Assembly: GCA_965242635.1 (NCBI GenBank)
Contig: OZ251471.1
Coordinates: forward strand, 1,736,737 to 1,800,736
Length of the DNA: 64,000 nt
From: Bdellovibrionales bacterium
GTDB taxonomy: Bacteria; Bdellovibrionota; Bdellovibrionia; Bdellovibrionales; UBA1609
Direction: 5' to 3'
Shown here: positions 1 through 64,000 of the stretch, piece by piece
Numbering within the stretch: position 1 is the stretch's first letter
How the letters are laid out: each line of letters starts with the position of its first letter
Program-made: the position numbers and the translations under genes
The notes under the pieces: model-generated
Seen by the model: only the letters and a program-made list of their open reading frames with translations
The model's database searches: none
What the model was told of the DNA's origin: nothing

Positions 1-45
1 TTTAAAGTATGCTATGTAATATCGGAATATTTATGAACTTATCAA
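1..45 (+). mobile_element. Terminal ~45 bp (last transposase codons, stop and terminal inverted repeat) of a second IS630-family copy that runs off the left edge
   Basis: Bases 1-45 are the reverse complement of 14714-14758, the end of the complete IS at 14714-15879. Identity stops after ...cttatcaa and is followed by TA (46-47), the IS630/Tc1 target dinucleotide. Confidence 0.8.
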
Positions 46-426
46 TATAATAGTGGCTCGAAGATGGGTAGCAGTGTCCTCACTTCTTCTCGCCTTAACT
101 TTGGAAAAGCTATTGTGAGAGCAAAACATGCCTGTAAAAAAATGGAAGCATATTATATTGTAAAGCCATCAGAATGTAGACGATATGAAATCAACAAAGA
201 CACAGGACTATATGAAGAATTATACCAAGGCAAAGTTGTTGAGTAAAATCTCCTTGTAGTTAGTAACGGGGAGTGAAATATCTATCGAAGATAAAAGTGA
301 GGACTTTCCGGTAATCTGATACCGAAAAGTCCTCAAAAAGTAAATAAGAGCCTTAGCAGGTGTTGGTCAATCAATTAAACTGTGATATAGTGAGAATAAA
401 CCATTAACCTTTAAAGGAGGTATATT

Positions 427-681
427 ATGAAAGCTTTTATGATTATCTTAAGTCTGGTGTTCGTGTCTTGTGTGACAGCCCAGGATAGAAACCCAACCAG
501 TGATCAAGAGGCTTGTGTGTCCACTTGCACAGAAAACGGGCTGAGTTCACAGATATGCAACAATGTTTGCAAATCCTGTGCCGGTCCTGTTCGGTCTTGT
601 TTGTCTGATTATTGCAGAAAGACTTGTGAATCAGAAGGTTATAATGATAGTTACTGTGTCAATGTATGCGGGATGTTTTGA
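427..681 (+). CDS. Small secreted cysteine-rich protein (84 aa, signal peptide plus 14 Cys)
   Basis: Strong SD (aaaggagg) 7 nt before the ATG. N-terminal hydrophobic signal MKAFMIILSLVFVSCVTAQ. The mature part is rich in C-x3-C and C-x2-C spacings. No family recognised. Confidence 0.6.
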   Translation: MKAFMIILSLVFVSCVTAQDRNPTSDQEACVSTCTENGLSSQICNNVCKSCAGPVRSCLSDYCRKTCESEGYNDSYCVNVCGMF

Positions 682-720
682 GCTGGTGAATTTCCCGACC
701 GCATGCGGCCTGCCATTTTT

Positions 721-2199
721 TTATTCCATGTGGTAGTTGGGGGCTTCTTTGGTGATGCTGATGTCATGGATATGCGACTCGGCAAAGCTGTTGGCACTGA
801 TTCGGATAAAAGTGGCTTTTTTCCGTAAATCCTCTATGTTTTTTGCTCCCACATAACCCATGCCCGCTTTAAGACCGCCAGCCATTTGATACAGGATAGA
901 GCTGGCCGAACCTCTGTAAGGCACCCGGCCCTCCACCCCTTCCGGCACCATTTTATCGGAAAAAAAGACCCCTTCCTGCTGATAACGATCGCGTGAACCT
1001 TTTTTCATGGCCCCAAGGCTTCCCATGCCCCGGTAAGATTTGTAGGTCCGTCCCCGGTAAAGCACTATTTCTCCGGGACTTTCCTCCGCCCCGGCCAGCA
1101 TGTGGCCCACCATGACGGCACTGGCCCCCAAAGCCAAGGCCTTGCTCACATCCCCGGAATATTTCAAGCCCCCATCCGCCACAAGAGCTTTATTGGTTTT
1201 TTTAAGTGCCCGTGCACAGTCCAAAATAGCACTCACCTGAGGCACCCCCACACCAGACACCACCCTTGTTGTGCAAATACTTCCCGGCCCCATGCCCACC
1301 TTGACAATGTCCGCCCCCGCCTGGGCCAAAGCCAAAGCCCCTTCAGCTGTGGCCACATTGCCCGCCATGAGCAAAGTGTCCGGGTATTGCTTTTTTAAAA
1401 AAGTCACTTGCTCCATCACATTTTTGGAAAAGCCATGTGCGGTATCCACACAAAGCAAATCCACCTCCGCCTGCACAAGGCTTTCCGCCCTTTTTTGTTC
1501 TTCCTTTCCTATACCCACAGCCGACCCCACAAACAAACGGCCATGCCTGTCTTTGGTGGCCTGTGGAAAGGCGGTGGCTTTTTCAATATCCTTAATGGTG
1601 ATAAGCCCTTTTAAAGCCCCTTTGGAATCCATAACGGGAAGTTTTTCAATACGATGTTTGTGCAGGATCTCCTTGGCCTGCTCCAGGGTGGTGCCTTCAG
1701 GGGCGGTGATGAGTTTTTTCCCTGGAGTCATGATGTGGGAAATGGCCAGCTCCATACGGGTTTCAAAACGCAGATCCCTGTTGGTTAAAATACCCACCAA
1801 TTGATTGTCCTGAGTGATGGGCACACCGCTGATGGCATGTTTTTTCATCACCTCAAGGGCTTTATAGACGGGTGTGTCCGGAGAGAGGGTGATGGGGTCC
1901 AGAATCAGGCCACTTTCGTATTTTTTGACTTTTTTGACTTCGTGGCATTGGCTTTTGACACTCATGTTCTTGTGAATCACGCCAAAACCGCCGTTTTGTG
2001 CCATGACCCGTGCCATTTTGTGCTCCGTGACTGTGTCCATGGCGGAGGAAATAATGGGGATGTTCAGGATTAGGGCCTCTGTCAGGCGGGTTTGAGTGGA
2101 TATCTGATCAGGTGTGACCTGGGAATACCCTGGAGCTATCAAAATATCATCAAAAGTCAGGGCCGATCCTTGGGCCTGTTGAAAAAAGTCCTGCTTCAT
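721..2199 (-). CDS. guaB: IMP dehydrogenase
   Basis: [14 protein letters not shown]-terminus, a CBS pair, the catalytic loop [11 protein letters not shown] and GGLKYSGD. The ORF-track start at 2220 is TTG. The ATG at 2199 (MKQDFF...) matches canonical GuaB length. Confidence 0.95.
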
Positions 2200-2213
2200 A
2201 GTCCCTGAAGACT

Positions 2214-2250
2214 GGCCCAAAAACCCCCCTAAGTCAAATAAAAATGATCT
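2214..2250. repeat. Single copy of the motif ggcccaaaaacccccc-aagtcaaa-aaaaat-ga, also repeated at 6792-6972
   Basis: Matches the start of each unit of the 6792-6972 tandem repeat with a few substitutions. It lies between the guaB start and the accessory genes. Confidence 0.7.
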
Positions 2251-2287
2251 ATGACACGGCCCACAAGACCAGGACGATCCGGAGCTG

Positions 2288-2743
2288 ATGAGACAATTTT
2301 TGAACTATCAGAGTGGGATATACCAGCAAACACGGGATCCGGTGATACCTGTATTTATCAATCAGAGTCCCAGAAAGGAATGGAAGGGCCCCAGGGATTT
2401 TCACGGATTTTTGGACAATTTTGATGGCCAGTTGAGGGCATGTTTTACAGACAATGTACTGAACTTTCGTCCGAGGAATCTGCATCTTCAGTCTTTGGAT
2501 GTGAAAAAGGAGGCAGGGAGCTTGACAGCTCGTCCGATTTTGTATATTATGAAGCATATATGGAATTTGGATGAGTCAAAGGTCAGAGAGTTATTTACGA
2601 TAAGTGAGGGTTTGAATGAGAAGGACAGGCAGTTTTTGCTGAAAAAGGCAGTAGCTTATATTCAAAAACCTGATCCGACTTTTAGCTGGAATTTGTTGAA
2701 GGATATAGAGGAGGAAATAATAGAAGATAAGGAGGTGGTATAA
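2288..2743 (+). pseudogene. C-terminal fragment of an Rpn/YhgA-like (transposase_31) PD-(D/E)XK nuclease gene
   Basis: ...PVIPVFINQSPRKEWKGPRDFHGFL...NFRPRNLHLQSLD resembles the central and C-terminal part of YhgA/Rpn proteins (PvIPlVlYhG..W..p.sl..l). The N-terminal catalytic half is absent and stops lie upstream in frame. Confidence 0.5.
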
Positions 2744-2745
2744 AA

Positions 2746-4536
2746 ATGACTGATAGCATTAGAATAAATTGCATCAGAATAGCTGGGTTTCGTGGTATTC
2801 AAAATATGGAAATGACATTATCCCGTGTAACTATTTTGACAGGGCCTAATAATTCCGGCAAAACCTCTGTCCTTAAAGCGTTGCAGTTGGCTTTGGGTAA
2901 TTACATACAATATTTGTCGGAAGAGGATTTTTTTATCGATCAACATGACAACCGCACAAAAGAAATTACCATAGATGTTAAATTTGTCCCTTTTGATAGT
3001 GATAAGCCGGTTAAAAATTTTAATGAGCAATGGACTTCTGCATGGGGTGATAAAATCAAGCCGGATATAAATGGCAATGCTTTTGTGGCTGTCAGAACCA
3101 AAGTTCGACCAGATGAAATAAAAGGTGGATTTGAATTATCAAGGTATATTATGCAAAAATGGCCCAAATTCGATATATGGCAAAAGGAAAAAATAAATGA
3201 AAAAGACAAGATGAAGTCCCGTATAACAGGTGTCGATTTTATTTCAGTGGAATCCAAAAGAGATATATACGATGAATTAAAAACCAAGAATTCTTTTGTG
3301 GGACGGGTGCTCTCTGATATCCAATATGACAAAACAGACATGGAGGAAATTGAAAAACAAATACAAAGTGTCAATCAAAAAGCAGTGCAAAAAAGCACAT
3401 CTTTGAAAGATTTTAAACAGAATCTTCAAAAACTGAACAAGGCTTTTCAAGGAAAAGGTGAGGTGGAAGTCAACCCTTTCCCGAAAAAAATAAGAGATCT
3501 GACTAAACACTTCTCCATTCACTTTGGAGATAAAAATGCAGGAATGTTTTCCATGGAATATCATGGTATGGGGACGCGCAGTTGGGCTTCCATGTTGACA
3601 GTGCAAGCTTTTATTGATTCAGCAATCAAAAAACATGAAAAAGAGCTTGAACCTTTTTTTCCTGTTTTTTCTGCTGAAGAACCAGAAGCCCACCTGCATC
3701 CCAATGCACAAAAAAGCTTATATCATCAACTTATAAACACTGAAGGACAAATAATCATAAGCACACATTCACCCTATTTTATTTCAGTCGCTGATATTTC
3801 CGGCATCCGATCATTGTGGAAAACCAAATTTAATGTCATAGCCAATGACATCTCAAAAAACCTCTCATCTTTGGAAGTGAAAAAAATAAAGCGTGAAATC
3901 ATGTCTCGCCGGGGAGATATATTATTTGCCCACTCCTGGATACTTTGTGAAGGCATAACAGAAGAACAGATTATCCCTGCTATGTTTGAATTATGGGAAG
4001 AGGAAGAGCAAACTCTATTTGATCTTGGTGTATCCTGTATTGGAATAGGTGGCCATGGACATTACGGGCCTTTTCTAAAATTGGCTCATAATACAGGTAT
4101 CTCTGCTTATATCATCAGTGATAATGACACAAAGAAAAATCAATCAACAAAAGAAAATGTCAAATCGCAGGTGGATAAGTTTAAAAAGGATACAGGGTCA
4201 GATTTTAAAAATATGTTCTTTTTGTCTGAAGGTCATGATTTTGAAGATGAACTTGTGGCACAAACCACTTTAAAAGATGAACTTGAAAAAACTTTATTAA
4301 AAATAACAACCAGTGATTCAACTAATGAACAGCATATAGGGGCTAAAAAACAAGAAGTCAAGAATTGGACTGGTGAGCAAATAATGCAGGAATTAGAGAG
4401 TGGAAGTAATAAAGCAACTTATGCCAGCTTTCTCTCTGATATAATTAGAGAAAACCCAAATAACAAAAAACCAGAAGCTCTGATTCCTCAAACAGTCCTG
4501 AATTGCTTTAATAAAATCAAAGAGGATATGAAATGA
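2746..4536 (+). CDS. gajA: OLD-family ATP-dependent endonuclease (ABC-type ATPase plus Toprim), GajA-like
   Basis: Walker A LTGPNNSGKTS, Walker B/D-loop FSAEEPEAHLHP, Toprim glutamate WILCEGITEEQ and DxD IISDND. SD aaggagg before the ATG. The stop overlaps the next gene's start (ATGA). Confidence 0.8.
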   Translation: MTDSIRINCIRIAGFRGIQNMEMTLSRVTILTGPNNSGKTSVLKALQLALGNYIQYLSEEDFFIDQHDNRTKEITIDVKFVPFDSDKPVKNFNEQWTSAWGDKIKPDINGNAFVAVRTKVRPDEIKGGFELSRYIMQKWPKFDIWQKEKINEKDKMKSRITGVDFISVESKRDIYDELKTKNSFVGRVLSDIQYDKTDMEEIEKQIQSVNQKAVQKSTSLKDFKQNLQKLNKAFQGKGEVEVNPFPKKIRDLTKHFSIHFGDKNAGMFSMEYHGMGTRSWASMLTVQAFIDSAIKKHEKELEPFFPVFSAEEPEAHLHPNAQKSLYHQLINTEGQIIISTHSPYFISVADISGIRSLWKTKFNVIANDISKNLSSLEVKKIKREIMSRRGDILFAHSWILCEGITEEQIIPAMFELWEEEEQTLFDLGVSCIGIGGHGHYGPFLKLAHNTGISAYIISDNDTKKNQSTKENVKSQVDKFKKDTGSDFKNMFFLSEGHDFEDELVAQTTLKDELEKTLLKITTSDSTNEQHIGAKKQEVKNWTGEQIMQELESGSNKATYASFLSDIIRENPNNKKPEALIPQTVLNCFNKIKEDMK

Positions 4537-6518
4537 TTAATCTATCGAAAGAACAAAGAAAAATTGTGGAACAAGACTTAAATAAATCCATTCAGGTTCT
4601 GGCTTCTGCCGGCACCGGGAAGACTCGTGTTTTAACTGAAAGGGTCCGGTATATCCTGAATCATACCAAAAAATCAGGAATTATAGCTCTAACTTTTACC
4701 AATAAATCAGCAGAAGAGATGAAAAAGCGACTGGAAACATCAGATTCAGCAGTGGATCGTTGCTGGATAGCCACCATTCACTCTGTAGCCCAGAGGATTG
4801 TGGAACAGTATGGGCATACTATTGGCCTCCCTTCCGATTTGAATATATATGATCGGGATCAGGATCGAAAAACTATTCTTTTACAATCAATTGCTAACAA
4901 TGGCTTTTCTGTGGAAAATTTAATGCAAAATAACAGTAGCTTTGATAACAAAAAAAACAGAACCCAAACAATACAAAAGTATATGGAGCAATTTTCCCAA
5001 ATAAAAAGGAATTTAATGACACATACAGAAATTAAAAAAAAATATGGAGATGGTTTTTTGCATATTTTTAAAAATTATCATGAAGAGTTAAAAAACAGTG
5101 GAGGTATTGATTTTGATGATATCTTAGTATATGCTCATAGAATCCTAATAGAGCAACCTAACTGTGCAAGAATATATGGCATAAAATACCGGTATATTTT
5201 TGTAGATGAAGCCCAAGATTTAAATAAAGCACAATATGAGCTGATTAAAGCTTTCAGTGGCTATAAAATTCAAATTGCGATGATGGCAGGAGATCCAGAT
5301 CAAATGATCTACGGCTTTAACGGTTCTTCAAAAAAGTATTTATGCCAAACTTTTATCCAAGATTTTGATCCTCTTACATTTAAGTTGAAAAAAAATTATA
5401 GAAGCTCAAAAACAGTTGTTCGCCTGGCTAATAGGTTAAAACCTGCTTCTCAATTGGAATCTGATTTTGCTCTTGATGGCAAGTATAAGATTCAAGATTT
5501 CGATAATGAAAGGTTAGAAGCAGAGTGGATTGTAAAAGAAATCAAATCCATTTTATTAAATACCAAGCATTCTGATATTGAAGGCCCTGTTTCATTAAAT
5601 AATATCGTGGTTATAGCACGTACTCGCTTTGTATTCCAGGAATTGGAAAAGGTATTAAAGAAAGCTAAAATAAATTATTCTTTTAAAAAATCCAAACCTT
5701 TATTGGAACCTGCATCTCATATTGGTAAAATTCTGGATTTATCTATTCGTCTTAAACTTAATCCAAGAGACTGGATAAGTGGTAAAAAATTATATGAGTT
5801 GTTGAAGATAAATTTCCCAGATATATGGCCCAATGAATCTGGTTTGGTTATCTTAATTAAGCACCTTGGTGCAACCTCTATTCCATTTGTAGATTTGATA
5901 AAAACCACTTTAAAAAGCATAGAAAGTCTTGATGTTGAAAACCCAAATATGTTAAAATTATTTAACAAGATAAATGACAATATCCAAAAAGAAGTCAATC
6001 TACTGAAAAATAATCATTTTGCAACAAAAAGTACAACAGGAAAAAAATGTGAATCATTATTACAAGAATTGGAAAATTTTAAAAAAGAGTTGGATGAGTT
6101 TAAAAAATACTGGAGGCTTTTCAGGCTAAAAAATTCAGAAGCTTCTTTGATGGCCTTTAAAAATTCTCTGGCTTTGGGAGAGCTTATTTCAATAGACCCA
6201 GTATCCATAAATGAACCAGTGTTAACATTAAGCACAGTGCATACCATGAAAGGATTGGAAAAGGACATTGTGTTTTTAATGGGTATGTGTGAAGGAGTTT
6301 TTCCTGACTATAGAGCCAGAAGTCCACATGAAAAAGAAGAGGAAAAAAATAATGCTTTTGTGGCTGTAACCCGTAGCAGGCGATGGATTTATATCACTTA
6401 TCCCAAAAATCGTAAAATGCCTTGGGGGGATATAAAACAGCAACAAGAATCCCGGTTTGTAACTGCCATGAGAAATAGCACCTCATTGAATAATATAGAA
6501 TTTAGAAAATCTGTTTAA
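4533..6518 (+). CDS. gajB: UvrD/PcrA-like superfamily-1 helicase, GajB-like
   Basis: SF1 motifs ASAGTGKTRVL (I), IFVDEAQDLN (II), GDPDQMIYGFNGS (III), NYRSS (IV), TVHTMKGLEKDIVFL (V) and FVAVTRSRRWIYITY (VI). Translationally coupled to the OLD nuclease. Confidence 0.8.
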   Translation: MINLSKEQRKIVEQDLNKSIQVLASAGTGKTRVLTERVRYILNHTKKSGIIALTFTNKSAEEMKKRLETSDSAVDRCWIATIHSVAQRIVEQYGHTIGLPSDLNIYDRDQDRKTILLQSIANNGFSVENLMQNNSSFDNKKNRTQTIQKYMEQFSQIKRNLMTHTEIKKKYGDGFLHIFKNYHEELKNSGGIDFDDILVYAHRILIEQPNCARIYGIKYRYIFVDEAQDLNKAQYELIKAFSGYKIQIAMMAGDPDQMIYGFNGSSKKYLCQTFIQDFDPLTFKLKKNYRSSKTVVRLANRLKPASQLESDFALDGKYKIQDFDNERLEAEWIVKEIKSILLNTKHSDIEGPVSLNNIVVIARTRFVFQELEKVLKKAKINYSFKKSKPLLEPASHIGKILDLSIRLKLNPRDWISGKKLYELLKINFPDIWPNESGLVILIKHLGATSIPFVDLIKTTLKSIESLDVENPNMLKLFNKINDNIQKEVNLLKNNHFATKSTTGKKCESLLQELENFKKELDEFKKYWRLFRLKNSEASLMAFKNSLALGELISIDPVSINEPVLTLSTVHTMKGLEKDIVFLMGMCEGVFPDYRARSPHEKEEEKNNAFVAVTRSRRWIYITYPKNRKMPWGDIKQQQESRFVTAMRNSTSLNNIEFRKSV

Positions 6519-6598
6519 TTTTTCTCTTATAAAATAAGACAGACAAAAAAGGACCGATCCAAGCACTCAAAGTGGCATCAGCACAATCAAATTAAAGC

Positions 6599-6629
6599 TT
6601 GACAAAATAGATAGGGGCAATGATATAAT
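6599..6629 (+). promoter_or_regulatory. Putative sigma70 promoter (TTGACA, 19 nt, TGaTATAAT extended -10)
   Basis: ttgacaaaatagataggggcaatgatataat. Perfect -35 and -10 hexamers with a TG extension, but the spacer is long (19 nt). The next plus-strand gene (rpsL) is about 430 nt downstream. Confidence 0.4.
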
Positions 6630-6664
6630 TTTTTGGAGAAAACAACAGACACGGGCTCTTTTTT

Positions 6665-6728
6665 GCACTGTGCCATCACTTTGGCCCGGATTTTGCGGGG
6701 GAGGGTAGACAGAGGCAGGATTTTCTCA
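6665..6728 (+). repeat. ~65-nt motif gcactgtgccatcactttggcccggattttgc-ggggg...aggcagga, shared with 40314-40378
   Basis: The first ~33 nt are identical in both copies and the following part is similar. The second copy lies directly 5' of the Rpn-family gene. Confidence 0.7.
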
Positions 6729-6791
6729 AGAAGAGATCAAAAAGCTGAAAAGAAAAATGGTTCCTTCTAAAAAACACAAAAGCGAAAAAAC

Positions 6792-6972
6792 GGCCCAAAA
6801 ACCCCCCCCAAGTCAAACAAAAATAGAGCCTTCCACACCTCCATCGGGGAAAAAATCTGCCAAAAGGGCTTGACCAGGGCCCAAAAACCCCCCCAAGTCA
6901 AACAAAAATAGAGCCTTCCACACCTCCATCAGGGAAAAATTTGTCGGAAGGGCTTGACCAGGCCCTAAAACC
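6792..6972. repeat. Tandem direct repeat, ~86-bp unit, about 2.2 copies
   Basis: ggcccaaaaaccccccc(c)aagtcaaacaaaaatagagccttccacacctccatc.gggaaaaa..tg....gggcttgaccag occurs twice, then a third partial start (ggccctaaaacc). Confidence 0.85.
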
Positions 6973-7062
6973 TGTGTAAAAAGCAAGGCACGGAAAAACA
7001 ACAGGGCCAGGGGCCAAGAAAACAACCACAAAAAAACAGCCTGCAAAGGCAGGAAATACATT

Positions 7063-7446
7063 ATGCCCACTTTAAATCAGCTTATTCGGGACAACAGAAG
7101 AGTCCAGAGGACCCGGACCAAGTCGCCGGCTCTCACATCCTGCCCACAGCGCAGGGGGGTCTGCACCCGTGTCTTCACCCGCTCACCCAAAAAACCCAAT
7201 TCCGCCATCCGCAAGGTGGCCCGTGTGCGTCTGAGCAACGGCTTTGAAGTCAATTCCTATATCCCCGGAGAGGGGCATAATTTGCAGGAGCACTCCGTTG
7301 TTTTGGTGCGAGGGGGCCGTGTGCAGGACTTGCCGGGGGTGAAATACCACATTGTCCGGGGCCACCTGGACACACAGGGGGTAAAAGACCGAAAAAGAGC
7401 TCGCTCCCGATACGGTGCCAAAAAAGCAAAAAAAGCCAATAAATAA
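7063..7446 (+). CDS. rpsL: 30S ribosomal protein S12
   Basis: MPTLNQLIR...[16 protein letters not shown]...[22 protein letters not shown] is canonical S12. Confidence 0.97.
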
Positions 7447-7456
7447 GGAGAAAACC

Positions 7457-7933
7457 ATGTCCCGCCGAAGTCGCAAAATTCACAGACAGGAAATAAAAGC
7501 AGACCCCGTGTATGCCGACACCCTGGTCTCATGCTTTATCAACAAAATGATGTGGGATGGCAAAAAAGAGCTGGCCCGAAACATTGTCTACAAGGCTTTA
7601 AAAAACTTAAGCAAAAAATACCCCAAGGAAAGTGCGGTTTCCATATTCAAAAAAGCGGTGGATAACTGTAAACCCAGCATGGAGGTGCGTTCCCGCCGGG
7701 TGGGGGGTTCCACCTATCAGGTGCCTGTGGATGTGCGTGCCCGCCGACAATCCACTTTGGCCATTCGCTGGCTTATTGTCCACTCCCGTGCACGAAAAGA
7801 AAAAACCATGGCGGAGAGGCTTTCGGCAGAGCTGATGGAGGCCTATAACAACAAAGGGGCTTCCATCAGGAAAAAAGAGGATGTGCACCGTATGGCAGAG
7901 TCCAACCGGGCCTTCTCTCACTATAACTGGTGA
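7457..7933 (+). CDS. rpsG: 30S ribosomal protein S7
   Basis: MSRRSRKIHRQEIKADPVY...GSTYQVPVDV...AFSHYNW. SD aaggag before the ATG at 7457. The track start at 7415 overlaps rpsL and was rejected. Confidence 0.95.
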   Translation: MSRRSRKIHRQEIKADPVYADTLVSCFINKMMWDGKKELARNIVYKALKNLSKKYPKESAVSIFKKAVDNCKPSMEVRSRRVGGSTYQVPVDVRARRQSTLAIRWLIVHSRARKEKTMAERLSAELMEAYNNKGASIRKKEDVHRMAESNRAFSHYNW

Positions 7934-7953
7934 TAAACCAAGAGGCTTAAGCC

Positions 7954-10035
7954 TTGCCCACATTAAATATCCAAAACATCGACGACCTTCAGCACACCCG
8001 CAACATTGGGATTATCGCCCATATTGATGCTGGCAAGACCACCCTGACAGAGCGGATTCTCTTTTACACAGGCCGTAGCCATAAAATGGGCGAAGTGCAT
8101 GAGGGCAACACCATCATGGACTGGATGGAGGAAGAGCAAAAAAGAGGCATCACCATCACCTCTGCCAGCACCACCTGTTTTTGGCAAAACCACCGAATCA
8201 ACATTATAGATACTCCGGGCCATGTGGATTTCACTGTGGAGGTGGAACGTTCCCTAAGGGTTTTGGATGGGGCTGTTGTGGTGTTTGATGGGGTGAGCGG
8301 GGTGGAACCACAAAGTGAAACCGTCTGGAGACAGGCGGACAAACACCATGTGCCCCGCATAGGCTTTATCAACAAAATGGACCGTGCAGGGGCGGATTTT
8401 TTCATGAGTGCCCGGTCCATCAAAGAAAAACTTAACGCCTCCCCCTTATGCCTTCAGTTGCCCCTGGGGACAGAAGAGCACTTTCAGGGGGTGATCGATC
8501 TGATTGAAGAAAAGGCCCTGATATGGGACAGGGACACAAAGGGTGAAAAATACACTGTCCGGCCCCTGCCGGAAGAGTATAGGGATCAGGCCCAAAAAAT
8601 GCGGGAGAAGATTCTGGAGCAATCGGCTAATGCGGACGACAATATTATGCGTAAATACCTGAACGAAGAACCCATATCCCCTCTGGAAATAAAACAGGCC
8701 TTGAGAAAAGCCACCCTGGGACTTCAAATCGTCCCTCTGTTTTGTGGCTCTGCCTTTAAAAACAAAGGGGTTCAGCCTTTGCTCTCTGCTGTGCTGGATT
8801 ACCTGCCAGGGCCTTTGGATCTGCCGCCCGTCAAGGCAGAAGGCCTGAAAAAAGGAAGACAGGTGCTCCTTCCCACCGGGTTTGATCGCCCTGTCTCCGC
8901 CCTGGCCTTTAAGCTTATGGAAGACCCCTTTGCCGGGCACCTGACTTATATTCGTGTCTATTCCGGTGTGTTGAAAACCGGTGCTCAGGTGTTAAACAGC
9001 AGAATAAACAAAAAAGAAAGGATCCAAAAACTGCTGAAAATCCACTCCAAACAGAGAGAGGAAAGTGCTGTCTTAAAGGCAGGGGACATAGGGGCGATTC
9101 TGGGGCTTAAATGGACCGCCACAGGGGACACCCTCTGCTCTCCCACACACCCCGTGGCCCTGGAACCCATTGCCTTTCCTGAGCCGGTGATCTCCAAAGT
9201 GGTGGAGGCCCGCTCCTCCGTGGACCAGAAAAAAATGATGAGTGCTCTGAAGATTTTGCAAAAAGAGGACCCGTCCTGCTCTGTGTCTGTGAGTCAGGAG
9301 ACAGGGCAGACCCTTCTTATGGGCATGGGGGAGCTTCACTTGGAGGTGTTGCTTCAAAGGCTTGTTCAGGACCACAAAGTCAAGGTGAACACCGGCCCCC
9401 CACAGGTGTCCTACAGGGAAACTGTCACAACAGCAGGGGAGGGAAAGGCTGTTTTCCACCTGGAAAACAGTGGGGAAAAACAATTTGCGGAGTTGAGTTT
9501 GAAAGTGGAACCACAAGGGGCTTTAAGCAAGTTGGTGTTTGAAAATAAAGTGGCACCAGCTTTAAAGACGGAGTTTTTGATGGCCATCCAACAGGCGATC
9601 CAGGATTCTGCGGGTGTGGGGGCCCTTATGGGCTGGCCTCTTCTTGGGGTCAGGGTGATTTTACTGAAAGCAGGGTATCGGGGCGAAAATGAAGAGGGGA
9701 TAAAATCGGCTTTTAAGGCTGTTTCGGCCAAGGCTTTTCGAAAGGCTCTGAGCACAGCAAAAAGCCGGCTTTTGGAGCCGGTATTTGATATGGAGATTCT
9801 GACACCGGAGGAGTTTATGGGGGATGTGATAAGTGACCTGAACACCCGCCGGGCCAAAGTGGAAGGGGTGCATTTGCAAAAGAACCTTCAGGTGATAAAG
9901 GCACAGGTTCCTCTGGCCAGCCTCTTTGGCTATGCCACAGAGCTTCGCTCTGTCAGCCAGGGCAGGGCCTCCTTTTCCATGCAGATGCGGGAATACCAAA
10001 AAGTGCCGGAGAAGATAGCTCAAAAACTACAATAA
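7954..10035 (+). CDS. fusA: Elongation factor G
   Basis: [17 protein letters not shown] and NKMD GTPase motifs plus EF-G domains III-V. Apparent TTG start with no upstream in-frame ATG. Confidence 0.9.
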
Positions 10036-10048
10036 GGGCTAAAAAATT

Positions 10049-10789
10049 ATGCAAAAAGGGAAATGGGTGGGATGGGTGTTGTTGGCTGGGTTGTTTGCGG
10101 GCCTTATGCACTATGGCCTGAACCACTGGCTTGTTCTCAAGGATATTCAGCTGGAGCTGATGAAAAAAGATTCGGCATGGGAGGGCTCCGCAGAGGAGGT
10201 GCAGGGGCTGTTGAAACTCAAGCTCGAAAAGTTTATCGGAAAAAAAATGTGGCAGGTGTCTCTGAAGGATCTTAAGGAGGTGGCCCAATCTGAACCACGG
10301 GTGGGGGAAGTTCAGGTTTTAAGGCGACTCCCTGACCGCTTTTTCATTCAGATACAGGCACGAAAACCCCTCTTGGTGTGGCTGAACACCAAAGAAAACA
10401 GCATCCACCCTCTTTCACAGGACGGGCAGATTTTGCCGGCCCTTCCCCTCCATCGCATTCCCGATCTGCCCATTTTAAAAGGCTCTCTGTTTGCAGAAGA
10501 CAAAAATATCAGGAAACAGGCCATTCATTTTATTCAGCTTTTGCCGGAACAGGGGGAGTTCAGCCGGCGGGCCATATCAGAGATCAAGTATTCTGCTGAG
10601 GAAAAAAGCCTGATTTTTATTTTGTCTGCCAACGGCAAGCCGGTTAAAATGGGTTTCAAGGCTTTGCCTGTTCAAATTAAAAGGGTGGCCAGTGTTTTAA
10701 GGTATTTGGATCAAAAAAATATCCCCTACCATGTTATAGACGCCCGATTCTCCCAGAAAATTGTGGTGAGCACCGACCAATCCATATAA
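10049..10789 (+). CDS. ftsQ: FtsQ/DivIB-like cell-division protein (N-terminal TM plus POTRA)
   Basis: Single TM helix WVGWVLLAGLFAGLMHYGL followed by a POTRA-like stretch, EPRVGEVQVLRRLPDRFFIQIQARKPLLVW...LSQDGQILP. Confidence 0.55.
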   Translation: MQKGKWVGWVLLAGLFAGLMHYGLNHWLVLKDIQLELMKKDSAWEGSAEEVQGLLKLKLEKFIGKKMWQVSLKDLKEVAQSEPRVGEVQVLRRLPDRFFIQIQARKPLLVWLNTKENSIHPLSQDGQILPALPLHRIPDLPILKGSLFAEDKNIRKQAIHFIQLLPEQGEFSRRAISEIKYSAEEKSLIFILSANGKPVKMGFKALPVQIKRVASVLRYLDQKNIPYHVIDARFSQKIVVSTDQSI

Positions 10790-10794
10790 TGATC

Positions 10795-10880
10795 CTGTTT
10801 GAAAATTCACGGCTCAAATTTCCCCTGCAGGGCGAAAAAACCTCACCAGCGGCACCTTTTTCAAAACCAGTTTGGTTTAC
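10795..10880 (+). repeat. MITE-like element, short form (ttgtttgaaaat ... ggcacctttttcaaaaccagtttggttta)
   Basis: Near-identical ends to copies at 23509-23595, 57769-57891 and 58031-58153. Reverse-oriented copies lie at 37272-37368 and 16749-16850. Confidence 0.8.
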
Positions 10881-10915
10881 TTGCTTTTTCCTTTAAACAG
10901 GTATACACTTTCAGT

Positions 10916-11419
10916 ATGAAGGAAAATACCAGCTCTTTTGTTTTTACCACTCAGGCCAAAAAGATAGCGGCTTGGGGGCAGAGAAATTCCCTTTGGCCCA
11001 TGCCTTATGGCACGGCCTGCTGTGGCATTGAGATGATGTCGGTCATGGGGCCCCGCTACGATCTGGCCCGTTTTGGTGCAGAGGTGGTGCGTTTCTCCCC
11101 TCGCCAGTCGGACCTGTTGATAGTGGCTGGCACCATCACAGAGAAAATGGCCCCTGTGATTTTAAGGGTGTATGAGCAGATGCTGGAGCCTAAATTTGTG
11201 CTCTCGATGGGGGCTTGTGCCAGCTCTGGCGGTTTTTACCGTGCCTACCATGTTTTGCAGGGGGTGGATAAAATTATCCCTGTGGATGTCTACATTCCCG
11301 GTTGCCCTCCCACACCGGAAGCGGTTATGGACGGCGTGATGATGATTCAAAAAATGATAACAGACGGCTCACCCCGCCCCTGGAAAGAAAACTGGAAACC
11401 CGGCCTCTGGCGTTCGTAG
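10916..11419 (+). CDS. nuoB: NADH-quinone oxidoreductase subunit B
   Basis: [17 protein letters not shown]...GACASSGG...YIPGCPP (N2 cluster cysteines). The ATG at 10916 was chosen because the track start at 10799 reads through the repeat element. Confidence 0.93.
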
Positions 11420-11425
11420 AACCAG

Positions 11426-11575
11426 CAACTGGCAATGTGGGTGGCGGATTTAACAGGGCCTTATAAGCACAGTGCCTGCAAGGTGAAGTAAAAAACGGTT
11501 TAGCAACAACTGGCAATGTGGGTGGCGGATTTAACAGGGCCTTATAAGCACAGTGCCTGCAAGGTGAAGTAAAAA
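11426..11575 (+). repeat. Perfect 69-nt direct duplication (11426-11494 and 11507-11575) between nuoB and nuoCD
   Basis: caactggcaatgtgggtggcggatttaacagggccttataagcacagtgcctgcaaggtgaagtaaaaa occurs twice, 81 nt apart. The second copy ends 1 nt before the nuoCD ATG. Confidence 0.9.
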
Positions 11576-11576
11576 C

Positions 11577-13346
11577 ATGATTACACCTTCTTTTAAATCA
11601 CTTAAGGAGAATCTTAAGGAAAAGTTTCCTTCCTTTACTTTTTCCTTTCGTGAGGATTTTGGCGATCGAATTCTCCTTTGCACCCCTTCAGAGGTGCCTG
11701 CCTTGCTCACTCATTTAAAAGAGATCGGCCGATTTGATTTTCTGATGAACATATCCGGTGTGGACTGGCCCAAAAAAGAAAAAAGATTTGAAGTGGTGTA
11801 TGAGCTTTTTTCCTCCAAAACAGCCGAAAGGCTGAGAATCAAGACTGCTCTCAACGACACAGAGCAGGTCCCCACCGTGCAATTTATATGGAAGACTGCC
11901 GATTGGTTTGAACGGGAAATTTACGATATGTTTGGCCTGCGTTTTAAAGAGCACCCCAATATGCGTCGAATCCTCACCCACCATCAGTTTAAGGGTCATC
12001 CTTTGAGGAAAGATTACCCAGCCGATCACCAGCAACACTTGAGTGAAAGCCTGCCCCTGCACTTTGATCGTCCTGCCACCAAGGCTTATTCCGCAAAGGA
12101 CAAGCCTCATTCAAACGACAACAACAACAGCCCCTCCCCTCACAGTGAAATAAATTCCAGGGACACAGAGGAAGAGGAGGAAAAAGACCTTATCCCTTTG
12201 AACATTGGTCCATCGCACCCGGCCACGCATGGCACTTTAAGGATTATGGCTGAGATGCATGGGGAGAGGGTGCATCGTGCGGGGGTGGAGATAGGTTATC
12301 TGCACCGTTGTTTTGAAAAAATGGCAGAAACCCACCCTTACAATCAGGTTATTCCTTATACAGACCGGCTCAACTACTGTTCTGCCCCCATGAACAATGT
12401 GGGTTATTGCCGGACAGTGGAAAAACTTTTTGGGGTGGAGGTGCCGCCCAAAGCTCAGGCTCTGCGGGTTATCCTTTGTGAGCTTTCCCGCATTATTGAT
12501 CATATTGTCTGCATTGGTGCGAATGCTGTGGACTTGGGTGCTCTCACCGGCTTTTTTCATCTTTTCACTTATCGCGAAAAGGTCTACACCTTGTTTGAAA
12601 AACTTTGTGGGGCCAGGCTCACAGTTTCGCTTACAAGGGTGGGGGGGATGGCACAAGAGCCTCCTGCCGGGTGGTTTAAGGATGTGTTGGTGTTTTGCGA
12701 GGAGATGAAAAAGGGTGTGGACGAACTGGAAATCCTGCTTTCCAAAAACCGGATATGGGTGGATCGCACACAAGGGGTGGGCCCTCTTACTGTGGAGGAG
12801 GCTGTTCAGTGGGGATACACGGGGCCATGCCTCAGAGCCACGGGCATGAATTTGGATCTCAGAAAAGTGGACCCTTATTATAATTACGATGAACTGGACT
12901 TTGATGTTCCCACCGGGACCACCGGGGATGTATATGATCGTTACCTCGTGCGGGTGGCGGAGATGCGTGAATCCATCAAAATCATTGAGCAGGTGGCCCC
13001 TCATATTCCGCCGGGCGATTACAGCTTGAGAGACAAGAACATGGTCCTGCCGGAAAAAAAAGATGTGTATGGAAACATAGAGGGCCTGATGCAACATTTT
13101 ATGTTGGTGATGAATGGGCTGAGGCCTCCAAAGGGGGAAACTTACTCGGCTACTGAAGCCGCCAATGGGGAGTTGGGTTTTTACCTTGTCAGTGATGGGA
13201 GCGGACAGCCTTACAGGCTTAAGGTGCGTCCTCCCTGCTTTGCCATTTACCAGTCTTTTCCCCAGCAGATAAAGGGGGTTTTGGTGGCCGATGTGATCTC
13301 TTTACTGGGCAGTATGAATGTGATTGCCGGCGAGCTGGACCGCTAA
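11577..13346 (+). CDS. nuoCD: Fused NADH-quinone oxidoreductase subunits C and D
   Basis: NuoC-like N-terminal part (WFEREIYDMFG), an acidic low-complexity linker, then NuoD (GPSHPATHG...RIMAE; C-terminal VIAGELDR). Confidence 0.93.
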   Translation: MITPSFKSLKENLKEKFPSFTFSFREDFGDRILLCTPSEVPALLTHLKEIGRFDFLMNISGVDWPKKEKRFEVVYELFSSKTAERLRIKTALNDTEQVPTVQFIWKTADWFEREIYDMFGLRFKEHPNMRRILTHHQFKGHPLRKDYPADHQQHLSESLPLHFDRPATKAYSAKDKPHSNDNNNSPSPHSEINSRDTEEEEEKDLIPLNIGPSHPATHGTLRIMAEMHGERVHRAGVEIGYLHRCFEKMAETHPYNQVIPYTDRLNYCSAPMNNVGYCRTVEKLFGVEVPPKAQALRVILCELSRIIDHIVCIGANAVDLGALTGFFHLFTYREKVYTLFEKLCGARLTVSLTRVGGMAQEPPAGWFKDVLVFCEEMKKGVDELEILLSKNRIWVDRTQGVGPLTVEEAVQWGYTGPCLRATGMNLDLRKVDPYYNYDELDFDVPTGTTGDVYDRYLVRVAEMRESIKIIEQVAPHIPPGDYSLRDKNMVLPEKKDVYGNIEGLMQHFMLVMNGLRPPKGETYSATEAANGELGFYLVSDGSGQPYRLKVRPPCFAIYQSFPQQIKGVLVADVISLLGSMNVIAGELDR

Positions 13347-14243
13347 AAAAATCTTTGGACACAAGTGCTTAAGAAGTTCTTTTTTTTGGCTCTGCCCTTA
13401 CGTGGTCCAAGTTATGACCTCATTAATATCTCCGGAGGAGTTAACACCCACTATCAGTGACTGTGACTGTTGATGGAAGGTTATTACAGGCCGTAATCTG
13501 GGAACAATCAGCGGCACATTCTGGAAGTGTGAGGCTGGTAAGACTGCTCAATCCATCAAAAACATTGTGATGAAACAGGCCTTTGTTTGAAAGTGGTTAG
13601 ATGTTTTCTGCCATAAAGGAAGAACTCAGAGGCAATAACCAGGATCGCCAGTAACTGTTAAGTTATCACCAGAGCGAGTCAGGGTGCAAGAGGTCCCTCC
13701 ACCGGTGCAACTGTAAGCAGAGCCACCGAGATAGGTGGTTATATCACTATCAATAAACAGGCCACTTTGGGGGCAATAAAGAAAAACGCTATTACTATTT
13801 ACTTCTGATAACTGAATCGTAGTCAGTGTTTGACCGGTATTGGGGAGGGATTTTAACAGAGCTTTAAGATTGGCTGGGGAAATACAGGTTTCATCCAAAT
13901 CCAGGTTTGTTAAAGCCGTTAAATCAGACAAAAGCTGATTGGCTGAAGCAATAGTGCTTAGGGAATGTGTTACCAAATCAAGCCTTGTGATCCCGGAAAG
14001 CCCTTTAAAATCATTGGCTGTTACAGGACTACTGGATTTACCAAGATTACCTGCACAAGGATTAGTTTCCTGTGGAATTTCGAGTGTGTCGGTGAGGTTA
14101 GACAAGTCCCCATTGGTTACAGTGGAGCAGGTTCGAGCAGTGGCACGACCACTGTTGACTTTCGCCAAAATAGCCGTTTGCACAAGAGTATTTCTATCGC
14201 AAAAACCTGTTACTTGATCAGAGGGGGATAAAGTGCCACCATC

Positions 14244-14297
14244 GCCATTGCCATTGCCATTGCCATTGCCATTGCCATTGCCATCACCATTGCCATT
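14244..14297. repeat. Hexanucleotide microsatellite (gccatt)n encoding a (GN)n linker
   Basis: About 9 near-perfect gccatt units. Translated on the minus strand as NGNGDGNGNGNGNGNGNGDG. Confidence 0.85.
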
Positions 14298-14713
14298 ACT
14301 GCTACCGCCATCGCTGTTGCCACTACTGGACGAGGATGAAGACCACCTCACATCATACTCCTCCTCGCAAAAATCCTCAAAACCCGAAAGAGTCCACTCC
14401 TCTCCGGCAGACTTAAGTTTTCTTCGGTAATCCTCTTCAAACAAATCCCCTTCAGACAACAATCTGGACAAATACGACCGGTAGTTCAACACAAACGCCT
14501 TGCAATAGGCCCCCAAATTCCTCCTGCCGGGGCACTGCAAAATGTCCCCTCTCTCTTCACACACTTCCTCCACATACTCATCCACCCATGCATAAGCTGG
14601 CTCATTTTCCTCCCTTGCCACTATGTGAAAAAAGCTCCTGTCATCTTCCAGCTCCTCTGTCAGAATATCCTTTAGCTTGTTCCCCAAACCCGCACGGGAA
14701 AAAGCTTGTTTTA

Positions 14714-15879
14714 TTGATAAGTTCATAAATATTCCGATATTACATAGCATACTTTAAAGAAGGCTTTAAAAAGAAACTCCTAATAGTATCAGGCCTTCTT
14801 TGTAAAGACTTTAAATAATAAGTAACCTTTTCCTTCAACTCCTCTTTCGTCTTTATAAATAACTTCCCAATACAATGATACTTTAAATGATTCCAAACCA
14901 ACTCATCCGGATTCAAATCAGGTGCATACGGCGGAAGATAAAATAACTTCAACAAACCACCTGTCGAATCCACAAACTCACGCACCTTCTTTGACCTATG
15001 CACCGGATGACCATCCACAATCAAATAAACCGGCCCACTCCCATCTGAAATCAATCGCTTTAAAAATGAAATAAACACCCTCCCTGTAACACCACCTCTC
15101 ACAGTCATAAACCTCATACCACCTTTAGCAGAAATAGCTGAAATCATATTCAAACTAAAACGTTTGCCTGTGCCCCTCACCTCCGGAGTCTTCCCTTTAG
15201 GTGCCCAAGTCGTCCCACTATGATAATCTGATCGCACACCAGACTCATCACCAAAATAAATCTGTGCACCCTCCTTATTAGCCAACCTCTGTATATTAGG
15301 ATACTCCTCCTTCAACCAACCCTTAACAAGAGATGGATTCCTCTCATAAGCCCTGTGTAATGGCTTCTGACAAGTCAAACCCAAACGGCCCATTAAACGA
15401 CCCACAGATGTAATACTGAGCTTTATCCCATACTTCAACCGGATGGCTTCCTGTATCCGCCTCCGATTCCACAAAGCAAATGGAAAACTTAATTGCTGAG
15501 GGTTCTTATTCACCATCTTATAAATCCACTTCAAATGTCGCCCCTGAACAATCGGAGGACGACCAGAAGCTTTTCTCCTCTTTAAATTATCCCAACCCCC
15601 CTCACCATATCTAACAGCCCAATTATACACCGTGTCCGGATTAACACCTAAGAAATCAGCTACCTTCCTCGGATTTTCGCCAGAGAAAAGAGCCTGCATC
15701 CCACGAATCCGTAGAGCCTCCTGTGACTTCCGATCTAATTTCCGTGCATCATTTTTTCTCATAAACTCACCTTATCATACACACAAAAATAAAACAACAC
15801 TTTTTTTCACATAAAACAAAAAAAATCATTTTTCACAACTTTAGACCTAATATTATCGGAATACTTATGGCCTTTTTAA
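14714..15879 (-). mobile_element. Complete IS630-family insertion sequence (~1166 bp) with TA target-site duplication
   Basis: Imperfect ~27-bp terminal inverted repeats (ttgataagttcataaatattccgatat versus ttaaaaaggccataagtattccgataa; 21 of 27 match). TA flanks both ends (14712-13 and 15880-81). One DDE transposase ORF. Confidence 0.9.
14740..15762 (-). CDS. IS630-family DDE transposase
   Basis: N-terminal HTH (VADFLGVNPDTVYNW), DDE region ...IYFGDESGV..., LIVDGHPVHRS, YLPPYAPDLNPDELVWNHLK. Confidence 0.92.
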   Translation of the reverse strand: MRKNDARKLDRKSQEALRIRGMQALFSGENPRKVADFLGVNPDTVYNWAVRYGEGGWDNLKRRKASGRPPIVQGRHLKWIYKMVNKNPQQLSFPFALWNRRRIQEAIRLKYGIKLSITSVGRLMGRLGLTCQKPLHRAYERNPSLVKGWLKEEYPNIQRLANKEGAQIYFGDESGVRSDYHSGTTWAPKGKTPEVRGTGKRFSLNMISAISAKGGMRFMTVRGGVTGRVFISFLKRLISDGSGPVYLIVDGHPVHRSKKVREFVDSTGGLLKLFYLPPYAPDLNPDELVWNHLKYHCIGKLFIKTKEELKEKVTYYLKSLQRRPDTIRSFFLKPSLKYAM

Positions 15880-16379
15880 TAAGATGTTAAACTCATCGTC
15901 TTCTTCCTCCAAAATCCGGGCCAACTGTTTGTTCTCTGTTACTTCAATCAAAAACTTTTTGGCCTCATCACGGGAGAGTTTCCTTATGGTGCGGGCAAAT
16001 TCTGTATCGTCTATATCCAACAGGCACTCCAAAATATCCAGGTCCAGATCATCTGCACTGTCTTCTTCAAGCATTTCCTCAAACAGTTTTTCAAAACCAA
16101 AAACGGTTTTTTGTGGCAGTTCAAGACAGGCTTTTTCATGGCTGTGGGTGGAAAAGAGATCATCACATATTTCCTGGCATTTTTTGTCTTTTTGGCAGGG
16201 GTTACCGGTATTGGCCTGACACTTCTCCTCCTGTTTGTCCGGGTCACTGGTTTTGGGGCTTGTTCTTTCTATGGGAGGTGGAGGCGGTTCCCCCGAACAG
16301 TTGACAAGCACATAAGTCGCCAACAAAAATAAAACCACATACAAAAATGACAATCTGAATTGATAAGCTGGCTGACTGC

Positions 16380-16538
16380 CTGTCCAAAAAGCCGTGCCAT
16401 GAGGGTCCAAGCACGCAAAGCGTGTTGCTATTGACCTGCTTTTTTCTTCGATCTTATCTACAATCAAAGAACACAGGCGGGGCGAAAAATCCCTCCCGCG
16501 AGGCGGGCGTCCCGAAATGGTGCGGACTTTTTGGACAG
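16380..16538. repeat. Palindrome-flanked ~160-nt element (arms ctgtccaaaaag / ctttttggacag)
   Basis: Perfect 12-bp inverted arms enclose a core with a cccgcgaggcggg hairpin. It occupies the same position, just 5' of the lipoprotein start, as the unrelated element at 19552-19772. Confidence 0.65.
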
Positions 16539-16748
16539 GTAGTGATTCTGTCAGAAAATTACTGAACAGGTACAGAGCAGGGCCTGTAGCTCTGCAAAGC
16601 CAGCACCTATGACGCGGTGCGGAGGGAGGGGGGGTGAGATTCTTTTCGTAGCTGTTTTTTTTCATCGTTTTGTGGGTAAGTTAACCGATTCGTCATGGCA
16701 AAGACTCAGGGTATTTTTTGATCTTTCAGAACAAAAAGTCAAGCCTAA

Positions 16749-16850
16749 TTCAAACTGGCACAGGGCAGGCAGAGTCTGGCCTCACGGGTTCTGCCTGCCC
16801 CACGGGGCCTGCCTTTTGGCACAAGAGGCTCAAAGATTTTTTCAAGCTCC
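16749..16850 (-). repeat. Reverse-oriented, diverged copy of the MITE-like element with the GC-rich hairpin
   Basis: ttcaaactggcacagggcaggcagag...ttctgcctgccccacggggcctgcctttt resembles the reverse complement of the 3' half of 57769-57891. Confidence 0.6.
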
Positions 16851-16874
16851 ACTTGAGAATCAAAGGGGGCTGGC

Positions 16875-18020
16875 TCAAATTTTCAGGTGGTCACGGCAAA
16901 AGACAGAAAAAGGCAAAACCCGCACACCTTGTTTTTCTGAGCCATAATCTTTGTGGCCCGTATGCACCTGAAACCACAAGGGGATCCGGGTTCTCTCTCT
17001 GAAGTATCGGATATGCGGTGAAACATGCGACTCCCCTGTTTTACATTCCAGGCCAAACAAAGCCTTTTTGTTTTTCATCACCACAAAATCCACTTCCCGC
17101 CCATCTGTGTCTCTTAAAAACCTCAGCTCTGTATGATCACCCATGACATCTTCATGGTAATGGCAATATTTCAACAGATGGCAGGCCACCATGTTTTCAA
17201 AACGGCCCCTTGTATTGGCGATGGAAGACCAGTCAGAAAAATAAAGTTTTTTCTCTTTTTTGACTGCTCGAATCTTTGGTGCTCCATAGGGTGCGATTCG
17301 AAAAATCAAATACAGATTTTCCAAAATGGTCAGCCATTTTTCCACAGACTGATGGCTCACCTGCAGGTCCTCTCTGAGAGATCGAACCGATAAAGGGGAG
17401 CCCACCCGATCTGTCAGACTTTCCACAAGCAAATCAATCAGGGATATTTCCTTTACTTTCTCCAAATCCCTCAGGTCTTCATAAATCACCCTGTGTCTTC
17501 TTTCTCTTGTCCATCGTTTTAAATACCGCTCTGATTGTTTTAAAAAAGGCTCAGGAAAACCACCAAACTCAAACAGAGTCTGAAGGTCCCCCTTTGTGGG
17601 CTTTTTGTTTATCTCAAACAGGGAAAAAGGATGAAGACGATAATAATGGTATCGGCCCAAAAGAGAATCCCCCCCTTTGGAAAAATAATCCAAGCGGGCA
17701 GAACCTGTGACCAAAAAAGAATGGGTTTTGTTATGCTCATCGAACAAAGCTTTCATCCTGTTTCTCCAGTGAACAAATTTATGCACTTCATCCAGGGCTA
17801 TCCTTTTATATTTCAGAGGAAATTGGTGCCGGATGATTTTCTCCTTGTGGGCTGGGATGTCCCAGTTGAGATAGGCGGGATGAGTTGGTTTTGAAGGACG
17901 GAGAAAGCTTAAAGCCAAAGTGGTTTTCCCCACTTGCCTGGCCCCGCCCACAAAAACCATTTTGGACTTTAAGTCCTCAGCAATATCAGAATACAGGTAT
18001 CTTTTTTTATTCATCATCAA
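16875..18020 (-). CDS. COG1373-type ATPase (AAA_14 N-terminal domain plus DUF4143 PD-(D/E)XK-like C-terminal domain)
   Basis: Walker A GGARQVGKTT, Walker B IALDEVH, and a C-terminal nuclease-like motif REVDFVV...GLECK. Confidence 0.8.
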   Translation of the reverse strand: MMMNKKRYLYSDIAEDLKSKMVFVGGARQVGKTTLALSFLRPSKPTHPAYLNWDIPAHKEKIIRHQFPLKYKRIALDEVHKFVHWRNRMKALFDEHNKTHSFLVTGSARLDYFSKGGDSLLGRYHYYRLHPFSLFEINKKPTKGDLQTLFEFGGFPEPFLKQSERYLKRWTRERRHRVIYEDLRDLEKVKEISLIDLLVESLTDRVGSPLSVRSLREDLQVSHQSVEKWLTILENLYLIFRIAPYGAPKIRAVKKEKKLYFSDWSSIANTRGRFENMVACHLLKYCHYHEDVMGDHTELRFLRDTDGREVDFVVMKNKKALFGLECKTGESHVSPHIRYFRERTRIPLWFQVHTGHKDYGSEKQGVRVLPFSVFCRDHLKI

Positions 18021-18127
18021 TCTCTCCTGAGCATTGTCAGGTCAGGTTAACAATACTCATGAGCATTGTCAAGTCCTGTTAACAATACTCATGCCATAAT
18101 TTTGAGGGAAATCCCAAAAGATAAAAG

Positions 18128-19537
18128 TCAGGGAGGACAAGCCGGAGTCCCTCCCTGTCCTGTCCAAGCCTCTAATTGGGATCCACGAGCTGAACGATCG
18201 TATCGCTTGGAAGTCCTGACTACACCGTGAGAACATGTCCAGTCTGCCCTATTTGGGCTTACATCCAAAGCCCTGAGGATATTATCGTTAAATGTGCTTA
18301 TTGGATGGTGGAAACCACTGTTTCTAAAGAAAATAACCGTATCATTGCCAACAAGACTTGTTATAGATCCGGGAGTGGAATGACAAGACAGATATTTCTC
18401 CAATGCCGTAAGAGCATCGGCAAGATTTCTACTGCCTATAATTTCATCATAAAGGGGCCCATTATTAGGGCTGTCAGCCTGAAAATCAACTCTCAAATCT
18501 GTTTGACAGCTTGTATACTCTGGTGCACAAGTGCCGGGTAGCGAACCGGGGCAACCACCAGTGCCACCTGTGGTAGTGCCGGTGGTGGTTGTAGTGCCAG
18601 TGCTGGTTGTAGTGCCAGTGCTGGTCGTGGTGCCTGGGCCTGATGTACTGGCACCCGATGTGCCGGCTGAGCCACCGCTGGAAGAGGATGAAGTCCACTG
18701 CACACCATACTCCTTTTTGCAAAATTTCTTAAAATCAGAAAGAGTCCACTTATAATCCCCGGACCTGAGCCGACCCCGGTAATCCTCTTCAAATAAATCT
18801 CCTTCAGACAACAATCTGGACAAATACGACCGGTAATTCTCCACAAACGCCTTGCAATAGGCCCCCAAATTCCTTCCCTTTGGGCACTGTAAAATGTCCC
18901 CTCTCTCTTCACACACTTCCTCCACATACTCATCCACCCATGCATAAGCCGGCTCATTTTCCTCTCTCGCCACTATGTGAAAAAAGCTTCTGTCATCCTT
19001 TAGCTCCTCTGTCAGAATATCCTTTAGCTTGTTCCCCAAACCCGCACGGGAAAAAATCTGTTTCAAAATATTAAACTCATCGTCTTCCTCCTCCAAAATC
19101 CGGGCCAATTGCTCGTTCTCTGTTATTTCGATCAAAAACTTTTTGGCCTCATCGCGGGAAAGTTTCCGGACAGTGCGGGCAAATTCTGTATCGTCTATAT
19201 CCAACAGGCACTCCAAAATATCCAGGTCCAGATCATCTGCACTGTCTTCTTCAAGCATTTCCTCAAACAGTTTTTCAAAACCAAAAACAGTTTTTTGTGG
19301 CAGTTCAAGACAGGCTTTTTCATGGCTGTGGGTGGAAAAAAGCTCATCACATATTTCCTGGCATTTTTTGTCTTTTTGGCAGGGGTTACCCTGATTGGCC
19401 TGACACTTCTCCTCCTGTTTTTCCGGGTCACTGGTTTTGGTGGTCGTTCTTTCTATGGGAGGTGGGGGCGGTTCCCCCGAACAGTTGACAAGCATGTATG
19501 TCGCCAAAAAAAACAAAAATACATACAAAAATGACAA
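18128..19537 (-). CDS. Lipoprotein with a conserved N-terminal module and a divergent C-terminal domain (intact paralogue)
   Basis: A TTG at 19537 gives (M)SFLYVFLFFLATYMLVNC|SGEPPPPP (lipobox). The track ORF extends upstream through repeat DNA; that extension was rejected. A Ser/Thr/Gly-rich linker precedes the C-terminal domain. Confidence 0.7.
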   Translation of the reverse strand: MSFLYVFLFFLATYMLVNCSGEPPPPPIERTTTKTSDPEKQEEKCQANQGNPCQKDKKCQEICDELFSTHSHEKACLELPQKTVFGFEKLFEEMLEEDSADDLDLDILECLLDIDDTEFARTVRKLSRDEAKKFLIEITENEQLARILEEEDDEFNILKQIFSRAGLGNKLKDILTEELKDDRSFFHIVAREENEPAYAWVDEYVEEVCEERGDILQCPKGRNLGAYCKAFVENYRSYLSRLLSEGDLFEEDYRGRLRSGDYKWTLSDFKKFCKKEYGVQWTSSSSSGGSAGTSGASTSGPGTTTSTGTTTSTGTTTTTGTTTGGTGGCPGSLPGTCAPEYTSCQTDLRVDFQADSPNNGPLYDEIIGSRNLADALTALEKYLSCHSTPGSITSLVGNDTVIFFRNSGFHHPISTFNDNILRALDVSPNRADWTCSHGVVRTSKRYDRSARGSQLEAWTGQGGTPACPP

Positions 19538-19551
19538 CTTTTGTGTCCATC

Positions 19552-19772
19552 CCCACCTCCTCCTTGTGGGGGTGCGGAGTGAGTTCGCCTTTGGCGATAT
19601 TTTGCGTCCTCTGCTGAGCCGATTTCTTGTGTTGAGGAACAAGTGTCGTGCAAAAAAGCTGATTTTTACGTTTACATAAGACGCATTTTTAAATAAAAAG
19701 CTTCTGCCTTTAAACAAAATGTCGCCAAACGGCGATGTTTGAACGCCCGTGCCACCACAAGGAGGAGGTGGG
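19552..19772. repeat. Palindrome-flanked conserved ~185-nt element, copy 1
   Basis: Perfect 18-bp arms cccacctcctccttgtgg / ccacaaggaggaggtggg enclose a core shared with 39948-40130. Confidence 0.85.
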
Positions 19773-19889
19773 CCGGTCCGTAAGGACTTGGTTGTGAACC
19801 TGGCACCAAGCCACCACCTATGACGCGGTGCGGAGGGGAGGGGGGTGAGATTTTTTTCATAGCCGTATTTTAAAACCAAATATTTCATT

Positions 19890-21050
19890 TTACAATAAAC
19901 CTTTTTTTAAGATACTGCACCAGTGGGCAAAGGGCCATATTTCAATACCGTCTTCGGTTTTCCGGGGTCTGTCCCCCATATACACCATGATCCGCCTTTT
20001 GATATGAGGCATATCCGCTATGGCTTTAAGCCCTCTCAAATCATCCGAAAACACCTGTGCCCGTGATTTAACTTCTATCGCTATCAGCTCTTTGGTTCCG
20101 CGTTGTAAAAGAAAGTCCACTTCTGTTTTTTTTGCCCCCGAAGGAGACCAATAATACATCTCATCAAAAAGAGAATGATAATCCCTGTTGGCTCTGAGAA
20201 TTTGAGCCACCAAGCCCTCAAACAAGGCCCCCTTTTCTTCATTGGTCACGGGACCGGAATGGCCTTTGAGGGTCCGGGCCAAACCAGGATCAATAAAATA
20301 AAACTTGGGATGTTTTTGCTCCCTCAATCGAATTTTACTGGAATACGCTGGCAGAAAAAAGCCCAACAAACTGTCCTCCAAAATGGAAAAAAAGCCCCGG
20401 ACCGTGTCTCTGGACACCTCACTTTCCCGTGCAATACCGCTCATATTGACATATTGCCCATGATAGAGGCCAGCTACTCGTAAAAAACGGGCAAAGCCAG
20501 GGAGATTTCTCACAAGGGCTTCCTCTTTTACCTCCTCCTTTAAATACAACTGAGTGTAGGCCTTTAAAGCAAAATCGGGTGCTTTGGAAGATAAAATAAG
20601 AGGCAAAAGGCCCACCCTCAAGGCTTTGTCCAAATCAAAATCTTTGCCCAGCTCCTCTGGAATAAAAGGGTGCAAAGTAAGCCAGCCCGCCCTTCCGGCC
20701 AGTAAATTGACCCCCCTGACCCTTATTTTACGGGCACTGCTTCCCGTCAGGATAAAGCGTAAGGAAAAGCTTTCCATAAGCCTATGCACTTCGTTCAACA
20801 ACGAAGGGAGTCTTTGAATCTCATCCACAATAACCAAAGAGCCTCTTTTTAGAGTGCGTAACTCATTGTAAAACAAAGTGATATTGGTCAAATAGCTTTG
20901 GTAGAGGGAACCGTCCAAAAGGTCTATATAAACAGCTTTTGGAAATACTTTTTTTAAAAGAGAGGTCTTTCCGCTCCCCCTGACACCAAATAAAAACACA
21001 TTGTGCGGAGGAAAAGAAAGTGCTCTTTTATAGATTTTTTTGTAAGACAT
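19890..21050 (-). CDS. COG1373-type ATPase (AAA plus DUF4143-like), paralogue of 58486-59628
   Basis: Walker A GVRGSGKTS, Walker B VIVDEIQRLPSLLNEVHRL, and a C-terminal TEVDFLL...AIEVK nuclease-like motif. Confidence 0.8.
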   Translation of the reverse strand: MSYKKIYKRALSFPPHNVFLFGVRGSGKTSLLKKVFPKAVYIDLLDGSLYQSYLTNITLFYNELRTLKRGSLVIVDEIQRLPSLLNEVHRLMESFSLRFILTGSSARKIRVRGVNLLAGRAGWLTLHPFIPEELGKDFDLDKALRVGLLPLILSSKAPDFALKAYTQLYLKEEVKEEALVRNLPGFARFLRVAGLYHGQYVNMSGIARESEVSRDTVRGFFSILEDSLLGFFLPAYSSKIRLREQKHPKFYFIDPGLARTLKGHSGPVTNEEKGALFEGLVAQILRANRDYHSLFDEMYYWSPSGAKKTEVDFLLQRGTKELIAIEVKSRAQVFSDDLRGLKAIADMPHIKRRIMVYMGDRPRKTEDGIEIWPFAHWCSILKKGLL

Positions 21051-21173
21051 AACACCATTTTACACAGCTTTTTGGGGATAAGCAAGACAAAAAAACACTT
21101 TTTGGACAAAAAGTCAAGCCAAATGAGGAAGAGGCATTGGAACAAAGTGGACCAGTGGAAGGGTTAAAGCAGG

Positions 21174-22268
21174 TCAGACATTAAAGCGAAACAGTACCAC
21201 ATCCCCATCCTGCACACGGTAATGTTTGCCTTCCTGCCGATAAAGTCCCTTTTCCTTGAGAGCTTTTTCCGATCCTGCTTTTTTTATATCCGCAAAGGCA
21301 TACACATGGGCATTTATAAAGCCTTTTTGAAAATCACTGTGTATTTTGCCCGCCGCCGCCGGGGCCAAAGTGCCCTTCCGCAGAGGCCAGGCTCTCACTT
21401 CTTTTTTGCCTGCCGTAAAAAAAGTGATTAAATCCAACAGCTGATAAGCATGACGAATCAGCCGGCTTAAGCCTGTCTCCTGCCAGCCCAGGGCAAACAA
21501 AAACTCCTGTTTTTCCCCCTCTGAACTGAGCCCGGCCACTTCCTGTTCCAAACAGGCGGACAGGGGCAAAACTGCCTGAGCACCGTATTTGTTTTCCACA
21601 GCACTTATGTCACTTTGGTTTTTGGTCCTGTCTTCATCTGTGTTTAAAACATAAAGGCAGGGCTTGGCCGTCAACAGAGGATACTGCTGAAAAAAAAGCT
21701 TTTCTTTTTCCTGTCCTTTTTCCCAAGGATAAAGACGTGCCGGCTTTTCCTCATTCAGGCATTCCACCAATTTTTCCAACAAAGAAAGTTCTGTGCCCAT
21801 TTCTTTGTCTTTTGTTCCTTTGGAAAGCTTGAGTATTTTGTCTCTTCGTTTGTGCAAAAATTCCAGGTCCGACAAAATAAGCTCTGTTTCCACCAACTGA
21901 ATATCCCTTAAGGGATGAACCTCTCCCTCGGTGTGTGTCACATTTCCCTTTCGAAAGGCACGGGCCACATGCACAAGAGAATGGGCCTCTCTTATATGGC
22001 TCAGGAAACGATTGCCCAGGCCCTCCCCCTTGTGTGCCCCTGGAATAAGACCGGCAATATCCACAAACTCCATAAGAGCTGGAGTGACTTTGTTTGGCTC
22101 AAAGATCCGGGCCAGCTCATCGAGCCTGCTGTCCGGCACACAAACAGTGCCCACATTGGGATCCACAGTGCAAAAGGGGTAGTTTTCCGCCGGGGCACTT
22201 AAAGAGGTAAGACAGTTAAATAAAGTGCTTTTTCCCGCATTGGGCAATCCTATAATACCGCATTTCAT
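21174..22268 (-). CDS. ychF: Ribosome-binding ATPase YchF
   Basis: MKCGIIGLPNAGKSTLFN, DIAGLIPGAHKGEGLGN, and a C-terminal TGS-like ...GKHYRVQDGDVVLFRFNV. The start at 22268 avoids overlapping the upstream gene. Confidence 0.9.
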   Translation of the reverse strand: MKCGIIGLPNAGKSTLFNCLTSLSAPAENYPFCTVDPNVGTVCVPDSRLDELARIFEPNKVTPALMEFVDIAGLIPGAHKGEGLGNRFLSHIREAHSLVHVARAFRKGNVTHTEGEVHPLRDIQLVETELILSDLEFLHKRRDKILKLSKGTKDKEMGTELSLLEKLVECLNEEKPARLYPWEKGQEKEKLFFQQYPLLTAKPCLYVLNTDEDRTKNQSDISAVENKYGAQAVLPLSACLEQEVAGLSSEGEKQEFLFALGWQETGLSRLIRHAYQLLDLITFFTAGKKEVRAWPLRKGTLAPAAAGKIHSDFQKGFINAHVYAFADIKKAGSEKALKEKGLYRQEGKHYRVQDGDVVLFRFNV

Positions 22269-22278
22269 TTTGTTGGCT

Positions 22279-23616
22279 TTAATACTGAAGTTCCAGCCGT
22301 AACCACAGGGTGCGTTCACGATCCGCGAACAAAGTGTTCCCTCCCACCCTGAAGTCACGATATTCAGCTGGCTCATTCATCACATTTTGCAAAACCAAGC
22401 CCATTCGGGTGGCTTTGTTCATGTCGTAAAAAGAATAAATATCAAGATGCTCCACAGATTTGCCCGATTCCACAAGACTCCCGCCGCTCCTTTGAGTGTA
22501 AACAGTTCCGAAAACCAGGTCGGGTGTGAGGGCGTAACCCAGTCGTAAGGACCCCAAGTGTCTGACAAATTGAGCGTCATTAAGCCATGGATCGTTGTTG
22601 TAAGTGTAAATGTATTGAGCACCTCCCTCAAGGGCCTCCAAAAGAAAGCCCACATTCACTTCCACACCCTGCACACTAAAGGACGAATCTTTTAAGGAAT
22701 CCACCAACTGAACAGGGAGAGTATTTTGATTCCTGCTCTCTGTTATACCGGTTTCAAAAGCAGACACATTCAGAAAAATATCATCGTCTTTTTCAATATG
22801 CAGGCCCATTTCATAAGTCAGGTATTCCTCCTTTTGCCTGTTCAGATGAATATCCTCTTCATCCAGGCGAACCACCTTGAGGGGCCGTTTTATCCCAAGA
22901 GAGTCCCACGAAGAGAGAGCAGAAGCAGAACTTATCCCTCCGGTTAAGAACACATTATGAAGGCGGATTTGAGCAATACGATAAGAGGCAGAACCACTCC
23001 ATTCCCAAGCCTGGTTCCTTTTTTGTTCCAGAGAATCATCCCGGTTCATCTGAATTCTGTAAGAAAAAGGGGCTGAATTTTTTGTCAGATCAATCCCGCT
23101 CGCTTTTATTCTCTCTTTTTCATCGGAAAAATATCCTCTGTCAAAGGGGCCAGTGGGCTTGTTTTGCTTTTCCAAATCAATAGTAAGTATGTAACCATCC
23201 ACTTCCCGGTCTGAAGAGTAAGCCCCAAAAAGCCTGACAGACAAAAGCCGACGCTTATACTCCACTGAATTAAGCCGATCCGGCTTTTCATTGGACGGGG
23301 CCCCAAGAGATTTAAAAAACAAAGACGGATGTTTTAACAGATCAGACAAAGTGCAGGAAGGGCAGGCACTCTGATCCCCCTCTTTCTTAAAAGTAATGGA
23401 AAGAACTGGCAGGCTCTGAACCTTTTTTTCCTCTTCAATAACACCCTGAGCGAAGGATTCTCCAGCTGAAAAACCCAAACACAACAGGAAAAAGACTTTT
23501 ATACCGATCTTGTTTGAAAATGCATGTTTCAAATTTCCCAGACAGGAGGGAAAAACCTCACAAGCGGCACCTTTTTCAAAACCAGTTTGGTTTACAGCAA
23601 ACAACTGCCTTTTCAT
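22279..23616 (-). CDS. Outer-membrane beta-barrel-like protein; the N-terminus carries an in-frame repeat-element insertion
   Basis: ATG at 23616 with a strong SD (aaaggaggg). Signal-like stretch KVFFLLCLGFSAGESFAQG. Alternating beta-strand pattern and a C-terminal ...LWLRLELQY. Confidence 0.65.
   Translation of the reverse strand: MKRQLFAVNQTGFEKGAACEVFPSCLGNLKHAFSNKIGIKVFFLLCLGFSAGESFAQGVIEEEKKVQSLPVLSITFKKEGDQSACPSCTLSDLLKHPSLFFKSLGAPSNEKPDRLNSVEYKRRLLSVRLFGAYSSDREVDGYILTIDLEKQNKPTGPFDRGYFSDEKERIKASGIDLTKNSAPFSYRIQMNRDDSLEQKRNQAWEWSGSASYRIAQIRLHNVFLTGGISSASALSSWDSLGIKRPLKVVRLDEEDIHLNRQKEEYLTYEMGLHIEKDDDIFLNVSAFETGITESRNQNTLPVQLVDSLKDSSFSVQGVEVNVGFLLEALEGGAQYIYTYNNDPWLNDAQFVRHLGSLRLGYALTPDLVFGTVYTQRSGGSLVESGKSVEHLDIYSFYDMNKATRMGLVLQNVMNEPAEYRDFRVGGNTLFADRERTLWLRLELQY
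23509..23595 (+). repeat. MITE-like element, short form, lying inside the 5' coding region of 22279-23616
   Basis: cttgtttgaaaatgcatgtttcaaatttccc...ggcacctttttcaaaaccagtttggtttac. Nearly the same as 10795-10880. Confidence 0.8.
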
Positions 23617-24052
23617 AAACCCTCCTTTTTTTACACTTGGTTATTCAATCTACCCATATCGGGTGTCCCTGATCTGATAAATGGAAAAAGGGACCTCATT
23701 TTGGACAAAAGAACCTCAAAAACAGGGGTTCTCGTCCCCGGCTCTTGTTCAGTCCCAAGAATCGCCACTTTTTAACCAAAAGTCAAACAAAAAAACAAGC
23801 TTTCTGCCACAAACACAGACCTTTTTGCTGATTTCACTGATATTGCTGATAATTCCATAACCCCACTGTAGCACAGGACCAAGGTTTGTCAACATGGCCC
23901 ACCGGGGCACTTTTGGGCCATTTTGGCTCCAGGATATAAATCATGACCCTCTACCTGACCTTCTGAGTATGGCCCGGCTTTCTTCCTCAATAATCCAGAG
24001 CAGGGGTCAGAGGGATTAAGGGCAGACAGGCTCGCCGTCTATCATAACAGGC

Positions 24053-25084
24053 TTATTCCTTGTGGGTGAAGGTGGGAATTAGCAAAGGTCTTAAGTGGGA
24101 AGGGGGTGCACCCGGCCACAAACTCAACACATAACCACCAGAACCGGAACCTGTGGGCTTGACCGCCAGAGCCCCCTGCTCTTTTAAAAAGTGCATGTGT
24201 TTTTGCATGGCCGGCCCAACCAGATCCCATCCCAAAAAACACTTTTCCGCCAAAGCAAAAGATTTTTTCAACTGCCCCAGCTTTTTATCCTCAAGCCCTG
24301 TGACAAGGCTTTCCCGTGCATGGGCCACAGCCCTCTTCATTTGTTGATCCAAAGTTTTGGCTTTTTCCGGTTGGCTTTTCCAAAAAGTTTTTATTTTCCG
24401 GATATTTTGTTTTGTGGTCCGGCCCTCTCCCGCATAAGACAAAAACACATTTGGTTTCCAAACAGGCTGAAAAGTTTTTATTTGCTGAAAACCCCCTTGT
24501 GCCCATGCAAACAAAACAGGCTGTTGCTTTAAAACAACAGCTATATCCAGACCACTGCTTTGCCCATGCAAATGGTTTTCCAGCTCATGGCAAAAATCAA
24601 ACAACTCCTTTTCTTTGAGCCAGCCCTGGCCTTGGAACAAACGGCCCACCAAAACACACAGCACAGCAGAAGCCCCCATGCCAGCCCCAAAAGAGATATG
24701 GGATTGAATATGAATGTCAAAGTTTAAGTCCTTAAAGTTTTTTTTTGCTTTTTGCAAAGCCAGCCCCAAAAGCCCCACAAAAGTTTTTTTCAACAAGGCC
24801 GATGAATCTTTTTGATTTGTCACCCTCTCAAGCTTGTTTGTGCTTTTTTTGTCATCCGCAACAGCCTTTTTTGTGTGAGCGATCACTGTCGCCACCGGAA
24901 GAAGATGTTCTGCTTTTATACTGGGTTTTTCCGCCCTTTTACGGGTTAGACGCATTTCCATAAAATGGGAAGGGAGGGGAAAGGCCAGGGCCGGGCCGGA
25001 CTTTAAAACCGTGTATTCCCCTGCCAAAATCCACTTCCCCAAAACCCGGATTGTTAAATATTCTGCTTTATGTTTAAAGGTCAT
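24053..25084 (-). CDS. GHMP-family kinase (mevalonate-pathway type; phosphomevalonate or mevalonate kinase-like)
   Basis: ILAGEYTVL N-terminal motif, GHMP motif II FGAGMGASAV, and motif III KPTGSGSGGYVLSL. Confidence 0.7.
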   Translation of the reverse strand: MTFKHKAEYLTIRVLGKWILAGEYTVLKSGPALAFPLPSHFMEMRLTRKRAEKPSIKAEHLLPVATVIAHTKKAVADDKKSTNKLERVTNQKDSSALLKKTFVGLLGLALQKAKKNFKDLNFDIHIQSHISFGAGMGASAVLCVLVGRLFQGQGWLKEKELFDFCHELENHLHGQSSGLDIAVVLKQQPVLFAWAQGGFQQIKTFQPVWKPNVFLSYAGEGRTTKQNIRKIKTFWKSQPEKAKTLDQQMKRAVAHARESLVTGLEDKKLGQLKKSFALAEKCFLGWDLVGPAMQKHMHFLKEQGALAVKPTGSGSGGYVLSLWPGAPPSHLRPLLIPTFTHKE

Positions 25085-25201
25085 ATCTGCTTATATCCTC
25101 TTTTTGAAGAGGCTATTTTAATTGGCCTTGAAAAACCCTTATTTATACTGATCTTGTTTGAAAATGCATGTAAAAACAGGCCTTTTTCAGGGCTGACTGT
25201 T

Positions 25202-26656
25202 TTATTTTTCCAAAGAGCCGGAGAAGCCAGGCTTTCCATCAAACAAATAAAGGTTTTCTGTTTTAATGAAGTCCATGCGGGAATCCTGCATACAGGACAA
25301 CAGCCGGACAATATCTGCATGTTCCACAGCAGACAAATCCTCTTTGGCAAAACGAAGTCGCCAGTGATCCGACAGCAAAACCTGAGTGGATTCGGCCGGC
25401 CACACATTGACTCCTCTGGAGGAAATGCTTTTCAGTTTTAAACCGGTTTTGGCTTTTTGAACCATTTGTGCCAGCTCAGAAGGGACTTTTTTCGGGTGGT
25501 CAATAAACACATCCACTCCAATCAGGCTCTTTTGTTCCACTTTGTGGGCCACAGGCCGGGGAGGCACCTGGCTCACCGGCGACAAAGCTGTGTAGGACAC
25601 GGCTTTCAGCTTTTGTGGTCTCTCCCCCAGCCTTTCTGTCACAGCCTGAGCAAACTCTTTGGTGCCCATTTTTTTCCGGCTGATACTTTCCTGATAAATA
25701 TCGTAAGTGTGTAAACCGTCCTCCAAAGTTTTAAGCCACGCGTTTTGTATTTTCTCAGCAGAAGGGGCTTGCCCTATATGAACCAACATCAACAAAGCGG
25801 CCTGCAAAAGCCCTGATGGGTTGGCCATATTTTGCCCGGCCCGCCGGGGGGCTGAGCCATGGATGGCCTCAAACATGGCAAACTCCTCTCCGATATTGGC
25901 AGAGCCAGCCATACCCACTGAACCACTGATTTGTGCCGCCACATCCGACAAAATATCCCCATAGAGGTTGGGCAAAACCAATACATCAAAGTCCTCCGGC
26001 CGGTCCGCCATCTTGGCAGAACCAATATCCACAATCCAGTGCTCTTTCTTCAGCTGAGGGTATTCTTTGCCCGTTTCCTCAAACATTTTTCGAAAAAGCC
26101 CGTCTGTTTGTTTCATGATATTGTCTTTGGTAAAACAGCTGACTTTTTTTCTGTTGTGCCTGAGAGCGTATTCAAAAGCAAACCGGCTGATCCTTTGCGA
26201 GCCGGACCGGGAGATCAGTTTCAGGCACTGCACCATCTCCTGACTTTGGCGATATTCCATGCCCGTATAAAGATCCTCTTCATTTTCCCTGATGATGATG
26301 AGATCCATGTCCGGGTGCTTGGTGGGCACAAAAGGATGATAGGAGACACAGGGCCGCACATTGGCATAAAGACCCAGTTTTCTCCGAATGGCCACATTCA
26401 GACTCTGAAACCCGCCCCCCTGAGGGGTGGTGACAGGAGCTTTTAAAAACACCTTTGTTTTGTAAAGGGAATCCCAGGCCCTCTGCTCTATCCCTGAAGG
26501 AAAGCCCTTGTTGTAAACAGCCTCCCCAATCTCAATAACTTCCGGCACAACACCCGCCCCGGCAGACGACATAATATCCAATACCGCCTGCATGATCTCC
26601 GGCCCAATGCCGTTTCCATAAGCTATTGTCACAGGTTTTGGCAAAGACATGCTCAT
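25202..26656 (-). CDS. icd: Isocitrate dehydrogenase (isocitrate/isopropylmalate dehydrogenase family, long ~480-aa form)
   Basis: GNGIGPEIM, SLNVAIRRKLGLYANVRP, IIRENEEDLY, LPNLYGDILSD and HGSAPRRAG, plus a ~140-aa C-terminal extension. Confidence 0.85.
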   Translation of the reverse strand: MSMSLPKPVTIAYGNGIGPEIMQAVLDIMSSAGAGVVPEVIEIGEAVYNKGFPSGIEQRAWDSLYKTKVFLKAPVTTPQGGGFQSLNVAIRRKLGLYANVRPCVSYHPFVPTKHPDMDLIIIRENEEDLYTGMEYRQSQEMVQCLKLISRSGSQRISRFAFEYALRHNRKKVSCFTKDNIMKQTDGLFRKMFEETGKEYPQLKKEHWIVDIGSAKMADRPEDFDVLVLPNLYGDILSDVAAQISGSVGMAGSANIGEEFAMFEAIHGSAPRRAGQNMANPSGLLQAALLMLVHIGQAPSAEKIQNAWLKTLEDGLHTYDIYQESISRKKMGTKEFAQAVTERLGERPQKLKAVSYTALSPVSQVPPRPVAHKVEQKSLIGVDVFIDHPKKVPSELAQMVQKAKTGLKLKSISSRGVNVWPAESTQVLLSDHWRLRFAKEDLSAVEHADIVRLLSCMQDSRMDFIKTENLYLFDGKPGFSGSLEK

Positions 26657-26735
26657 CCCCTTTATATACTGGAAAAAAAGCCGGAAGTTCCACACTTCCG
26701 GCTTTTTTGTTCTGACAAATCAGGATAACAAGCCA

Positions 26736-27344
26736 TTAAAAATGAAAATAATGCACATAATTCAGACCAAAACCCAAGCCCATTGTAAGCCGTTTAAACA
26801 GGTCTCTAAAGCTGGTCTGAATATCATAGTTGATGTTTAACACCAAGCCGGTTCGGCTGGCTGGAAACAACTTGATGCTCAGGTAAGGGGACAACAGAAG
26901 GTTGTTTTCCGCTTTCATCCGGAGATAATTGGCTTTTAAGCCCAAGGCCGGAATAAGCTTTTTCTTCCTGGTGTTTTTAATGAAGTTCCCTTCCCCCCAT
27001 ATCCCAATGCCAAACTCCACCTCTCTGGCATCGAACTTGGAGTTTGCCGGGTGCATAACACTCAAATTGGGCCCCACCTCGAAATAACCCCCATTATACC
27101 CGTAAAGAAGGTCCAGATCCAGATAGAGATTTTTGTTATCCCTGTCCTGACTCCAGGGGATGAAGTCCAGACCCACTTGCACACGATGTGTTCTTTTGCG
27201 GTAACGGTATCTTTTTTTCCTCATTCCATCGCTCGCCATATCAGACATGCCCTGTGCTTTGGCCACCACCGGCATGGCCACAGGCAAAGCCACAGCCAAA
27301 GACAGTAAACCGCCGAACAGGCACTGTATTGTTTTCTTTATCAT
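26736..27344 (-). CDS. Small outer-membrane beta-barrel protein
   Basis: Signal peptide MIKKTIQCLFGGLLSLAVALPVAMPVVAKAQG, alternating strands, and a C-terminal ...NYVHYFHF. Confidence 0.7.
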   Translation of the reverse strand: MIKKTIQCLFGGLLSLAVALPVAMPVVAKAQGMSDMASDGMRKKRYRYRKRTHRVQVGLDFIPWSQDRDNKNLYLDLDLLYGYNGGYFEVGPNLSVMHPANSKFDAREVEFGIGIWGEGNFIKNTRKKKLIPALGLKANYLRMKAENNLLLSPYLSIKLFPASRTGLVLNINYDIQTSFRDLFKRLTMGLGFGLNYVHYFHF

Positions 27345-27469
27345 TTATATCCTCCTTGTTGCTGTTTTTAAGCATAAATCATGCCGTTTCAGGCCTGCTG
27401 TTTTGCAGGCTTTTGCCCCATATAAACATGGATGAGACGGGGATGCAAGCCTCCGGGCATAAAAGAATC

Positions 27470-28405
27470 TCAAAAATTAACGCCCAGTATCATTGTGACA
27501 TTCATCCAGTCCCCGTAAGGCCGAAAACTCAGGCTTTTTCCGCCACTCAGGCTCAAAGGCAGGTATTCTCTGCCCAAAGTCACGAACTGGAAGGCGTATT
27601 GCAGGCCAAAATGTATCTTTTTCATAAAATGAAACTCCAGACCCAGGCCCATGTTGAGGCCATAACCGCTGTCATCAAAAAATTCCCCTGTCTGGCCGAA
27701 AGTGGCGGTCATAATCAGGGAGCTTCGCAAAACCCCTATAAAAAGATAAGGGGCCAGCCACTGAAAATTCTTATTGAACAGGCTTTTGTCCAAAAAGTAT
27801 TTAAAGTCAATTCCCATGGAAATAAAGTCTGCGGAACCGAGAAAGCAGGTGGCACTGTTGACACAGGCGTAGTTGTTTGCTGTGGCCCCTGCCTGCCCCG
27901 CACCGGGGGTGGCGGACTGGCCCCCTCCTGTATCGAAGGCGATATAGTGTGAGCTGGCTGTGACGGCAAACTGAATGGCAAAATTCATATCAAAGAAATA
28001 GTTGAGATAACCTCCATAAGTGGGGCCTATATTGTAAAAAGAGGCCATATTCATTGTGAAAAGCTTGACCCCCCCCTGCACACCAAGGGTGATAAAACGG
28101 CCATGTTGAAAAAAGTTAATGTTTTTTTGTTCGTCCGCTGTGTTCTCAAACTCAGAATAGTCGGCAAAAGGGTCATAAGCGTTCAGCTCCTCCTTTTTGC
28201 TTTCCTCTTTGCCCACCGCCTGACCCATGAAGACACAGCTGAACAGCACGACCACAAACAAAGCGGAGAGGAGGCTTTGGCAGGAAGAAACAGGCCCTTT
28301 GGCGGGCGGAGAGGGGCTCAAAAAAACAGAGTGCAAATATGTCCAATACATGTAAACACTATCGGCTTTTTTGAATGGAAAATAAAAATTGGGATCCATA
28401 ATCAA
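27470..28405 (-). CDS. Outer-membrane beta-barrel protein (start uncertain)
   Basis: Hydrophobic signal-like LLSALFVVVLFSCVFMGQAVG and a C-terminal ...VTMILGVNF. The true start is probably downstream of the track start. Confidence 0.55.
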   Translation of the reverse strand: MIMDPNFYFPFKKADSVYMYWTYLHSVFLSPSPPAKGPVSSCQSLLSALFVVVLFSCVFMGQAVGKEESKKEELNAYDPFADYSEFENTADEQKNINFFQHGRFITLGVQGGVKLFTMNMASFYNIGPTYGGYLNYFFDMNFAIQFAVTASSHYIAFDTGGGQSATPGAGQAGATANNYACVNSATCFLGSADFISMGIDFKYFLDKSLFNKNFQWLAPYLFIGVLRSSLIMTATFGQTGEFFDDSGYGLNMGLGLEFHFMKKIHFGLQYAFQFVTLGREYLPLSLSGGKSLSFRPYGDWMNVTMILGVNF

Positions 28406-28448
28406 AGCCGGGCTGGACCTTGGTCCTGCTCTGTTCCTGAACCAACAG

Positions 28449-29891
28449 CTATTTTTTCAGGAACCATCTTTTTAAGAAAGGTGTTTTCTTTTGGTTGGAG
28501 GAGGGGGATCGGCTTTTGGTCTGGGCTGGTTCCTCTGTCGCGTTTTGCTCTTGGGCCGTTTGTGTGTTCATGATGTGGGATATCATGTCCAGCTCTCTTT
28601 GTTCCTCCTGCAAAGGGGCCCGATCAAAGGAGGAAATGGCTCTGCCAGAGGGCAGAGGCTCTCCATCTTCACCCACTGCATGGAGAAATTGTTTGCCACC
28701 GAAGTCCACTTTTTCATCCATAAAATTCACTGTTTTTCCTCTGGCCTGCAAAGCCCTGAAAATATTAAGCCTTCTTCTCTGGCTGGTTTTGCCCTGTAAC
28801 TGATCTTTGATATCCCCTGTCATTTTCAGGTGTTTTATGGCAAAACGGGCGGTTCGGCTTTTATAATAGTCCATTATCAGCACCGCCGCCCCGGTGGCCA
28901 CGGCGGTGGCCTGGGAGGTGCCGGTCATACGGCCGTATTTTCCGCCCGGCAGGGTGGAAAGAATGTTTTTGCCGGGGGCGGCCCCTGACACCGTCTTTCC
29001 ATAGTTACTGCTGGAGAGAACCCTGTCACCTGCCTCATCTGTGGCAGTGACAGGCAAAATATTGCTCCACTTGTATCGGGCGGGGTAGTAGCTGATTTTA
29101 TGATCGATATTGGATCGTTCATTACCAGCCGCGGCCACAAAAAGGATGCCTTTTTTTTCCGCCTCCCGGATAGCCCTGCTTTCCTCTTTATTGGGCTCCA
29201 GCCCTCCCCCGGAATAATTGATAATGTGTGCACCGTTTTGAACGGCGTATCGAATGGCTTTGACCGTGTTTTTCAGGTTATTTTTGCCGTTGTCGTTGGG
29301 ATCGTAATATTTAAGGGCCATGAGGCTGACCTTTGGGGCCACCCCGCTGAGGCCGATATTATTGCCCCCCACAGCACCTATAATGCCGGCGATATGGGTG
29401 CCATGCCCGTGCGTATCATTAACCCGGTTGTTGTTGGCCACAAAATTCCAGCCGTGGATGTCATCCACATGGCCATTGCCATCATCGTCCTTTTGGTTTC
29501 CGGGAATCTCCCTGGGGTTTTTCCATATATTGGCTTTCAAGTCGGGGTGCTGAACATCAATGCCCGTATCAATGACCGCCACCACAATATCCCGGTTCCC
29601 CTGAGAAAATTGGAGCCAGGCGGACCGGGCCTGAATTTTTTGCAGGTCCCATTTTTCCCCCATCAGAGGGTCCTTCATTATGACATGAACCTCTTTTGCC
29701 GGGGCAGGGACGGGCCGGGCCGTGCCCAAAGGGATTTTTCTTTGGGATTTGGGGACTCTCGCCGTCTGGCCTTCCGGGACTGCCCGGTGGTCTGTGGGAT
29801 TTGGGGGGCTTTTTCCAGCCGGGGGGCTTTCTCCGACAGAGGAAAAGGCAAAAATGAGCAAAAACGCGGGGACAGTGGCAAAAAATTTCAT
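28449..29891 (-). CDS. Secreted subtilisin-like (S8) serine protease
   Basis: Asp-His-Ser triad motifs VAVIDTGID, HGTHIAGIIGA and GTSQATAVATGAA. SD aaggag before the ATG at 29891. Signal peptide MKFFATVPAFLLIFAFSS. Confidence 0.9.
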   Translation of the reverse strand: MKFFATVPAFLLIFAFSSVGESPPAGKSPPNPTDHRAVPEGQTARVPKSQRKIPLGTARPVPAPAKEVHVIMKDPLMGEKWDLQKIQARSAWLQFSQGNRDIVVAVIDTGIDVQHPDLKANIWKNPREIPGNQKDDDGNGHVDDIHGWNFVANNNRVNDTHGHGTHIAGIIGAVGGNNIGLSGVAPKVSLMALKYYDPNDNGKNNLKNTVKAIRYAVQNGAHIINYSGGGLEPNKEESRAIREAEKKGILFVAAAGNERSNIDHKISYYPARYKWSNILPVTATDEAGDRVLSSSNYGKTVSGAAPGKNILSTLPGGKYGRMTGTSQATAVATGAAVLIMDYYKSRTARFAIKHLKMTGDIKDQLQGKTSQRRRLNIFRALQARGKTVNFMDEKVDFGGKQFLHAVGEDGEPLPSGRAISSFDRAPLQEEQRELDMISHIMNTQTAQEQNATEEPAQTKSRSPSSNQKKTPFLKRWFLKK

Positions 29892-30169
29892 GATATTCTC
29901 CTTAAGTTGTTTGTCCAGGGCCATGATTCTCTAATCGGCTTTTTATATTTTTTCTTGAATCGGGGGCGAAAAATCAGTGGATTTGGCTGTCCCGGCCCCC
30001 CACAAAACCCGGATTTTGTGGGATCTGGTTATAATATGCGTCAAAATTCGGGCAGGAAGGGGCCGGGAAAAACCACAGAAAAATAATCTGTTTTTTTCTT
30101 GACCATAGTCTGGCTTTTGTTGTATTCATTGTCTTTAGAGGTTTAAGGATTTTTGAAAGTTTTTATATA

Positions 30170-30481
30170 ATGAACCAAAAACCACCATTAAAAACATATC
30201 AGGTGCAAGTCGGAGACTGTTCTTTGAGGCTGAAATCCAGCCAGGATCCGGCCACTTTGAAAGAGATACTCAAAGTGGTTGATAGACATATTCGCTTTGT
30301 CAGGGCGGATAGCCCGGCGGGGCTGTCCATGCACAGGGTGCTGGCTCTCTCCTGTCTGAACATGGCAGAAGAGATGGTCTGCCTCAAGCAGGATCTACGC
30401 CAGCAGACAGATCAGCTGGAGCTTTCCACTCAGTCTCTTTTTGCCGATCTAAAATCCTCCTCTATGGGCCTTTCGGGATAA
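30170..30481 (+). CDS. zapA: ZapA-like cell-division protein
   Basis: 103 aa. YQVQVGDCSLRLKS...LKEILKVVDRHI...VLALSCLNMAEEM pattern. Followed by 5-formyl-THF cyclo-ligase, as in the conserved zapA-(ssrS)-ygfA arrangement. Confidence 0.6.
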   Translation: MNQKPPLKTYQVQVGDCSLRLKSSQDPATLKEILKVVDRHIRFVRADSPAGLSMHRVLALSCLNMAEEMVCLKQDLRQQTDQLELSTQSLFADLKSSSMGLSG

Positions 30482-30502
30482 AAAACCGAAAGGTTTTTTT
30501 GT
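30482..30502 (+). terminator. Weak A/T-rich hairpin after zapA
   Basis: aaaaaccgaaaggttttttt: a short stem (aaacc/ggttt) followed by a T-run. Confidence 0.3.
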
Positions 30503-30512
30503 TTCATGATCC

Positions 30513-31157
30513 ATGTCCTGCTTAAGAGGGGGGGTTGTTGTGTTGTCTGTTCAGCAGTTGAAATCCGAAAAAAGGTCTCTTTTCAGGGCGGGGCGGAAGG
30601 CCCGGCGGAACAAAACCCAGGGCTTGGCCAAAGCTTTGGCGAATCAGCTGGCCTGTCTGAATATCTGGAACGGGCAAAAGACCATTGCCTCTTATCGTGC
30701 CCTGAGGGGGGAGCTATCCCCACAGGTTTTTCAGCAAAAGCACTCTCAAAAAGCCTGTTTTGTGTTCCCTCAGTTTCGCAACAAAAAAATGTTTTTTGCT
30801 CCTTTTCAGGGAGGGTGGGAGCCTGGCCCTTATCCTGGCCTGTGGCAACCTGCCGGGCCAAAATCAGTGCCTGTGTCTGAAATTGATGTCTTTCTGGTGC
30901 CGGGCCTGGCTTTTGACAGAGAGGGCCGAAGATTGGGACGGGGAGGGGGCTGGTATGATCGTGCCCTGTCCAAAAGCCGGGGGCTGAAGATAGGGCTGGC
31001 CCCTGTCTCTCATATCCTCAACACCCCTTTGCCGGAAGAAAGCCATGATGTGCGAATGGATGTGGTGGTGACGGAACATTTTTCACTTATTCCTTTTAAA
31101 GAGAAGGTTTTTTTGGAAGAGGAACACAGGCCGGCCGGGGCCGGGAAAATGGCTTGA
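30513..31157 (+). CDS. 5-formyltetrahydrofolate cyclo-ligase
   Basis: ...IDVFLVPGLAFDREGRRLGRGGGWYDR... is the family signature. The exact start is uncertain. Confidence 0.8.
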   Translation: MSCLRGGVVVLSVQQLKSEKRSLFRAGRKARRNKTQGLAKALANQLACLNIWNGQKTIASYRALRGELSPQVFQQKHSQKACFVFPQFRNKKMFFAPFQGGWEPGPYPGLWQPAGPKSVPVSEIDVFLVPGLAFDREGRRLGRGGGWYDRALSKSRGLKIGLAPVSHILNTPLPEESHDVRMDVVVTEHFSLIPFKEKVFLEEEHRPAGAGKMA

Positions 31158-31200
31158 GCCGGAGAGATTAAGGAACAACACTTAAACGAAAGAGGTAAAC

Positions 31201-32787
31201 ATGAACTTACTTATAACAGCGGATTCTCTTTGGGTTTTGGGGAGTGCTTTTGCCGGATTTTTACTTGGGGTTATGGTTTTTGTGGTGTATTTGCGGATCT
31301 TTCAGGAACGGCGAAAAAAATACCTGAAAAAAGAGATGAGCTTTATCATCAATCAGGCCCGGTCCAAGGCCATGCGAATGGAAAAGTCCGCCCTTTCCAG
31401 GGCAAAGGACACGGAGCGGCGGATGAAAAACAAAATGGACATGGAGGCCCGGCGGGAGAAAAAACAGCTGGAGGACATGAAATACCATGCAGAGCAAAAC
31501 AAGGTTCGCCTTGAGAGGGAGTGGAAGAAAAAGACAGAGGAAGTGGAAATCCAGGGGGAAGATCTCAAAAGGCAGAAGGAAAGAGCGGAATTCAAAGAGC
31601 AACAGCTGGAAAAGGCCACTCAAAAAGCGGAGCAAAAAATAGAGGAGCTGAACCAGATTATGGAGAAAGCGGTGGGCATGACGAAAGAGCAGGCACGGGA
31701 GGAGATGAGAAAAAACATGGAGGAGGAGATAAAAAAAGAGCTGGCCCCCCGGATAATCAGCATGGAAAAAGAAATGAAGAAGGAATCAGAGCAAAGGGCC
31801 AAAGTTTGGCTGTCCCGTGCTTTGGCACGGATGGCGGGGGAGGTCTCAACAGAGAGGACCACAGGCTCTTTACCTATAAAGGGGGAGGAGACCAAGGGCA
31901 AAATCATTGGCCGGGAGGGGCGGAATATTCGTGCTCTGGAATCAGCCTGTGGGGTGGATATTATCATCGATGAAAGTCAGGAGATTATTTTGGTGTCCTG
32001 TTTTGATTCTGTCCGGCGGGAGGTGGCTCTTCGGTCCATCCATCGTTTACTGGAGGAGGGGCGGGTGCACCCGGCCCGTATTGAGGAGGTGGTGGGAAAA
32101 ATCAAGCGGGACATATTCCATTCCATGGCCGAGGAGGGAAAGCGGATGTGTTTTGATTTGGGCTTGCATGATGTGAAGCCGGCTCTTATTGAGACCCTTG
32201 GCACTTTAAAATACCGGTTGATAGGGGGCAACAATGCTTTAAAGAGCAGTGTGGAGGTGGCTTATCTGGCGGGGCTTATAGCTGGTGAGCTGAATGTGGA
32301 GCAGAAGACAGCCAAAAGGGCTGGCCTGTTTCATGCCATTGGTTTGGGAGTGGATCACCGGGTGGAGGGCAGTTATTCCTCCGTGGGTGCAGACTATGCC
32401 AGAAAGCAGGGGGAGTCCCCGGCGGTGTGCCAGGCCATTCGTTGTCATCGTGGGGAAGTCCCTGCGGAATCCATTTTGGATCATATTGTGCAGTCGGCTT
32501 ATAATTTGTTTTATGAACGACCGGGGGCCAAGAGGGATGTTATGGAAAATTACATTACCCGTATGAAGGATATGGAGTCTGTTGCCAACAGTTTTGATGG
32601 GGTGATTCGAAGTTTTGCCATTCGGGCGGGAAAGGAGGTGCGTGTGTTGGTGGATAGTGGCAAAGTGACGGATGAGCAGGCTTTTATGTTGAGCCGGGAC
32701 ATTGCCGAAAAAATCAGCCGTGAGATGGACGAGCAGGGCCAGGTCAGCGTCCTCCGCGAATGCCGCATGGTCGAACAAGCCCGCTAA
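31201..32787 (+). CDS. rny: Ribonuclease Y
   Basis: N-terminal TM helix, long Lys/Glu coiled coil, KH domain (GKIIGREGRNIRALE), then an HD-type domain. Confidence 0.9.
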   Translation: MNLLITADSLWVLGSAFAGFLLGVMVFVVYLRIFQERRKKYLKKEMSFIINQARSKAMRMEKSALSRAKDTERRMKNKMDMEARREKKQLEDMKYHAEQNKVRLEREWKKKTEEVEIQGEDLKRQKERAEFKEQQLEKATQKAEQKIEELNQIMEKAVGMTKEQAREEMRKNMEEEIKKELAPRIISMEKEMKKESEQRAKVWLSRALARMAGEVSTERTTGSLPIKGEETKGKIIGREGRNIRALESACGVDIIIDESQEIILVSCFDSVRREVALRSIHRLLEEGRVHPARIEEVVGKIKRDIFHSMAEEGKRMCFDLGLHDVKPALIETLGTLKYRLIGGNNALKSSVEVAYLAGLIAGELNVEQKTAKRAGLFHAIGLGVDHRVEGSYSSVGADYARKQGESPAVCQAIRCHRGEVPAESILDHIVQSAYNLFYERPGAKRDVMENYITRMKDMESVANSFDGVIRSFAIRAGKEVRVLVDSGKVTDEQAFMLSRDIAEKISREMDEQGQVSVLRECRMVEQAR

Positions 32788-32821
32788 TCCCCGGGCCTGA
32801 ATCAAGACCACCTTGCCCTCA

Positions 32822-33246
32822 CCGTCATTCCCGCGAAAGCGGGAATCCAGAAAATCTACCTGACCACTGAATAGCCTTAATCAGTCATTCCCTTTTCTGC
32901 CGTCATTCCCGCGAAAAACTGTCATTCCCGCGAAAGCGGGAACCCACTCCTCTTTCCAAAAACTGTCATTCAATAAAGGCCATTTTGCCCTTTCCGCTTG
33001 TGCTATTGTCCCCTTTCGAACTGTCATTCCTTTCCAAAAACTGTCATTCCCGCGAAAGCGGGAATCCAGAAAATCTGCCTGATCACTGAATAGCCTTAAT
33101 CAATCATTCCCTTTTCTGCCGTCATTCCCTTTTCTGCCGTCATTCCCTTTTCTGCCGTCATTCCCTTTTCTGCCGTCATTCCCGCGAAAAACTGTCATTC
33201 CCGCGAAAGCGGGAATCCAGACCTTTCCCCCTGAAAGGGGGGGTCA
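32822..33246. repeat. Mosaic array of dRS3/NIME-like hairpin repeats (attcccgcgaaagcgggaat) plus an 18-bp tandem repeat
   Basis: Four full gtcattcccgcgaaagcggga(a/t)cca hairpin units (about 32824, 32921, 33045 and 33195). Many gtcattccc half-sites. An ~85-bp segment is duplicated (32824-32910 versus 33045-33130). tcattcccttttctgccg occurs 4 times in tandem (33104-33175). Terminal hairpin ccccctgaaaggggg. Confidence 0.85.
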
Positions 33247-33276
33247 AAGACAAACTTGCGACTTGGATTCTTGTAT

Positions 33277-33305
33277 TTGACAGCACTCTACTTTGCGGTT
33301 ATAGT
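33277..33305 (+). promoter_or_regulatory. Near-consensus sigma70 promoter (TTGACA, 17 nt, TATAGT) that would give a leaderless or very short-leader SIR2 mRNA
   Basis: ttgacagcactctactttgcggttatagt. The -10 element ends 10 nt before the ATG at 33316 and there is no SD between them. Confidence 0.55.
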
Positions 33306-33315
33306 GTTACACCTT

Positions 33316-36300
33316 ATGATTTACATCCCAAACGGCCCTGATATACCTGAAAAAGTTGAACAAGATCTCAGCAATGACAACTTGGTATTTTTTTGTGGAG
33401 CTGGCATTTCTTTTCAAAATGGCTTGCCCTTGTTCAAGGGCTTGGTGGAGCGAGTTTGCCAAAAGCTTGGTATCGATAGAGAGAAAGAGCCTCTTTTGGA
33501 AAAGGCTCATAAAAAAGAAAACTATGCCAGAATGCTGGATTTGATCGAAGGCAATCAATCTTTCTCAGTCACCAAAGAGAAGTTAAGAAAAAAAGTTATT
33601 GAAATTTTAAATCAATACAAAGGCAAGCCTGATATTCATAAAGCCCTTTTGGATCTGTCTGCCTCGCCGGGTAACAAGGGCCATCGATTGGTCACCACTA
33701 ATTTTGACAGGTTGTTTTTTAAAGCTGGTCTTAATAATGATCATGCTTTTTTTGATTCAGTCCCCAAATTAGTAGCCCTACCCAGAAAAGACACATGGCA
33801 ACATCTGACCTTCTTGCATGGTGTGATTGATGAAGAACATGATCCAGAAGGCAAGCATCTAATTCTCACTGGAAGCGATGTTGGCTTGGCTTATTTGCAT
33901 GATAATTGGGCCAGTCGTTTTATTATTCAGCTTTTTCAGGATTGGACAGTGCTGTTCATCGGATGTAGTGTAAACGATCCTGTAATGCAATATCTTTTTT
34001 TAGCTATTCATGAAAATCAAAAAAGAAGGCAAAATAGCAAAAAACAGACTGAAGCACATATCAATCACACAACAGATGAAAGTACAATTTATGCTTTTGT
34101 TGGATATAAAGATGGACAAAAAGAGTCAGCTAAAGATGAGTGGAGAGGTTTGGGTGTGAAACCTATCCTCTATAAAATTACAGGCAACAAAGACAATGAG
34201 AATCATTCACTGTTATACAATACTATCAAAAAGTGGGCTTGTTCAAAGCAAATAGGTTTACCCGGCAAAAAAGTCCAACTTGAAGAGCAATTAAGATTAC
34301 TCTATAAAGAAAAAGAGCGGGCTACTAAATCAAAAAGAACAAGATTATCTGACAGAAAAGTCCAACTTAAAGAGCAATTAAGATCACCTTATAAAAAAGA
34401 AACAGATAAAGAAAAAGCAAATAATGTTATTTCCTCTTTAAACATAGATGATAAATTGGCAAGATATTTTTCACAAATAGATTTTGCACCCGATCCAACA
34501 GAGAATAACAAATCATCTCCCAACAAACCAGTGGACATCAGCTGGTTAAGTGCTTTTGATAATTCTGAAAAGAGAGCAAACAAAATAAAATTTGCCCCTG
34601 CAAAAGAGAAAGAGGCTAAAAGCAGTACACTGGAAAAGTTAACAAAAAAAACCTCCCAAACAAATCCACCTCTATGGGAACCTTTATCACCATTGGAGGG
34701 GCATATAGCCCTTTGGCTCTGTAACCACTTGGATAAAAAAGAATTAGTCCACTGGGTCATAGATAAAGGTTGTATATTGCATCCAGGGTTTAAAAGCATG
34801 ATTCGATACACAATAGATAAAAGACCAATTGAAGGTATTCAAAAAACCGTTTTGAAAAAGAATATACAGCTTTTTTGGGAAACTGTTATTGACAATAATT
34901 ATTTAAAAAGTAGGTATTACTATGATACTGTATATGGTATAATAGAGGATCTGAATCGACAATACTCTCCGTTTAAAGCCAAGATTTTATTGGAATTATT
35001 GGAGCCTTACATCCATTTTCATACAGATTGGCTTTCAGATTCAGAATCGGATTTTACAAAAGAAGTTCGTAAACCTGAAATAAAAATCAATATAGACCAT
35101 TATCCCAGCATTCAGCTTAAAAATGAAAAAGTGCTTTCACATCATGCAGAAGATTTTTCGGATTTACTGAAAAAAGCAATGGAACTGGCCGAAAAGATTG
35201 AAATTATTAAAAATGGAGAAGATCATTTCTATATTATCAGGCCTTCTATTGAAGAGCAAAATATAACATATCATACTTGGATTTATCTCATTGATTTGAC
35301 AAGAGACAGTTTTGATATGGCTGTAAAGAAAGATAGACAGTTGGCTAATCTTTTGTTACAAAAATGGCAATATTATTCTTACTCTCTTTTTCATCGTCTT
35401 ATTCTTTATGCTGTGACCAAATACCCTGAATTGGATCAAAAAATAGCTCTTGATCTTTTAAGTAATGAACAACACCATGTTTTATGGTCCATATCCTGTC
35501 AAAATGAAGTCTTTAAATACTTAAAATCTGAAAAGTATTCTCACACTCAACAAAAAGCATTGTTGGATTTAATCATGAAAGGGCCACCCAACAGTTTATT
35601 CATGGATAATATTGATGATAAAATTATTACAGAATACAAAGAAAAAGATATCTATAAGAGGTTGAGTTGCTTAAAAGTGTCTGGCATATCCTTTCCTCAA
35701 GAAGTGGAAAAATATTATCATGAAATTCAATCCAAGTATTCCCTTCAAAACAAGGAAATACATGATTTTCCTTATTTCCATACTGGGTGGAGACCAAGAG
35801 ATATGAGACAGCAAAGATATAATCAATTAAGCTCTGAACAAATATACGATGATCTCAAAAAACCAATCCACCCTTTGGAACAAGAAGAAAAAAAGCAGGC
35901 TTTTCAATATTTAACTGAAGACCAGGTAGATAAAGCTTTTGAAGTGCTCTTAAAATTTTCAGATTCAGAGCATATTAGTGCTTCATATTGGGGAGCTTTT
36001 TGTAATGGTCTTTCCTCAGCAACAGATCAAAACAAAGCAAATGAATATTTTATAAAATCCATCAAAAAAATTGAAGGTTTTAATGATGAATTTATCACTG
36101 AATGTCTGTGGCCTTTGGTAGAATCTTTTGGATACAAAGGAGGACTGTTATACTATAAAGTAGACAAAGATTTTTTCAAAAGATGGTGGAAAAAATTATG
36201 GGATTTAAGTGTTAAAAAAGAACAAAAGCACCTGTCCAAAGAATCTTCCAATGTGAACATGAGGGCACATAACTCACTGTTGGGCAAATTAACAAATTCC

Positions 36301-37272
36301 ATAATTCAGTTTTTATGGAGTCATTTTGATGAAAAAACAATTCTAAAAAATGGCCAGATACCAGATGGTGTAAGGGAGTATTTAAGTATTATTATAACAC
36401 AGGGAGCAAAAACAAATCCAGCCGTTATGTTTCATTTTGGAACATATTTATTCACTCTTTGGTTTTTGGACAAAGAATGGACAAAAAAACATATAAAACC
36501 TTTAATGAATTTTGACAAACATAAAAATATATGCAAATCTCTATGGACAGGATATTTCTATCATGTAGAAGTCAATCCTGATTTTTTGTCTTATTTTAAA
36601 AAAGAATTATTACAAATGTTTTTAAATAGTCAGTATTTATATGCAAAAGAATCAGAAGACACACACAAATCAAATGTATTGGAATCTGTCACAGAGCTGT
36701 TTCTTATTGCAACTGGTGGCAAGTGGTTTGAAAACATTTTTACAAATGATGAAACACAGAATCTAAAACAAAAATTTATCTTGAATACAGATATTTTGGA
36801 ATCCTTATCCAGACAAATATGGGTTCTTTTAAAAGATTCTAAAGAAAAATCTGGCATTTTATGGGATGAAAAAATAAAACCTTGGATTGAGCAATTTTGG
36901 CCAGCTCAGAAAAACATGAAAACTCTTGGAATAGCTCAAGATTTATCTTGTGCTTTATTGTATTGTGGGGATAAATTTCCGGAAGCTCTTGGAGTATTAG
37001 GAGAACATATCAAAGGAGTTATGGCCAAAAATCACTATGAAATTTTATTTTTAATAAATGGAGACATGGGTGACGATAAAAAAAGATTTGACTCTACTTT
37101 TGACTACCCTCATGATTTTCTAAACCTTTTAAACTGGAATTTTCCACAAGATGAAACCATATACAGTCATTATAGTGAAATGTTGCAAGAAATATTAAAC
37201 AAAATAAAAAATAAACATCCGGGCATAGAAGAAGATGAAAAATACATCGATCTCGAAGAAAAACTGTCTTGA
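33316..37272 (+). CDS. Large SIR2-domain fusion protein (~1318 aa), DSR1-like defence-associated sirtuin
   Basis: The N-terminal ~300 aa carry VFFCGAGISFQNGLP, VTTNFDRLF and TFLHGVI (SIR2 NAD-binding and catalytic motifs). About 1000 aa of unrecognised, helix-rich sequence follow. The ATG at 33316 is preferred over the track's TTG at 33256. Confidence 0.8.
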   Translation: MIYIPNGPDIPEKVEQDLSNDNLVFFCGAGISFQNGLPLFKGLVERVCQKLGIDREKEPLLEKAHKKENYARMLDLIEGNQSFSVTKEKLRKKVIEILNQYKGKPDIHKALLDLSASPGNKGHRLVTTNFDRLFFKAGLNNDHAFFDSVPKLVALPRKDTWQHLTFLHGVIDEEHDPEGKHLILTGSDVGLAYLHDNWASRFIIQLFQDWTVLFIGCSVNDPVMQYLFLAIHENQKRRQNSKKQTEAHINHTTDESTIYAFVGYKDGQKESAKDEWRGLGVKPILYKITGNKDNENHSLLYNTIKKWACSKQIGLPGKKVQLEEQLRLLYKEKERATKSKRTRLSDRKVQLKEQLRSPYKKETDKEKANNVISSLNIDDKLARYFSQIDFAPDPTENNKSSPNKPVDISWLSAFDNSEKRANKIKFAPAKEKEAKSSTLEKLTKKTSQTNPPLWEPLSPLEGHIALWLCNHLDKKELVHWVIDKGCILHPGFKSMIRYTIDKRPIEGIQKTVLKKNIQLFWETVIDNNYLKSRYYYDTVYGIIEDLNRQYSPFKAKILLELLEPYIHFHTDWLSDSESDFTKEVRKPEIKINIDHYPSIQLKNEKVLSHHAEDFSDLLKKAMELAEKIEIIKNGEDHFYIIRPSIEEQNITYHTWIYLIDLTRDSFDMAVKKDRQLANLLLQKWQYYSYSLFHRLILYAVTKYPELDQKIALDLLSNEQHHVLWSISCQNEVFKYLKSEKYSHTQQKALLDLIMKGPPNSLFMDNIDDKIITEYKEKDIYKRLSCLKVSGISFPQEVEKYYHEIQSKYSLQNKEIHDFPYFHTGWRPRDMRQQRYNQLSSEQIYDDLKKPIHPLEQEEKKQAFQYLTEDQVDKAFEVLLKFSDSEHISASYWGAFCNGLSSATDQNKANEYFIKSIKKIEGFNDEFITECLWPLVESFGYKGGLLYYKVDKDFFKRWWKKLWDLSVKKEQKHLSKESSNVNMRAHNSLLGKLTNSIIQFLWSHFDEKTILKNGQIPDGVREYLSIIITQGAKTNPAVMFHFGTYLFTLWFLDKEWTKKHIKPLMNFDKHKNICKSLWTGYFYHVEVNPDFLSYFKKELLQMFLNSQYLYAKESEDTHKSNVLESVTELFLIATGGKWFENIFTNDETQNLKQKFILNTDILESLSRQIWVLLKDSKEKSGILWDEKIKPWIEQFWPAQKNMKTLGIAQDLSCALLYCGDKFPEALGVLGEHIKGVMAKNHYEILFLINGDMGDDKKRFDSTFDYPHDFLNLLNWNFPQDETIYSHYSEMLQEILNKIKNKHPGIEEDEKYIDLEEKLS

Positions 37273-37368
37273 ACCAAACTGGTTTGAGGCAAATTTTGCC
37301 TTCTGAAAAAGGTGCCACTTGGAAGTTTTTTCCTATAAAGAAAATTGAGATCCAAAAATTTCATGCCC
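37272..37368 (-). repeat. Reverse-oriented copy of the MITE-like element, between the convergent SIR2 and GmrSD genes
   Basis: aaccaaactggttt[gaggcaaattttgccttc]tgaaaaaggtgccacttggaagttttttcc... aligns with the reverse complement of 10795-10880 and has a small hairpin insertion. Confidence 0.7.
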
Positions 37369-37477
37369 TTGCTCCCGATCGGAGGTCAAACCAGTATAAA
37401 ATCTAAACCCCTATTTTTTTATAGACAGGCGGTGAATCGGTCCTGAAAGTCGGACAGTTTACCTGGAATAAGTTTGT

Positions 37478-56100: not shown

Positions 56101-57771
56101 CTATATAGCCCTTCCTCCAAAAGAATACTGACAGCTCACCACAGGTATTCCTTGTTTGTCAAAATTTATATCTTTAATGCTGATAATGCCTTTTTTCAAA
56201 AGGTTTCGGGCCTCCTCTCTGAGAGTGTCACTGTCTTTAAAGCCAGAAAGGGCAATGGCAGACTCGAGCATGTTTTGTCTTCTTGGACTTTCTGGATCCA
56301 TCAAAGTCCAAAGCCGCATTGCTAAAAGTCTGTGTTCATTATCTGCCGGATCGATATCATTTCTTGGCTCCTTAAAAAAGGCCTCTAACGCATTCTCGTT
56401 AAAGGACATGCCGTTGATAATATCTGTAGCTAAAGCCCGGTGGTAAATATAAGAAGACTTTTCCAGACTGTGAAACAAAACAGCCAAAAACTCCCGACTA
56501 CTGGGGGCTTTTCCAATCAGATTTTTCAGATGTTGTATCCTGTGTTGTGGATTGACAGCGAAGTGAACGGCACTGCCTCCCCATGCAGTTCTACCATTCA
56601 AATGGAGTATGGGCGGCAGGTGAACTGTCAGGTTTTCCACATGTTCAGCAACAGAAGGAGGAACACGAAAGAGATTTTTATCTTCAGGTAATGTTATTTC
56701 CACTTTGTCAGCAGGATTATCAGCAGTTTTGCCAACTTGTTTTGGTGCCTTTTCAGGCTCAAATACTCTTGCCATATTATCGGTTATCCTAATCAATCTT
56801 ACCACCATTTCTGTAGGACCACCTCTATTATAAATCTTTCTGAACTTACGATAAATTTTAATATTTAATGGACGAATTAGCTGAATTTCTTCCAAGGTCC
56901 TCAAAGCTATCTCTGCACGCAAATCAAGTCTGATTTCGTATTTATCTGTTGCAGACATAACTATCTTTGCCAAAAATAAATCAAAATCAGGATACGAAGG
57001 GTTTAAATTAAACAGAGCACGTAATGTGACTTCAAACATCTCATATTTAAAACTACTGCTTGAGAGAAAGTCTCCTTCTACCATTTTTTTCATAATATCA
57101 AATATGATTTTTTGAAGTTCAAAATCTTTTTTCCCTACAGGAGGTCGTATATCTGCCAGGGCATACAAAGCCATCTTGGCCTCTGGAGTTATTGTCGGTG
57201 TTTTGTTTTTGGAAGGGAATGTTTTACCCATTATACTGGTTGGACCTGTTATATTGGAGGAATCTGGAACATTCAGAGCTTGGTGTATTCGACTGAGGAG
57301 GAGGGATTGCAAAACAGGATTTTGAATCATATCAGATACAAACACCACTGAATTGGTCCGCACCCGATAACCTGCTATATAGTTGTTAGGCTTCTGTCCT
57401 CTGTCCTCTACACTGGTCTGCACCTCAGAATCTGCTATATAAAACAAAGAGTCCACAAAAACCTCGATCATAAAACGGCTCATTTCATTGTCATTCCTGT
57501 TGATATAACCCACAATTTCATCCAACTCCTTTTTAGCTTTTAAAGAAGGGTGTTGGACGTCTGTTTTAAGAGGAAAAACCTGATCCAATAGATCTATGAT
57601 ATAGGCTTTTATCTTTTGTTTATCGCTCTCTTTTATGGTATAGTGGCGATCATTCACACCCAGCTTGTCCAAAACAGAAGGTGTGGCGACAGCTTGATTT
57701 GTTTCCTCTGAGGGAATATTGGCAAAGCCATAAAATCCAGCAACCAATCCCAAAATAATTATACTGATCAT
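56101..57771 (-). CDS. Membrane-anchored or exported protein of unknown function (~556 aa)
   Basis: Start at MISIIILGLVAGFYGFA (signal/anchor), immediately after the repeat element. No family recognised. Confidence 0.6.
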   Translation of the reverse strand: MISIIILGLVAGFYGFANIPSEETNQAVATPSVLDKLGVNDRHYTIKESDKQKIKAYIIDLLDQVFPLKTDVQHPSLKAKKELDEIVGYINRNDNEMSRFMIEVFVDSLFYIADSEVQTSVEDRGQKPNNYIAGYRVRTNSVVFVSDMIQNPVLQSLLLSRIHQALNVPDSSNITGPTSIMGKTFPSKNKTPTITPEAKMALYALADIRPPVGKKDFELQKIIFDIMKKMVEGDFLSSSSFKYEMFEVTLRALFNLNPSYPDFDLFLAKIVMSATDKYEIRLDLRAEIALRTLEEIQLIRPLNIKIYRKFRKIYNRGGPTEMVVRLIRITDNMARVFEPEKAPKQVGKTADNPADKVEITLPEDKNLFRVPPSVAEHVENLTVHLPPILHLNGRTAWGGSAVHFAVNPQHRIQHLKNLIGKAPSSREFLAVLFHSLEKSSYIYHRALATDIINGMSFNENALEAFFKEPRNDIDPADNEHRLLAMRLWTLMDPESPRRQNMLESAIALSGFKDSDTLREEARNLLKKGIISIKDINFDKQGIPVVSCQYSFGGRAI

Positions 57772-57891
57772 GTTTGAAAATTTACAGCTCAAGTTTCTCT
57801 TATCAGAAAAGAAAAACTCACGAGCGGCACCTTTTTCAAAAGGCAGACCCCTCGGGGCAGGTTCTGCCTGCCCCGTGCCAGTTTGGTTTAA
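57769..57891 (+). repeat. MITE-like element, long form with a GC-rich hairpin insert
   Basis: catgtttgaaaat...ggcacctttttcaaaa[ggcagacccctcggggcaggttctgcctgccccgtgc]cagtttggtttaa. Confidence 0.85.
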
Positions 57892-58030
57892 AAGTTTTTG
57901 GCCTGATCGCAGGCATTTAAGTTTGAAGTTCATTATCATCTCCTTTGTTTGACCTTGTTACACACAAGGTTCATTTGTTCCAATATGTTCTGTTCTTGAC
58001 CTAATATAATAAAGTCAACTTAAGTATACT

Positions 58031-58153
58031 CTTGTTTGAAAATGCCTGTTTCACATTTGCCTTGTGGGAGGAAAACAGCCCAAAAGTAGCACCCTTTTCA
58101 AAAGGCAGACCCCTCGGGGCAGGTTTTGCCTGCCCCGTGCCAGTTTGGTTTAA
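58031..58153 (+). repeat. MITE-like element, long form, second tandemly placed copy
   Basis: cttgtttgaaaat...gcacccttttcaaaa[ggcagacccctcggggcaggttttgcctgccccgtgc]cagtttggtttaa. Confidence 0.85.
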
Positions 58154-58485
58154 CATTTATTGTTCTGTTCAGGACAAACTATATGATACCTACACAAAAG
58201 TCTACAAAAAAATAATAAAAATTCTCTAAAAAGACAAAAAATCGTGTAAATTTTACACCTTTTTACACTGTTTAACTTGAAAATTCTGGCAGAGGTACTA
58301 AAAATAACCAGCAAACCACCAAAAACAGAGCATTTTCATGCTATATAGTGTCATTTTAACAGCTTTCAGCTCCTTATCAACAAAAACATCAAAAAACCCA
58401 CTATACGGGTTTGACAGGCTGTTTTGTGTCCAACCCATCTTAAGTGGGTAGGGGTGGATTTGGTCGTTGATGAGGTTTTTTGTTT

Positions 58486-59628
58486 TCAGACTGTCAGAAA
58501 GTTTTGGCGAAACAAAGAAAAGGGCCAAATTTCAATGCCGTCCTTTTGAAGGTGCAAGTGGCCTGAATACACCAAGATTCTTTGTTTCACTCCCTTGAGA
58601 TCGGCTATCGCTTTAAGCCCTTTTAAATCCTCTGGCCGAACTCTTTTGGCTGTTTTAACTTCTATGGCTGTCAATTCAGATCCTTTTTGTAGAAGAAAAT
58701 CAACCTCCACATTTTTCGCCGTGCCGGAGGACCAATAGTATATGTCATCAAAAGCCCCTTCATATTCCATCTTCATCTTGAGACACATATAAATATAAGA
58801 TTCAAAAAGAGAGCCTTTCTCCATTTCAGAAACAGGCCCGGTGTGTTTTCGGGCAGAGCGAACAATACCACAATCGATCCAGTAGATTTTGGGATGCTTT
58901 TTCTCACGCACCCTGAGTTTTGGTGAATAAGCTGGTAATTTGTTCAGCAGTAAAGTGTCTTCCATAATATCCAAAAAGCCATTCACAGTGGAGCGGGACA
59001 CCCCTGCGTCCCGGGCTGTGGCAGACACATTCAGAACTTGCCCATTATAAAGAGCCAACACAGGGAGGAAACGGGAAAAACCAGGTAAATTCCTGACCAA
59101 AGCTTCTGCTTTTATCTCTTCCTTGAGATACATTTGCACATAAGAATTAAGTGCCTTTTGTTTTTCTTTTTGATTTTGGATCAAGGGCATGGTCCCAAAG
59201 CGAAGGGCTTGGTTGAGATTAAAATCAGCAGACAACTCTTTGGCTGTAAAAGGGTACATAAAATATCGATCGGCCCGCCCGGCCAACAAGTTTACTCCAG
59301 AGGCTCTGAGCTTTCGGGCACTGGAACCAGTTAAAGCAAATTGCAATTTCTGGCCCTCTATCAGCCGGTGCACTTCATTCAAAAGGTTGGGTAGCCGTTG
59401 AATTTCATCCACCACAACCCATGTCTGGGGTTTGAGCTGTTTCAGGCTATGGTAAAACAGGGAAATGTCCTGCAAATAGCTTTGGTAAAGGGCTTCATCC
59501 AGGAGGTTAATCACCTTGGCTTTTTTGAAGTGCTGGCCAAGCCAGGTGCTTTTGCCTGTTCCTCTTGGCCCCAACAGGAAAAAAGACCGCTTGGGCACTT
59601 TTAAAGATCTTGCATACATTGAGGTCAT
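58486..59628 (-). CDS. COG1373-type ATPase (AAA plus DUF4143-like), paralogue of 19890-21050
   Basis: Walker A GPRGTGKST, VVVDEIQRLPNLLNEVHRL, and a C-terminal VEVDFLL...AIEVK motif. Confidence 0.8.
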   Translation of the reverse strand: MTSMYARSLKVPKRSFFLLGPRGTGKSTWLGQHFKKAKVINLLDEALYQSYLQDISLFYHSLKQLKPQTWVVVDEIQRLPNLLNEVHRLIEGQKLQFALTGSSARKLRASGVNLLAGRADRYFMYPFTAKELSADFNLNQALRFGTMPLIQNQKEKQKALNSYVQMYLKEEIKAEALVRNLPGFSRFLPVLALYNGQVLNVSATARDAGVSRSTVNGFLDIMEDTLLLNKLPAYSPKLRVREKKHPKIYWIDCGIVRSARKHTGPVSEMEKGSLFESYIYMCLKMKMEYEGAFDDIYYWSSGTAKNVEVDFLLQKGSELTAIEVKTAKRVRPEDLKGLKAIADLKGVKQRILVYSGHLHLQKDGIEIWPFSLFRQNFLTV

Positions 59629-59631
59629 TTT

Positions 59632-59707
59632 GCACGACTTTTTGACGACAAGCAAGTCATTTTTGAAATCCCTGACTTTGGGGCAGGTGCCAGTGGTTGT
59701 CTGAGGT
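59632..59707 (+). repeat. ~75-bp direct repeat, copy 2
   Basis: See 56026-56100. It begins 4 nt upstream of the ATPase start codon. Confidence 0.85.
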
Positions 59708-59812
59708 GGCCCTGAAGGCTTTTGAAGGGCTTTTGAAGGCTTTTGAGGGCTTTTTTCAAGCTCAACAAAAAATCAGTAAATTATCCCCCTTATGTAAAAT
59801 TTACACCCTTAT

Positions 59813-59920
59813 ACTGATTTCCAGTTTTATAGGCTAATTCCTGAATGGTCACTTTGGAGTGATTCGCTATAAAACAGAGGATTGTCTCCCCAGTTTTCTG
59901 TATTATTTCATACCTCTTTA
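59813..59920 (-). pseudogene. Orphan ~110-bp duplicate of the 3' part of the 60010-61440 gene, lacking the 12-bp tandem repeats
   Basis: actgatttccagttttataggctaattcctgaatggtcactttggagtgattcgctataaaacagaggattgtctcc-cagttttctgtattatttcatacctcttt matches 60127-60310 minus six repeat units. Confidence 0.75.
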
Positions 59921-60009
59921 AGGTATCTTGCAAAAACCAGTTATAAACACTCCCAATAAGCAAGTTAGAGGTTCATTTTTCAGCAAAGATATGTGATCTG
60001 AGCCTTTAT

Positions 60010-61440
60010 TTATGGATCCTTTTTTGGCTTTTTTATTATTTGCCAATGACCGCCTTTAGCCGGGCCTATTCGTTTTAAGTCACCTGTTTTTTTTAGTTCC
60101 TGTAATTGCCATTCAATCCCTTTGATACTGATTCCAGTTTTATAGGCTAATTCCTGAATGGTCACTTTGGAGTGATTCGCTATAAAACAGAGGATTGTCT
60201 CCCTAGTTTTCTCCCTAGTTTTCTCCCTAGTTTTCTCCCTAGTTTTCTCCCTAGTTTTCTCCCTAGTTTTCTCCCTAGTTTTCTGTATTATTTCATACCT
60301 CTTTTTTGGAGAAGATATCTTGCTTTTTATATCCGATTCATGGTTTTTGAATTCCACACAAATATCTGTTTTATAGCCCCATATCTTAGGCCCTGATGTG
60401 CCATGTGCCTTACAGTCTTCCTGCATTTTTCTAATTCCTCGTCCCCATGTTTCAATCATATTGGCTAAAAAGAAGATCTTGGCTATGTCTGGATTATGGG
60501 GCCGGGATTGGTGTTTTGATTTCATATTTTTGACTGTCCAGCCTTCAGGCAAACGGCAGGTATTCCAAAACATAATTTTATGGTCATAAACACGAATTTG
60601 AATAGGACCTCCCGTGCTATAATCTCTATGGATCACAGCATTTAATAGGGCTTCCCTCAAAGCACTTTCAGGCACTGGATATCGCTCCATTCTATATAAT
60701 CCTTTATAGGAAATAAAAGCTTTTAAGTATTTGGTTAAAAGTAATTCCATTGTTTTTTCGATTTGACTGAACAAATCACCATGTATTTCATCATGGTAAC
60801 GCACTTCTGTTTCTGTTTGAAAGTAACCAATTTTAATATAAGCCCCTGTGACATACATTTCCGGATCAGGGTGGAACAGCAAAACAGCTGATCTTTTAAG
60901 GGCTCTGCCTTCTGTTAATTTCAGCTGTTTTTCCATAAGAGTTTTATTGGTTTCTTTCATCACTTTAACCGGCAATCTTTTGCTTTCCACAGCTTTTTCT
61001 TTAAATTCAGAAATAATTTTGGAGTCAAGAGAGGATAAAGAAGAGTTTAGCACAGACACTCCATCCCAGGTCTGGCCTGTTTTATTCAACAGGAAGTGAT
61101 GAAGGGCAGGGCCTCTTAATTCTTGATTTGTGCTACCACTTCTATAGTAAAAATTTCCTTTATAATTGATAGGGTGTTTATAGGGTTTGATTTTTACTAC
61201 GATGAGGCTTTTTCTCTGTTTTTTTATATGATCTATTTCAGGGATGATGCCTAAAATATCTCTGACTTTGTTTGGCAGGTCTTCCAACAGTTTTGTGGCT
61301 TTGGTGACTCCAATAATTCTGCCTTTGTCATCTCGTCCAATTTCCAACACTCCACCTTGGGCGTTGGCAAAGCCACAAATCCACTTAAGGTACTCGTCCC
61401 GCCAGGATTCTTTCCATTCTGTATATTTATCTTCACTCAT
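60010..61440 (-). CDS. COG2865-type protein: AlbA_2/Schlafen-like N-terminal domain, HATPase_c_4-like middle and C-terminal wHTH
   Basis: The N-terminal ...EWKESWRDEYLKWICGFANAQGGVLEIGRDDKGRIIGV is the typical AlbA_2 (divergent AAA/Schlafen-like) opening. Middle: REALLNAVIHRDY. C-terminal HTH: VTIQELAYKTGISIKGIEWQLQELKKTG. Confidence 0.75.
   Translation of the reverse strand: MSEDKYTEWKESWRDEYLKWICGFANAQGGVLEIGRDDKGRIIGVTKATKLLEDLPNKVRDILGIIPEIDHIKKQRKSLIVVKIKPYKHPINYKGNFYYRSGSTNQELRGPALHHFLLNKTGQTWDGVSVLNSSLSSLDSKIISEFKEKAVESKRLPVKVMKETNKTLMEKQLKLTEGRALKRSAVLLFHPDPEMYVTGAYIKIGYFQTETEVRYHDEIHGDLFSQIEKTMELLLTKYLKAFISYKGLYRMERYPVPESALREALLNAVIHRDYSTGGPIQIRVYDHKIMFWNTCRLPEGWTVKNMKSKHQSRPHNPDIAKIFFLANMIETWGRGIRKMQEDCKAHGTSGPKIWGYKTDICVEFKNHESDIKSKISSPKKRYEIIQKTREKTREKTREKTREKTREKTREKTRETILCFIANHSKVTIQELAYKTGISIKGIEWQLQELKKTGDLKRIGPAKGGHWQIIKKPKKDP
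60199..60282. repeat. Perfect 12-bp tandem repeat (ctccctagtttt) x7, encoding (KTRE)7 in the linker before the C-terminal HTH
   Basis: Seven identical units, in-frame. Confidence 0.9.
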
Positions 61441-61444
61441 GGTG

Positions 61445-62254
61445 TCATCTCTTGTGTTTATTATTTGGTTTTTTGTTGTATCCTGGTGTTAATTTTAAAT
61501 CAGCTATTTGAGAAACTTCTTTAATATTTTCTAAAATATATTGGTACTGTTTTCCTCTTAAGATGAAATTCGGTGAACAATCAATATTCCAAAGTTGAAG
61601 AAAGTATCCTGCCATAGCAGATCGAATTTTAATATTGGAATTGATATTATGAAAATTTGATGCATTAGTTGGGTGTGACTTTATTTTTAAATTAATAAAT
61701 GAATGCCACTGTTTATCTTTATTTGGATGTTCATGATTTTTTATGACATCTTTTTTAATGGGCATAACCTTTAGAATTCTTCTCAGAACAAAGTCAGTAA
61801 ATTGGTTTCTTTTTCTATCGTATGCACGTAAATGCCATCTAAGATGAGTGCTGGCAAAGGCCACAGGGACAATTTGTCTGGTACTTATCTTACCGGATAG
61901 AGAAGAATAAGTAATAGTCAGAGCATATACTCGTTGGATAGCTCTTGATATTATGGCAACCTGAGCAATATCATTACTGTCAATCGAGTTATATAAGGAA
62001 GGAATGGTATATACAGGCATAAGTTCATATAAAATATGATTGTTAAAAATTGGTGTGAAAGACTTACTGATTTCATACCTCTTAAGATTTATATTATAAT
62101 CAAGATTTTTGGGAGCTTCTTTATTATATTGGGATAGTATATTTGTGGCAGATGCTGGAGAAATATTAAATTTATTTATAATATTTTCTCTATTTACAGT
62201 GCCATAGAAATAAGCAAAAAACTCAATAAATTCCATTATATTTTTATTTTTCAT
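61445..62254 (-). CDS. wHTH plus WYL-domain regulator (BrxR/CapW-like)
   Basis: The N-terminal FYGTVNRENIINKFNISPASATNILSQYNKEAPKNLDYNINLKRYEIS is HTH-like. Central ITYSSLSGKISTRQIVPVAFASTHLRWHLRAYDRKRNQFTDFVLRRI is a WYL-type motif with RWH in place of WYL. The start overlaps the upstream stop (ATGA). Confidence 0.6.
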   Translation of the reverse strand: MKNKNIMEFIEFFAYFYGTVNRENIINKFNISPASATNILSQYNKEAPKNLDYNINLKRYEISKSFTPIFNNHILYELMPVYTIPSLYNSIDSNDIAQVAIISRAIQRVYALTITYSSLSGKISTRQIVPVAFASTHLRWHLRAYDRKRNQFTDFVLRRILKVMPIKKDVIKNHEHPNKDKQWHSFINLKIKSHPTNASNFHNINSNIKIRSAMAGYFLQLWNIDCSPNFILRGKQYQYILENIKEVSQIADLKLTPGYNKKPNNKHKR

Positions 62255-62808
62255 TTGTTACCTTTTTTTATATCCATCAAAGACATTTCATCAATTTGTT
62301 TGGATTTTAATATATATATTTTAAATTTCCTTTTATATTTTAAGAATTTATTATTTGGAATTTGTTCTGTATTATCCATACAATTATTGTATTTTTCTTG
62401 CATATTTTGCATTTTCTCATCTGCTACATTGGTTTCGTACTGATGAAGTAGTTTTTCCAGAAAATCTGCTTTTCTTAACCAATTTCCCCAAATAGCTACA
62501 GCCACTTCATGCCTTGAAATTTTACAAGTCCAATGAAATATTGTATGATCCAAAGTTTGTAATATCGTGATCAATAGAGGTAATATCCAAATTAAAATAA
62601 GTATATAATCACCTGCTAATACTTTTCTATAATAAAGGTTAATCAATGCAACAATTATCACAGATGATAAAAGAATTATACATTCTTTTATATTTCTTAA
62701 TGCAGTGTATTTTGTCTTTAACTCTGAGTGAGAGTAACGGCATAATTCAGCTTTGCCTCTCAATTTTTTGAGAATTTTTTGATTTGATTGAAAAGTATTA
62801 TTTTGCAT
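62251..62808 (-). CDS. Two-TM protein, SLATT-like effector candidate
   Basis: A ~40-aa helical N-terminus, then two adjacent TM helices (CIILLSSVIIVALINLYY and YILILIWILPLLITILQTL), then a soluble helical C-terminal part with conserved Trp residues. Confidence 0.5.
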   Translation of the reverse strand: MQNNTFQSNQKILKKLRGKAELCRYSHSELKTKYTALRNIKECIILLSSVIIVALINLYYRKVLAGDYILILIWILPLLITILQTLDHTIFHWTCKISRHEVAVAIWGNWLRKADFLEKLLHQYETNVADEKMQNMQEKYNNCMDNTEQIPNNKFLKYKRKFKIYILKSKQIDEMSLMDIKKGNK

Positions 62809-62811
62809 TTG

Positions 62812-63702
62812 TCAAATAACCTTTGGGCTTGGTTTAACAACAGAAACAGTACTTTTTAAAATATCAAATGTTAATTCTTTATCTGGAAAAACTCGAGCAA
62901 GAGCTTCTGGGAAAAATCGTAGACGAAAATCTGAAAATGTATAACTATTATCTCCATGGTATCCATCGACTGAAGTCATAGATGCCAATTCATCTAAATT
63001 GTCCTTTGTTAAGGGTATCCCCTGAAGATCATGTTTTAATAACTCCAAGCATTGTTTTTTGTCAGGTCGTGAAAACTCTATATGTAATGTGGCTCTTCGT
63101 ATGATTGCATGATCTATAACACTTGCTCTATTTGTGCATAAAAATACAACAGCTCGTCCTCCAGCTTGACGAATTTCATCAATCTTTTGTATTAGTGTAT
63201 TTACAGCTGATTTTTCTTCTTGGTGCATCTGTTCAGTGGATCGAAGTGAAGCAACAGAATCCGCCTCATCTATTAATAAAAAAGCAAAACGATTTTTACC
63301 AGCCTGTGTTTTTAAATTTTTAAAAGCATCTTGAATTAGTTGATTCATTTCTCCATGTAATCCTTTGCCTCTTACCCGTGTACTTAATTTCAATAAAAAC
63401 CCATTTTTTTTCATATCTTTTGTTAACTTGTTTGCTGAACATTCAGCTGTGATAGTTTTTCCTGTGCCAACATCTCCACTAAAAAGGAACAGTGGGTACC
63501 TATGCTGAATGATATTACATAATGGAATAATTTGTTGATAATGTATTTTACTCCATTCATTTACACTGTCAGGTGCCAACATTATCATTAAATGTTTTTT
63601 TAAACCCATGTAATGATTATCAAAACCAATTAGTGTTTTGGCAATATTTTCCAGTTTAGGAGATGGAAGTTCTATTTGAATATCAAAAATATCAGGCGAC
63701 AT
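62812..63702 (-). CDS. Classical-clade AAA+ ATPase (single module, ~296 aa)
   Basis: Walker A GDVGTGKT, Walker B FLLIDEADS, sensor-1 FLCTNR and arginine-finger region HAIIRR. Confidence 0.8.
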   Translation of the reverse strand: MSPDIFDIQIELPSPKLENIAKTLIGFDNHYMGLKKHLMIMLAPDSVNEWSKIHYQQIIPLCNIIQHRYPLFLFSGDVGTGKTITAECSANKLTKDMKKNGFLLKLSTRVRGKGLHGEMNQLIQDAFKNLKTQAGKNRFAFLLIDEADSVASLRSTEQMHQEEKSAVNTLIQKIDEIRQAGGRAVVFLCTNRASVIDHAIIRRATLHIEFSRPDKKQCLELLKHDLQGIPLTKDNLDELASMTSVDGYHGDNSYTFSDFRLRFFPEALARVFPDKELTFDILKSTVSVVKPSPKVI

Positions 63703-63712
63703 TATTGACCTC

Positions 63713-64000
63713 CTATAGACTCACAAAAGTTTCTCTTTGTAAGCCATAACTGTTGCTGACATAGGTTCTATGGCTTTCATGTTGCATTCCATAGTAATTA
63801 GTTGATGAAGATGAGGGCCCCCAATTTATTTTGAAATTTTGATTTTGAAATATTCTTTCCTCTTCTTGAATACTGGAAAATTCAACAATTATATGTAGTC
63901 TGCCATTAGGGAGCTTTGGCCATCTGTTTGCCCCAGGTCTTTGGGAATTTGATAGTGAGTGTTCTCTTACAGAATATCTATGCACTTTTATCCGATTTCC
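63713..64000 (-). CDS. 3' part of an ORF that continues beyond the right edge of the window (function unknown)
   Basis: The frame stays open from 64000 down to the stop at 63713. The track 'M' at 63985 is an internal GTG. 10-nt gap to the AAA+ gene. Confidence 0.5.
   Translation of the reverse strand, partial: GNRIKVHRYSVREHSLSNSQRPGANRWPKLPNGRLHIIVEFSSIQEEERIFQNQNFKINWGPSSSSTNYYGMQHESHRTYVSNSYGLQRETFVSL

Follow-up and report, generated by a model that had tools for sequence, protein, structure and literature searches.

Why should a conserved piece of bacterial DNA be enclosed, in each of its copies, by inverted arms that are perfect within a copy and different between copies? Two such copies were found in the window, a stretch of 64,000 nt from a Bdellovibrionales bacterium. 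The window is chromosomal DNA with rpsL, rpsG, fusA, nuoB, nuoCD, icd, ychF, rny, tolB and hisS, among which defence genes and mobile genes are interspersed. A preliminary description offered two explanations for the enclosed segments: a non-autonomous mobile element that inserts into the apex of pre-existing palindromes, and a structured RNA whose closing helix covaries completely. We favour, with moderate confidence, a reading that keeps part of the first of these. The copies would belong to a lineage-specific family of non-coding foldback repeats of ~220 bp, of the kind of MITEs or of the Rickettsia palindromic elements (RPEs), in an uncultivated Bdellovibrionales-like host.

Both units were read at the places given before. 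Copy 1 (19552-19772, no strand assigned) is 221 nt long and consists of an outer arm, a 4-nt mismatch, the core, another 4-nt mismatch and the other outer arm. The left arm CCCACCTCCTCCTTGTGG (19552-19569) and the right arm CCACAAGGAGGAGGTGGG (19755-19772), its perfect complement, form the 18-bp inverted repeat that had been described. In copy 2 (whole unit 39929-40149, no strand assigned), the perfect inverted repeat is 16 bp long, again as described (39932-39947 and 40131-40146), and reaches 19 bp if one mismatch is allowed. The core common to both copies is ~177 nt long and was aligned from GCGGAGTGAG to GAACGCCCGT between 19574-19750 (plus strand) and 39952-40126. At its left end, 40 nt (19574-19613 in copy 1) were 100% identical between the copies, followed by one mismatch and 14 more identical nucleotides. 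The 63 nt at its right end (19688-19750) were also 100% identical. Its centre of ~75-90 nt was variable, with ~75% identity and two 1-nt indels. Patterns made from the end blocks occurred exactly twice in the window at up to 3 mismatches, with 0 occurrences expected by chance. Identical end blocks around a centre of ~75% identity suggest constraint or conversion rather than simple recent transposition.

The core has imperfect inverted ends of its own with a mini-hairpin in each, as the preliminary description had noted. The two ends pair with each other (TCGCC-TTTGGCGAyATTTTG), and each forms a 5-bp GC hairpin. The left mini-hairpin of copy 1, TCGCC-TTT-GGCGA followed by TATTTTG, is at 19585-19597 (plus strand). 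The right one, TCGCC-GTTT-GGCGA followed by CATTTTGTTT, is at 19722-19735 (minus strand), where it is terminator-like and faces inward. Those of copy 2 are at 39963-39975 and 40098-40111. Each unit is an imperfect terminal inverted repeat of ~45-50 bp around a variable centre. In the repeat, the 4-nt mismatch separates a perfect outer stretch from an inner stretch, where a T-run follows the mini-hairpin at each end. As a whole, it folds into one long hairpin on either strand in both copies (-88 to -102 kcal/mol, z -7.4 to -8.1; for copy 1, -102 kcal/mol on the plus strand and -95 on the minus strand, z about -8).

The arms had been called unrelated between the copies. This was true of the outermost base pairs, 7 in copy 1 (CCCACCT/AGGTGGG) and 6-9 in copy 2 (CAAGGC/GCCTTG), but not of the inner 10-11 bp. 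A BLASTN alignment of the copies reached from the core into the arms (19559-19765 and 39938-40140, 88% identity over 207 nt), so that the inner 11 nt of the copy 1 left arm (19559-19569) are homologous to copy 2. The inner 10 nt, CCTCCTTGTG and CCTCTATGTG, were identical at 8 of 10 positions, and both differences were mirrored in the partner arm. Shuffle tests on anchored alignments gave p ~0.02 for the left side and 0.007 for the right. Judged from these alignments, most of each arm, at least its inner part, belongs to the element. The outermost tips of a terminal repeat are normally its most conserved part. Here they were the least conserved part, the opposite of the usual terminal repeat, and this counts against the foldback reading.

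Further evidence on the arms came from a related genome. A scan with the lipoprotein alignment described below led to two related GTDB genomes labelled Bdellovibrionales, one of which is represented by locus L003 (OZ241921.1). Two more loci of the genome of L003, designated L017 and L018, were fetched through paralogs of Rpn-type genes. The 24-nt left-end module GTGAGTTCGCCTTTGGCGATATTT, with the left mini-hairpin in it, recurs at L003 9806-9829 with 100% identity. There it starts a unit, L003a (9585-9856), that has another interior and is closed by a different perfect inverted repeat of 22 bp. L003a sits ~95 nt upstream of the start codon of a homologue of the lipoprotein. The sister family to which it belongs has at least 8 full or partial copies in ~50 kb, six of them full-length.

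In this family, the outer arms are homologous across copies (consensus CCGCCCGCCTTTTAAAGGGCTGGAAG on the left and its complement on the right). The right arm moves together with the inner right-end module, including the tandem duplicated right ends in L018, so the sister arms belong to the element. The preliminary description had counted arms within a longer conserved repeat as evidence against itself, and in the sister family that longer repeat is the element. In L003a, 4 arm positions differ from the consensus, and all 4 are mirrored in the partner arm, which leaves the 22-bp repeat perfect. L018_8794 has a perfect repeat of 24 bp and a near-identical neighbour, L018_6459, with one unmirrored change. 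The arms of L017_8612 and L018_13438 have decayed. The innermost hairpin occurs in two versions, CACGCC.GCGTCT and CGCAAAGCGTCT, each with its own perfect stem. CCCACCT, the outer tip of copy 1 in the window, is also the outermost tip of some sister copies. Partial modules occur in tandem, with left ends at L018 13200-13440 and duplicated right ends. On the sequences of the two families, arms that are perfect within a copy and different between copies are general in this lineage and reflect homologous repeat ends that evolve in concert.

This pattern suggests that the arms are kept complementary by copying of one arm from the other at the DNA level. This would probably take place while the repeat forms a hairpin in replicating DNA, by template switching or by correction of mismatches. 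Copying of this type would homogenise the repeats and could lengthen them, resulting in arms perfect within a copy and different between copies. Template switching homogenises and expands the arms of inverted repeats (PMC8794818, PMC8604942, PMC13100816), and template-switch mutagenesis makes mirrored multi-nucleotide changes (PMC7202029, PMC8794818, PMC13100816). Such a process would account for the observations with no need of an RNA. The unrelated outermost 6-7 bp might be recent outward extensions or a short palindromic target. The 24-nt end module may be the site recognised by a putative enzyme that spreads the family in trans. Identical end blocks beside wholly different arm tips do not fit gradual compensatory substitution; the arms are probably held complementary by DNA-level copying and not by RNA covariation.

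The context of copy 1 suggests how such an element can be accommodated by its host. A position between genes was ruled out for this copy because an open reading frame (ORF) of the lipoprotein family (18128-19888, minus strand; 586 aa, lipobox LVNC/SG) spans it and reads through it in frame. This lipoprotein family is small, with 21 homologues, all from genomes of ~2 Mb. Its usual N-terminus is MKKNLPPPPALRHKW, a linker of 3-10 residues, and then LAFLLSAYFMINC. The window protein has ...NLTPLPSAPRHRWWL, 90 residues, and then LSFLYVFLFFLATYMLVNC/SG. In the N-terminal alignment, the extra 90 codons (19538-19807, 270 nt), which contain copy 1, lie between the n-region (PRHRWWL) and the h-region (LSFLYVFLFFL) of the signal peptide. 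The insert has no stop codon in the frame of the gene and is open in no other frame. No comparable bracketed segment was found in the orthologous upstream regions of the related loci L001 and L002.

The tandem paralog of this gene (ORF 15865-16665, minus strand) has the same conserved flanks and is split further downstream by a copy of IS630 (14712-15880). It also has an insert between the n-region and the h-region, 81 codons long (16354-16596, 243 nt) and unrelated to copy 1. This insert carries a different palindromic element (16375-16543, no strand assigned) with 17-nt arms at 16375-16391 and 16527-16543, stop-free only in the frame of the gene. In both cases, the length of the insert (270 and 243 nt) is a multiple of 3, and there are 0 stops in the gene's frame compared with 2-6 in the other five frames. 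With a chance of 1/3 for the length and ~5% for the lack of a stop in each insert, we estimated the chance of two in-frame, stop-free inserts as ~10^-3 to 10^-4. This low joint chance implies that the genes with the inserts have been kept translatable. As far as the reading frame tells, copy 1 is tolerated as an in-frame insert of 90 codons in the region coding for the signal peptide.

Expression of the lipoprotein gene might also be affected. Judged from its promoter-like site (19895-19867, minus strand), transcription would begin near the ATG at 19860, and the transcript looks leaderless, as in L001 and L002. An A7 tract is one A short relative to the family, so that the leaderless ATG is out of frame and begins an ORF of 62 codons that ends inside the element. 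A slip of one base would bring back the frame that runs open across the element, which agrees with phase variation; slippage-prone tracts are also found in the gene family, and here an A7 and a C6 tract lie at 19830-19860. Transcription may be attenuated where the lipoprotein mRNA meets the inward-facing hairpin and its T-run (19735-19722).

Copy 2 lies in the spacer between two divergent genes, a GmrSD_N gene (39125-39622, minus strand) and a gene for an Rpn-family/PDDEXK_2 nuclease, or "putative transposase" (40401-41387, plus strand), which begins 255 nt downstream of it. It is upstream of a strong promoter-like site for the GmrSD_N gene. Its placement between divergent genes is harmless. 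The related genome likewise has an element of the sister family upstream of an Rpn/PDDEXK_2-type gene. The sole transposase in the window is that of the IS630 copy in the tandem paralog. Its ends (ATAAGTATTCCGATA) have no relation to those of the core, and derivation of the element from IS630 as a MITE was therefore rejected. Pfam scans with 50 queries, which covered the main ORFs of the window, revealed no Y1/RAYT transposase, recombinase, invertase or integrase.

A protein-coding element was rejected. The open frame differs between the copies in their right halves, and the intergenic sister copies have stops in all frames. When all stop-free frames of the element were translated and compared with 5.8 billion proteins, no match was obtained at E up to 10. 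Searches for further copies with the gapped end pattern TTCGCCTTTGGCGAN{105,135}TCGCCAAACGGCGA gave 0 matches in 185,579 species genomes and in the JGI metagenomes; the window-type core is known from its two copies only. A looser pattern, TGAGTTCGCCNNNNGCGATATTT, matched 12 times in the metagenomes. All of these matches were in unrelated, mostly coding contexts and were attributed to chance; the same pattern gave 0 matches in viral sequences. No direct repeat or target-site duplication flanked copy 1, copy 2 or L003a, a point against the foldback reading. Mobility of the window family is putative, as the accessible sequence showed no pair of a filled and an empty site for it. Neither the window nor the fetched loci contained an autonomous parent with matching ends, the full-length, transposase-encoding element to which the preliminary description had looked, and this counts against the foldback reading.

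The main rival, which we consider rather unlikely, takes the arms as a pre-existing family of REP-like hairpins and the ~177-nt core as a mobile element that inserts into their loops, as IS1397, ISKpn1 and ISPpu9 do. Insertion sequences that target REPs are documented (PMC1525189, PMC12288879). The reconstructed apices are alike, CTTGTGG-GGGT/GCCA-CCACAAG in copy 1 and CTATGTG-AGTG/CCCC-CACATAG in copy 2, which would both have GTGCC in the loop, and the mirrored changes in the inner arms are expected of two diverged members of one hairpin family. Nesting of this type is visible next door, in the element at 16375-16543. Its outer hairpin, GTCCAAA..CCGTGCC.TGAGGGT.CAAG / TCCCGAAA.GGTGCGGAC..TTTGGAC, is a repeat of ~70 nt that occurs with an 8-nt loop at L003 15068-15141 and L017 16055-16128 and in partial copies in L018. 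In the window, ~98 nt replace this loop. Part of the filling, cgcgggagggatttttcgcc, recurs in an insert of ~115 nt that interrupts a PDDEXK_2 paralog (L018 1853-1968). That insert provides the one pair of a filled and an empty site seen in the lineage, with 10 nt replaced and no duplication. However, neither the window nor ~125 kb from related genomes (L001-L004, L017 and L018) had an empty hairpin with either arm sequence; a search allowing up to 4 errors gave chance-level matches only. The joint movement of right arm and right-end module in the sister family makes the arms part of the element. A perfect 36-bp palindrome is unlikely to have pre-existed in a region coding for a signal peptide, and there are very few other perfect short-loop palindromes in the window. 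What holds of the earlier mobile-element idea is a repeated, non-autonomous, hairpin-shaped element. Its insertion into an apex is less likely for copies 1 and 2, for which no empty palindrome was found in the accessible sequence and whose inner arms are homologous.

The proposal of a structured RNA fared worse and seems improbable to us. The unit would be transcribed, and its closing helix would be kept by compensatory evolution; copy 1 would act in cis or as an antisense RNA at the 5' end of the lipoprotein mRNA. The very low folding z (about -8), the mirrored helix changes in both families, and end blocks that are constrained around a free centre would suit an RNA. In addition, the folds of L003a and L017_8612 are more stable by 21-22 kcal/mol on the strand with GAGTTCGCC, where they have 14-15 G-U pairs compared with 1-4 on the other strand. 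This preference of ~20 kcal/mol in two sister copies leaves some probability for an RNA role, but no strand asymmetry was seen in the other copies. A covariation check with RNAalifold, which had been called for, detected 9 pairs with changes on both sides among six sister sequences. A strand test that compared G-U with A-C mismatches in the sister arms was inconsistent and speaks weakly for an RNA: the outer stem had 10 G-U to 3 A-C, with one copy contributing most, the inner stems had 4 to 6, and a cruder alignment of one half against the other had 55 to 34. The perfect outer helices of copy 1, copy 2 and L003a (18, 16 and 22 bp, 56 bp in total) contain 0 G-U pairs, and the different tips beside 100% identical end blocks misfit gradual covariation. 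Rfam 15 gave no match at the gathering score; the best hit was a plant miRNA precursor with 23.8 bits against a threshold of 195 bits. Copy 1 lies inside an ORF kept open, no promoter-like site was predicted inside the unit in either copy 1 or copy 2, and the contexts of the copies (inside an ORF, upstream of genes, downstream of genes) are unrelated. The lack of an internal promoter also bears on an invertible, phase-variable segment, in which the inverted repeats would be crossover sites for a recombinase that flips the core near surface-protein genes. Perfect repeats of 16-22 bp do bracket 170-230 bp beside the 5' end of a surface lipoprotein family with slippage-prone tracts, and repeated recombination would keep the arms identical. 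We nevertheless regard inversion as extremely improbable because no invertase or integrase turned up among the window ORFs scanned with Pfam, copy 1 is open in one orientation only inside its ORF, the tips differ around a conserved core (the reverse of known invertons), and all sister copies beside Rpn-type genes in L018 share one orientation.

The foldback reading leaves the means of spread to a putative enzyme, for which the neighbourhood provides one lead. Besides copy 2, the sister element L003b lies upstream of an Rpn/PDDEXK_2-type gene, and L018 has an array of Rpn-type paralogs in which three stop codons are each followed by a copy at a distance of 15-35 nt. This count of adjacency is biased, as such genes had served to fetch two of the three informative loci, and the recurring adjacency is a biased lead to the biology of that family. 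The adjoining "putative transposase" nucleases might have the hairpin modules as their natural DNA substrates. Illegitimate recombination promoted by the nuclease would then account for spread, nesting in loops and insertion into genes without target duplication, and each event would write the arms anew from local sequence. We consider this very improbable; if true, it would be the first cis-element and mobility mechanism for the very large, unexplained Rpn/PDDEXK_2 family.

Small palindromic repeats are abundant in many bacterial genomes, and the element is ordinary in kind, with some interesting details. It did not show the defining features of a REP/RAYT system, an IS200/IS605 derivative, a Correia element, a known RNA family or a typical invertible promoter. 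REPs and REPINs with RAYTs are imperfect palindromes of 20-40 nt with a conserved head and a high copy number, accompanied by a gene for a Y1 RAYT. Here, the window ORFs showed no RAYT (Y1 transposase), the GTAG head is missing, each unit has 3-6 times the length of a REP, and the search for empty hairpins of the two window copies gave none. Like REPs, BIMEs and REPINs, the lineage has hairpin repeats as mosaics of modules (PMC1525189, PMC3116915, PMC3333891), and these are often just after stop codons, as in L018. The presence of extra DNA in the apex of one hairpin (16375-16543 compared with L003 15068-15141) resembles REPs with their targeting insertion sequences, such as IS1397 and ISPpu9. 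The IS200/IS605-derived PATEs share a small subterminal hairpin near each end and the lack of target duplication. The ends of IS200/IS605 elements are not inverted repeats of each other, in contrast to the ends here, which pair over ~50 bp; the scans also found no Y1 transposase in the window.

The MITE class was a better match. The element is short (~221 nt) and non-coding, is present in two window copies and at least 8 sister copies, and has terminal inverted repeats of ~45-50 bp; it lacks a direct target-site duplication. Like Correia elements (CREE), ERIC and the QMITE of Coxiella, it is small, non-coding and beside genes, with inverted-repeat ends and a stable stem-loop. It differs from them in having no target-site duplication (TA in Correia elements), no detected parent insertion sequence with the same ends, much longer repeats (~45-50 bp), variable tips and tandem partial modules. 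Bacterial MITEs can be co-transcribed or form gene fusions (PMC10969869). Quasipalindrome template-switch mutagenesis perfects and lengthens inverted repeats and produces mirrored changes like those in the arms. It is a mutational process rather than a family of elements, and its action here is suggested by the pattern of changes. With two families in two genomes, the element illustrates compactly how the arms of inverted repeats evolve in concert in nature, probably through template switching.

The RPEs differ from the present element in several respects. They are from another phylum, and no sequence relationship was noted. One of the two window copies is within a gene, no encoded peptide is conserved because the open frame differs between the copies, and the insert is in a signal peptide instead of a folded enzyme. 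The likeness is in the mode of accommodation: RPEs are palindromes of ~100-230 bp found within genes, in frame and stop-free, so that the host protein gains a peptide insert (PMC10969869). Here, two different palindromes occupy the same codon position in tandem lipoprotein paralogs, both with the frame open, in a gene that looks phase-variable. The locus would be a clean example of in-frame selfish DNA outside Rickettsia and a natural test for the amount of added sequence that the signal peptide of a lipoprotein can tolerate.

The starts of the surface lipoprotein genes carry homopolymer tracts, located directly 3′ of the start codon in the window (19830-19895) and at three loci from related genomes (L001, 9990-10030; L002, 10000-10045; L003, 9950-9985). 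The tracts are A8 and C11-C14 in the relatives, C9 in L003, and an interrupted A7/C6 in the window, where the ATG at 19860 is out of frame by one base. A -10 box lies 5-6 nt 5′ of the ATG, and the start codon looks leaderless. The tracts look like a case of surface-protein phase variation by strand slippage.

The tandem lipoprotein paralog (ORF 15865-16665, minus strand) contains a second palindromic element at 16375-16543. This element is unrelated to the main hairpin repeat (copy 1, 19552-19772, within lipoprotein ORF 18128-19888) and occupies the same codon position in its gene, where it keeps the frame and has no stop codon. The outer hairpin of the element belongs to a ~70-nt repeat family of a related genome (L003 15068-15141; L017 16055-16128), and its loop holds ~98 extra, nested nucleotides. 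The paralogous gene itself is split into 13626-14750 and 15865-16665 by an IS630-family insertion (14712-15880; ends ATAAGTATTCCGATA) with a DDE_3 transposase gene at 14740-15762 on the minus strand.

The loop filling of element 16375-16543 is resembled by the first 30 nt of a ~115-nt insert at a third locus of that related genome, L018, where a filled (1853-1968) and an empty (10286-10300) site can be compared. In a PDDEXK_2 paralog, the insert takes the place of 10 nt (GGCTGTATCC), and no target duplication was found in this comparison. An array of Rpn/PDDEXK_2-like paralogs with a common C-terminal (EGRQ)n repeat and helix-turn-helix tail extends over L018 5368-12774; a palindromic element of the sister family, which is multi-copy in this genome, follows 15-35 nt past each stop codon, always in the same orientation.

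The window has defence-type genes. In a low-GC (33-39%) pair at 2746-6518, the first gene codes for an ATPase (AAA_15/AAA_21) that has an OLD-type TOPRIM domain, and the second for a UvrD-type helicase; by this architecture the pair looks like a candidate Gabija (GajA/GajB) system. A GmrSD-type restriction gene (37478-39622) is broken into two ORFs, probably by a frameshift or some other interruption: one (39125-39622) has GmrSD_N, and the other (37478-39061) holds the rest of the gene, including GmrSD_C and DUF5655.

Genes unusual for a bacterium encode a topoisomerase VI B subunit (43671-45368), a eukaryote-type S-adenosylmethionine decarboxylase (PF01536; 51237-52205) and an ankyrin-repeat protein (47524-48924). 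Members of the lipoprotein family in the relatives have LRR domains. Together, this predicted gene content is a hint that the bacterium may live in association with eukaryotic hosts.

Several other repeats were present. A ~96-nt repeat, starting with TATAnnGATCnTGTTTGAAAAT and ending with CTCACnAGCGGCACCTTTTTCAAAA, is located at the 5′ ends of several genes (10785-10880, 23500-23595 and 57760-57855, with shorter copies at 25142 and 58020) and is kept at 76-86% in another genome (L002 6705-6800, 7829-7924 and 18814-18915); the repeat could be a promoter or leader that these genes have in common, or else a small RNA. The region that separates nuoB from the fused nuoCD gene has a near-identical (99%) 72-nt pair spaced by 81 nt (11423-11575). 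Within or adjoining a Schlafen/AlbA_2 gene (60010-61440), the region 59819-60314 carries about eight copies of a 12-nt tandem repeat, TTTTCTCCCTAG (60195-60290). These copies lie within both a direct duplication of 313 bp (59819-59899 and 60132-60212) and an inverted repeat of 20 nt (60179-60198 and 60358-60377). Just 5′ of a gene for a 1338-aa SIR2-like protein (33256-37272), a ~27-nt palindromic unit, GTCATTCCCGCGAAAGCGGGAATCCAG, recurs in arrays inside 219-273-bp direct repeats (32821-33224). The unit also has copies in L001, and we take it to resemble the dRS3/NIME repeats of Neisseria.

Follow-up and report, generated by a model that had tools for sequence, protein, structure and literature searches.

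A forward-strand open reading frame spanning positions 33256–37272 of the window (the whole 64,000-nucleotide stretch of contig analyzed here) encodes an apparent SIR2-containing protein of the DSR1 family, with a long helical C-terminal region (Table 1). The mechanical reading frame comprises 1338 codons and opens at TTG 33256. The preliminary description assigned a 1318-residue product to this frame; the frame is real, but 1318 residues are obtained by counting from ATG 33316, which the sequence indicates to be the likely start, with TTG 33256 merely opening the mechanical frame. The start is placed at the ATG because the N-termini of homologues agree with it and because a promoter-like site lies just before it. 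This site, which is identified by consensus match only, is the joint best in the region 32700–40500, where the total number of such sites is not above that found in shuffled sequences; it ends 10 nt before the ATG, implying a very short leader or none.

Table 1. Positions of the DSR1-family gene, its domains and nearby features in the window
Feature	Position	Strand	Basis or remark
rny	31201–32787		Immediate upstream neighbour of DSR1-family gene
Promoter-like site, TTGACA-17 nt-TATAGT	33277–33305	+	Consensus scan, 11/12 matches
DSR1-family gene	33316–37272	+	1318 aa plus stop
SIR2 (NADase-type) domain, aa 1–297	33316–34206	+	Pfam SIR2_2, alignment, AlphaFold2, Foldseek
Catalytic-type Asn129	33700–33702	+	Invariant in 85 sequences
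Catalytic-type His168	33817–33819	+	Invariant in 85 sequences
Long connecting helix between SIR2 domain and sensor, aa 298–354	34207–34377	+	DSSP on model
In-frame tandem duplication, 87 bp (29 aa)	34243–34401	+	Copies 34243–34314 and 34330–34401
DSR1-type C-terminal sensor domain, all-alpha solenoid, aa 365–1318	34408–37269	+	PADLOC, NCBIfam, AlphaFold2
Terminator-like hairpin	37265–37291	+	Consensus scan; 12-pair stem, overlaps stop codon; weak, T tract poor
tolB	42314–43669	−	Not direct neighbour

The gene is AT-rich, as had been noted (GC 0.33 versus 0.46 in the rest of the window to the left and 0.42 to the right), and lies in a small, multi-gene, low-GC defence island. The flanks were initially given as rny and tolB. 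The former is indeed immediately upstream, but a GmrSD-like gene, which is split by an in-frame TAA at 39122–39124, an Rpn-family nuclease (a PD-(D/E)XK protein) and a small methyltransferase stand before the latter. Similarly, the description of the locus as a single-gene system holds for the DSR1-family gene itself, for which no conserved partner gene is observed, but not for its setting within the island. As for marks of a mobile element, neither a tRNA nor an Rfam match was found, no direct repeats flank the island, and, the Rpn-family protein apart, no integrase or transposase was found among the island ORFs scanned. The neighbouring ORFs gave no HerA or ATPase match, and no ThsB/TIR or KomB-like gene is present among the neighbours.

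The SIR2 signatures claimed for the N-terminal ~300 residues are all present: GAGIS, the NAD-binding loop, at residues 28–32 (33397–33411), TTNFD at 127–131 and FLHG at 166–169. SIR2 profiles match the protein, with Pfam SIR2_2 covering residues 125–284 (E 7e-17), and the proposed catalytic residues are retained in an 85-sequence SIR2 alignment, in which G28, G30, S32, N129, D131 and H168 are invariant and N112 of ThsA is aligned with N129. The AlphaFold2 model of the domain (pLDDT 89.9) superimposes in Foldseek on the SIR2 domains of ThsA, KomC and DSR2 (E 1e-9 to 1e-7, TM up to 0.73 on the target), and defence NADases account for all of its best structural matches. The SIR2 fold is common to deacetylases, and a housekeeping sirtuin, i.e. 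a protein deacylase or ADP-ribosyltransferase carrying a large regulatory scaffold and having no link to phage defence, would also display it. Such an assignment is extremely improbable given these structural matches, the assignment by Pfam to SIR2_2 only, with classical Sir2 (PF02146) unmatched at E <= 0.01, the low GC content, variable location and defence neighbours of the gene, and the full-length match to Dsr1 models described below.

The C-terminal ~1000 residues, for which Pfam has no model and which had been reported as matching nothing, are matched end to end by the Dsr1 models of both PADLOC and NCBIfam. Searches against DSR1/DSR2 profiles bear out the proposal of a DSR1-like SIR2 fusion with a C-terminal sensor: the whole protein matches PADLOC Dsr1 (PDLC04167, E 1.5e-137; PDLC02183, E 4.7e-116), and residues 321–1318 alone do so with E 2.4e-62 in a collinear alignment covering profile positions 296–1236 of 1248, each third of the C-terminal part also matching separately. 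NCBIfam NF041818, "anti-phage defense-associated sirtuin Dsr1", gives 516.5 bits (E 1.6e-154), its best stretch being residues 462–1315 (profile positions 413–1260 of 1263), and BLASTP against an NCBI-named Dsr1 (P0080) aligns residues 3–1225 at 25% identity (E 4e-97). Identity to canonical Dsr1 sensors is ~18–23%, with near-invariant Trp, Pro and Gly positions in common. A phmmer search with residues 440–1318 retrieved 912 cluster representatives, and in the top 150 almost all full-size representatives match at approximately residues 380–1240. The helix-rich character anticipated for this region is evident in its AlphaFold2 model, which is all-helical with ~55 helices (pLDDT 86.6). Sequence searches of the PDB, whether started from the protein or from the clade profile, returned the SIR2 domains of ThsA, KomC and USG only, with nothing for the C-terminal domain and no DSR1 or Avs7 entry, and a fold search of viral predicted structures gave no match at E < 0.01.

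As judged from these profile and sequence matches, the C-terminal ~1000 residues are the DSR1 family's own sensor domain, which is already described and not novel, and the gene product is very probably an antiphage protein that acts on its own, divergent from other members of the DSR1 (defence-associated sirtuin 1) family but of full length. The NF041818 score is far below the equivalog cut-off of 1400 bits, implying that functional equivalence to characterized DSR1 proteins is not guaranteed; by homology and architecture the protein is a family member outside the equivalog set, and is filed here as a divergent subfamily.

The protein belongs to a distinct clade, in which identities are 36–64%, against at most 28% beyond it. 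Near-full-length relatives in reference genomes, which were found with the clade alignment and not in a single-protein scan, all derive from Bdellovibrionales MAGs (8/8). In a further relative genome, L021, only a 51-residue remnant of such a gene is present. Seven clade homologues occupy seven different chromosomal sites with no common neighbour, and six of the seven lie near restriction-modification, Rpn/PDDEXK, AbiTii, OLD-like AAA_15/21 or Schlafen-AlbA genes. As in the window, the gene has a lower GC content than its flanks in all of the homologue loci checked (10/10). No synteny of the window flanks was detected with 26 related loci, in which Rpn paralogues alone recur. Homologues are thus found at variable sites, mostly beside restriction-modification or other defence genes, and not in the housekeeping contexts that the preliminary description had considered contrary to a defence role.

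The internal duplication noted previously at about 34265–34400 is real, and is an in-frame tandem duplication that lengthens the helix connecting the SIR2 domain and the sensor. The copies are 78% identical over 72 nt with a spacing of 87 nt, a divergence that suggests an old and tolerated event. An assembly artefact was ruled out as its source, the copies being only 78% identical and in frame. The 21 other clade members aligned each have a single copy and 29 residues fewer, making the duplication unique to this protein; it could alter or impair sensor-effector coupling. The gene might be viewed as a decaying or inactivated relic, intact in sequence but compromised in function, e.g. by the helix duplication, like the neighbouring GmrSD gene. 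The in-frame TAA in that gene, the restriction of the duplication to this one protein and the remnant in L021 would fit such decay. We nevertheless regard it as highly unlikely: the 1318 codons are uninterrupted, all of the invariant residues of the SIR2 alignment are kept, a promoter-like site lies directly upstream, and the duplication, in frame and with copies that have diverged to 78% identity, is modelled by AlphaFold2 (DSSP assignment) as part of one continuous helix.

Members of the DSR1 family are single-protein bacterial antiviral systems that destroy NAD+ upon phage infection. NAD+ depletion by DSR1 has been observed on phi29 infection (bioRxiv 10.1101/2021.12.14.472415), and the toxicity of E. 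coli Dsr1 is lost when its NADase domain is disrupted (PMC12803255 / 10.64898/2026.01.04.697583, a 2026 preprint). The same preprint reports that the E. coli Dsr1 sensor is common to Avs7 and that the major capsid protein of phage ZL19 is the unique activator (PMC12803255 / 10.64898/2026.01.04.697583). By extension, in the uninfected cell the C-terminal alpha-solenoid of ~950 residues would hold the SIR2 domain inactive; upon infection the sensor would bind a phage protein, most likely the major capsid protein by analogy with E. coli Dsr1, and the SIR2 domain, presumed to be an active NADase, would hydrolyse NAD+ to ADP-ribose and nicotinamide. The resulting loss of NAD+ would starve the phage, and possibly the cell, such that phage propagation is blocked.

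With ~25% identity to canonical Dsr1, and ~20% in the sensor, a different trigger is quite possible, and the clade may retain the same family membership and NADase output while responding to some phage component that is not the HK97-type major capsid protein reported to activate E. coli Dsr1. A capsid protein with another fold would be one example, and a structural protein of some other kind a second. In addition to the low sensor identity, the clear gap between within-clade and outside identities and the score under the equivalog cut-off are consistent with this possibility. Specificity also varies within the family, as is apparent from the activity of EcDsr1 against only a few Drexlerviridae (PMC12803255) and that of DSR1 from a Bacillus background against phi29 (10.1101/2021.12.14.472415). 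However, the alignment is collinear over the whole sensor and near-invariant Trp, Pro and Gly positions are held in common, which argues for conservation of the binding architecture, and we consider an alternative trigger a substantial possibility but not the probable one. Somewhat more doubtful is the fuller proposal that the Bdellovibrionales-associated clade constitutes a functionally distinct DSR1 subfamily whose diverged sensor recognizes a phage component other than the HK97-type capsid protein; this component might be peculiar to phages that infect predatory bacteria or bacteria with small genomes. In the present protein, the longer helix between SIR2 domain and sensor might, in addition, alter the way in which binding activates the NADase.

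Under the preferred assignment, that of a divergent DSR1 protein, none of these findings changes the known mechanism. The clade adds to the family a divergent branch, ~25% identical to the characterized proteins, whose source is a little-studied group of Bdellovibrionales-like bacteria with ~1.3–3 Mb genomes, and indicates that small genomes such as these retain predicted NAD+-depleting immunity in compact defence islands. It also provides a distant comparison point for mapping the truly conserved sensor residues, which are candidates for the trigger-binding surface, while the natural 29-residue helix duplication offers a built-in means of probing sensor-SIR2 coupling.

Among known SIR2-containing defence systems, SIR2-HerA differs from the present locus, where no HerA-like ATPase gene is adjacent. 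Of the solved SIR2 domains, those of ThsA (Thoeris) and KomC/HAM-SIR2 are closest in both sequence and fold, but these proteins employ a SLOG domain or partner proteins and small-molecule signals, and the PADLOC ThsA models match residues 12–241 only. DSR2 of Bacillus subtilis, which senses the phage tail tube protein, likewise carries a SIR2 NADase and a large helical sensor on a single polypeptide, and the SIR2 folds are very similar (Foldseek E ~1e-8, TM up to 0.73 on the DSR2 SIR2 fragment). The likeness of the C-terminal region to the DSR2 tail-tube-binding domain, which had been suggested for comparison by AlphaFold, does not extend beyond that of a generic alpha-solenoid: PADLOC Dsr2 gave no match at E <= 0.01, and when the fold of the C-terminal model was compared with the PDB, the top 50 matches were generic HEAT/ARM solenoids (such as karyopherins and SF3B1; TM 0.2–0.34) with no DSR2 chain among them. 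These observations imply that the two sensors are not demonstrably homologous.

Avs7, a STAND NTPase whose TPR sensor recognizes capsid, may be related through the C-terminal region, the Dsr1 sensor being reported to be homologous to that of Avs7 and to respond to the same trigger, the major capsid protein (PMC12803255). The sensor described here is homologous to Dsr1 sensors, the tie to Avs7 coming from the literature only, and the all-alpha solenoid of the model is consistent with an Avs7-type sensor. Other effectors joined to the same sensor were sought in the top 150 phmmer representatives, where the proteins of unusual length, which are probably truncated, have SIR2_2 or no Pfam domain and so provide no independent link to Avs7. 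In contrast to Avs7, no STAND NTPase domain is present; Pfam identifies SIR2_2 only, and a continuous helical solenoid follows the SIR2 domain.

The closest counterpart is DSR1 itself (PADLOC Dsr1, NF041818; EcDsr1, WP_029488749.1). The protein differs in its identity of ~25%, its score of 516 versus 1400 bits, its placement in a separate clade and its own 29-residue duplication, but shares with DSR1 the SIR2_2 NADase-type domain with conserved Asn and His, the connecting helix, the alpha-solenoid sensor of ~900 residues, and the organization as a stand-alone gene in defence-island contexts.

The C-terminal ~1000 aa of the DSR1-like protein, for which Pfam gives no match and which the preliminary description took to match nothing, are matched by family-specific Dsr1 models. 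PADLOC Dsr1 PDLC04167 matches the whole protein with an E value of 1.5e-137 and aa 321-1318 alone with one of 2.4e-62, collinearly over profile positions 296-1236 of 1248; with aa 321-1318 cut in thirds, separate matches are obtained (E 3e-22, 8e-12, and 3e-20). NCBIfam NF041818 ('anti-phage defense-associated sirtuin Dsr1') scores 516.5 bits, far under its equivalog cut-off of 1400 bits, with the best stretch pairing aa 462-1315 with profile positions 413-1260 of 1263, and P0080, a Sulfuricaulis protein that NCBI names Dsr1, is 25% identical across aa 3-1225 (E 4e-97). A phmmer search of 1.84 billion cluster representatives with aa 440-1318 alone and a limit of E <= 0.001 found 912 proteins; among the 150 best, almost all, barring shorter, truncated-looking ones, have the DSR1 layout (~1200 aa, match at residues ~380-1240). 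Because of these four sets of matches, sequence comparison identifies the region as the DSR1 family's own sensor domain.

The AlphaFold2 model of the C-terminal region is an all-alpha solenoid of ~55 helices (pLDDT 86.6, pTM 0.71), in keeping with the helix-rich character noticed earlier. The only PDB structures similar to it are generic HEAT/ARM solenoids (such as karyopherins and SF3B1; TM 0.2-0.34). The suggested comparison with the DSR2 tail-tube-binding domain revealed no specific similarity, with no DSR2 chain among the top 50 PDB fold matches. A fold search against viral predicted structures gave no match, and no DSR1 or Avs7 structure is detectable in the PDB by sequence.

The three SIR2 motifs reported for the N-terminal domain are all present in the translation, and across 85 aligned sequences, some of them proteins NCBI names Dsr1, there is no variation at G28, G30, S32, N129, D131, or H168. 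The protein has no Pfam match to the classical Sir2 deacetylase family. In a phmmer alignment with ThsA (6lhx), TTNYD of ThsA pairs with TTNFD, placing N129 opposite ThsA N112, the usual target of mutations meant to inactivate that protein. The best PDB fold matches of an AlphaFold2 model of aa 1-470 (pLDDT 89.9) are defence NADases throughout (E 1e-9 to 1e-7), the NADase domains of ThsA, KomC/HAM-SIR2, and DSR2 being the nearest folds, with TM values of up to 0.73 on an isolated DSR2 SIR2 fragment.

The gene lies on the plus strand within a single ORF, 33256-37272, as described previously; the start assigned to it did not hold, as the 1318 aa count from ATG 33316 (N-terminus MIYIPNGPDIPE...), the position at which the N-termini of 21 homologues align, and TTG 33256 only opens the ORF mechanically (1338 codons). 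A promoter-like site ends 10 nt before this ATG (see table). The short internal duplication is real: its copies, 78% identical at a spacing of 87 nt (29 codons), sit in the helix after the SIR2 domain, modelled as one helix (aa 298-354), and the segment is single-copy in 21/21 other aligned members of the clade (relatives 36-64% identical to the protein). Because the copies have diverged, an assembly artefact is ruled out, and the duplication is not very recent either.

Upstream, the intergenic stretch from rny to the gene (32821-33224) contains a dense nested repeat array, in which hairpin-forming GTCATTCCCGCGAAAGCGGGAA occurs in four exact copies and nowhere else in the 64-kb window, a 90-nt unit recurs at a spacing of 219 nt, and 4.4 copies of an 18-nt unit, TCATTCCCTTTTCTGCCG, stand in tandem. 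The array hairpins score terminator-like on the minus strand.

Coordinates of features in the window, the DSR1-like protein (aa) and homologue loci (L, locus positions)
Feature	Position	Strand	Remark
Promoter-like site TTGACA-17-TATAGT	33277-33305		joint best consensus match in region
SIR2 motif GAGIS	aa 28-32
SIR2 motif TTNFD	aa 127-131
SIR2 motif FLHG	aa 166-169
SIR2_2 domain	aa 125-284		Pfam, E 7e-17
Internal duplication	34243-34314 and 34330-34401
12-pair hairpin	overlapping stop codon of DSR1-like gene
GmrSD-family (DUF262/DUF1524 + DUF5655) type IV restriction-like gene	37478-39622	-	Pfam GmrSD_N, GmrSD_C, DUF5655
27-nt inverted repeat	39929-39955 / 40123-40149
Near-perfect 24-nt palindrome	40186-40239
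Rpn-family PD-(D/E)XK nuclease	40401-41387	+
N6-methyltransferase-like ORF	41419-42153	+	244 aa, TTG start; Pfam N6_Mtase, PADLOC MTase_II
tolB	42314-43669		after methyltransferase-like ORF
DprA-like gene, L022	14140-15207
DprA-like gene, L023	14171-15133
DprA-like gene, L001	1219-2157

The AT-richness noted for the gene is borne out by its GC content of 0.33, versus 0.46 and 0.42 in the window to its left and right. The low-GC stretch runs from ~33500 to ~40500 and, with the ~1.7 kb up to tolB, also holds the GmrSD-family, Rpn-family, and methyltransferase-like genes; rny, tolB, and subtilases are carried in the window as well. The island shows no tRNA, no match in Rfam, and no direct repeats on its flanks. 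The GmrSD-family gene consists of two same-frame ORFs, 39622-39125 (165 aa) and 39061-37478 (527 aa), parted by one in-frame TAA (39122-39124) in a stretch rich in A/T homopolymers; both align to a single PADLOC model, at its positions 1-152 and 175-542, and either the gene is a pseudogene or the split is an error of sequencing. The methyltransferase-like ORF is only a partial match (N6_Mtase profile positions 9-63 of 311), and no gene was recognised as its restriction partner; possibly it is a methylase that is orphaned or truncated. The ~780 bp between the GmrSD-like and Rpn genes (39623-40400) contain an inverted repeat and a palindrome, no convincing ORF, and no Rfam match.

Seven clade homologues occupy seven different chromosomal sites without a conserved neighbour, as expected of the single-gene system proposed earlier. 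Defence or restriction genes lie nearby in six of these loci (neighbours include type I and II restriction-modification, OLD-like AAA_15/21, AbiTii, Schlafen-AlbA, and Rpn or Transposase_31), and homologue GC is below that of the flanks in 10/10 loci checked. Because of the variable sites, the lack of a conserved neighbour, the defence neighbours, and the low GC, the gene looks like a defence gene that works alone and moves horizontally. Rpn-family PD-(D/E)XK or Transposase_31 genes repeatedly adjoin DSR1-like genes in several Bdellovibrionales MAGs (loci L001/L007, L022, L024), with three copies inside 24 kb at L001; a C-terminal tail of ~35 aa is conserved even across otherwise dissimilar copies, and these genes may take part in the shuffling of islands. 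The two closest homologues (64% and 58% identity) each have a DprA-like (DNA_processg_A) gene as their direct downstream neighbour, and a third has one 8 kb upstream, but none adjoins the gene in the window; this pattern may point to a site where insertions once clustered, and less to a functional partnership.

Homologues fall into two groups, ~54 at 36-64% identity, most aligned nearly full length and some entries shorter or truncated, and, after a gap, canonical Dsr1 at 28% or less. All eight near-full-length relatives in the reference-genome collection are from 'Bdellovibrionales bacterium' MAGs of 1.3-3.0 Mb. On a Bdellovibrionales MAG chromosome, OZ241921.1 (L021 10001-10153), just a remnant matching the first 51 aa of the protein is found (67% identity), which suggests that a DSR1-like gene was lost there. 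With Dsr1 models matching, SIR2_2 detected, N129 and H168 invariant, and homologues at variable, mostly defence-rich rather than housekeeping sites, the preliminary reading as a DSR1-like SIR2 fusion was essentially right.

When expressed in B. subtilis, DSR1 protected against phi29; NAD+ was depleted transiently, and the culture did not collapse (bioRxiv 10.1101/2021.12.14.472415). A 2026 preprint describes the Dsr1 sensor as homologous to that of the STAND protein Avs7 and, in AlphaFold3 models, as a bilobed, sharply bent repeat structure; it also reports the phage ZL19 major capsid protein as the unique activator of cell death mediated by E. coli Dsr1 (EcDsr1), and a loss of this toxicity when the NADase domain is disrupted (PMC12803255 / 10.64898/2026.01.04.697583). 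The protein in the window belongs to the DSR1 family and has its architecture and conserved catalytic residues; we infer its NADase activity, autoinhibition, trigger, and outcome for the cell. By homology, its solenoid would most likely sense a protein of the phage, with capsid protein the probable one, and sensing would most likely lead to NAD+ hydrolysis. Since the sensor is only ~20% identical to characterised proteins, a trigger different from theirs is given an appreciable, if lesser, chance against the shared kind of trigger predicted by homology. The gene is a new, divergent member of the DSR1 family, with a C-terminal domain already known as the DSR1 sensor.

What the first reader, a model, noticed from the sequence alone, without database searches (positions are those of the whole stretch)
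60010..64000. AT-rich five-gene cassette (partial ORF, AAA+ ATPase, 2TM SLATT-like, WYL regulator, AlbA_2/Schlafen-HATPase): candidate uncharacterised defence locus
Five minus-strand ORFs are packed with gaps of about 10, 3, -4 (ATGA overlap) and 4 nt, so they are almost certainly one transcript. The block is visibly much more AT-rich than the housekeeping genes in this window (by eye, not computed), which suggests horizontal acquisition.

The parts match those of abortive-infection or signalling systems. There is a stand-alone classical AAA+ ATPase of TRIP13-like size. There is a two-TM protein with SLATT-like topology, which could act as a membrane-disrupting effector. There is a BrxR/CapW-type wHTH-WYL regulator. 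And there is a Schlafen/AlbA_2-HATPase-HTH protein.

I know of no named system with this composition. The first gene is cut by the window edge, so the sensor or synthase may lie outside. It is also possible that this is two adjacent units: X-AAA-2TM, followed by a WYL-regulated AlbA_2 gene.
Basis: partly seen in the sequence, partly recalled or inferred. Interest (0 to 1): 0.8.

Follow-up and report, generated by a model that had tools for sequence, protein, structure and literature searches.

The report
Type III CBASS with trailing WYL repressor
The AT-rich block is not an unknown defence system: it is the visible part of a known type III CBASS anti-phage operon (HORMA, TRIP13, membrane effector), unusual only in carrying its WYL repressor as the last gene, and it sits next to a separate Schlafen-type nuclease gene.

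Summary
The five tightly packed minus-strand ORFs and the low GC are real: 33.3% GC against 43.8% for the rest of the window.

The truncated first ORF is a bacterial HORMA protein. The "stand-alone AAA+" is a CBASS TRIP13 (PADLOC E 2e-101). The 2TM protein matches CBASS "2TM effector" models. The window ends before the cyclase gene. In an orthologous locus of a sister genome (84% nucleotide identity), and in every related locus with enough upstream sequence, a CdnC-like SMODS cyclase sits directly upstream.

The WYL protein is a full-length BrxR/CapW-family regulator and belongs to the CBASS unit, not to the AlbA_2 gene. It follows the effector gene in 21 related genome loci, and its divergence tracks that of TRIP13 (Mantel r 0.95). 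It also co-occurs perfectly with a dyad operator-like motif at the cyclase promoter. Cassettes without the WYL gene carry a divergent CapH/CapP-like pair instead. Published CapW genes lie upstream on the opposite strand, so the trailing position is a new variant.

The AlbA_2–HATPase_c_4–HTH gene is a prokaryotic Schlafen. It is linked to the cassette only in this lineage.

Interest is modest.

The parts
63713..64000 (-). 3' part of the HORMA gene (C-terminal 95 residues). The 5' part and the cyclase gene lie beyond the window edge.
   Evidence: Pfam bacHORMA_1 gives E 2.3e-13 and 50.8 bits (cut-off 35.6), aligned to profile positions 74-168 of 169. PADLOC HORMA gives E 3.4e-18. It is 64% identical to the C-terminus of the 161-aa HORMA of the orthologous locus L192.
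62812..63702 (-). TRIP13/Pch2-like AAA+ ATPase of type III CBASS.
   Evidence: PADLOC TRIP13 gives E 2.4e-101 over residues 3-295. Full-length matches to the bacterial Trip13 structures 6PB3 and 6P8V give E 2e-41 and 1e-40. Walker A is GDVGTGKT at residue 76, Walker B is LLIDE, and sensor-1 is CTN.
62251..62808 (-). Two-transmembrane (SLATT-like) CBASS effector.
   Evidence: PADLOC CBASS 'Effector 2TM' models give E 2.3e-14 and 1.8e-12. NCBIfam SLATT_4 gives E 4.4e-6 and 26.6 bits, below its cut-off of 55. There are two hydrophobic helices at about residues 40-60 and 63-88. A homologue sits in the same position in 29 related loci.
61445..62254 (-). BrxR/CapW-family wHTH-WYL-WCX transcriptional regulator, encoded as the last gene of the CBASS operon. 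Its start overlaps the effector stop (ATGA).
   Evidence: Matches BrxR 7QFZ at E 3.8e-37 over residues 7-261, CapW 9C5G at E 1.4e-17, and 7TB5, 7T8K and 7TB6. Pfam WYL gives E 8e-10. The orthologue in L192 carries precomputed WHD_BrxR + WYL + BrxR_CTD. The gene is conserved directly after the 2TM gene in 21 genome loci.
60010..61440 (-). Adjacent, separate gene: a prokaryotic Schlafen (AlbA_2 nuclease domain) fused to a GHKL-type HATPase_c_4 and a C-terminal winged HTH. It lies 4 nt downstream of the WYL gene.
   Evidence: Pfam gives SLFN_AlbA_2 E 8e-16, HATPase_c_4 E 6e-16 and HTH_24 E 8.5e-5. The active-site motif E-x4-E-x-K is at residues 3-10. The architecture equals the pSlfn-HisKinase-HTH class of PMC13056530. 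It follows WYL only in the sister genome L192 and in none of 24 other WYL-bearing loci (21 genome loci; four metagenome loci; L192).
60198..60284 (.). Perfect 12-nt tandem repeat, 7.2 copies, in frame. It encodes (KTRE)7 in the linker between the GHKL domain and the wHTH of the Schlafen protein.
   Evidence: Tandem Repeats Finder reports 100% matches and score 174. The orthologue in L192 has a longer, different KTRE/KVTG array: 505 aa against 476 aa.
59819..59919 (-). Decayed partial duplicate of the 3' (wHTH-coding) part of the Schlafen gene. It carries a single repeat unit and lies just downstream of the gene's stop codon.
   Evidence: An 81-nt direct repeat, 59819-59899 against 60132-60212, is 99% identical, and the homology continues to 59919.

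Best explanation
Window 61445-64000 is the 3' four-fifths of a single-HORMA type III CBASS operon. The gene order is [CdnC-like cyclase, outside the window] - HORMA - TRIP13 - 2TM effector - WYL regulator.

The following steps are inferred from the characterised E. coli MS115-1 CdnC/HORMA/Trip13 system and from CapW. HORMA binds a phage-derived peptide and activates the cyclase. TRIP13 dismantles that complex to keep the system off. The cyclic oligonucleotide activates the SLATT-like 2TM protein, which permeabilises the membrane and aborts the infection.

The WYL protein is a BrxR/CapW-family dimeric repressor. Here it is encoded last in the operon, and its start codon overlaps the stop codon of the effector gene. 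I propose that it binds a dyad operator (core TCnTAA-N1-5-TTAnGA, within two 18-nt units) immediately downstream of the -10 of the cyclase promoter. It would then repress the whole operon, itself included (negative autoregulation), and release on a DNA-damage or ssDNA signal, as shown for CapW.

The AlbA_2-HATPase_c_4-wHTH gene 4 nt downstream is an independent single-gene Schlafen-type defence nuclease. It became attached to the cassette in this lineage and is probably transcribed by read-through.

The roughly 3.8-kb promoter-to-WYL unit is horizontally mobile across many phyla.
For: Shown directly:
- The HORMA, TRIP13 and 2TM-effector assignments.
- The WYL protein aligns over its full length to BrxR and CapW structures.
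- The orthologous locus L192 (84% nucleotide identity over window 64000-59992; the ProRS flank is 85%) has SMODS - bacHORMA_1 - AAA - 2TM - WYL - AlbA_2.
- The cyclase is present upstream of HORMA in every related locus with enough sequence. It matches E. coli CdnC 6P80 at E 1e-17.
- Annotated plasmid relatives show 'CBASS oligonucleotide cyclase' - hypothetical protein - ATP-binding protein - effector.

The WYL gene belongs to the unit:
- It lies directly after the 2TM gene (gaps -40 to +11 nt) in 21 genome loci and in four further metagenome loci.
- All 21 relatives with at least 48% identity in the genome collection are in that position. The next relatives (27-35% identity, 59 loci) are not CBASS-linked. 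About 47 of the 57 resolved have a same-strand gene next downstream and about 53 have an upstream gap of 50 nt or more, which is the classical leader layout.
- TRIP13 and WYL pairwise identities correlate (Mantel r 0.95; 0 of 5000 permutations reach it).

Operator:
- A leave-one-out PWM of the motif 55-59 nt upstream of the cyclase ATG is the top hit in the whole 20-kb locus in 14 WYL+ loci (also in L019, whose contig ends before the WYL position), and it scores below 0 in all seven loci with no WYL gene.
- The motif has an 18-nt periodicity (z 7.4) and dyad symmetry (z 6-8).
- The variable position of the dyad changes on both arms together: C/G in L192, A/T in L011 and L028, T/A in L007, L003 and L001.

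Regulator swap:
- All six WYL-less loci with full flanks carry a divergent HTH_3 + Peptidase_M78 (CapH/CapP-like) pair. No WYL+ locus does.

Horizontal transfer:
- The cassette is 10-19 GC points below its flanks in high-GC hosts.
Against: - The cyclase gene and the promoter/operator of this genome lie outside the window, and the contig could not be retrieved. Their presence here rests on orthology.
- No experiment links the motif to the WYL protein. The motif is AT-rich and overlaps the promoter, so part of its conservation may be promoter constraint. WYL+ and WYL- cassettes are also different sub-clades, so the co-occurrence is not phylogenetically independent.
- Several WYL+ loci (L009, L004, L016) show only a weak dyad.
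- The SLATT_4 match of the effector is below NCBIfam's cut-off, and no solved structure resembles it by sequence.
- How a 185-aa SLATT-only protein would sense a nucleotide is unknown.
- Relatives contain cassettes broken by IS elements or frameshifts (L001, L014, L193, L196), so activity of this copy is not guaranteed.
Confidence: 0.82

Rival explanations
1. The five genes form one novel, unnamed abortive-infection system in which the AAA+ ATPase, 2TM protein, WYL protein and Schlafen-HATPase work together.
For: The spacing is tight and all five genes are on the same strand. The block is conserved as a whole in the sister genome L192.
Against: Four of the five genes are canonical CBASS or CapW/BrxR components. 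The AlbA_2 gene is absent downstream of WYL in 24 other WYL-bearing loci, where the neighbour is variable: SIR2_2, AAA_21, NotI, a methylase, NUDIX, Bro-N, or genes on the other strand.
Confidence: 0.03
2. The WYL protein is a classical leader regulator of the BrxR type. It controls the gene downstream of it (here the Schlafen gene) and merely happens to sit behind a CBASS operon.
For: BrxR-family genes normally precede the defence genes they regulate (PMC9122601), and most of the distant relatives found here have a same-strand gene next downstream. The WYL stop is only 4 nt from the AlbA_2 start. About half of the related loci have a same-strand defence-type gene within about 215 nt downstream.
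Against: The downstream gene is never conserved, and in many loci it is on the opposite strand or absent. The WYL sub-family is found only behind this CBASS effector. It co-diverges with TRIP13. The only strong conserved motif lies at the cyclase promoter and disappears together with the WYL gene. No such motif occurs anywhere in the window, including the WYL/AlbA_2 junction; the best score is 7.2. Cassettes lacking WYL have CapH/CapP instead.
Confidence: 0.08
3. In this lineage the Schlafen-GHKL-wHTH protein is functionally integrated with the CBASS, as a second effector or sensor or as a co-regulated partner, rather than being a mere neighbour.
For: The gap is 4 nt in the window and 22 nt in L192, with no terminator, and the pair has been retained through about 16% nucleotide divergence. 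An unrelated copy (28% identity) of an AlbA_2-HATPase_c_4 gene overlaps the cyclase start by 4 nt in L029, which has neither WYL nor CapH/CapP.
Against: This is 2 lineages among about 35 loci. pSlfn-HisKinase(-HTH) genes are very common stand-alone defence genes in islands (PMC13056530). The two copies sit at opposite ends of the operon and are only distantly related. The neighbourhood is a variable defence hot spot.
Confidence: 0.12
4. The copy in this genome is an inactive relic, for example with a disrupted cyclase beyond the window edge.
For: Relatives include a cyclase split by an ISL3-like element (L001), an effector split by an IS3-like element (L014), a split SMODS (L196) and a split WYL (L193).
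Against: All four complete ORFs and the visible HORMA part are intact, with catalytic motifs preserved. The sister-genome cassette is intact from the cyclase to the Schlafen gene. Protein identities of 83-90% at 84% nucleotide identity indicate purifying selection.
Confidence: 0.08

Closest known systems
Type III CBASS with one HORMA (E. coli MS115-1 CdnC-HORMA-Trip13-NucC; PDB 6P80, 6P8V)
   Same: The gene order cyclase-HORMA-TRIP13-effector is the same. TRIP13 aligns over its full length (E 1e-40), the cyclase of the relatives matches CdnC (E 1e-17), and the HORMA belongs to the bacHORMA_1 family.
   Different: The effector is a 185-aa two-TM SLATT-like protein instead of the NucC endonuclease. 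An extra regulator gene is fused onto the 3' end of the operon. The nucleotide product is unknown.
CapW (CBASS-associated wHTH-WYL-WCX repressor; PMC9122588, PMC11662680) and BrxR (PMC9122601; PDB 7QFZ, 7T8K)
   Same: The three-domain architecture is the same, with full-length alignment (7QFZ E 4e-37; CapW 9C5G E 1e-17). It is associated with a type III CBASS. The predicted dyad site lies just downstream of the promoter -10, as for BrxR R-BOX1.
   Different: [quoted passage not shown] Here the gene is last in the operon, co-directional, and overlaps the effector gene. Sequence identity to the characterised members is only about 30%.
CapH/CapP (HTH + M78 peptidase) regulated CBASS
   Same: The same CBASS cassette (TRIP13 68-72% identical to the window's) occurs with a divergent HTH_3 + Peptidase_M78 pair in six related loci.
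   Different: The pair is not present in this window. Here the WYL gene takes that role, and the two regulators are mutually exclusive across the loci examined.
Prokaryotic Schlafen nucleases, pSlfn-HisKinase-HTH class (PMC13056530)
   Same: The architecture is AlbA_2 nuclease domain + GHKL-type ATPase domain + HTH. The E-x4-(E/D)-x-K motif is present, and the gene lies in a defence island.
   Different: It carries a recently expanded (KTRE)7 linker repeat. It lies 4 nt behind a CBASS operon. The paper tested HisKinase fusions from Enterobacterales, not this protein.

Membership tests
Type III CBASS | A CD-NTase (SMODS) cyclase gene in the operon of this genome. | not testable with these tools
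   The window ends inside the HORMA gene. The exact proteins are not on record, and 40- and 50-mers from the window end are absent from the genome and metagenome collections.
Type III CBASS | A CD-NTase immediately upstream of HORMA in orthologous and homologous loci. | tested here: met
   L192 (orthologous, 84% nucleotide identity) has a 316-aa SMODS protein ending at the HORMA start. Every related genome locus with enough upstream sequence has it. Pfam SMODS gives E 1.5e-12, and the match to CdnC 6P80 gives E 1e-17.
Type III CBASS | A bacterial HORMA-domain protein. | tested here: met
   Pfam bacHORMA_1 scores 50.8 bits against a cut-off of 35.6 on the 95 visible residues. PADLOC HORMA gives E 3e-18. 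No phmmer hit to PDB HORMA chains was found.
Type III CBASS | A TRIP13/Pch2-like AAA+ ATPase. | tested here: met
   PADLOC TRIP13 gives E 2.4e-101. PDB 6PB3 and 6P8V give E about 1e-40 over the full length. The Walker A, Walker B and sensor-1 motifs are present.
Type III CBASS | An effector gene in the operon. | tested here: met
   PADLOC CBASS 'Effector 2TM' gives E 2.3e-14. The protein has two TM helices and is conserved in position in 29 loci.
Type III CBASS | Cyclic-oligonucleotide-dependent abortive infection. | not testable with these tools
   This requires phage challenge and nucleotide detection.
CapW/BrxR wHTH-WYL-WCX regulators | The three-domain architecture wHTH + WYL + C-terminal extension. 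| tested here: met
   Residues 7-261 align to residues 18-294 of BrxR 7QFZ (E 3.8e-37), with further matches to CapW 9C5G, 7TB5 and 7TB6. The orthologue carries WHD_BrxR, WYL and BrxR_CTD.
CapW/BrxR wHTH-WYL-WCX regulators | The gene is upstream of the regulated operon: divergent for CapW, leader for BrxR. | tested here: not met
   The gene is the last, co-directional gene and overlaps the effector stop. Compare the statement in PMC9122588 and the layout of the distant relatives.
CapW/BrxR wHTH-WYL-WCX regulators | Binds an inverted-repeat operator at the promoter of the regulated system. | tested here: inconclusive
   A conserved dyad motif after the -10 of the cyclase promoter co-occurs with the WYL gene in relatives. 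Binding was not tested, and the promoter of this genome is outside the window.
CapW/BrxR wHTH-WYL-WCX regulators | Derepression on ssDNA binding to the WYL domain. | not testable with these tools
   This is known for CapW (PMC11662680). It is only inferred here.
SLATT 2TM effectors | A match to a curated SLATT model above its cut-off. | tested here: not met
   NCBIfam SLATT_4 scores 26.6 bits against a cut-off of 55 (E 4.4e-6, aligned 2-152 of 154). The topology fits, so the protein is 'SLATT-like', not a certified member.
Prokaryotic Schlafen (pSlfn-HisKinase-HTH) | An AlbA_2/Schlafen nuclease domain with the E-x4-(E/D)-x-K motif, plus GHKL ATPase and HTH domains. | tested here: met
   SLFN_AlbA_2 scores 59.1 bits (cut-off 25.3), HATPase_c_4 58.7 bits (cut-off 26) and HTH_24 22.5 bits (cut-off 21.9). 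The motif is EDKYTEWK at residues 3-10. The class definition is in PMC13056530.
Prokaryotic Schlafen (pSlfn-HisKinase-HTH) | Phage-triggered tRNA cleavage and defence. | not testable with these tools
   This was shown for other pSlfn proteins only.

The most novel reading that the evidence does not exclude
This is a distinct, promiscuously transferred sub-type of type III CBASS. In it, a BrxR/CapW-family WYL repressor has moved from the usual upstream position to the 3' end of the operon, with its start codon overlapping the stop codon of the toxic 2TM effector gene. From there it closes a negative-feedback loop on a dyad operator at the cyclase promoter. In this Bdellovibrionales-like lineage, read-through would additionally put a Schlafen-GHKL-wHTH nuclease under the same DNA-damage-responsive switch, so one sensor would gate two unrelated abortive-infection effectors.
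Probability: 0.4. Interest if true: 0.45.

Novelty: new variant of a known kind. Interest (0 to 1): 0.3.

Why it matters
The finding removes a false "new system" lead. What remains is a clean natural experiment in how toxic abortive-infection operons are kept in check.

The same CBASS core travels with either of two mutually exclusive regulators. One is a 3'-encoded, operon-internal WYL repressor. The other is a divergent CapH/CapP pair. This suggests that the regulator is an exchangeable safety module and that an operon-internal autorepressor is a viable design.

The perfect co-occurrence of the WYL gene with a dyad motif gives a directly testable operator prediction. The cassette's spread at 57-76% TRIP13 identity across Bdellovibrionales, Nitrospirales, Binatia, Latescibacterota, Arenicellales, Opitutales and others points to efficient transfer of a 3.8-kb unit that carries no mobility gene. 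Many of these genomes appear, from their isolate names only, to be sponge-associated.

None of this changes current understanding of how CBASS works.

Tried and rejected
- Extending the contig failed. Exact-protein look-ups for the TRIP13, WYL and AlbA_2 proteins found nothing. Exact 50-mer and 40-mer searches found nothing in genome contigs or metagenome contigs. I therefore used the closest relative (P0002, 90% identity) as a proxy.
- A single-protein scan for WYL relatives found only one locus. Repeating it with an alignment worked.
- Viral contigs holds no close TRIP13 relative, so there is no evidence that a phage carries the cassette. The plasmid collection's nearest TRIP13 is only 48% identical.
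- PDB sequence searches gave nothing for the HORMA or the 2TM protein. The only hit for the AlbA_2 protein was an uncharacterised chain, 3LMM.
- The operator PWM finds nothing in the window (best score 7.2). This is expected, because the promoter lies outside it, and it also argues against a second WYL site in front of AlbA_2.
- The promoter/terminator consensus scan of 59400-64000 was uninformative: 22 promoter-like sites against 17 expected.
- I did not run structure prediction.
- I considered a Panoptes-like (inhibitory signalling) reading of the 2TM effector and rejected it. Panoptes uses mCpol with an S-2TM-beta effector. This operon has the cyclase-HORMA-TRIP13 activation module and a helical SLATT-like effector.

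Full report
**Observation.** The ORF table confirms four complete minus-strand ORFs: 60010-61440, 61445-62254, 62251-62808 and 62812-63702. An open frame also runs from 63713 to the window edge. The gaps are 4, -4, 3 and 10 nt. The block has 33.3% GC against 43.8% for the rest of the window. The 2TM gene (26.2%) and the WYL gene (29.0%) are the lowest. The description is accurate.

**What the genes are.** Profile searches resolve the "partial ORF" and the "stand-alone AAA+".
- The 95 visible residues of the truncated ORF match Pfam bacHORMA_1 above its cut-off (50.8 against 35.6 bits) and PADLOC HORMA (E 3e-18).
- The 296-aa ATPase matches the PADLOC CBASS TRIP13 model at E 2.4e-101. It aligns over its full length to the bacterial Trip13 structures 6PB3 and 6P8V (E about 1e-40). 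Its Walker A, Walker B and sensor-1 motifs are intact.
- The 185-aa protein has two hydrophobic helices (residues about 40-60 and 63-88). It hits PADLOC "CBASS Effector 2TM" models (E 2e-14) and, below the cut-off, NCBIfam SLATT_4.
- The 269-aa protein aligns from residue 7 to 261 with BrxR from E. fergusonii (7QFZ, E 3.8e-37), and also with CapW (9C5G, 7TB5, 7TB6) and Acinetobacter BrxR (7T8K).
- The 476-aa protein has SLFN_AlbA_2, HATPase_c_4 and a C-terminal HTH.

**The missing 5' end.** The source contig could not be retrieved. A protein search with the TRIP13 found a 90%-identical relative on a 2.18-Mb ENA contig.
- That locus (L192) aligns to window 64000-59992 at 84% nucleotide identity. 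The ProRS-containing flank aligns again at 85%, so the locus is orthologous.
- L192 encodes SMODS cyclase (316 aa) - bacHORMA_1 (161 aa) - AAA (296 aa) - 2TM (186 aa) - WYL (266 aa; WHD_BrxR + WYL + BrxR_CTD) - AlbA_2/HATPase_c_4/HTH_24 (505 aa).
- Independently, 31 loci found in species-representative genomes through the TRIP13 (47-76% identity) carry the cyclase directly upstream of HORMA wherever there is enough sequence. That cyclase matches Pfam SMODS and E. coli MS115-1 CdnC (6P80, E 1e-17).
- Annotated plasmid relatives read [quoted passage not shown].

This is a single-HORMA type III CBASS with a 2TM effector.

**Which genes form the unit.** HORMA-TRIP13-2TM is conserved in 29 of the 31 loci.
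- A WYL gene follows the 2TM gene on the same strand in 21 genome loci (gaps -40 to +11 nt where both ORFs are intact) and in four further metagenome loci.
- Seen from the WYL side, an alignment-based scan returned the same 21 loci as the only relatives with at least 48% identity. The next relatives (27-35% identity, 59 loci) are never next to this CBASS. Of the 57 resolved, about 53 have an upstream gap of 50 nt or more and about 47 have a same-strand gene next downstream, which is the classical leader layout.
- Pairwise identities of TRIP13 and WYL across 21 cassettes correlate with Mantel r = 0.95, and 0 of 5000 permutations reach that value.
- The AlbA_2 gene follows WYL only in the window and in L192. 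Elsewhere the downstream neighbour is variable: SIR2_2, AAA_21, an SMC-like ATPase, NotI, a methylase, NUDIX, Bro-N, or genes on the other strand.

The unit is therefore cyclase-HORMA-TRIP13-2TM-WYL, and the Schlafen gene is a lineage-specific neighbour.

[quoted passage not shown] Here the regulator is the trailing gene.
- In WYL-bearing relatives, the 100 nt upstream of the cyclase are conserved across phyla. They contain TTGAyy, 17-18 nt, TAnnAT, and then roughly aGTCaTAAtaTTTAntATaGTCnTAAAaTTTAgTA.
- A leave-one-out weight matrix puts this site first among about 41,000 positions of the whole 20-kb locus in 14 WYL+ loci. It also ranks first in L019, whose contig ends before the WYL position. 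L022, L003 and L005 rank second, and in L027 and L028 the site lies just upstream of the true cyclase start. The matrix scores below zero in all seven loci with no WYL gene.
- The site has an 18-nt periodicity (z 7.4) and dyad symmetry (z 6-8).
- In the clearest cases the dyad is TCnTAA-N1-5-TTAnGA, and the n position changes on both arms together: C/G in L192, A/T in L011 and L028, T/A in L007, L003 and L001.
- Its position just after the -10 mirrors BrxR R-BOX1.
- All six WYL-less loci with full flanks instead carry a divergent HTH_3 + Peptidase_M78 pair, the CapH/CapP architecture. No WYL+ locus does.

I infer that the WYL dimer represses the cyclase promoter, and therefore its own synthesis. 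I infer that it is released by an ssDNA or DNA-damage signal, as shown for CapW (PMC11662680). This is a prediction. The co-occurrence is not phylogenetically independent, and the promoter of this genome is outside the window.

**Mechanism of the core.** The following is inferred from the E. coli CdnC/HORMA/Trip13 paradigm as summarised in PMC9122588. HORMA binding to a peptide activates the cyclase, and TRIP13 reverses this. The nucleotide activates the effector, which here is a small helical two-TM protein expected to damage the membrane. HORMA is consistently the most divergent component: 64% identity against 83-90% for the other genes in the window/L192 pair, and 35-61% against 57-76% for TRIP13 in the wider set. 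This fits a sensor under diversifying pressure, although dN/dS was not computed.

**The Schlafen gene.** Its architecture matches the pSlfn-HisKinase-HTH class, reported as 19.2% of 5,930 prokaryotic Schlafens. Other architectures of that family were shown to be phage-triggered tRNases (PMC13056530).
- The E-x4-(E/D)-x-K active-site motif is present at residues 3-10.
- With a 4-nt gap and no terminator, read-through from the CBASS operon is likely but untested.
- In L029, a distantly related AlbA_2-HATPase_c_4 gene overlaps the cyclase start by 4 nt. L029 is the one locus with neither WYL nor CapH/CapP. This is a hint of recurrent association, but it is too thin to build on.

**Horizontal transfer and host.** The cassette is 10-19 GC points below its flanks in Nitrospirales, Binatia, Arenicellales, Latescibacterota and other high-GC hosts. 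It is 57-76% identical (TRIP13) across those phyla. It sits in defence islands, for example inside a type I R-M locus in L194 and L195. The window's EF-G is closest to that of Bdellovibrionales MAGs (71%). Several cassettes are broken by IS elements or frameshifts.

**Verdict.** This is a known system (type III CBASS) with a known class of regulator in a previously unreported position, next to a known class of single-gene defence nuclease. It is a new variant of a known kind, of modest interest.

Noticed in passing
window 60198-60284; L192 about 13400-13600: A perfect 12-nt x 7.2 in-frame tandem repeat encodes (KTRE)7 in the linker between the GHKL domain and the wHTH of the Schlafen protein. 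The sister genome has a longer, different KTRE/KVTG array (505 aa against 476 aa). The linker length therefore varies rapidly between close relatives.
   Followed up: partly
window 59819-59919: A decayed partial copy (81 nt at 99% identity, with a single repeat unit) of the Schlafen gene's wHTH-coding 3' part lies just downstream of the gene. It looks like a scar of a tandem duplication or an allele replacement.
   Followed up: partly
window 56026-56098 and 59632-59704; also 57789-57908 / 58051-58170: A 73-nt direct repeat (96% identity) brackets the 3.6-kb segment that holds a 612-aa ORF with no family match and a DUF4143/AAA_14 ATPase (PADLOC candidate PDC-S01). This segment is replaced by HaeII R-M genes in the sister genome. 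A second 120-nt repeat pair (79% identity) encodes the recurring peptide LNQTGTGQA.PAPRGLPFEKGA.
   Followed up: partly
window 2746-6518: A Gabija system occupies another AT-rich island: GajA at 2746-4536 (PADLOC E 1e-209) and GajB at 4533-6518 (E 3e-239).
   Followed up: partly
window 33256-39622: An AT-rich island holds a Dsr1 defence sirtuin (33256-37272; NCBIfam Dsr1 E 2e-154). It also holds a GmrSD-like type IV restriction enzyme split into two ORFs: 39125-39622 (GmrSD_N) and 37478-39061 (GmrSD_C + DUF5655).
   Followed up: partly
window 43671-45368 and 47524-48924: A bacterial topoisomerase VI subunit B gene and an ankyrin-repeat protein are present. Together with the MAG names of the related loci (SB06xx, STY4, RHO2, bin75/bin131), this suggests a sponge-associated Bdellovibrionales-like host. 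The sponge link is my reading of the isolate names and is not verified.
   Followed up: no
L001 7336-8625; L014 11228-12366: IS elements interrupt the cassette in relatives. An ISL3-like transposase splits the cyclase in L001, and an IS3-like orfA/orfB pair splits the 2TM effector right after its second TM helix in L014. Frameshifted SMODS (L196) and WYL (L193) also occur. This is consistent with a fitness cost of the system.
   Followed up: partly
L003 and L005 (both on OZ241967.1): One Bdellovibrionales MAG carries two copies of the whole cassette, about 0.8 Mb apart. Each is followed by the same SMC-like ATPase gene of about 864 aa, which in L003 is interrupted by an IS200-like transposase gene.
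   Followed up: no
L029 6608-7918: In a Pseudohongiellaceae MAG, a 436-aa AlbA_2 + HATPase_c_4 gene overlaps the cyclase start codon by 4 nt. That locus has neither a WYL gene nor CapH/CapP. This is a possible third regulator or partner option for the same CBASS core.
   Followed up: partly
L192 3446-5842: Upstream of the orthologous cassette in the sister genome lie a ThiF/E1-like gene and two small ORFs on the opposite strand, then an N6/N4 methylase. This is possibly another defence module and shows what may lie beyond window position 64000.
   Followed up: no
window 63713-64000 vs L192 9703-9990: The HORMA C-terminal half is only 64% identical between the two sister genomes, while the four neighbouring proteins are 83-90% identical. 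HORMA is also the most divergent component across all related loci.
   Followed up: partly
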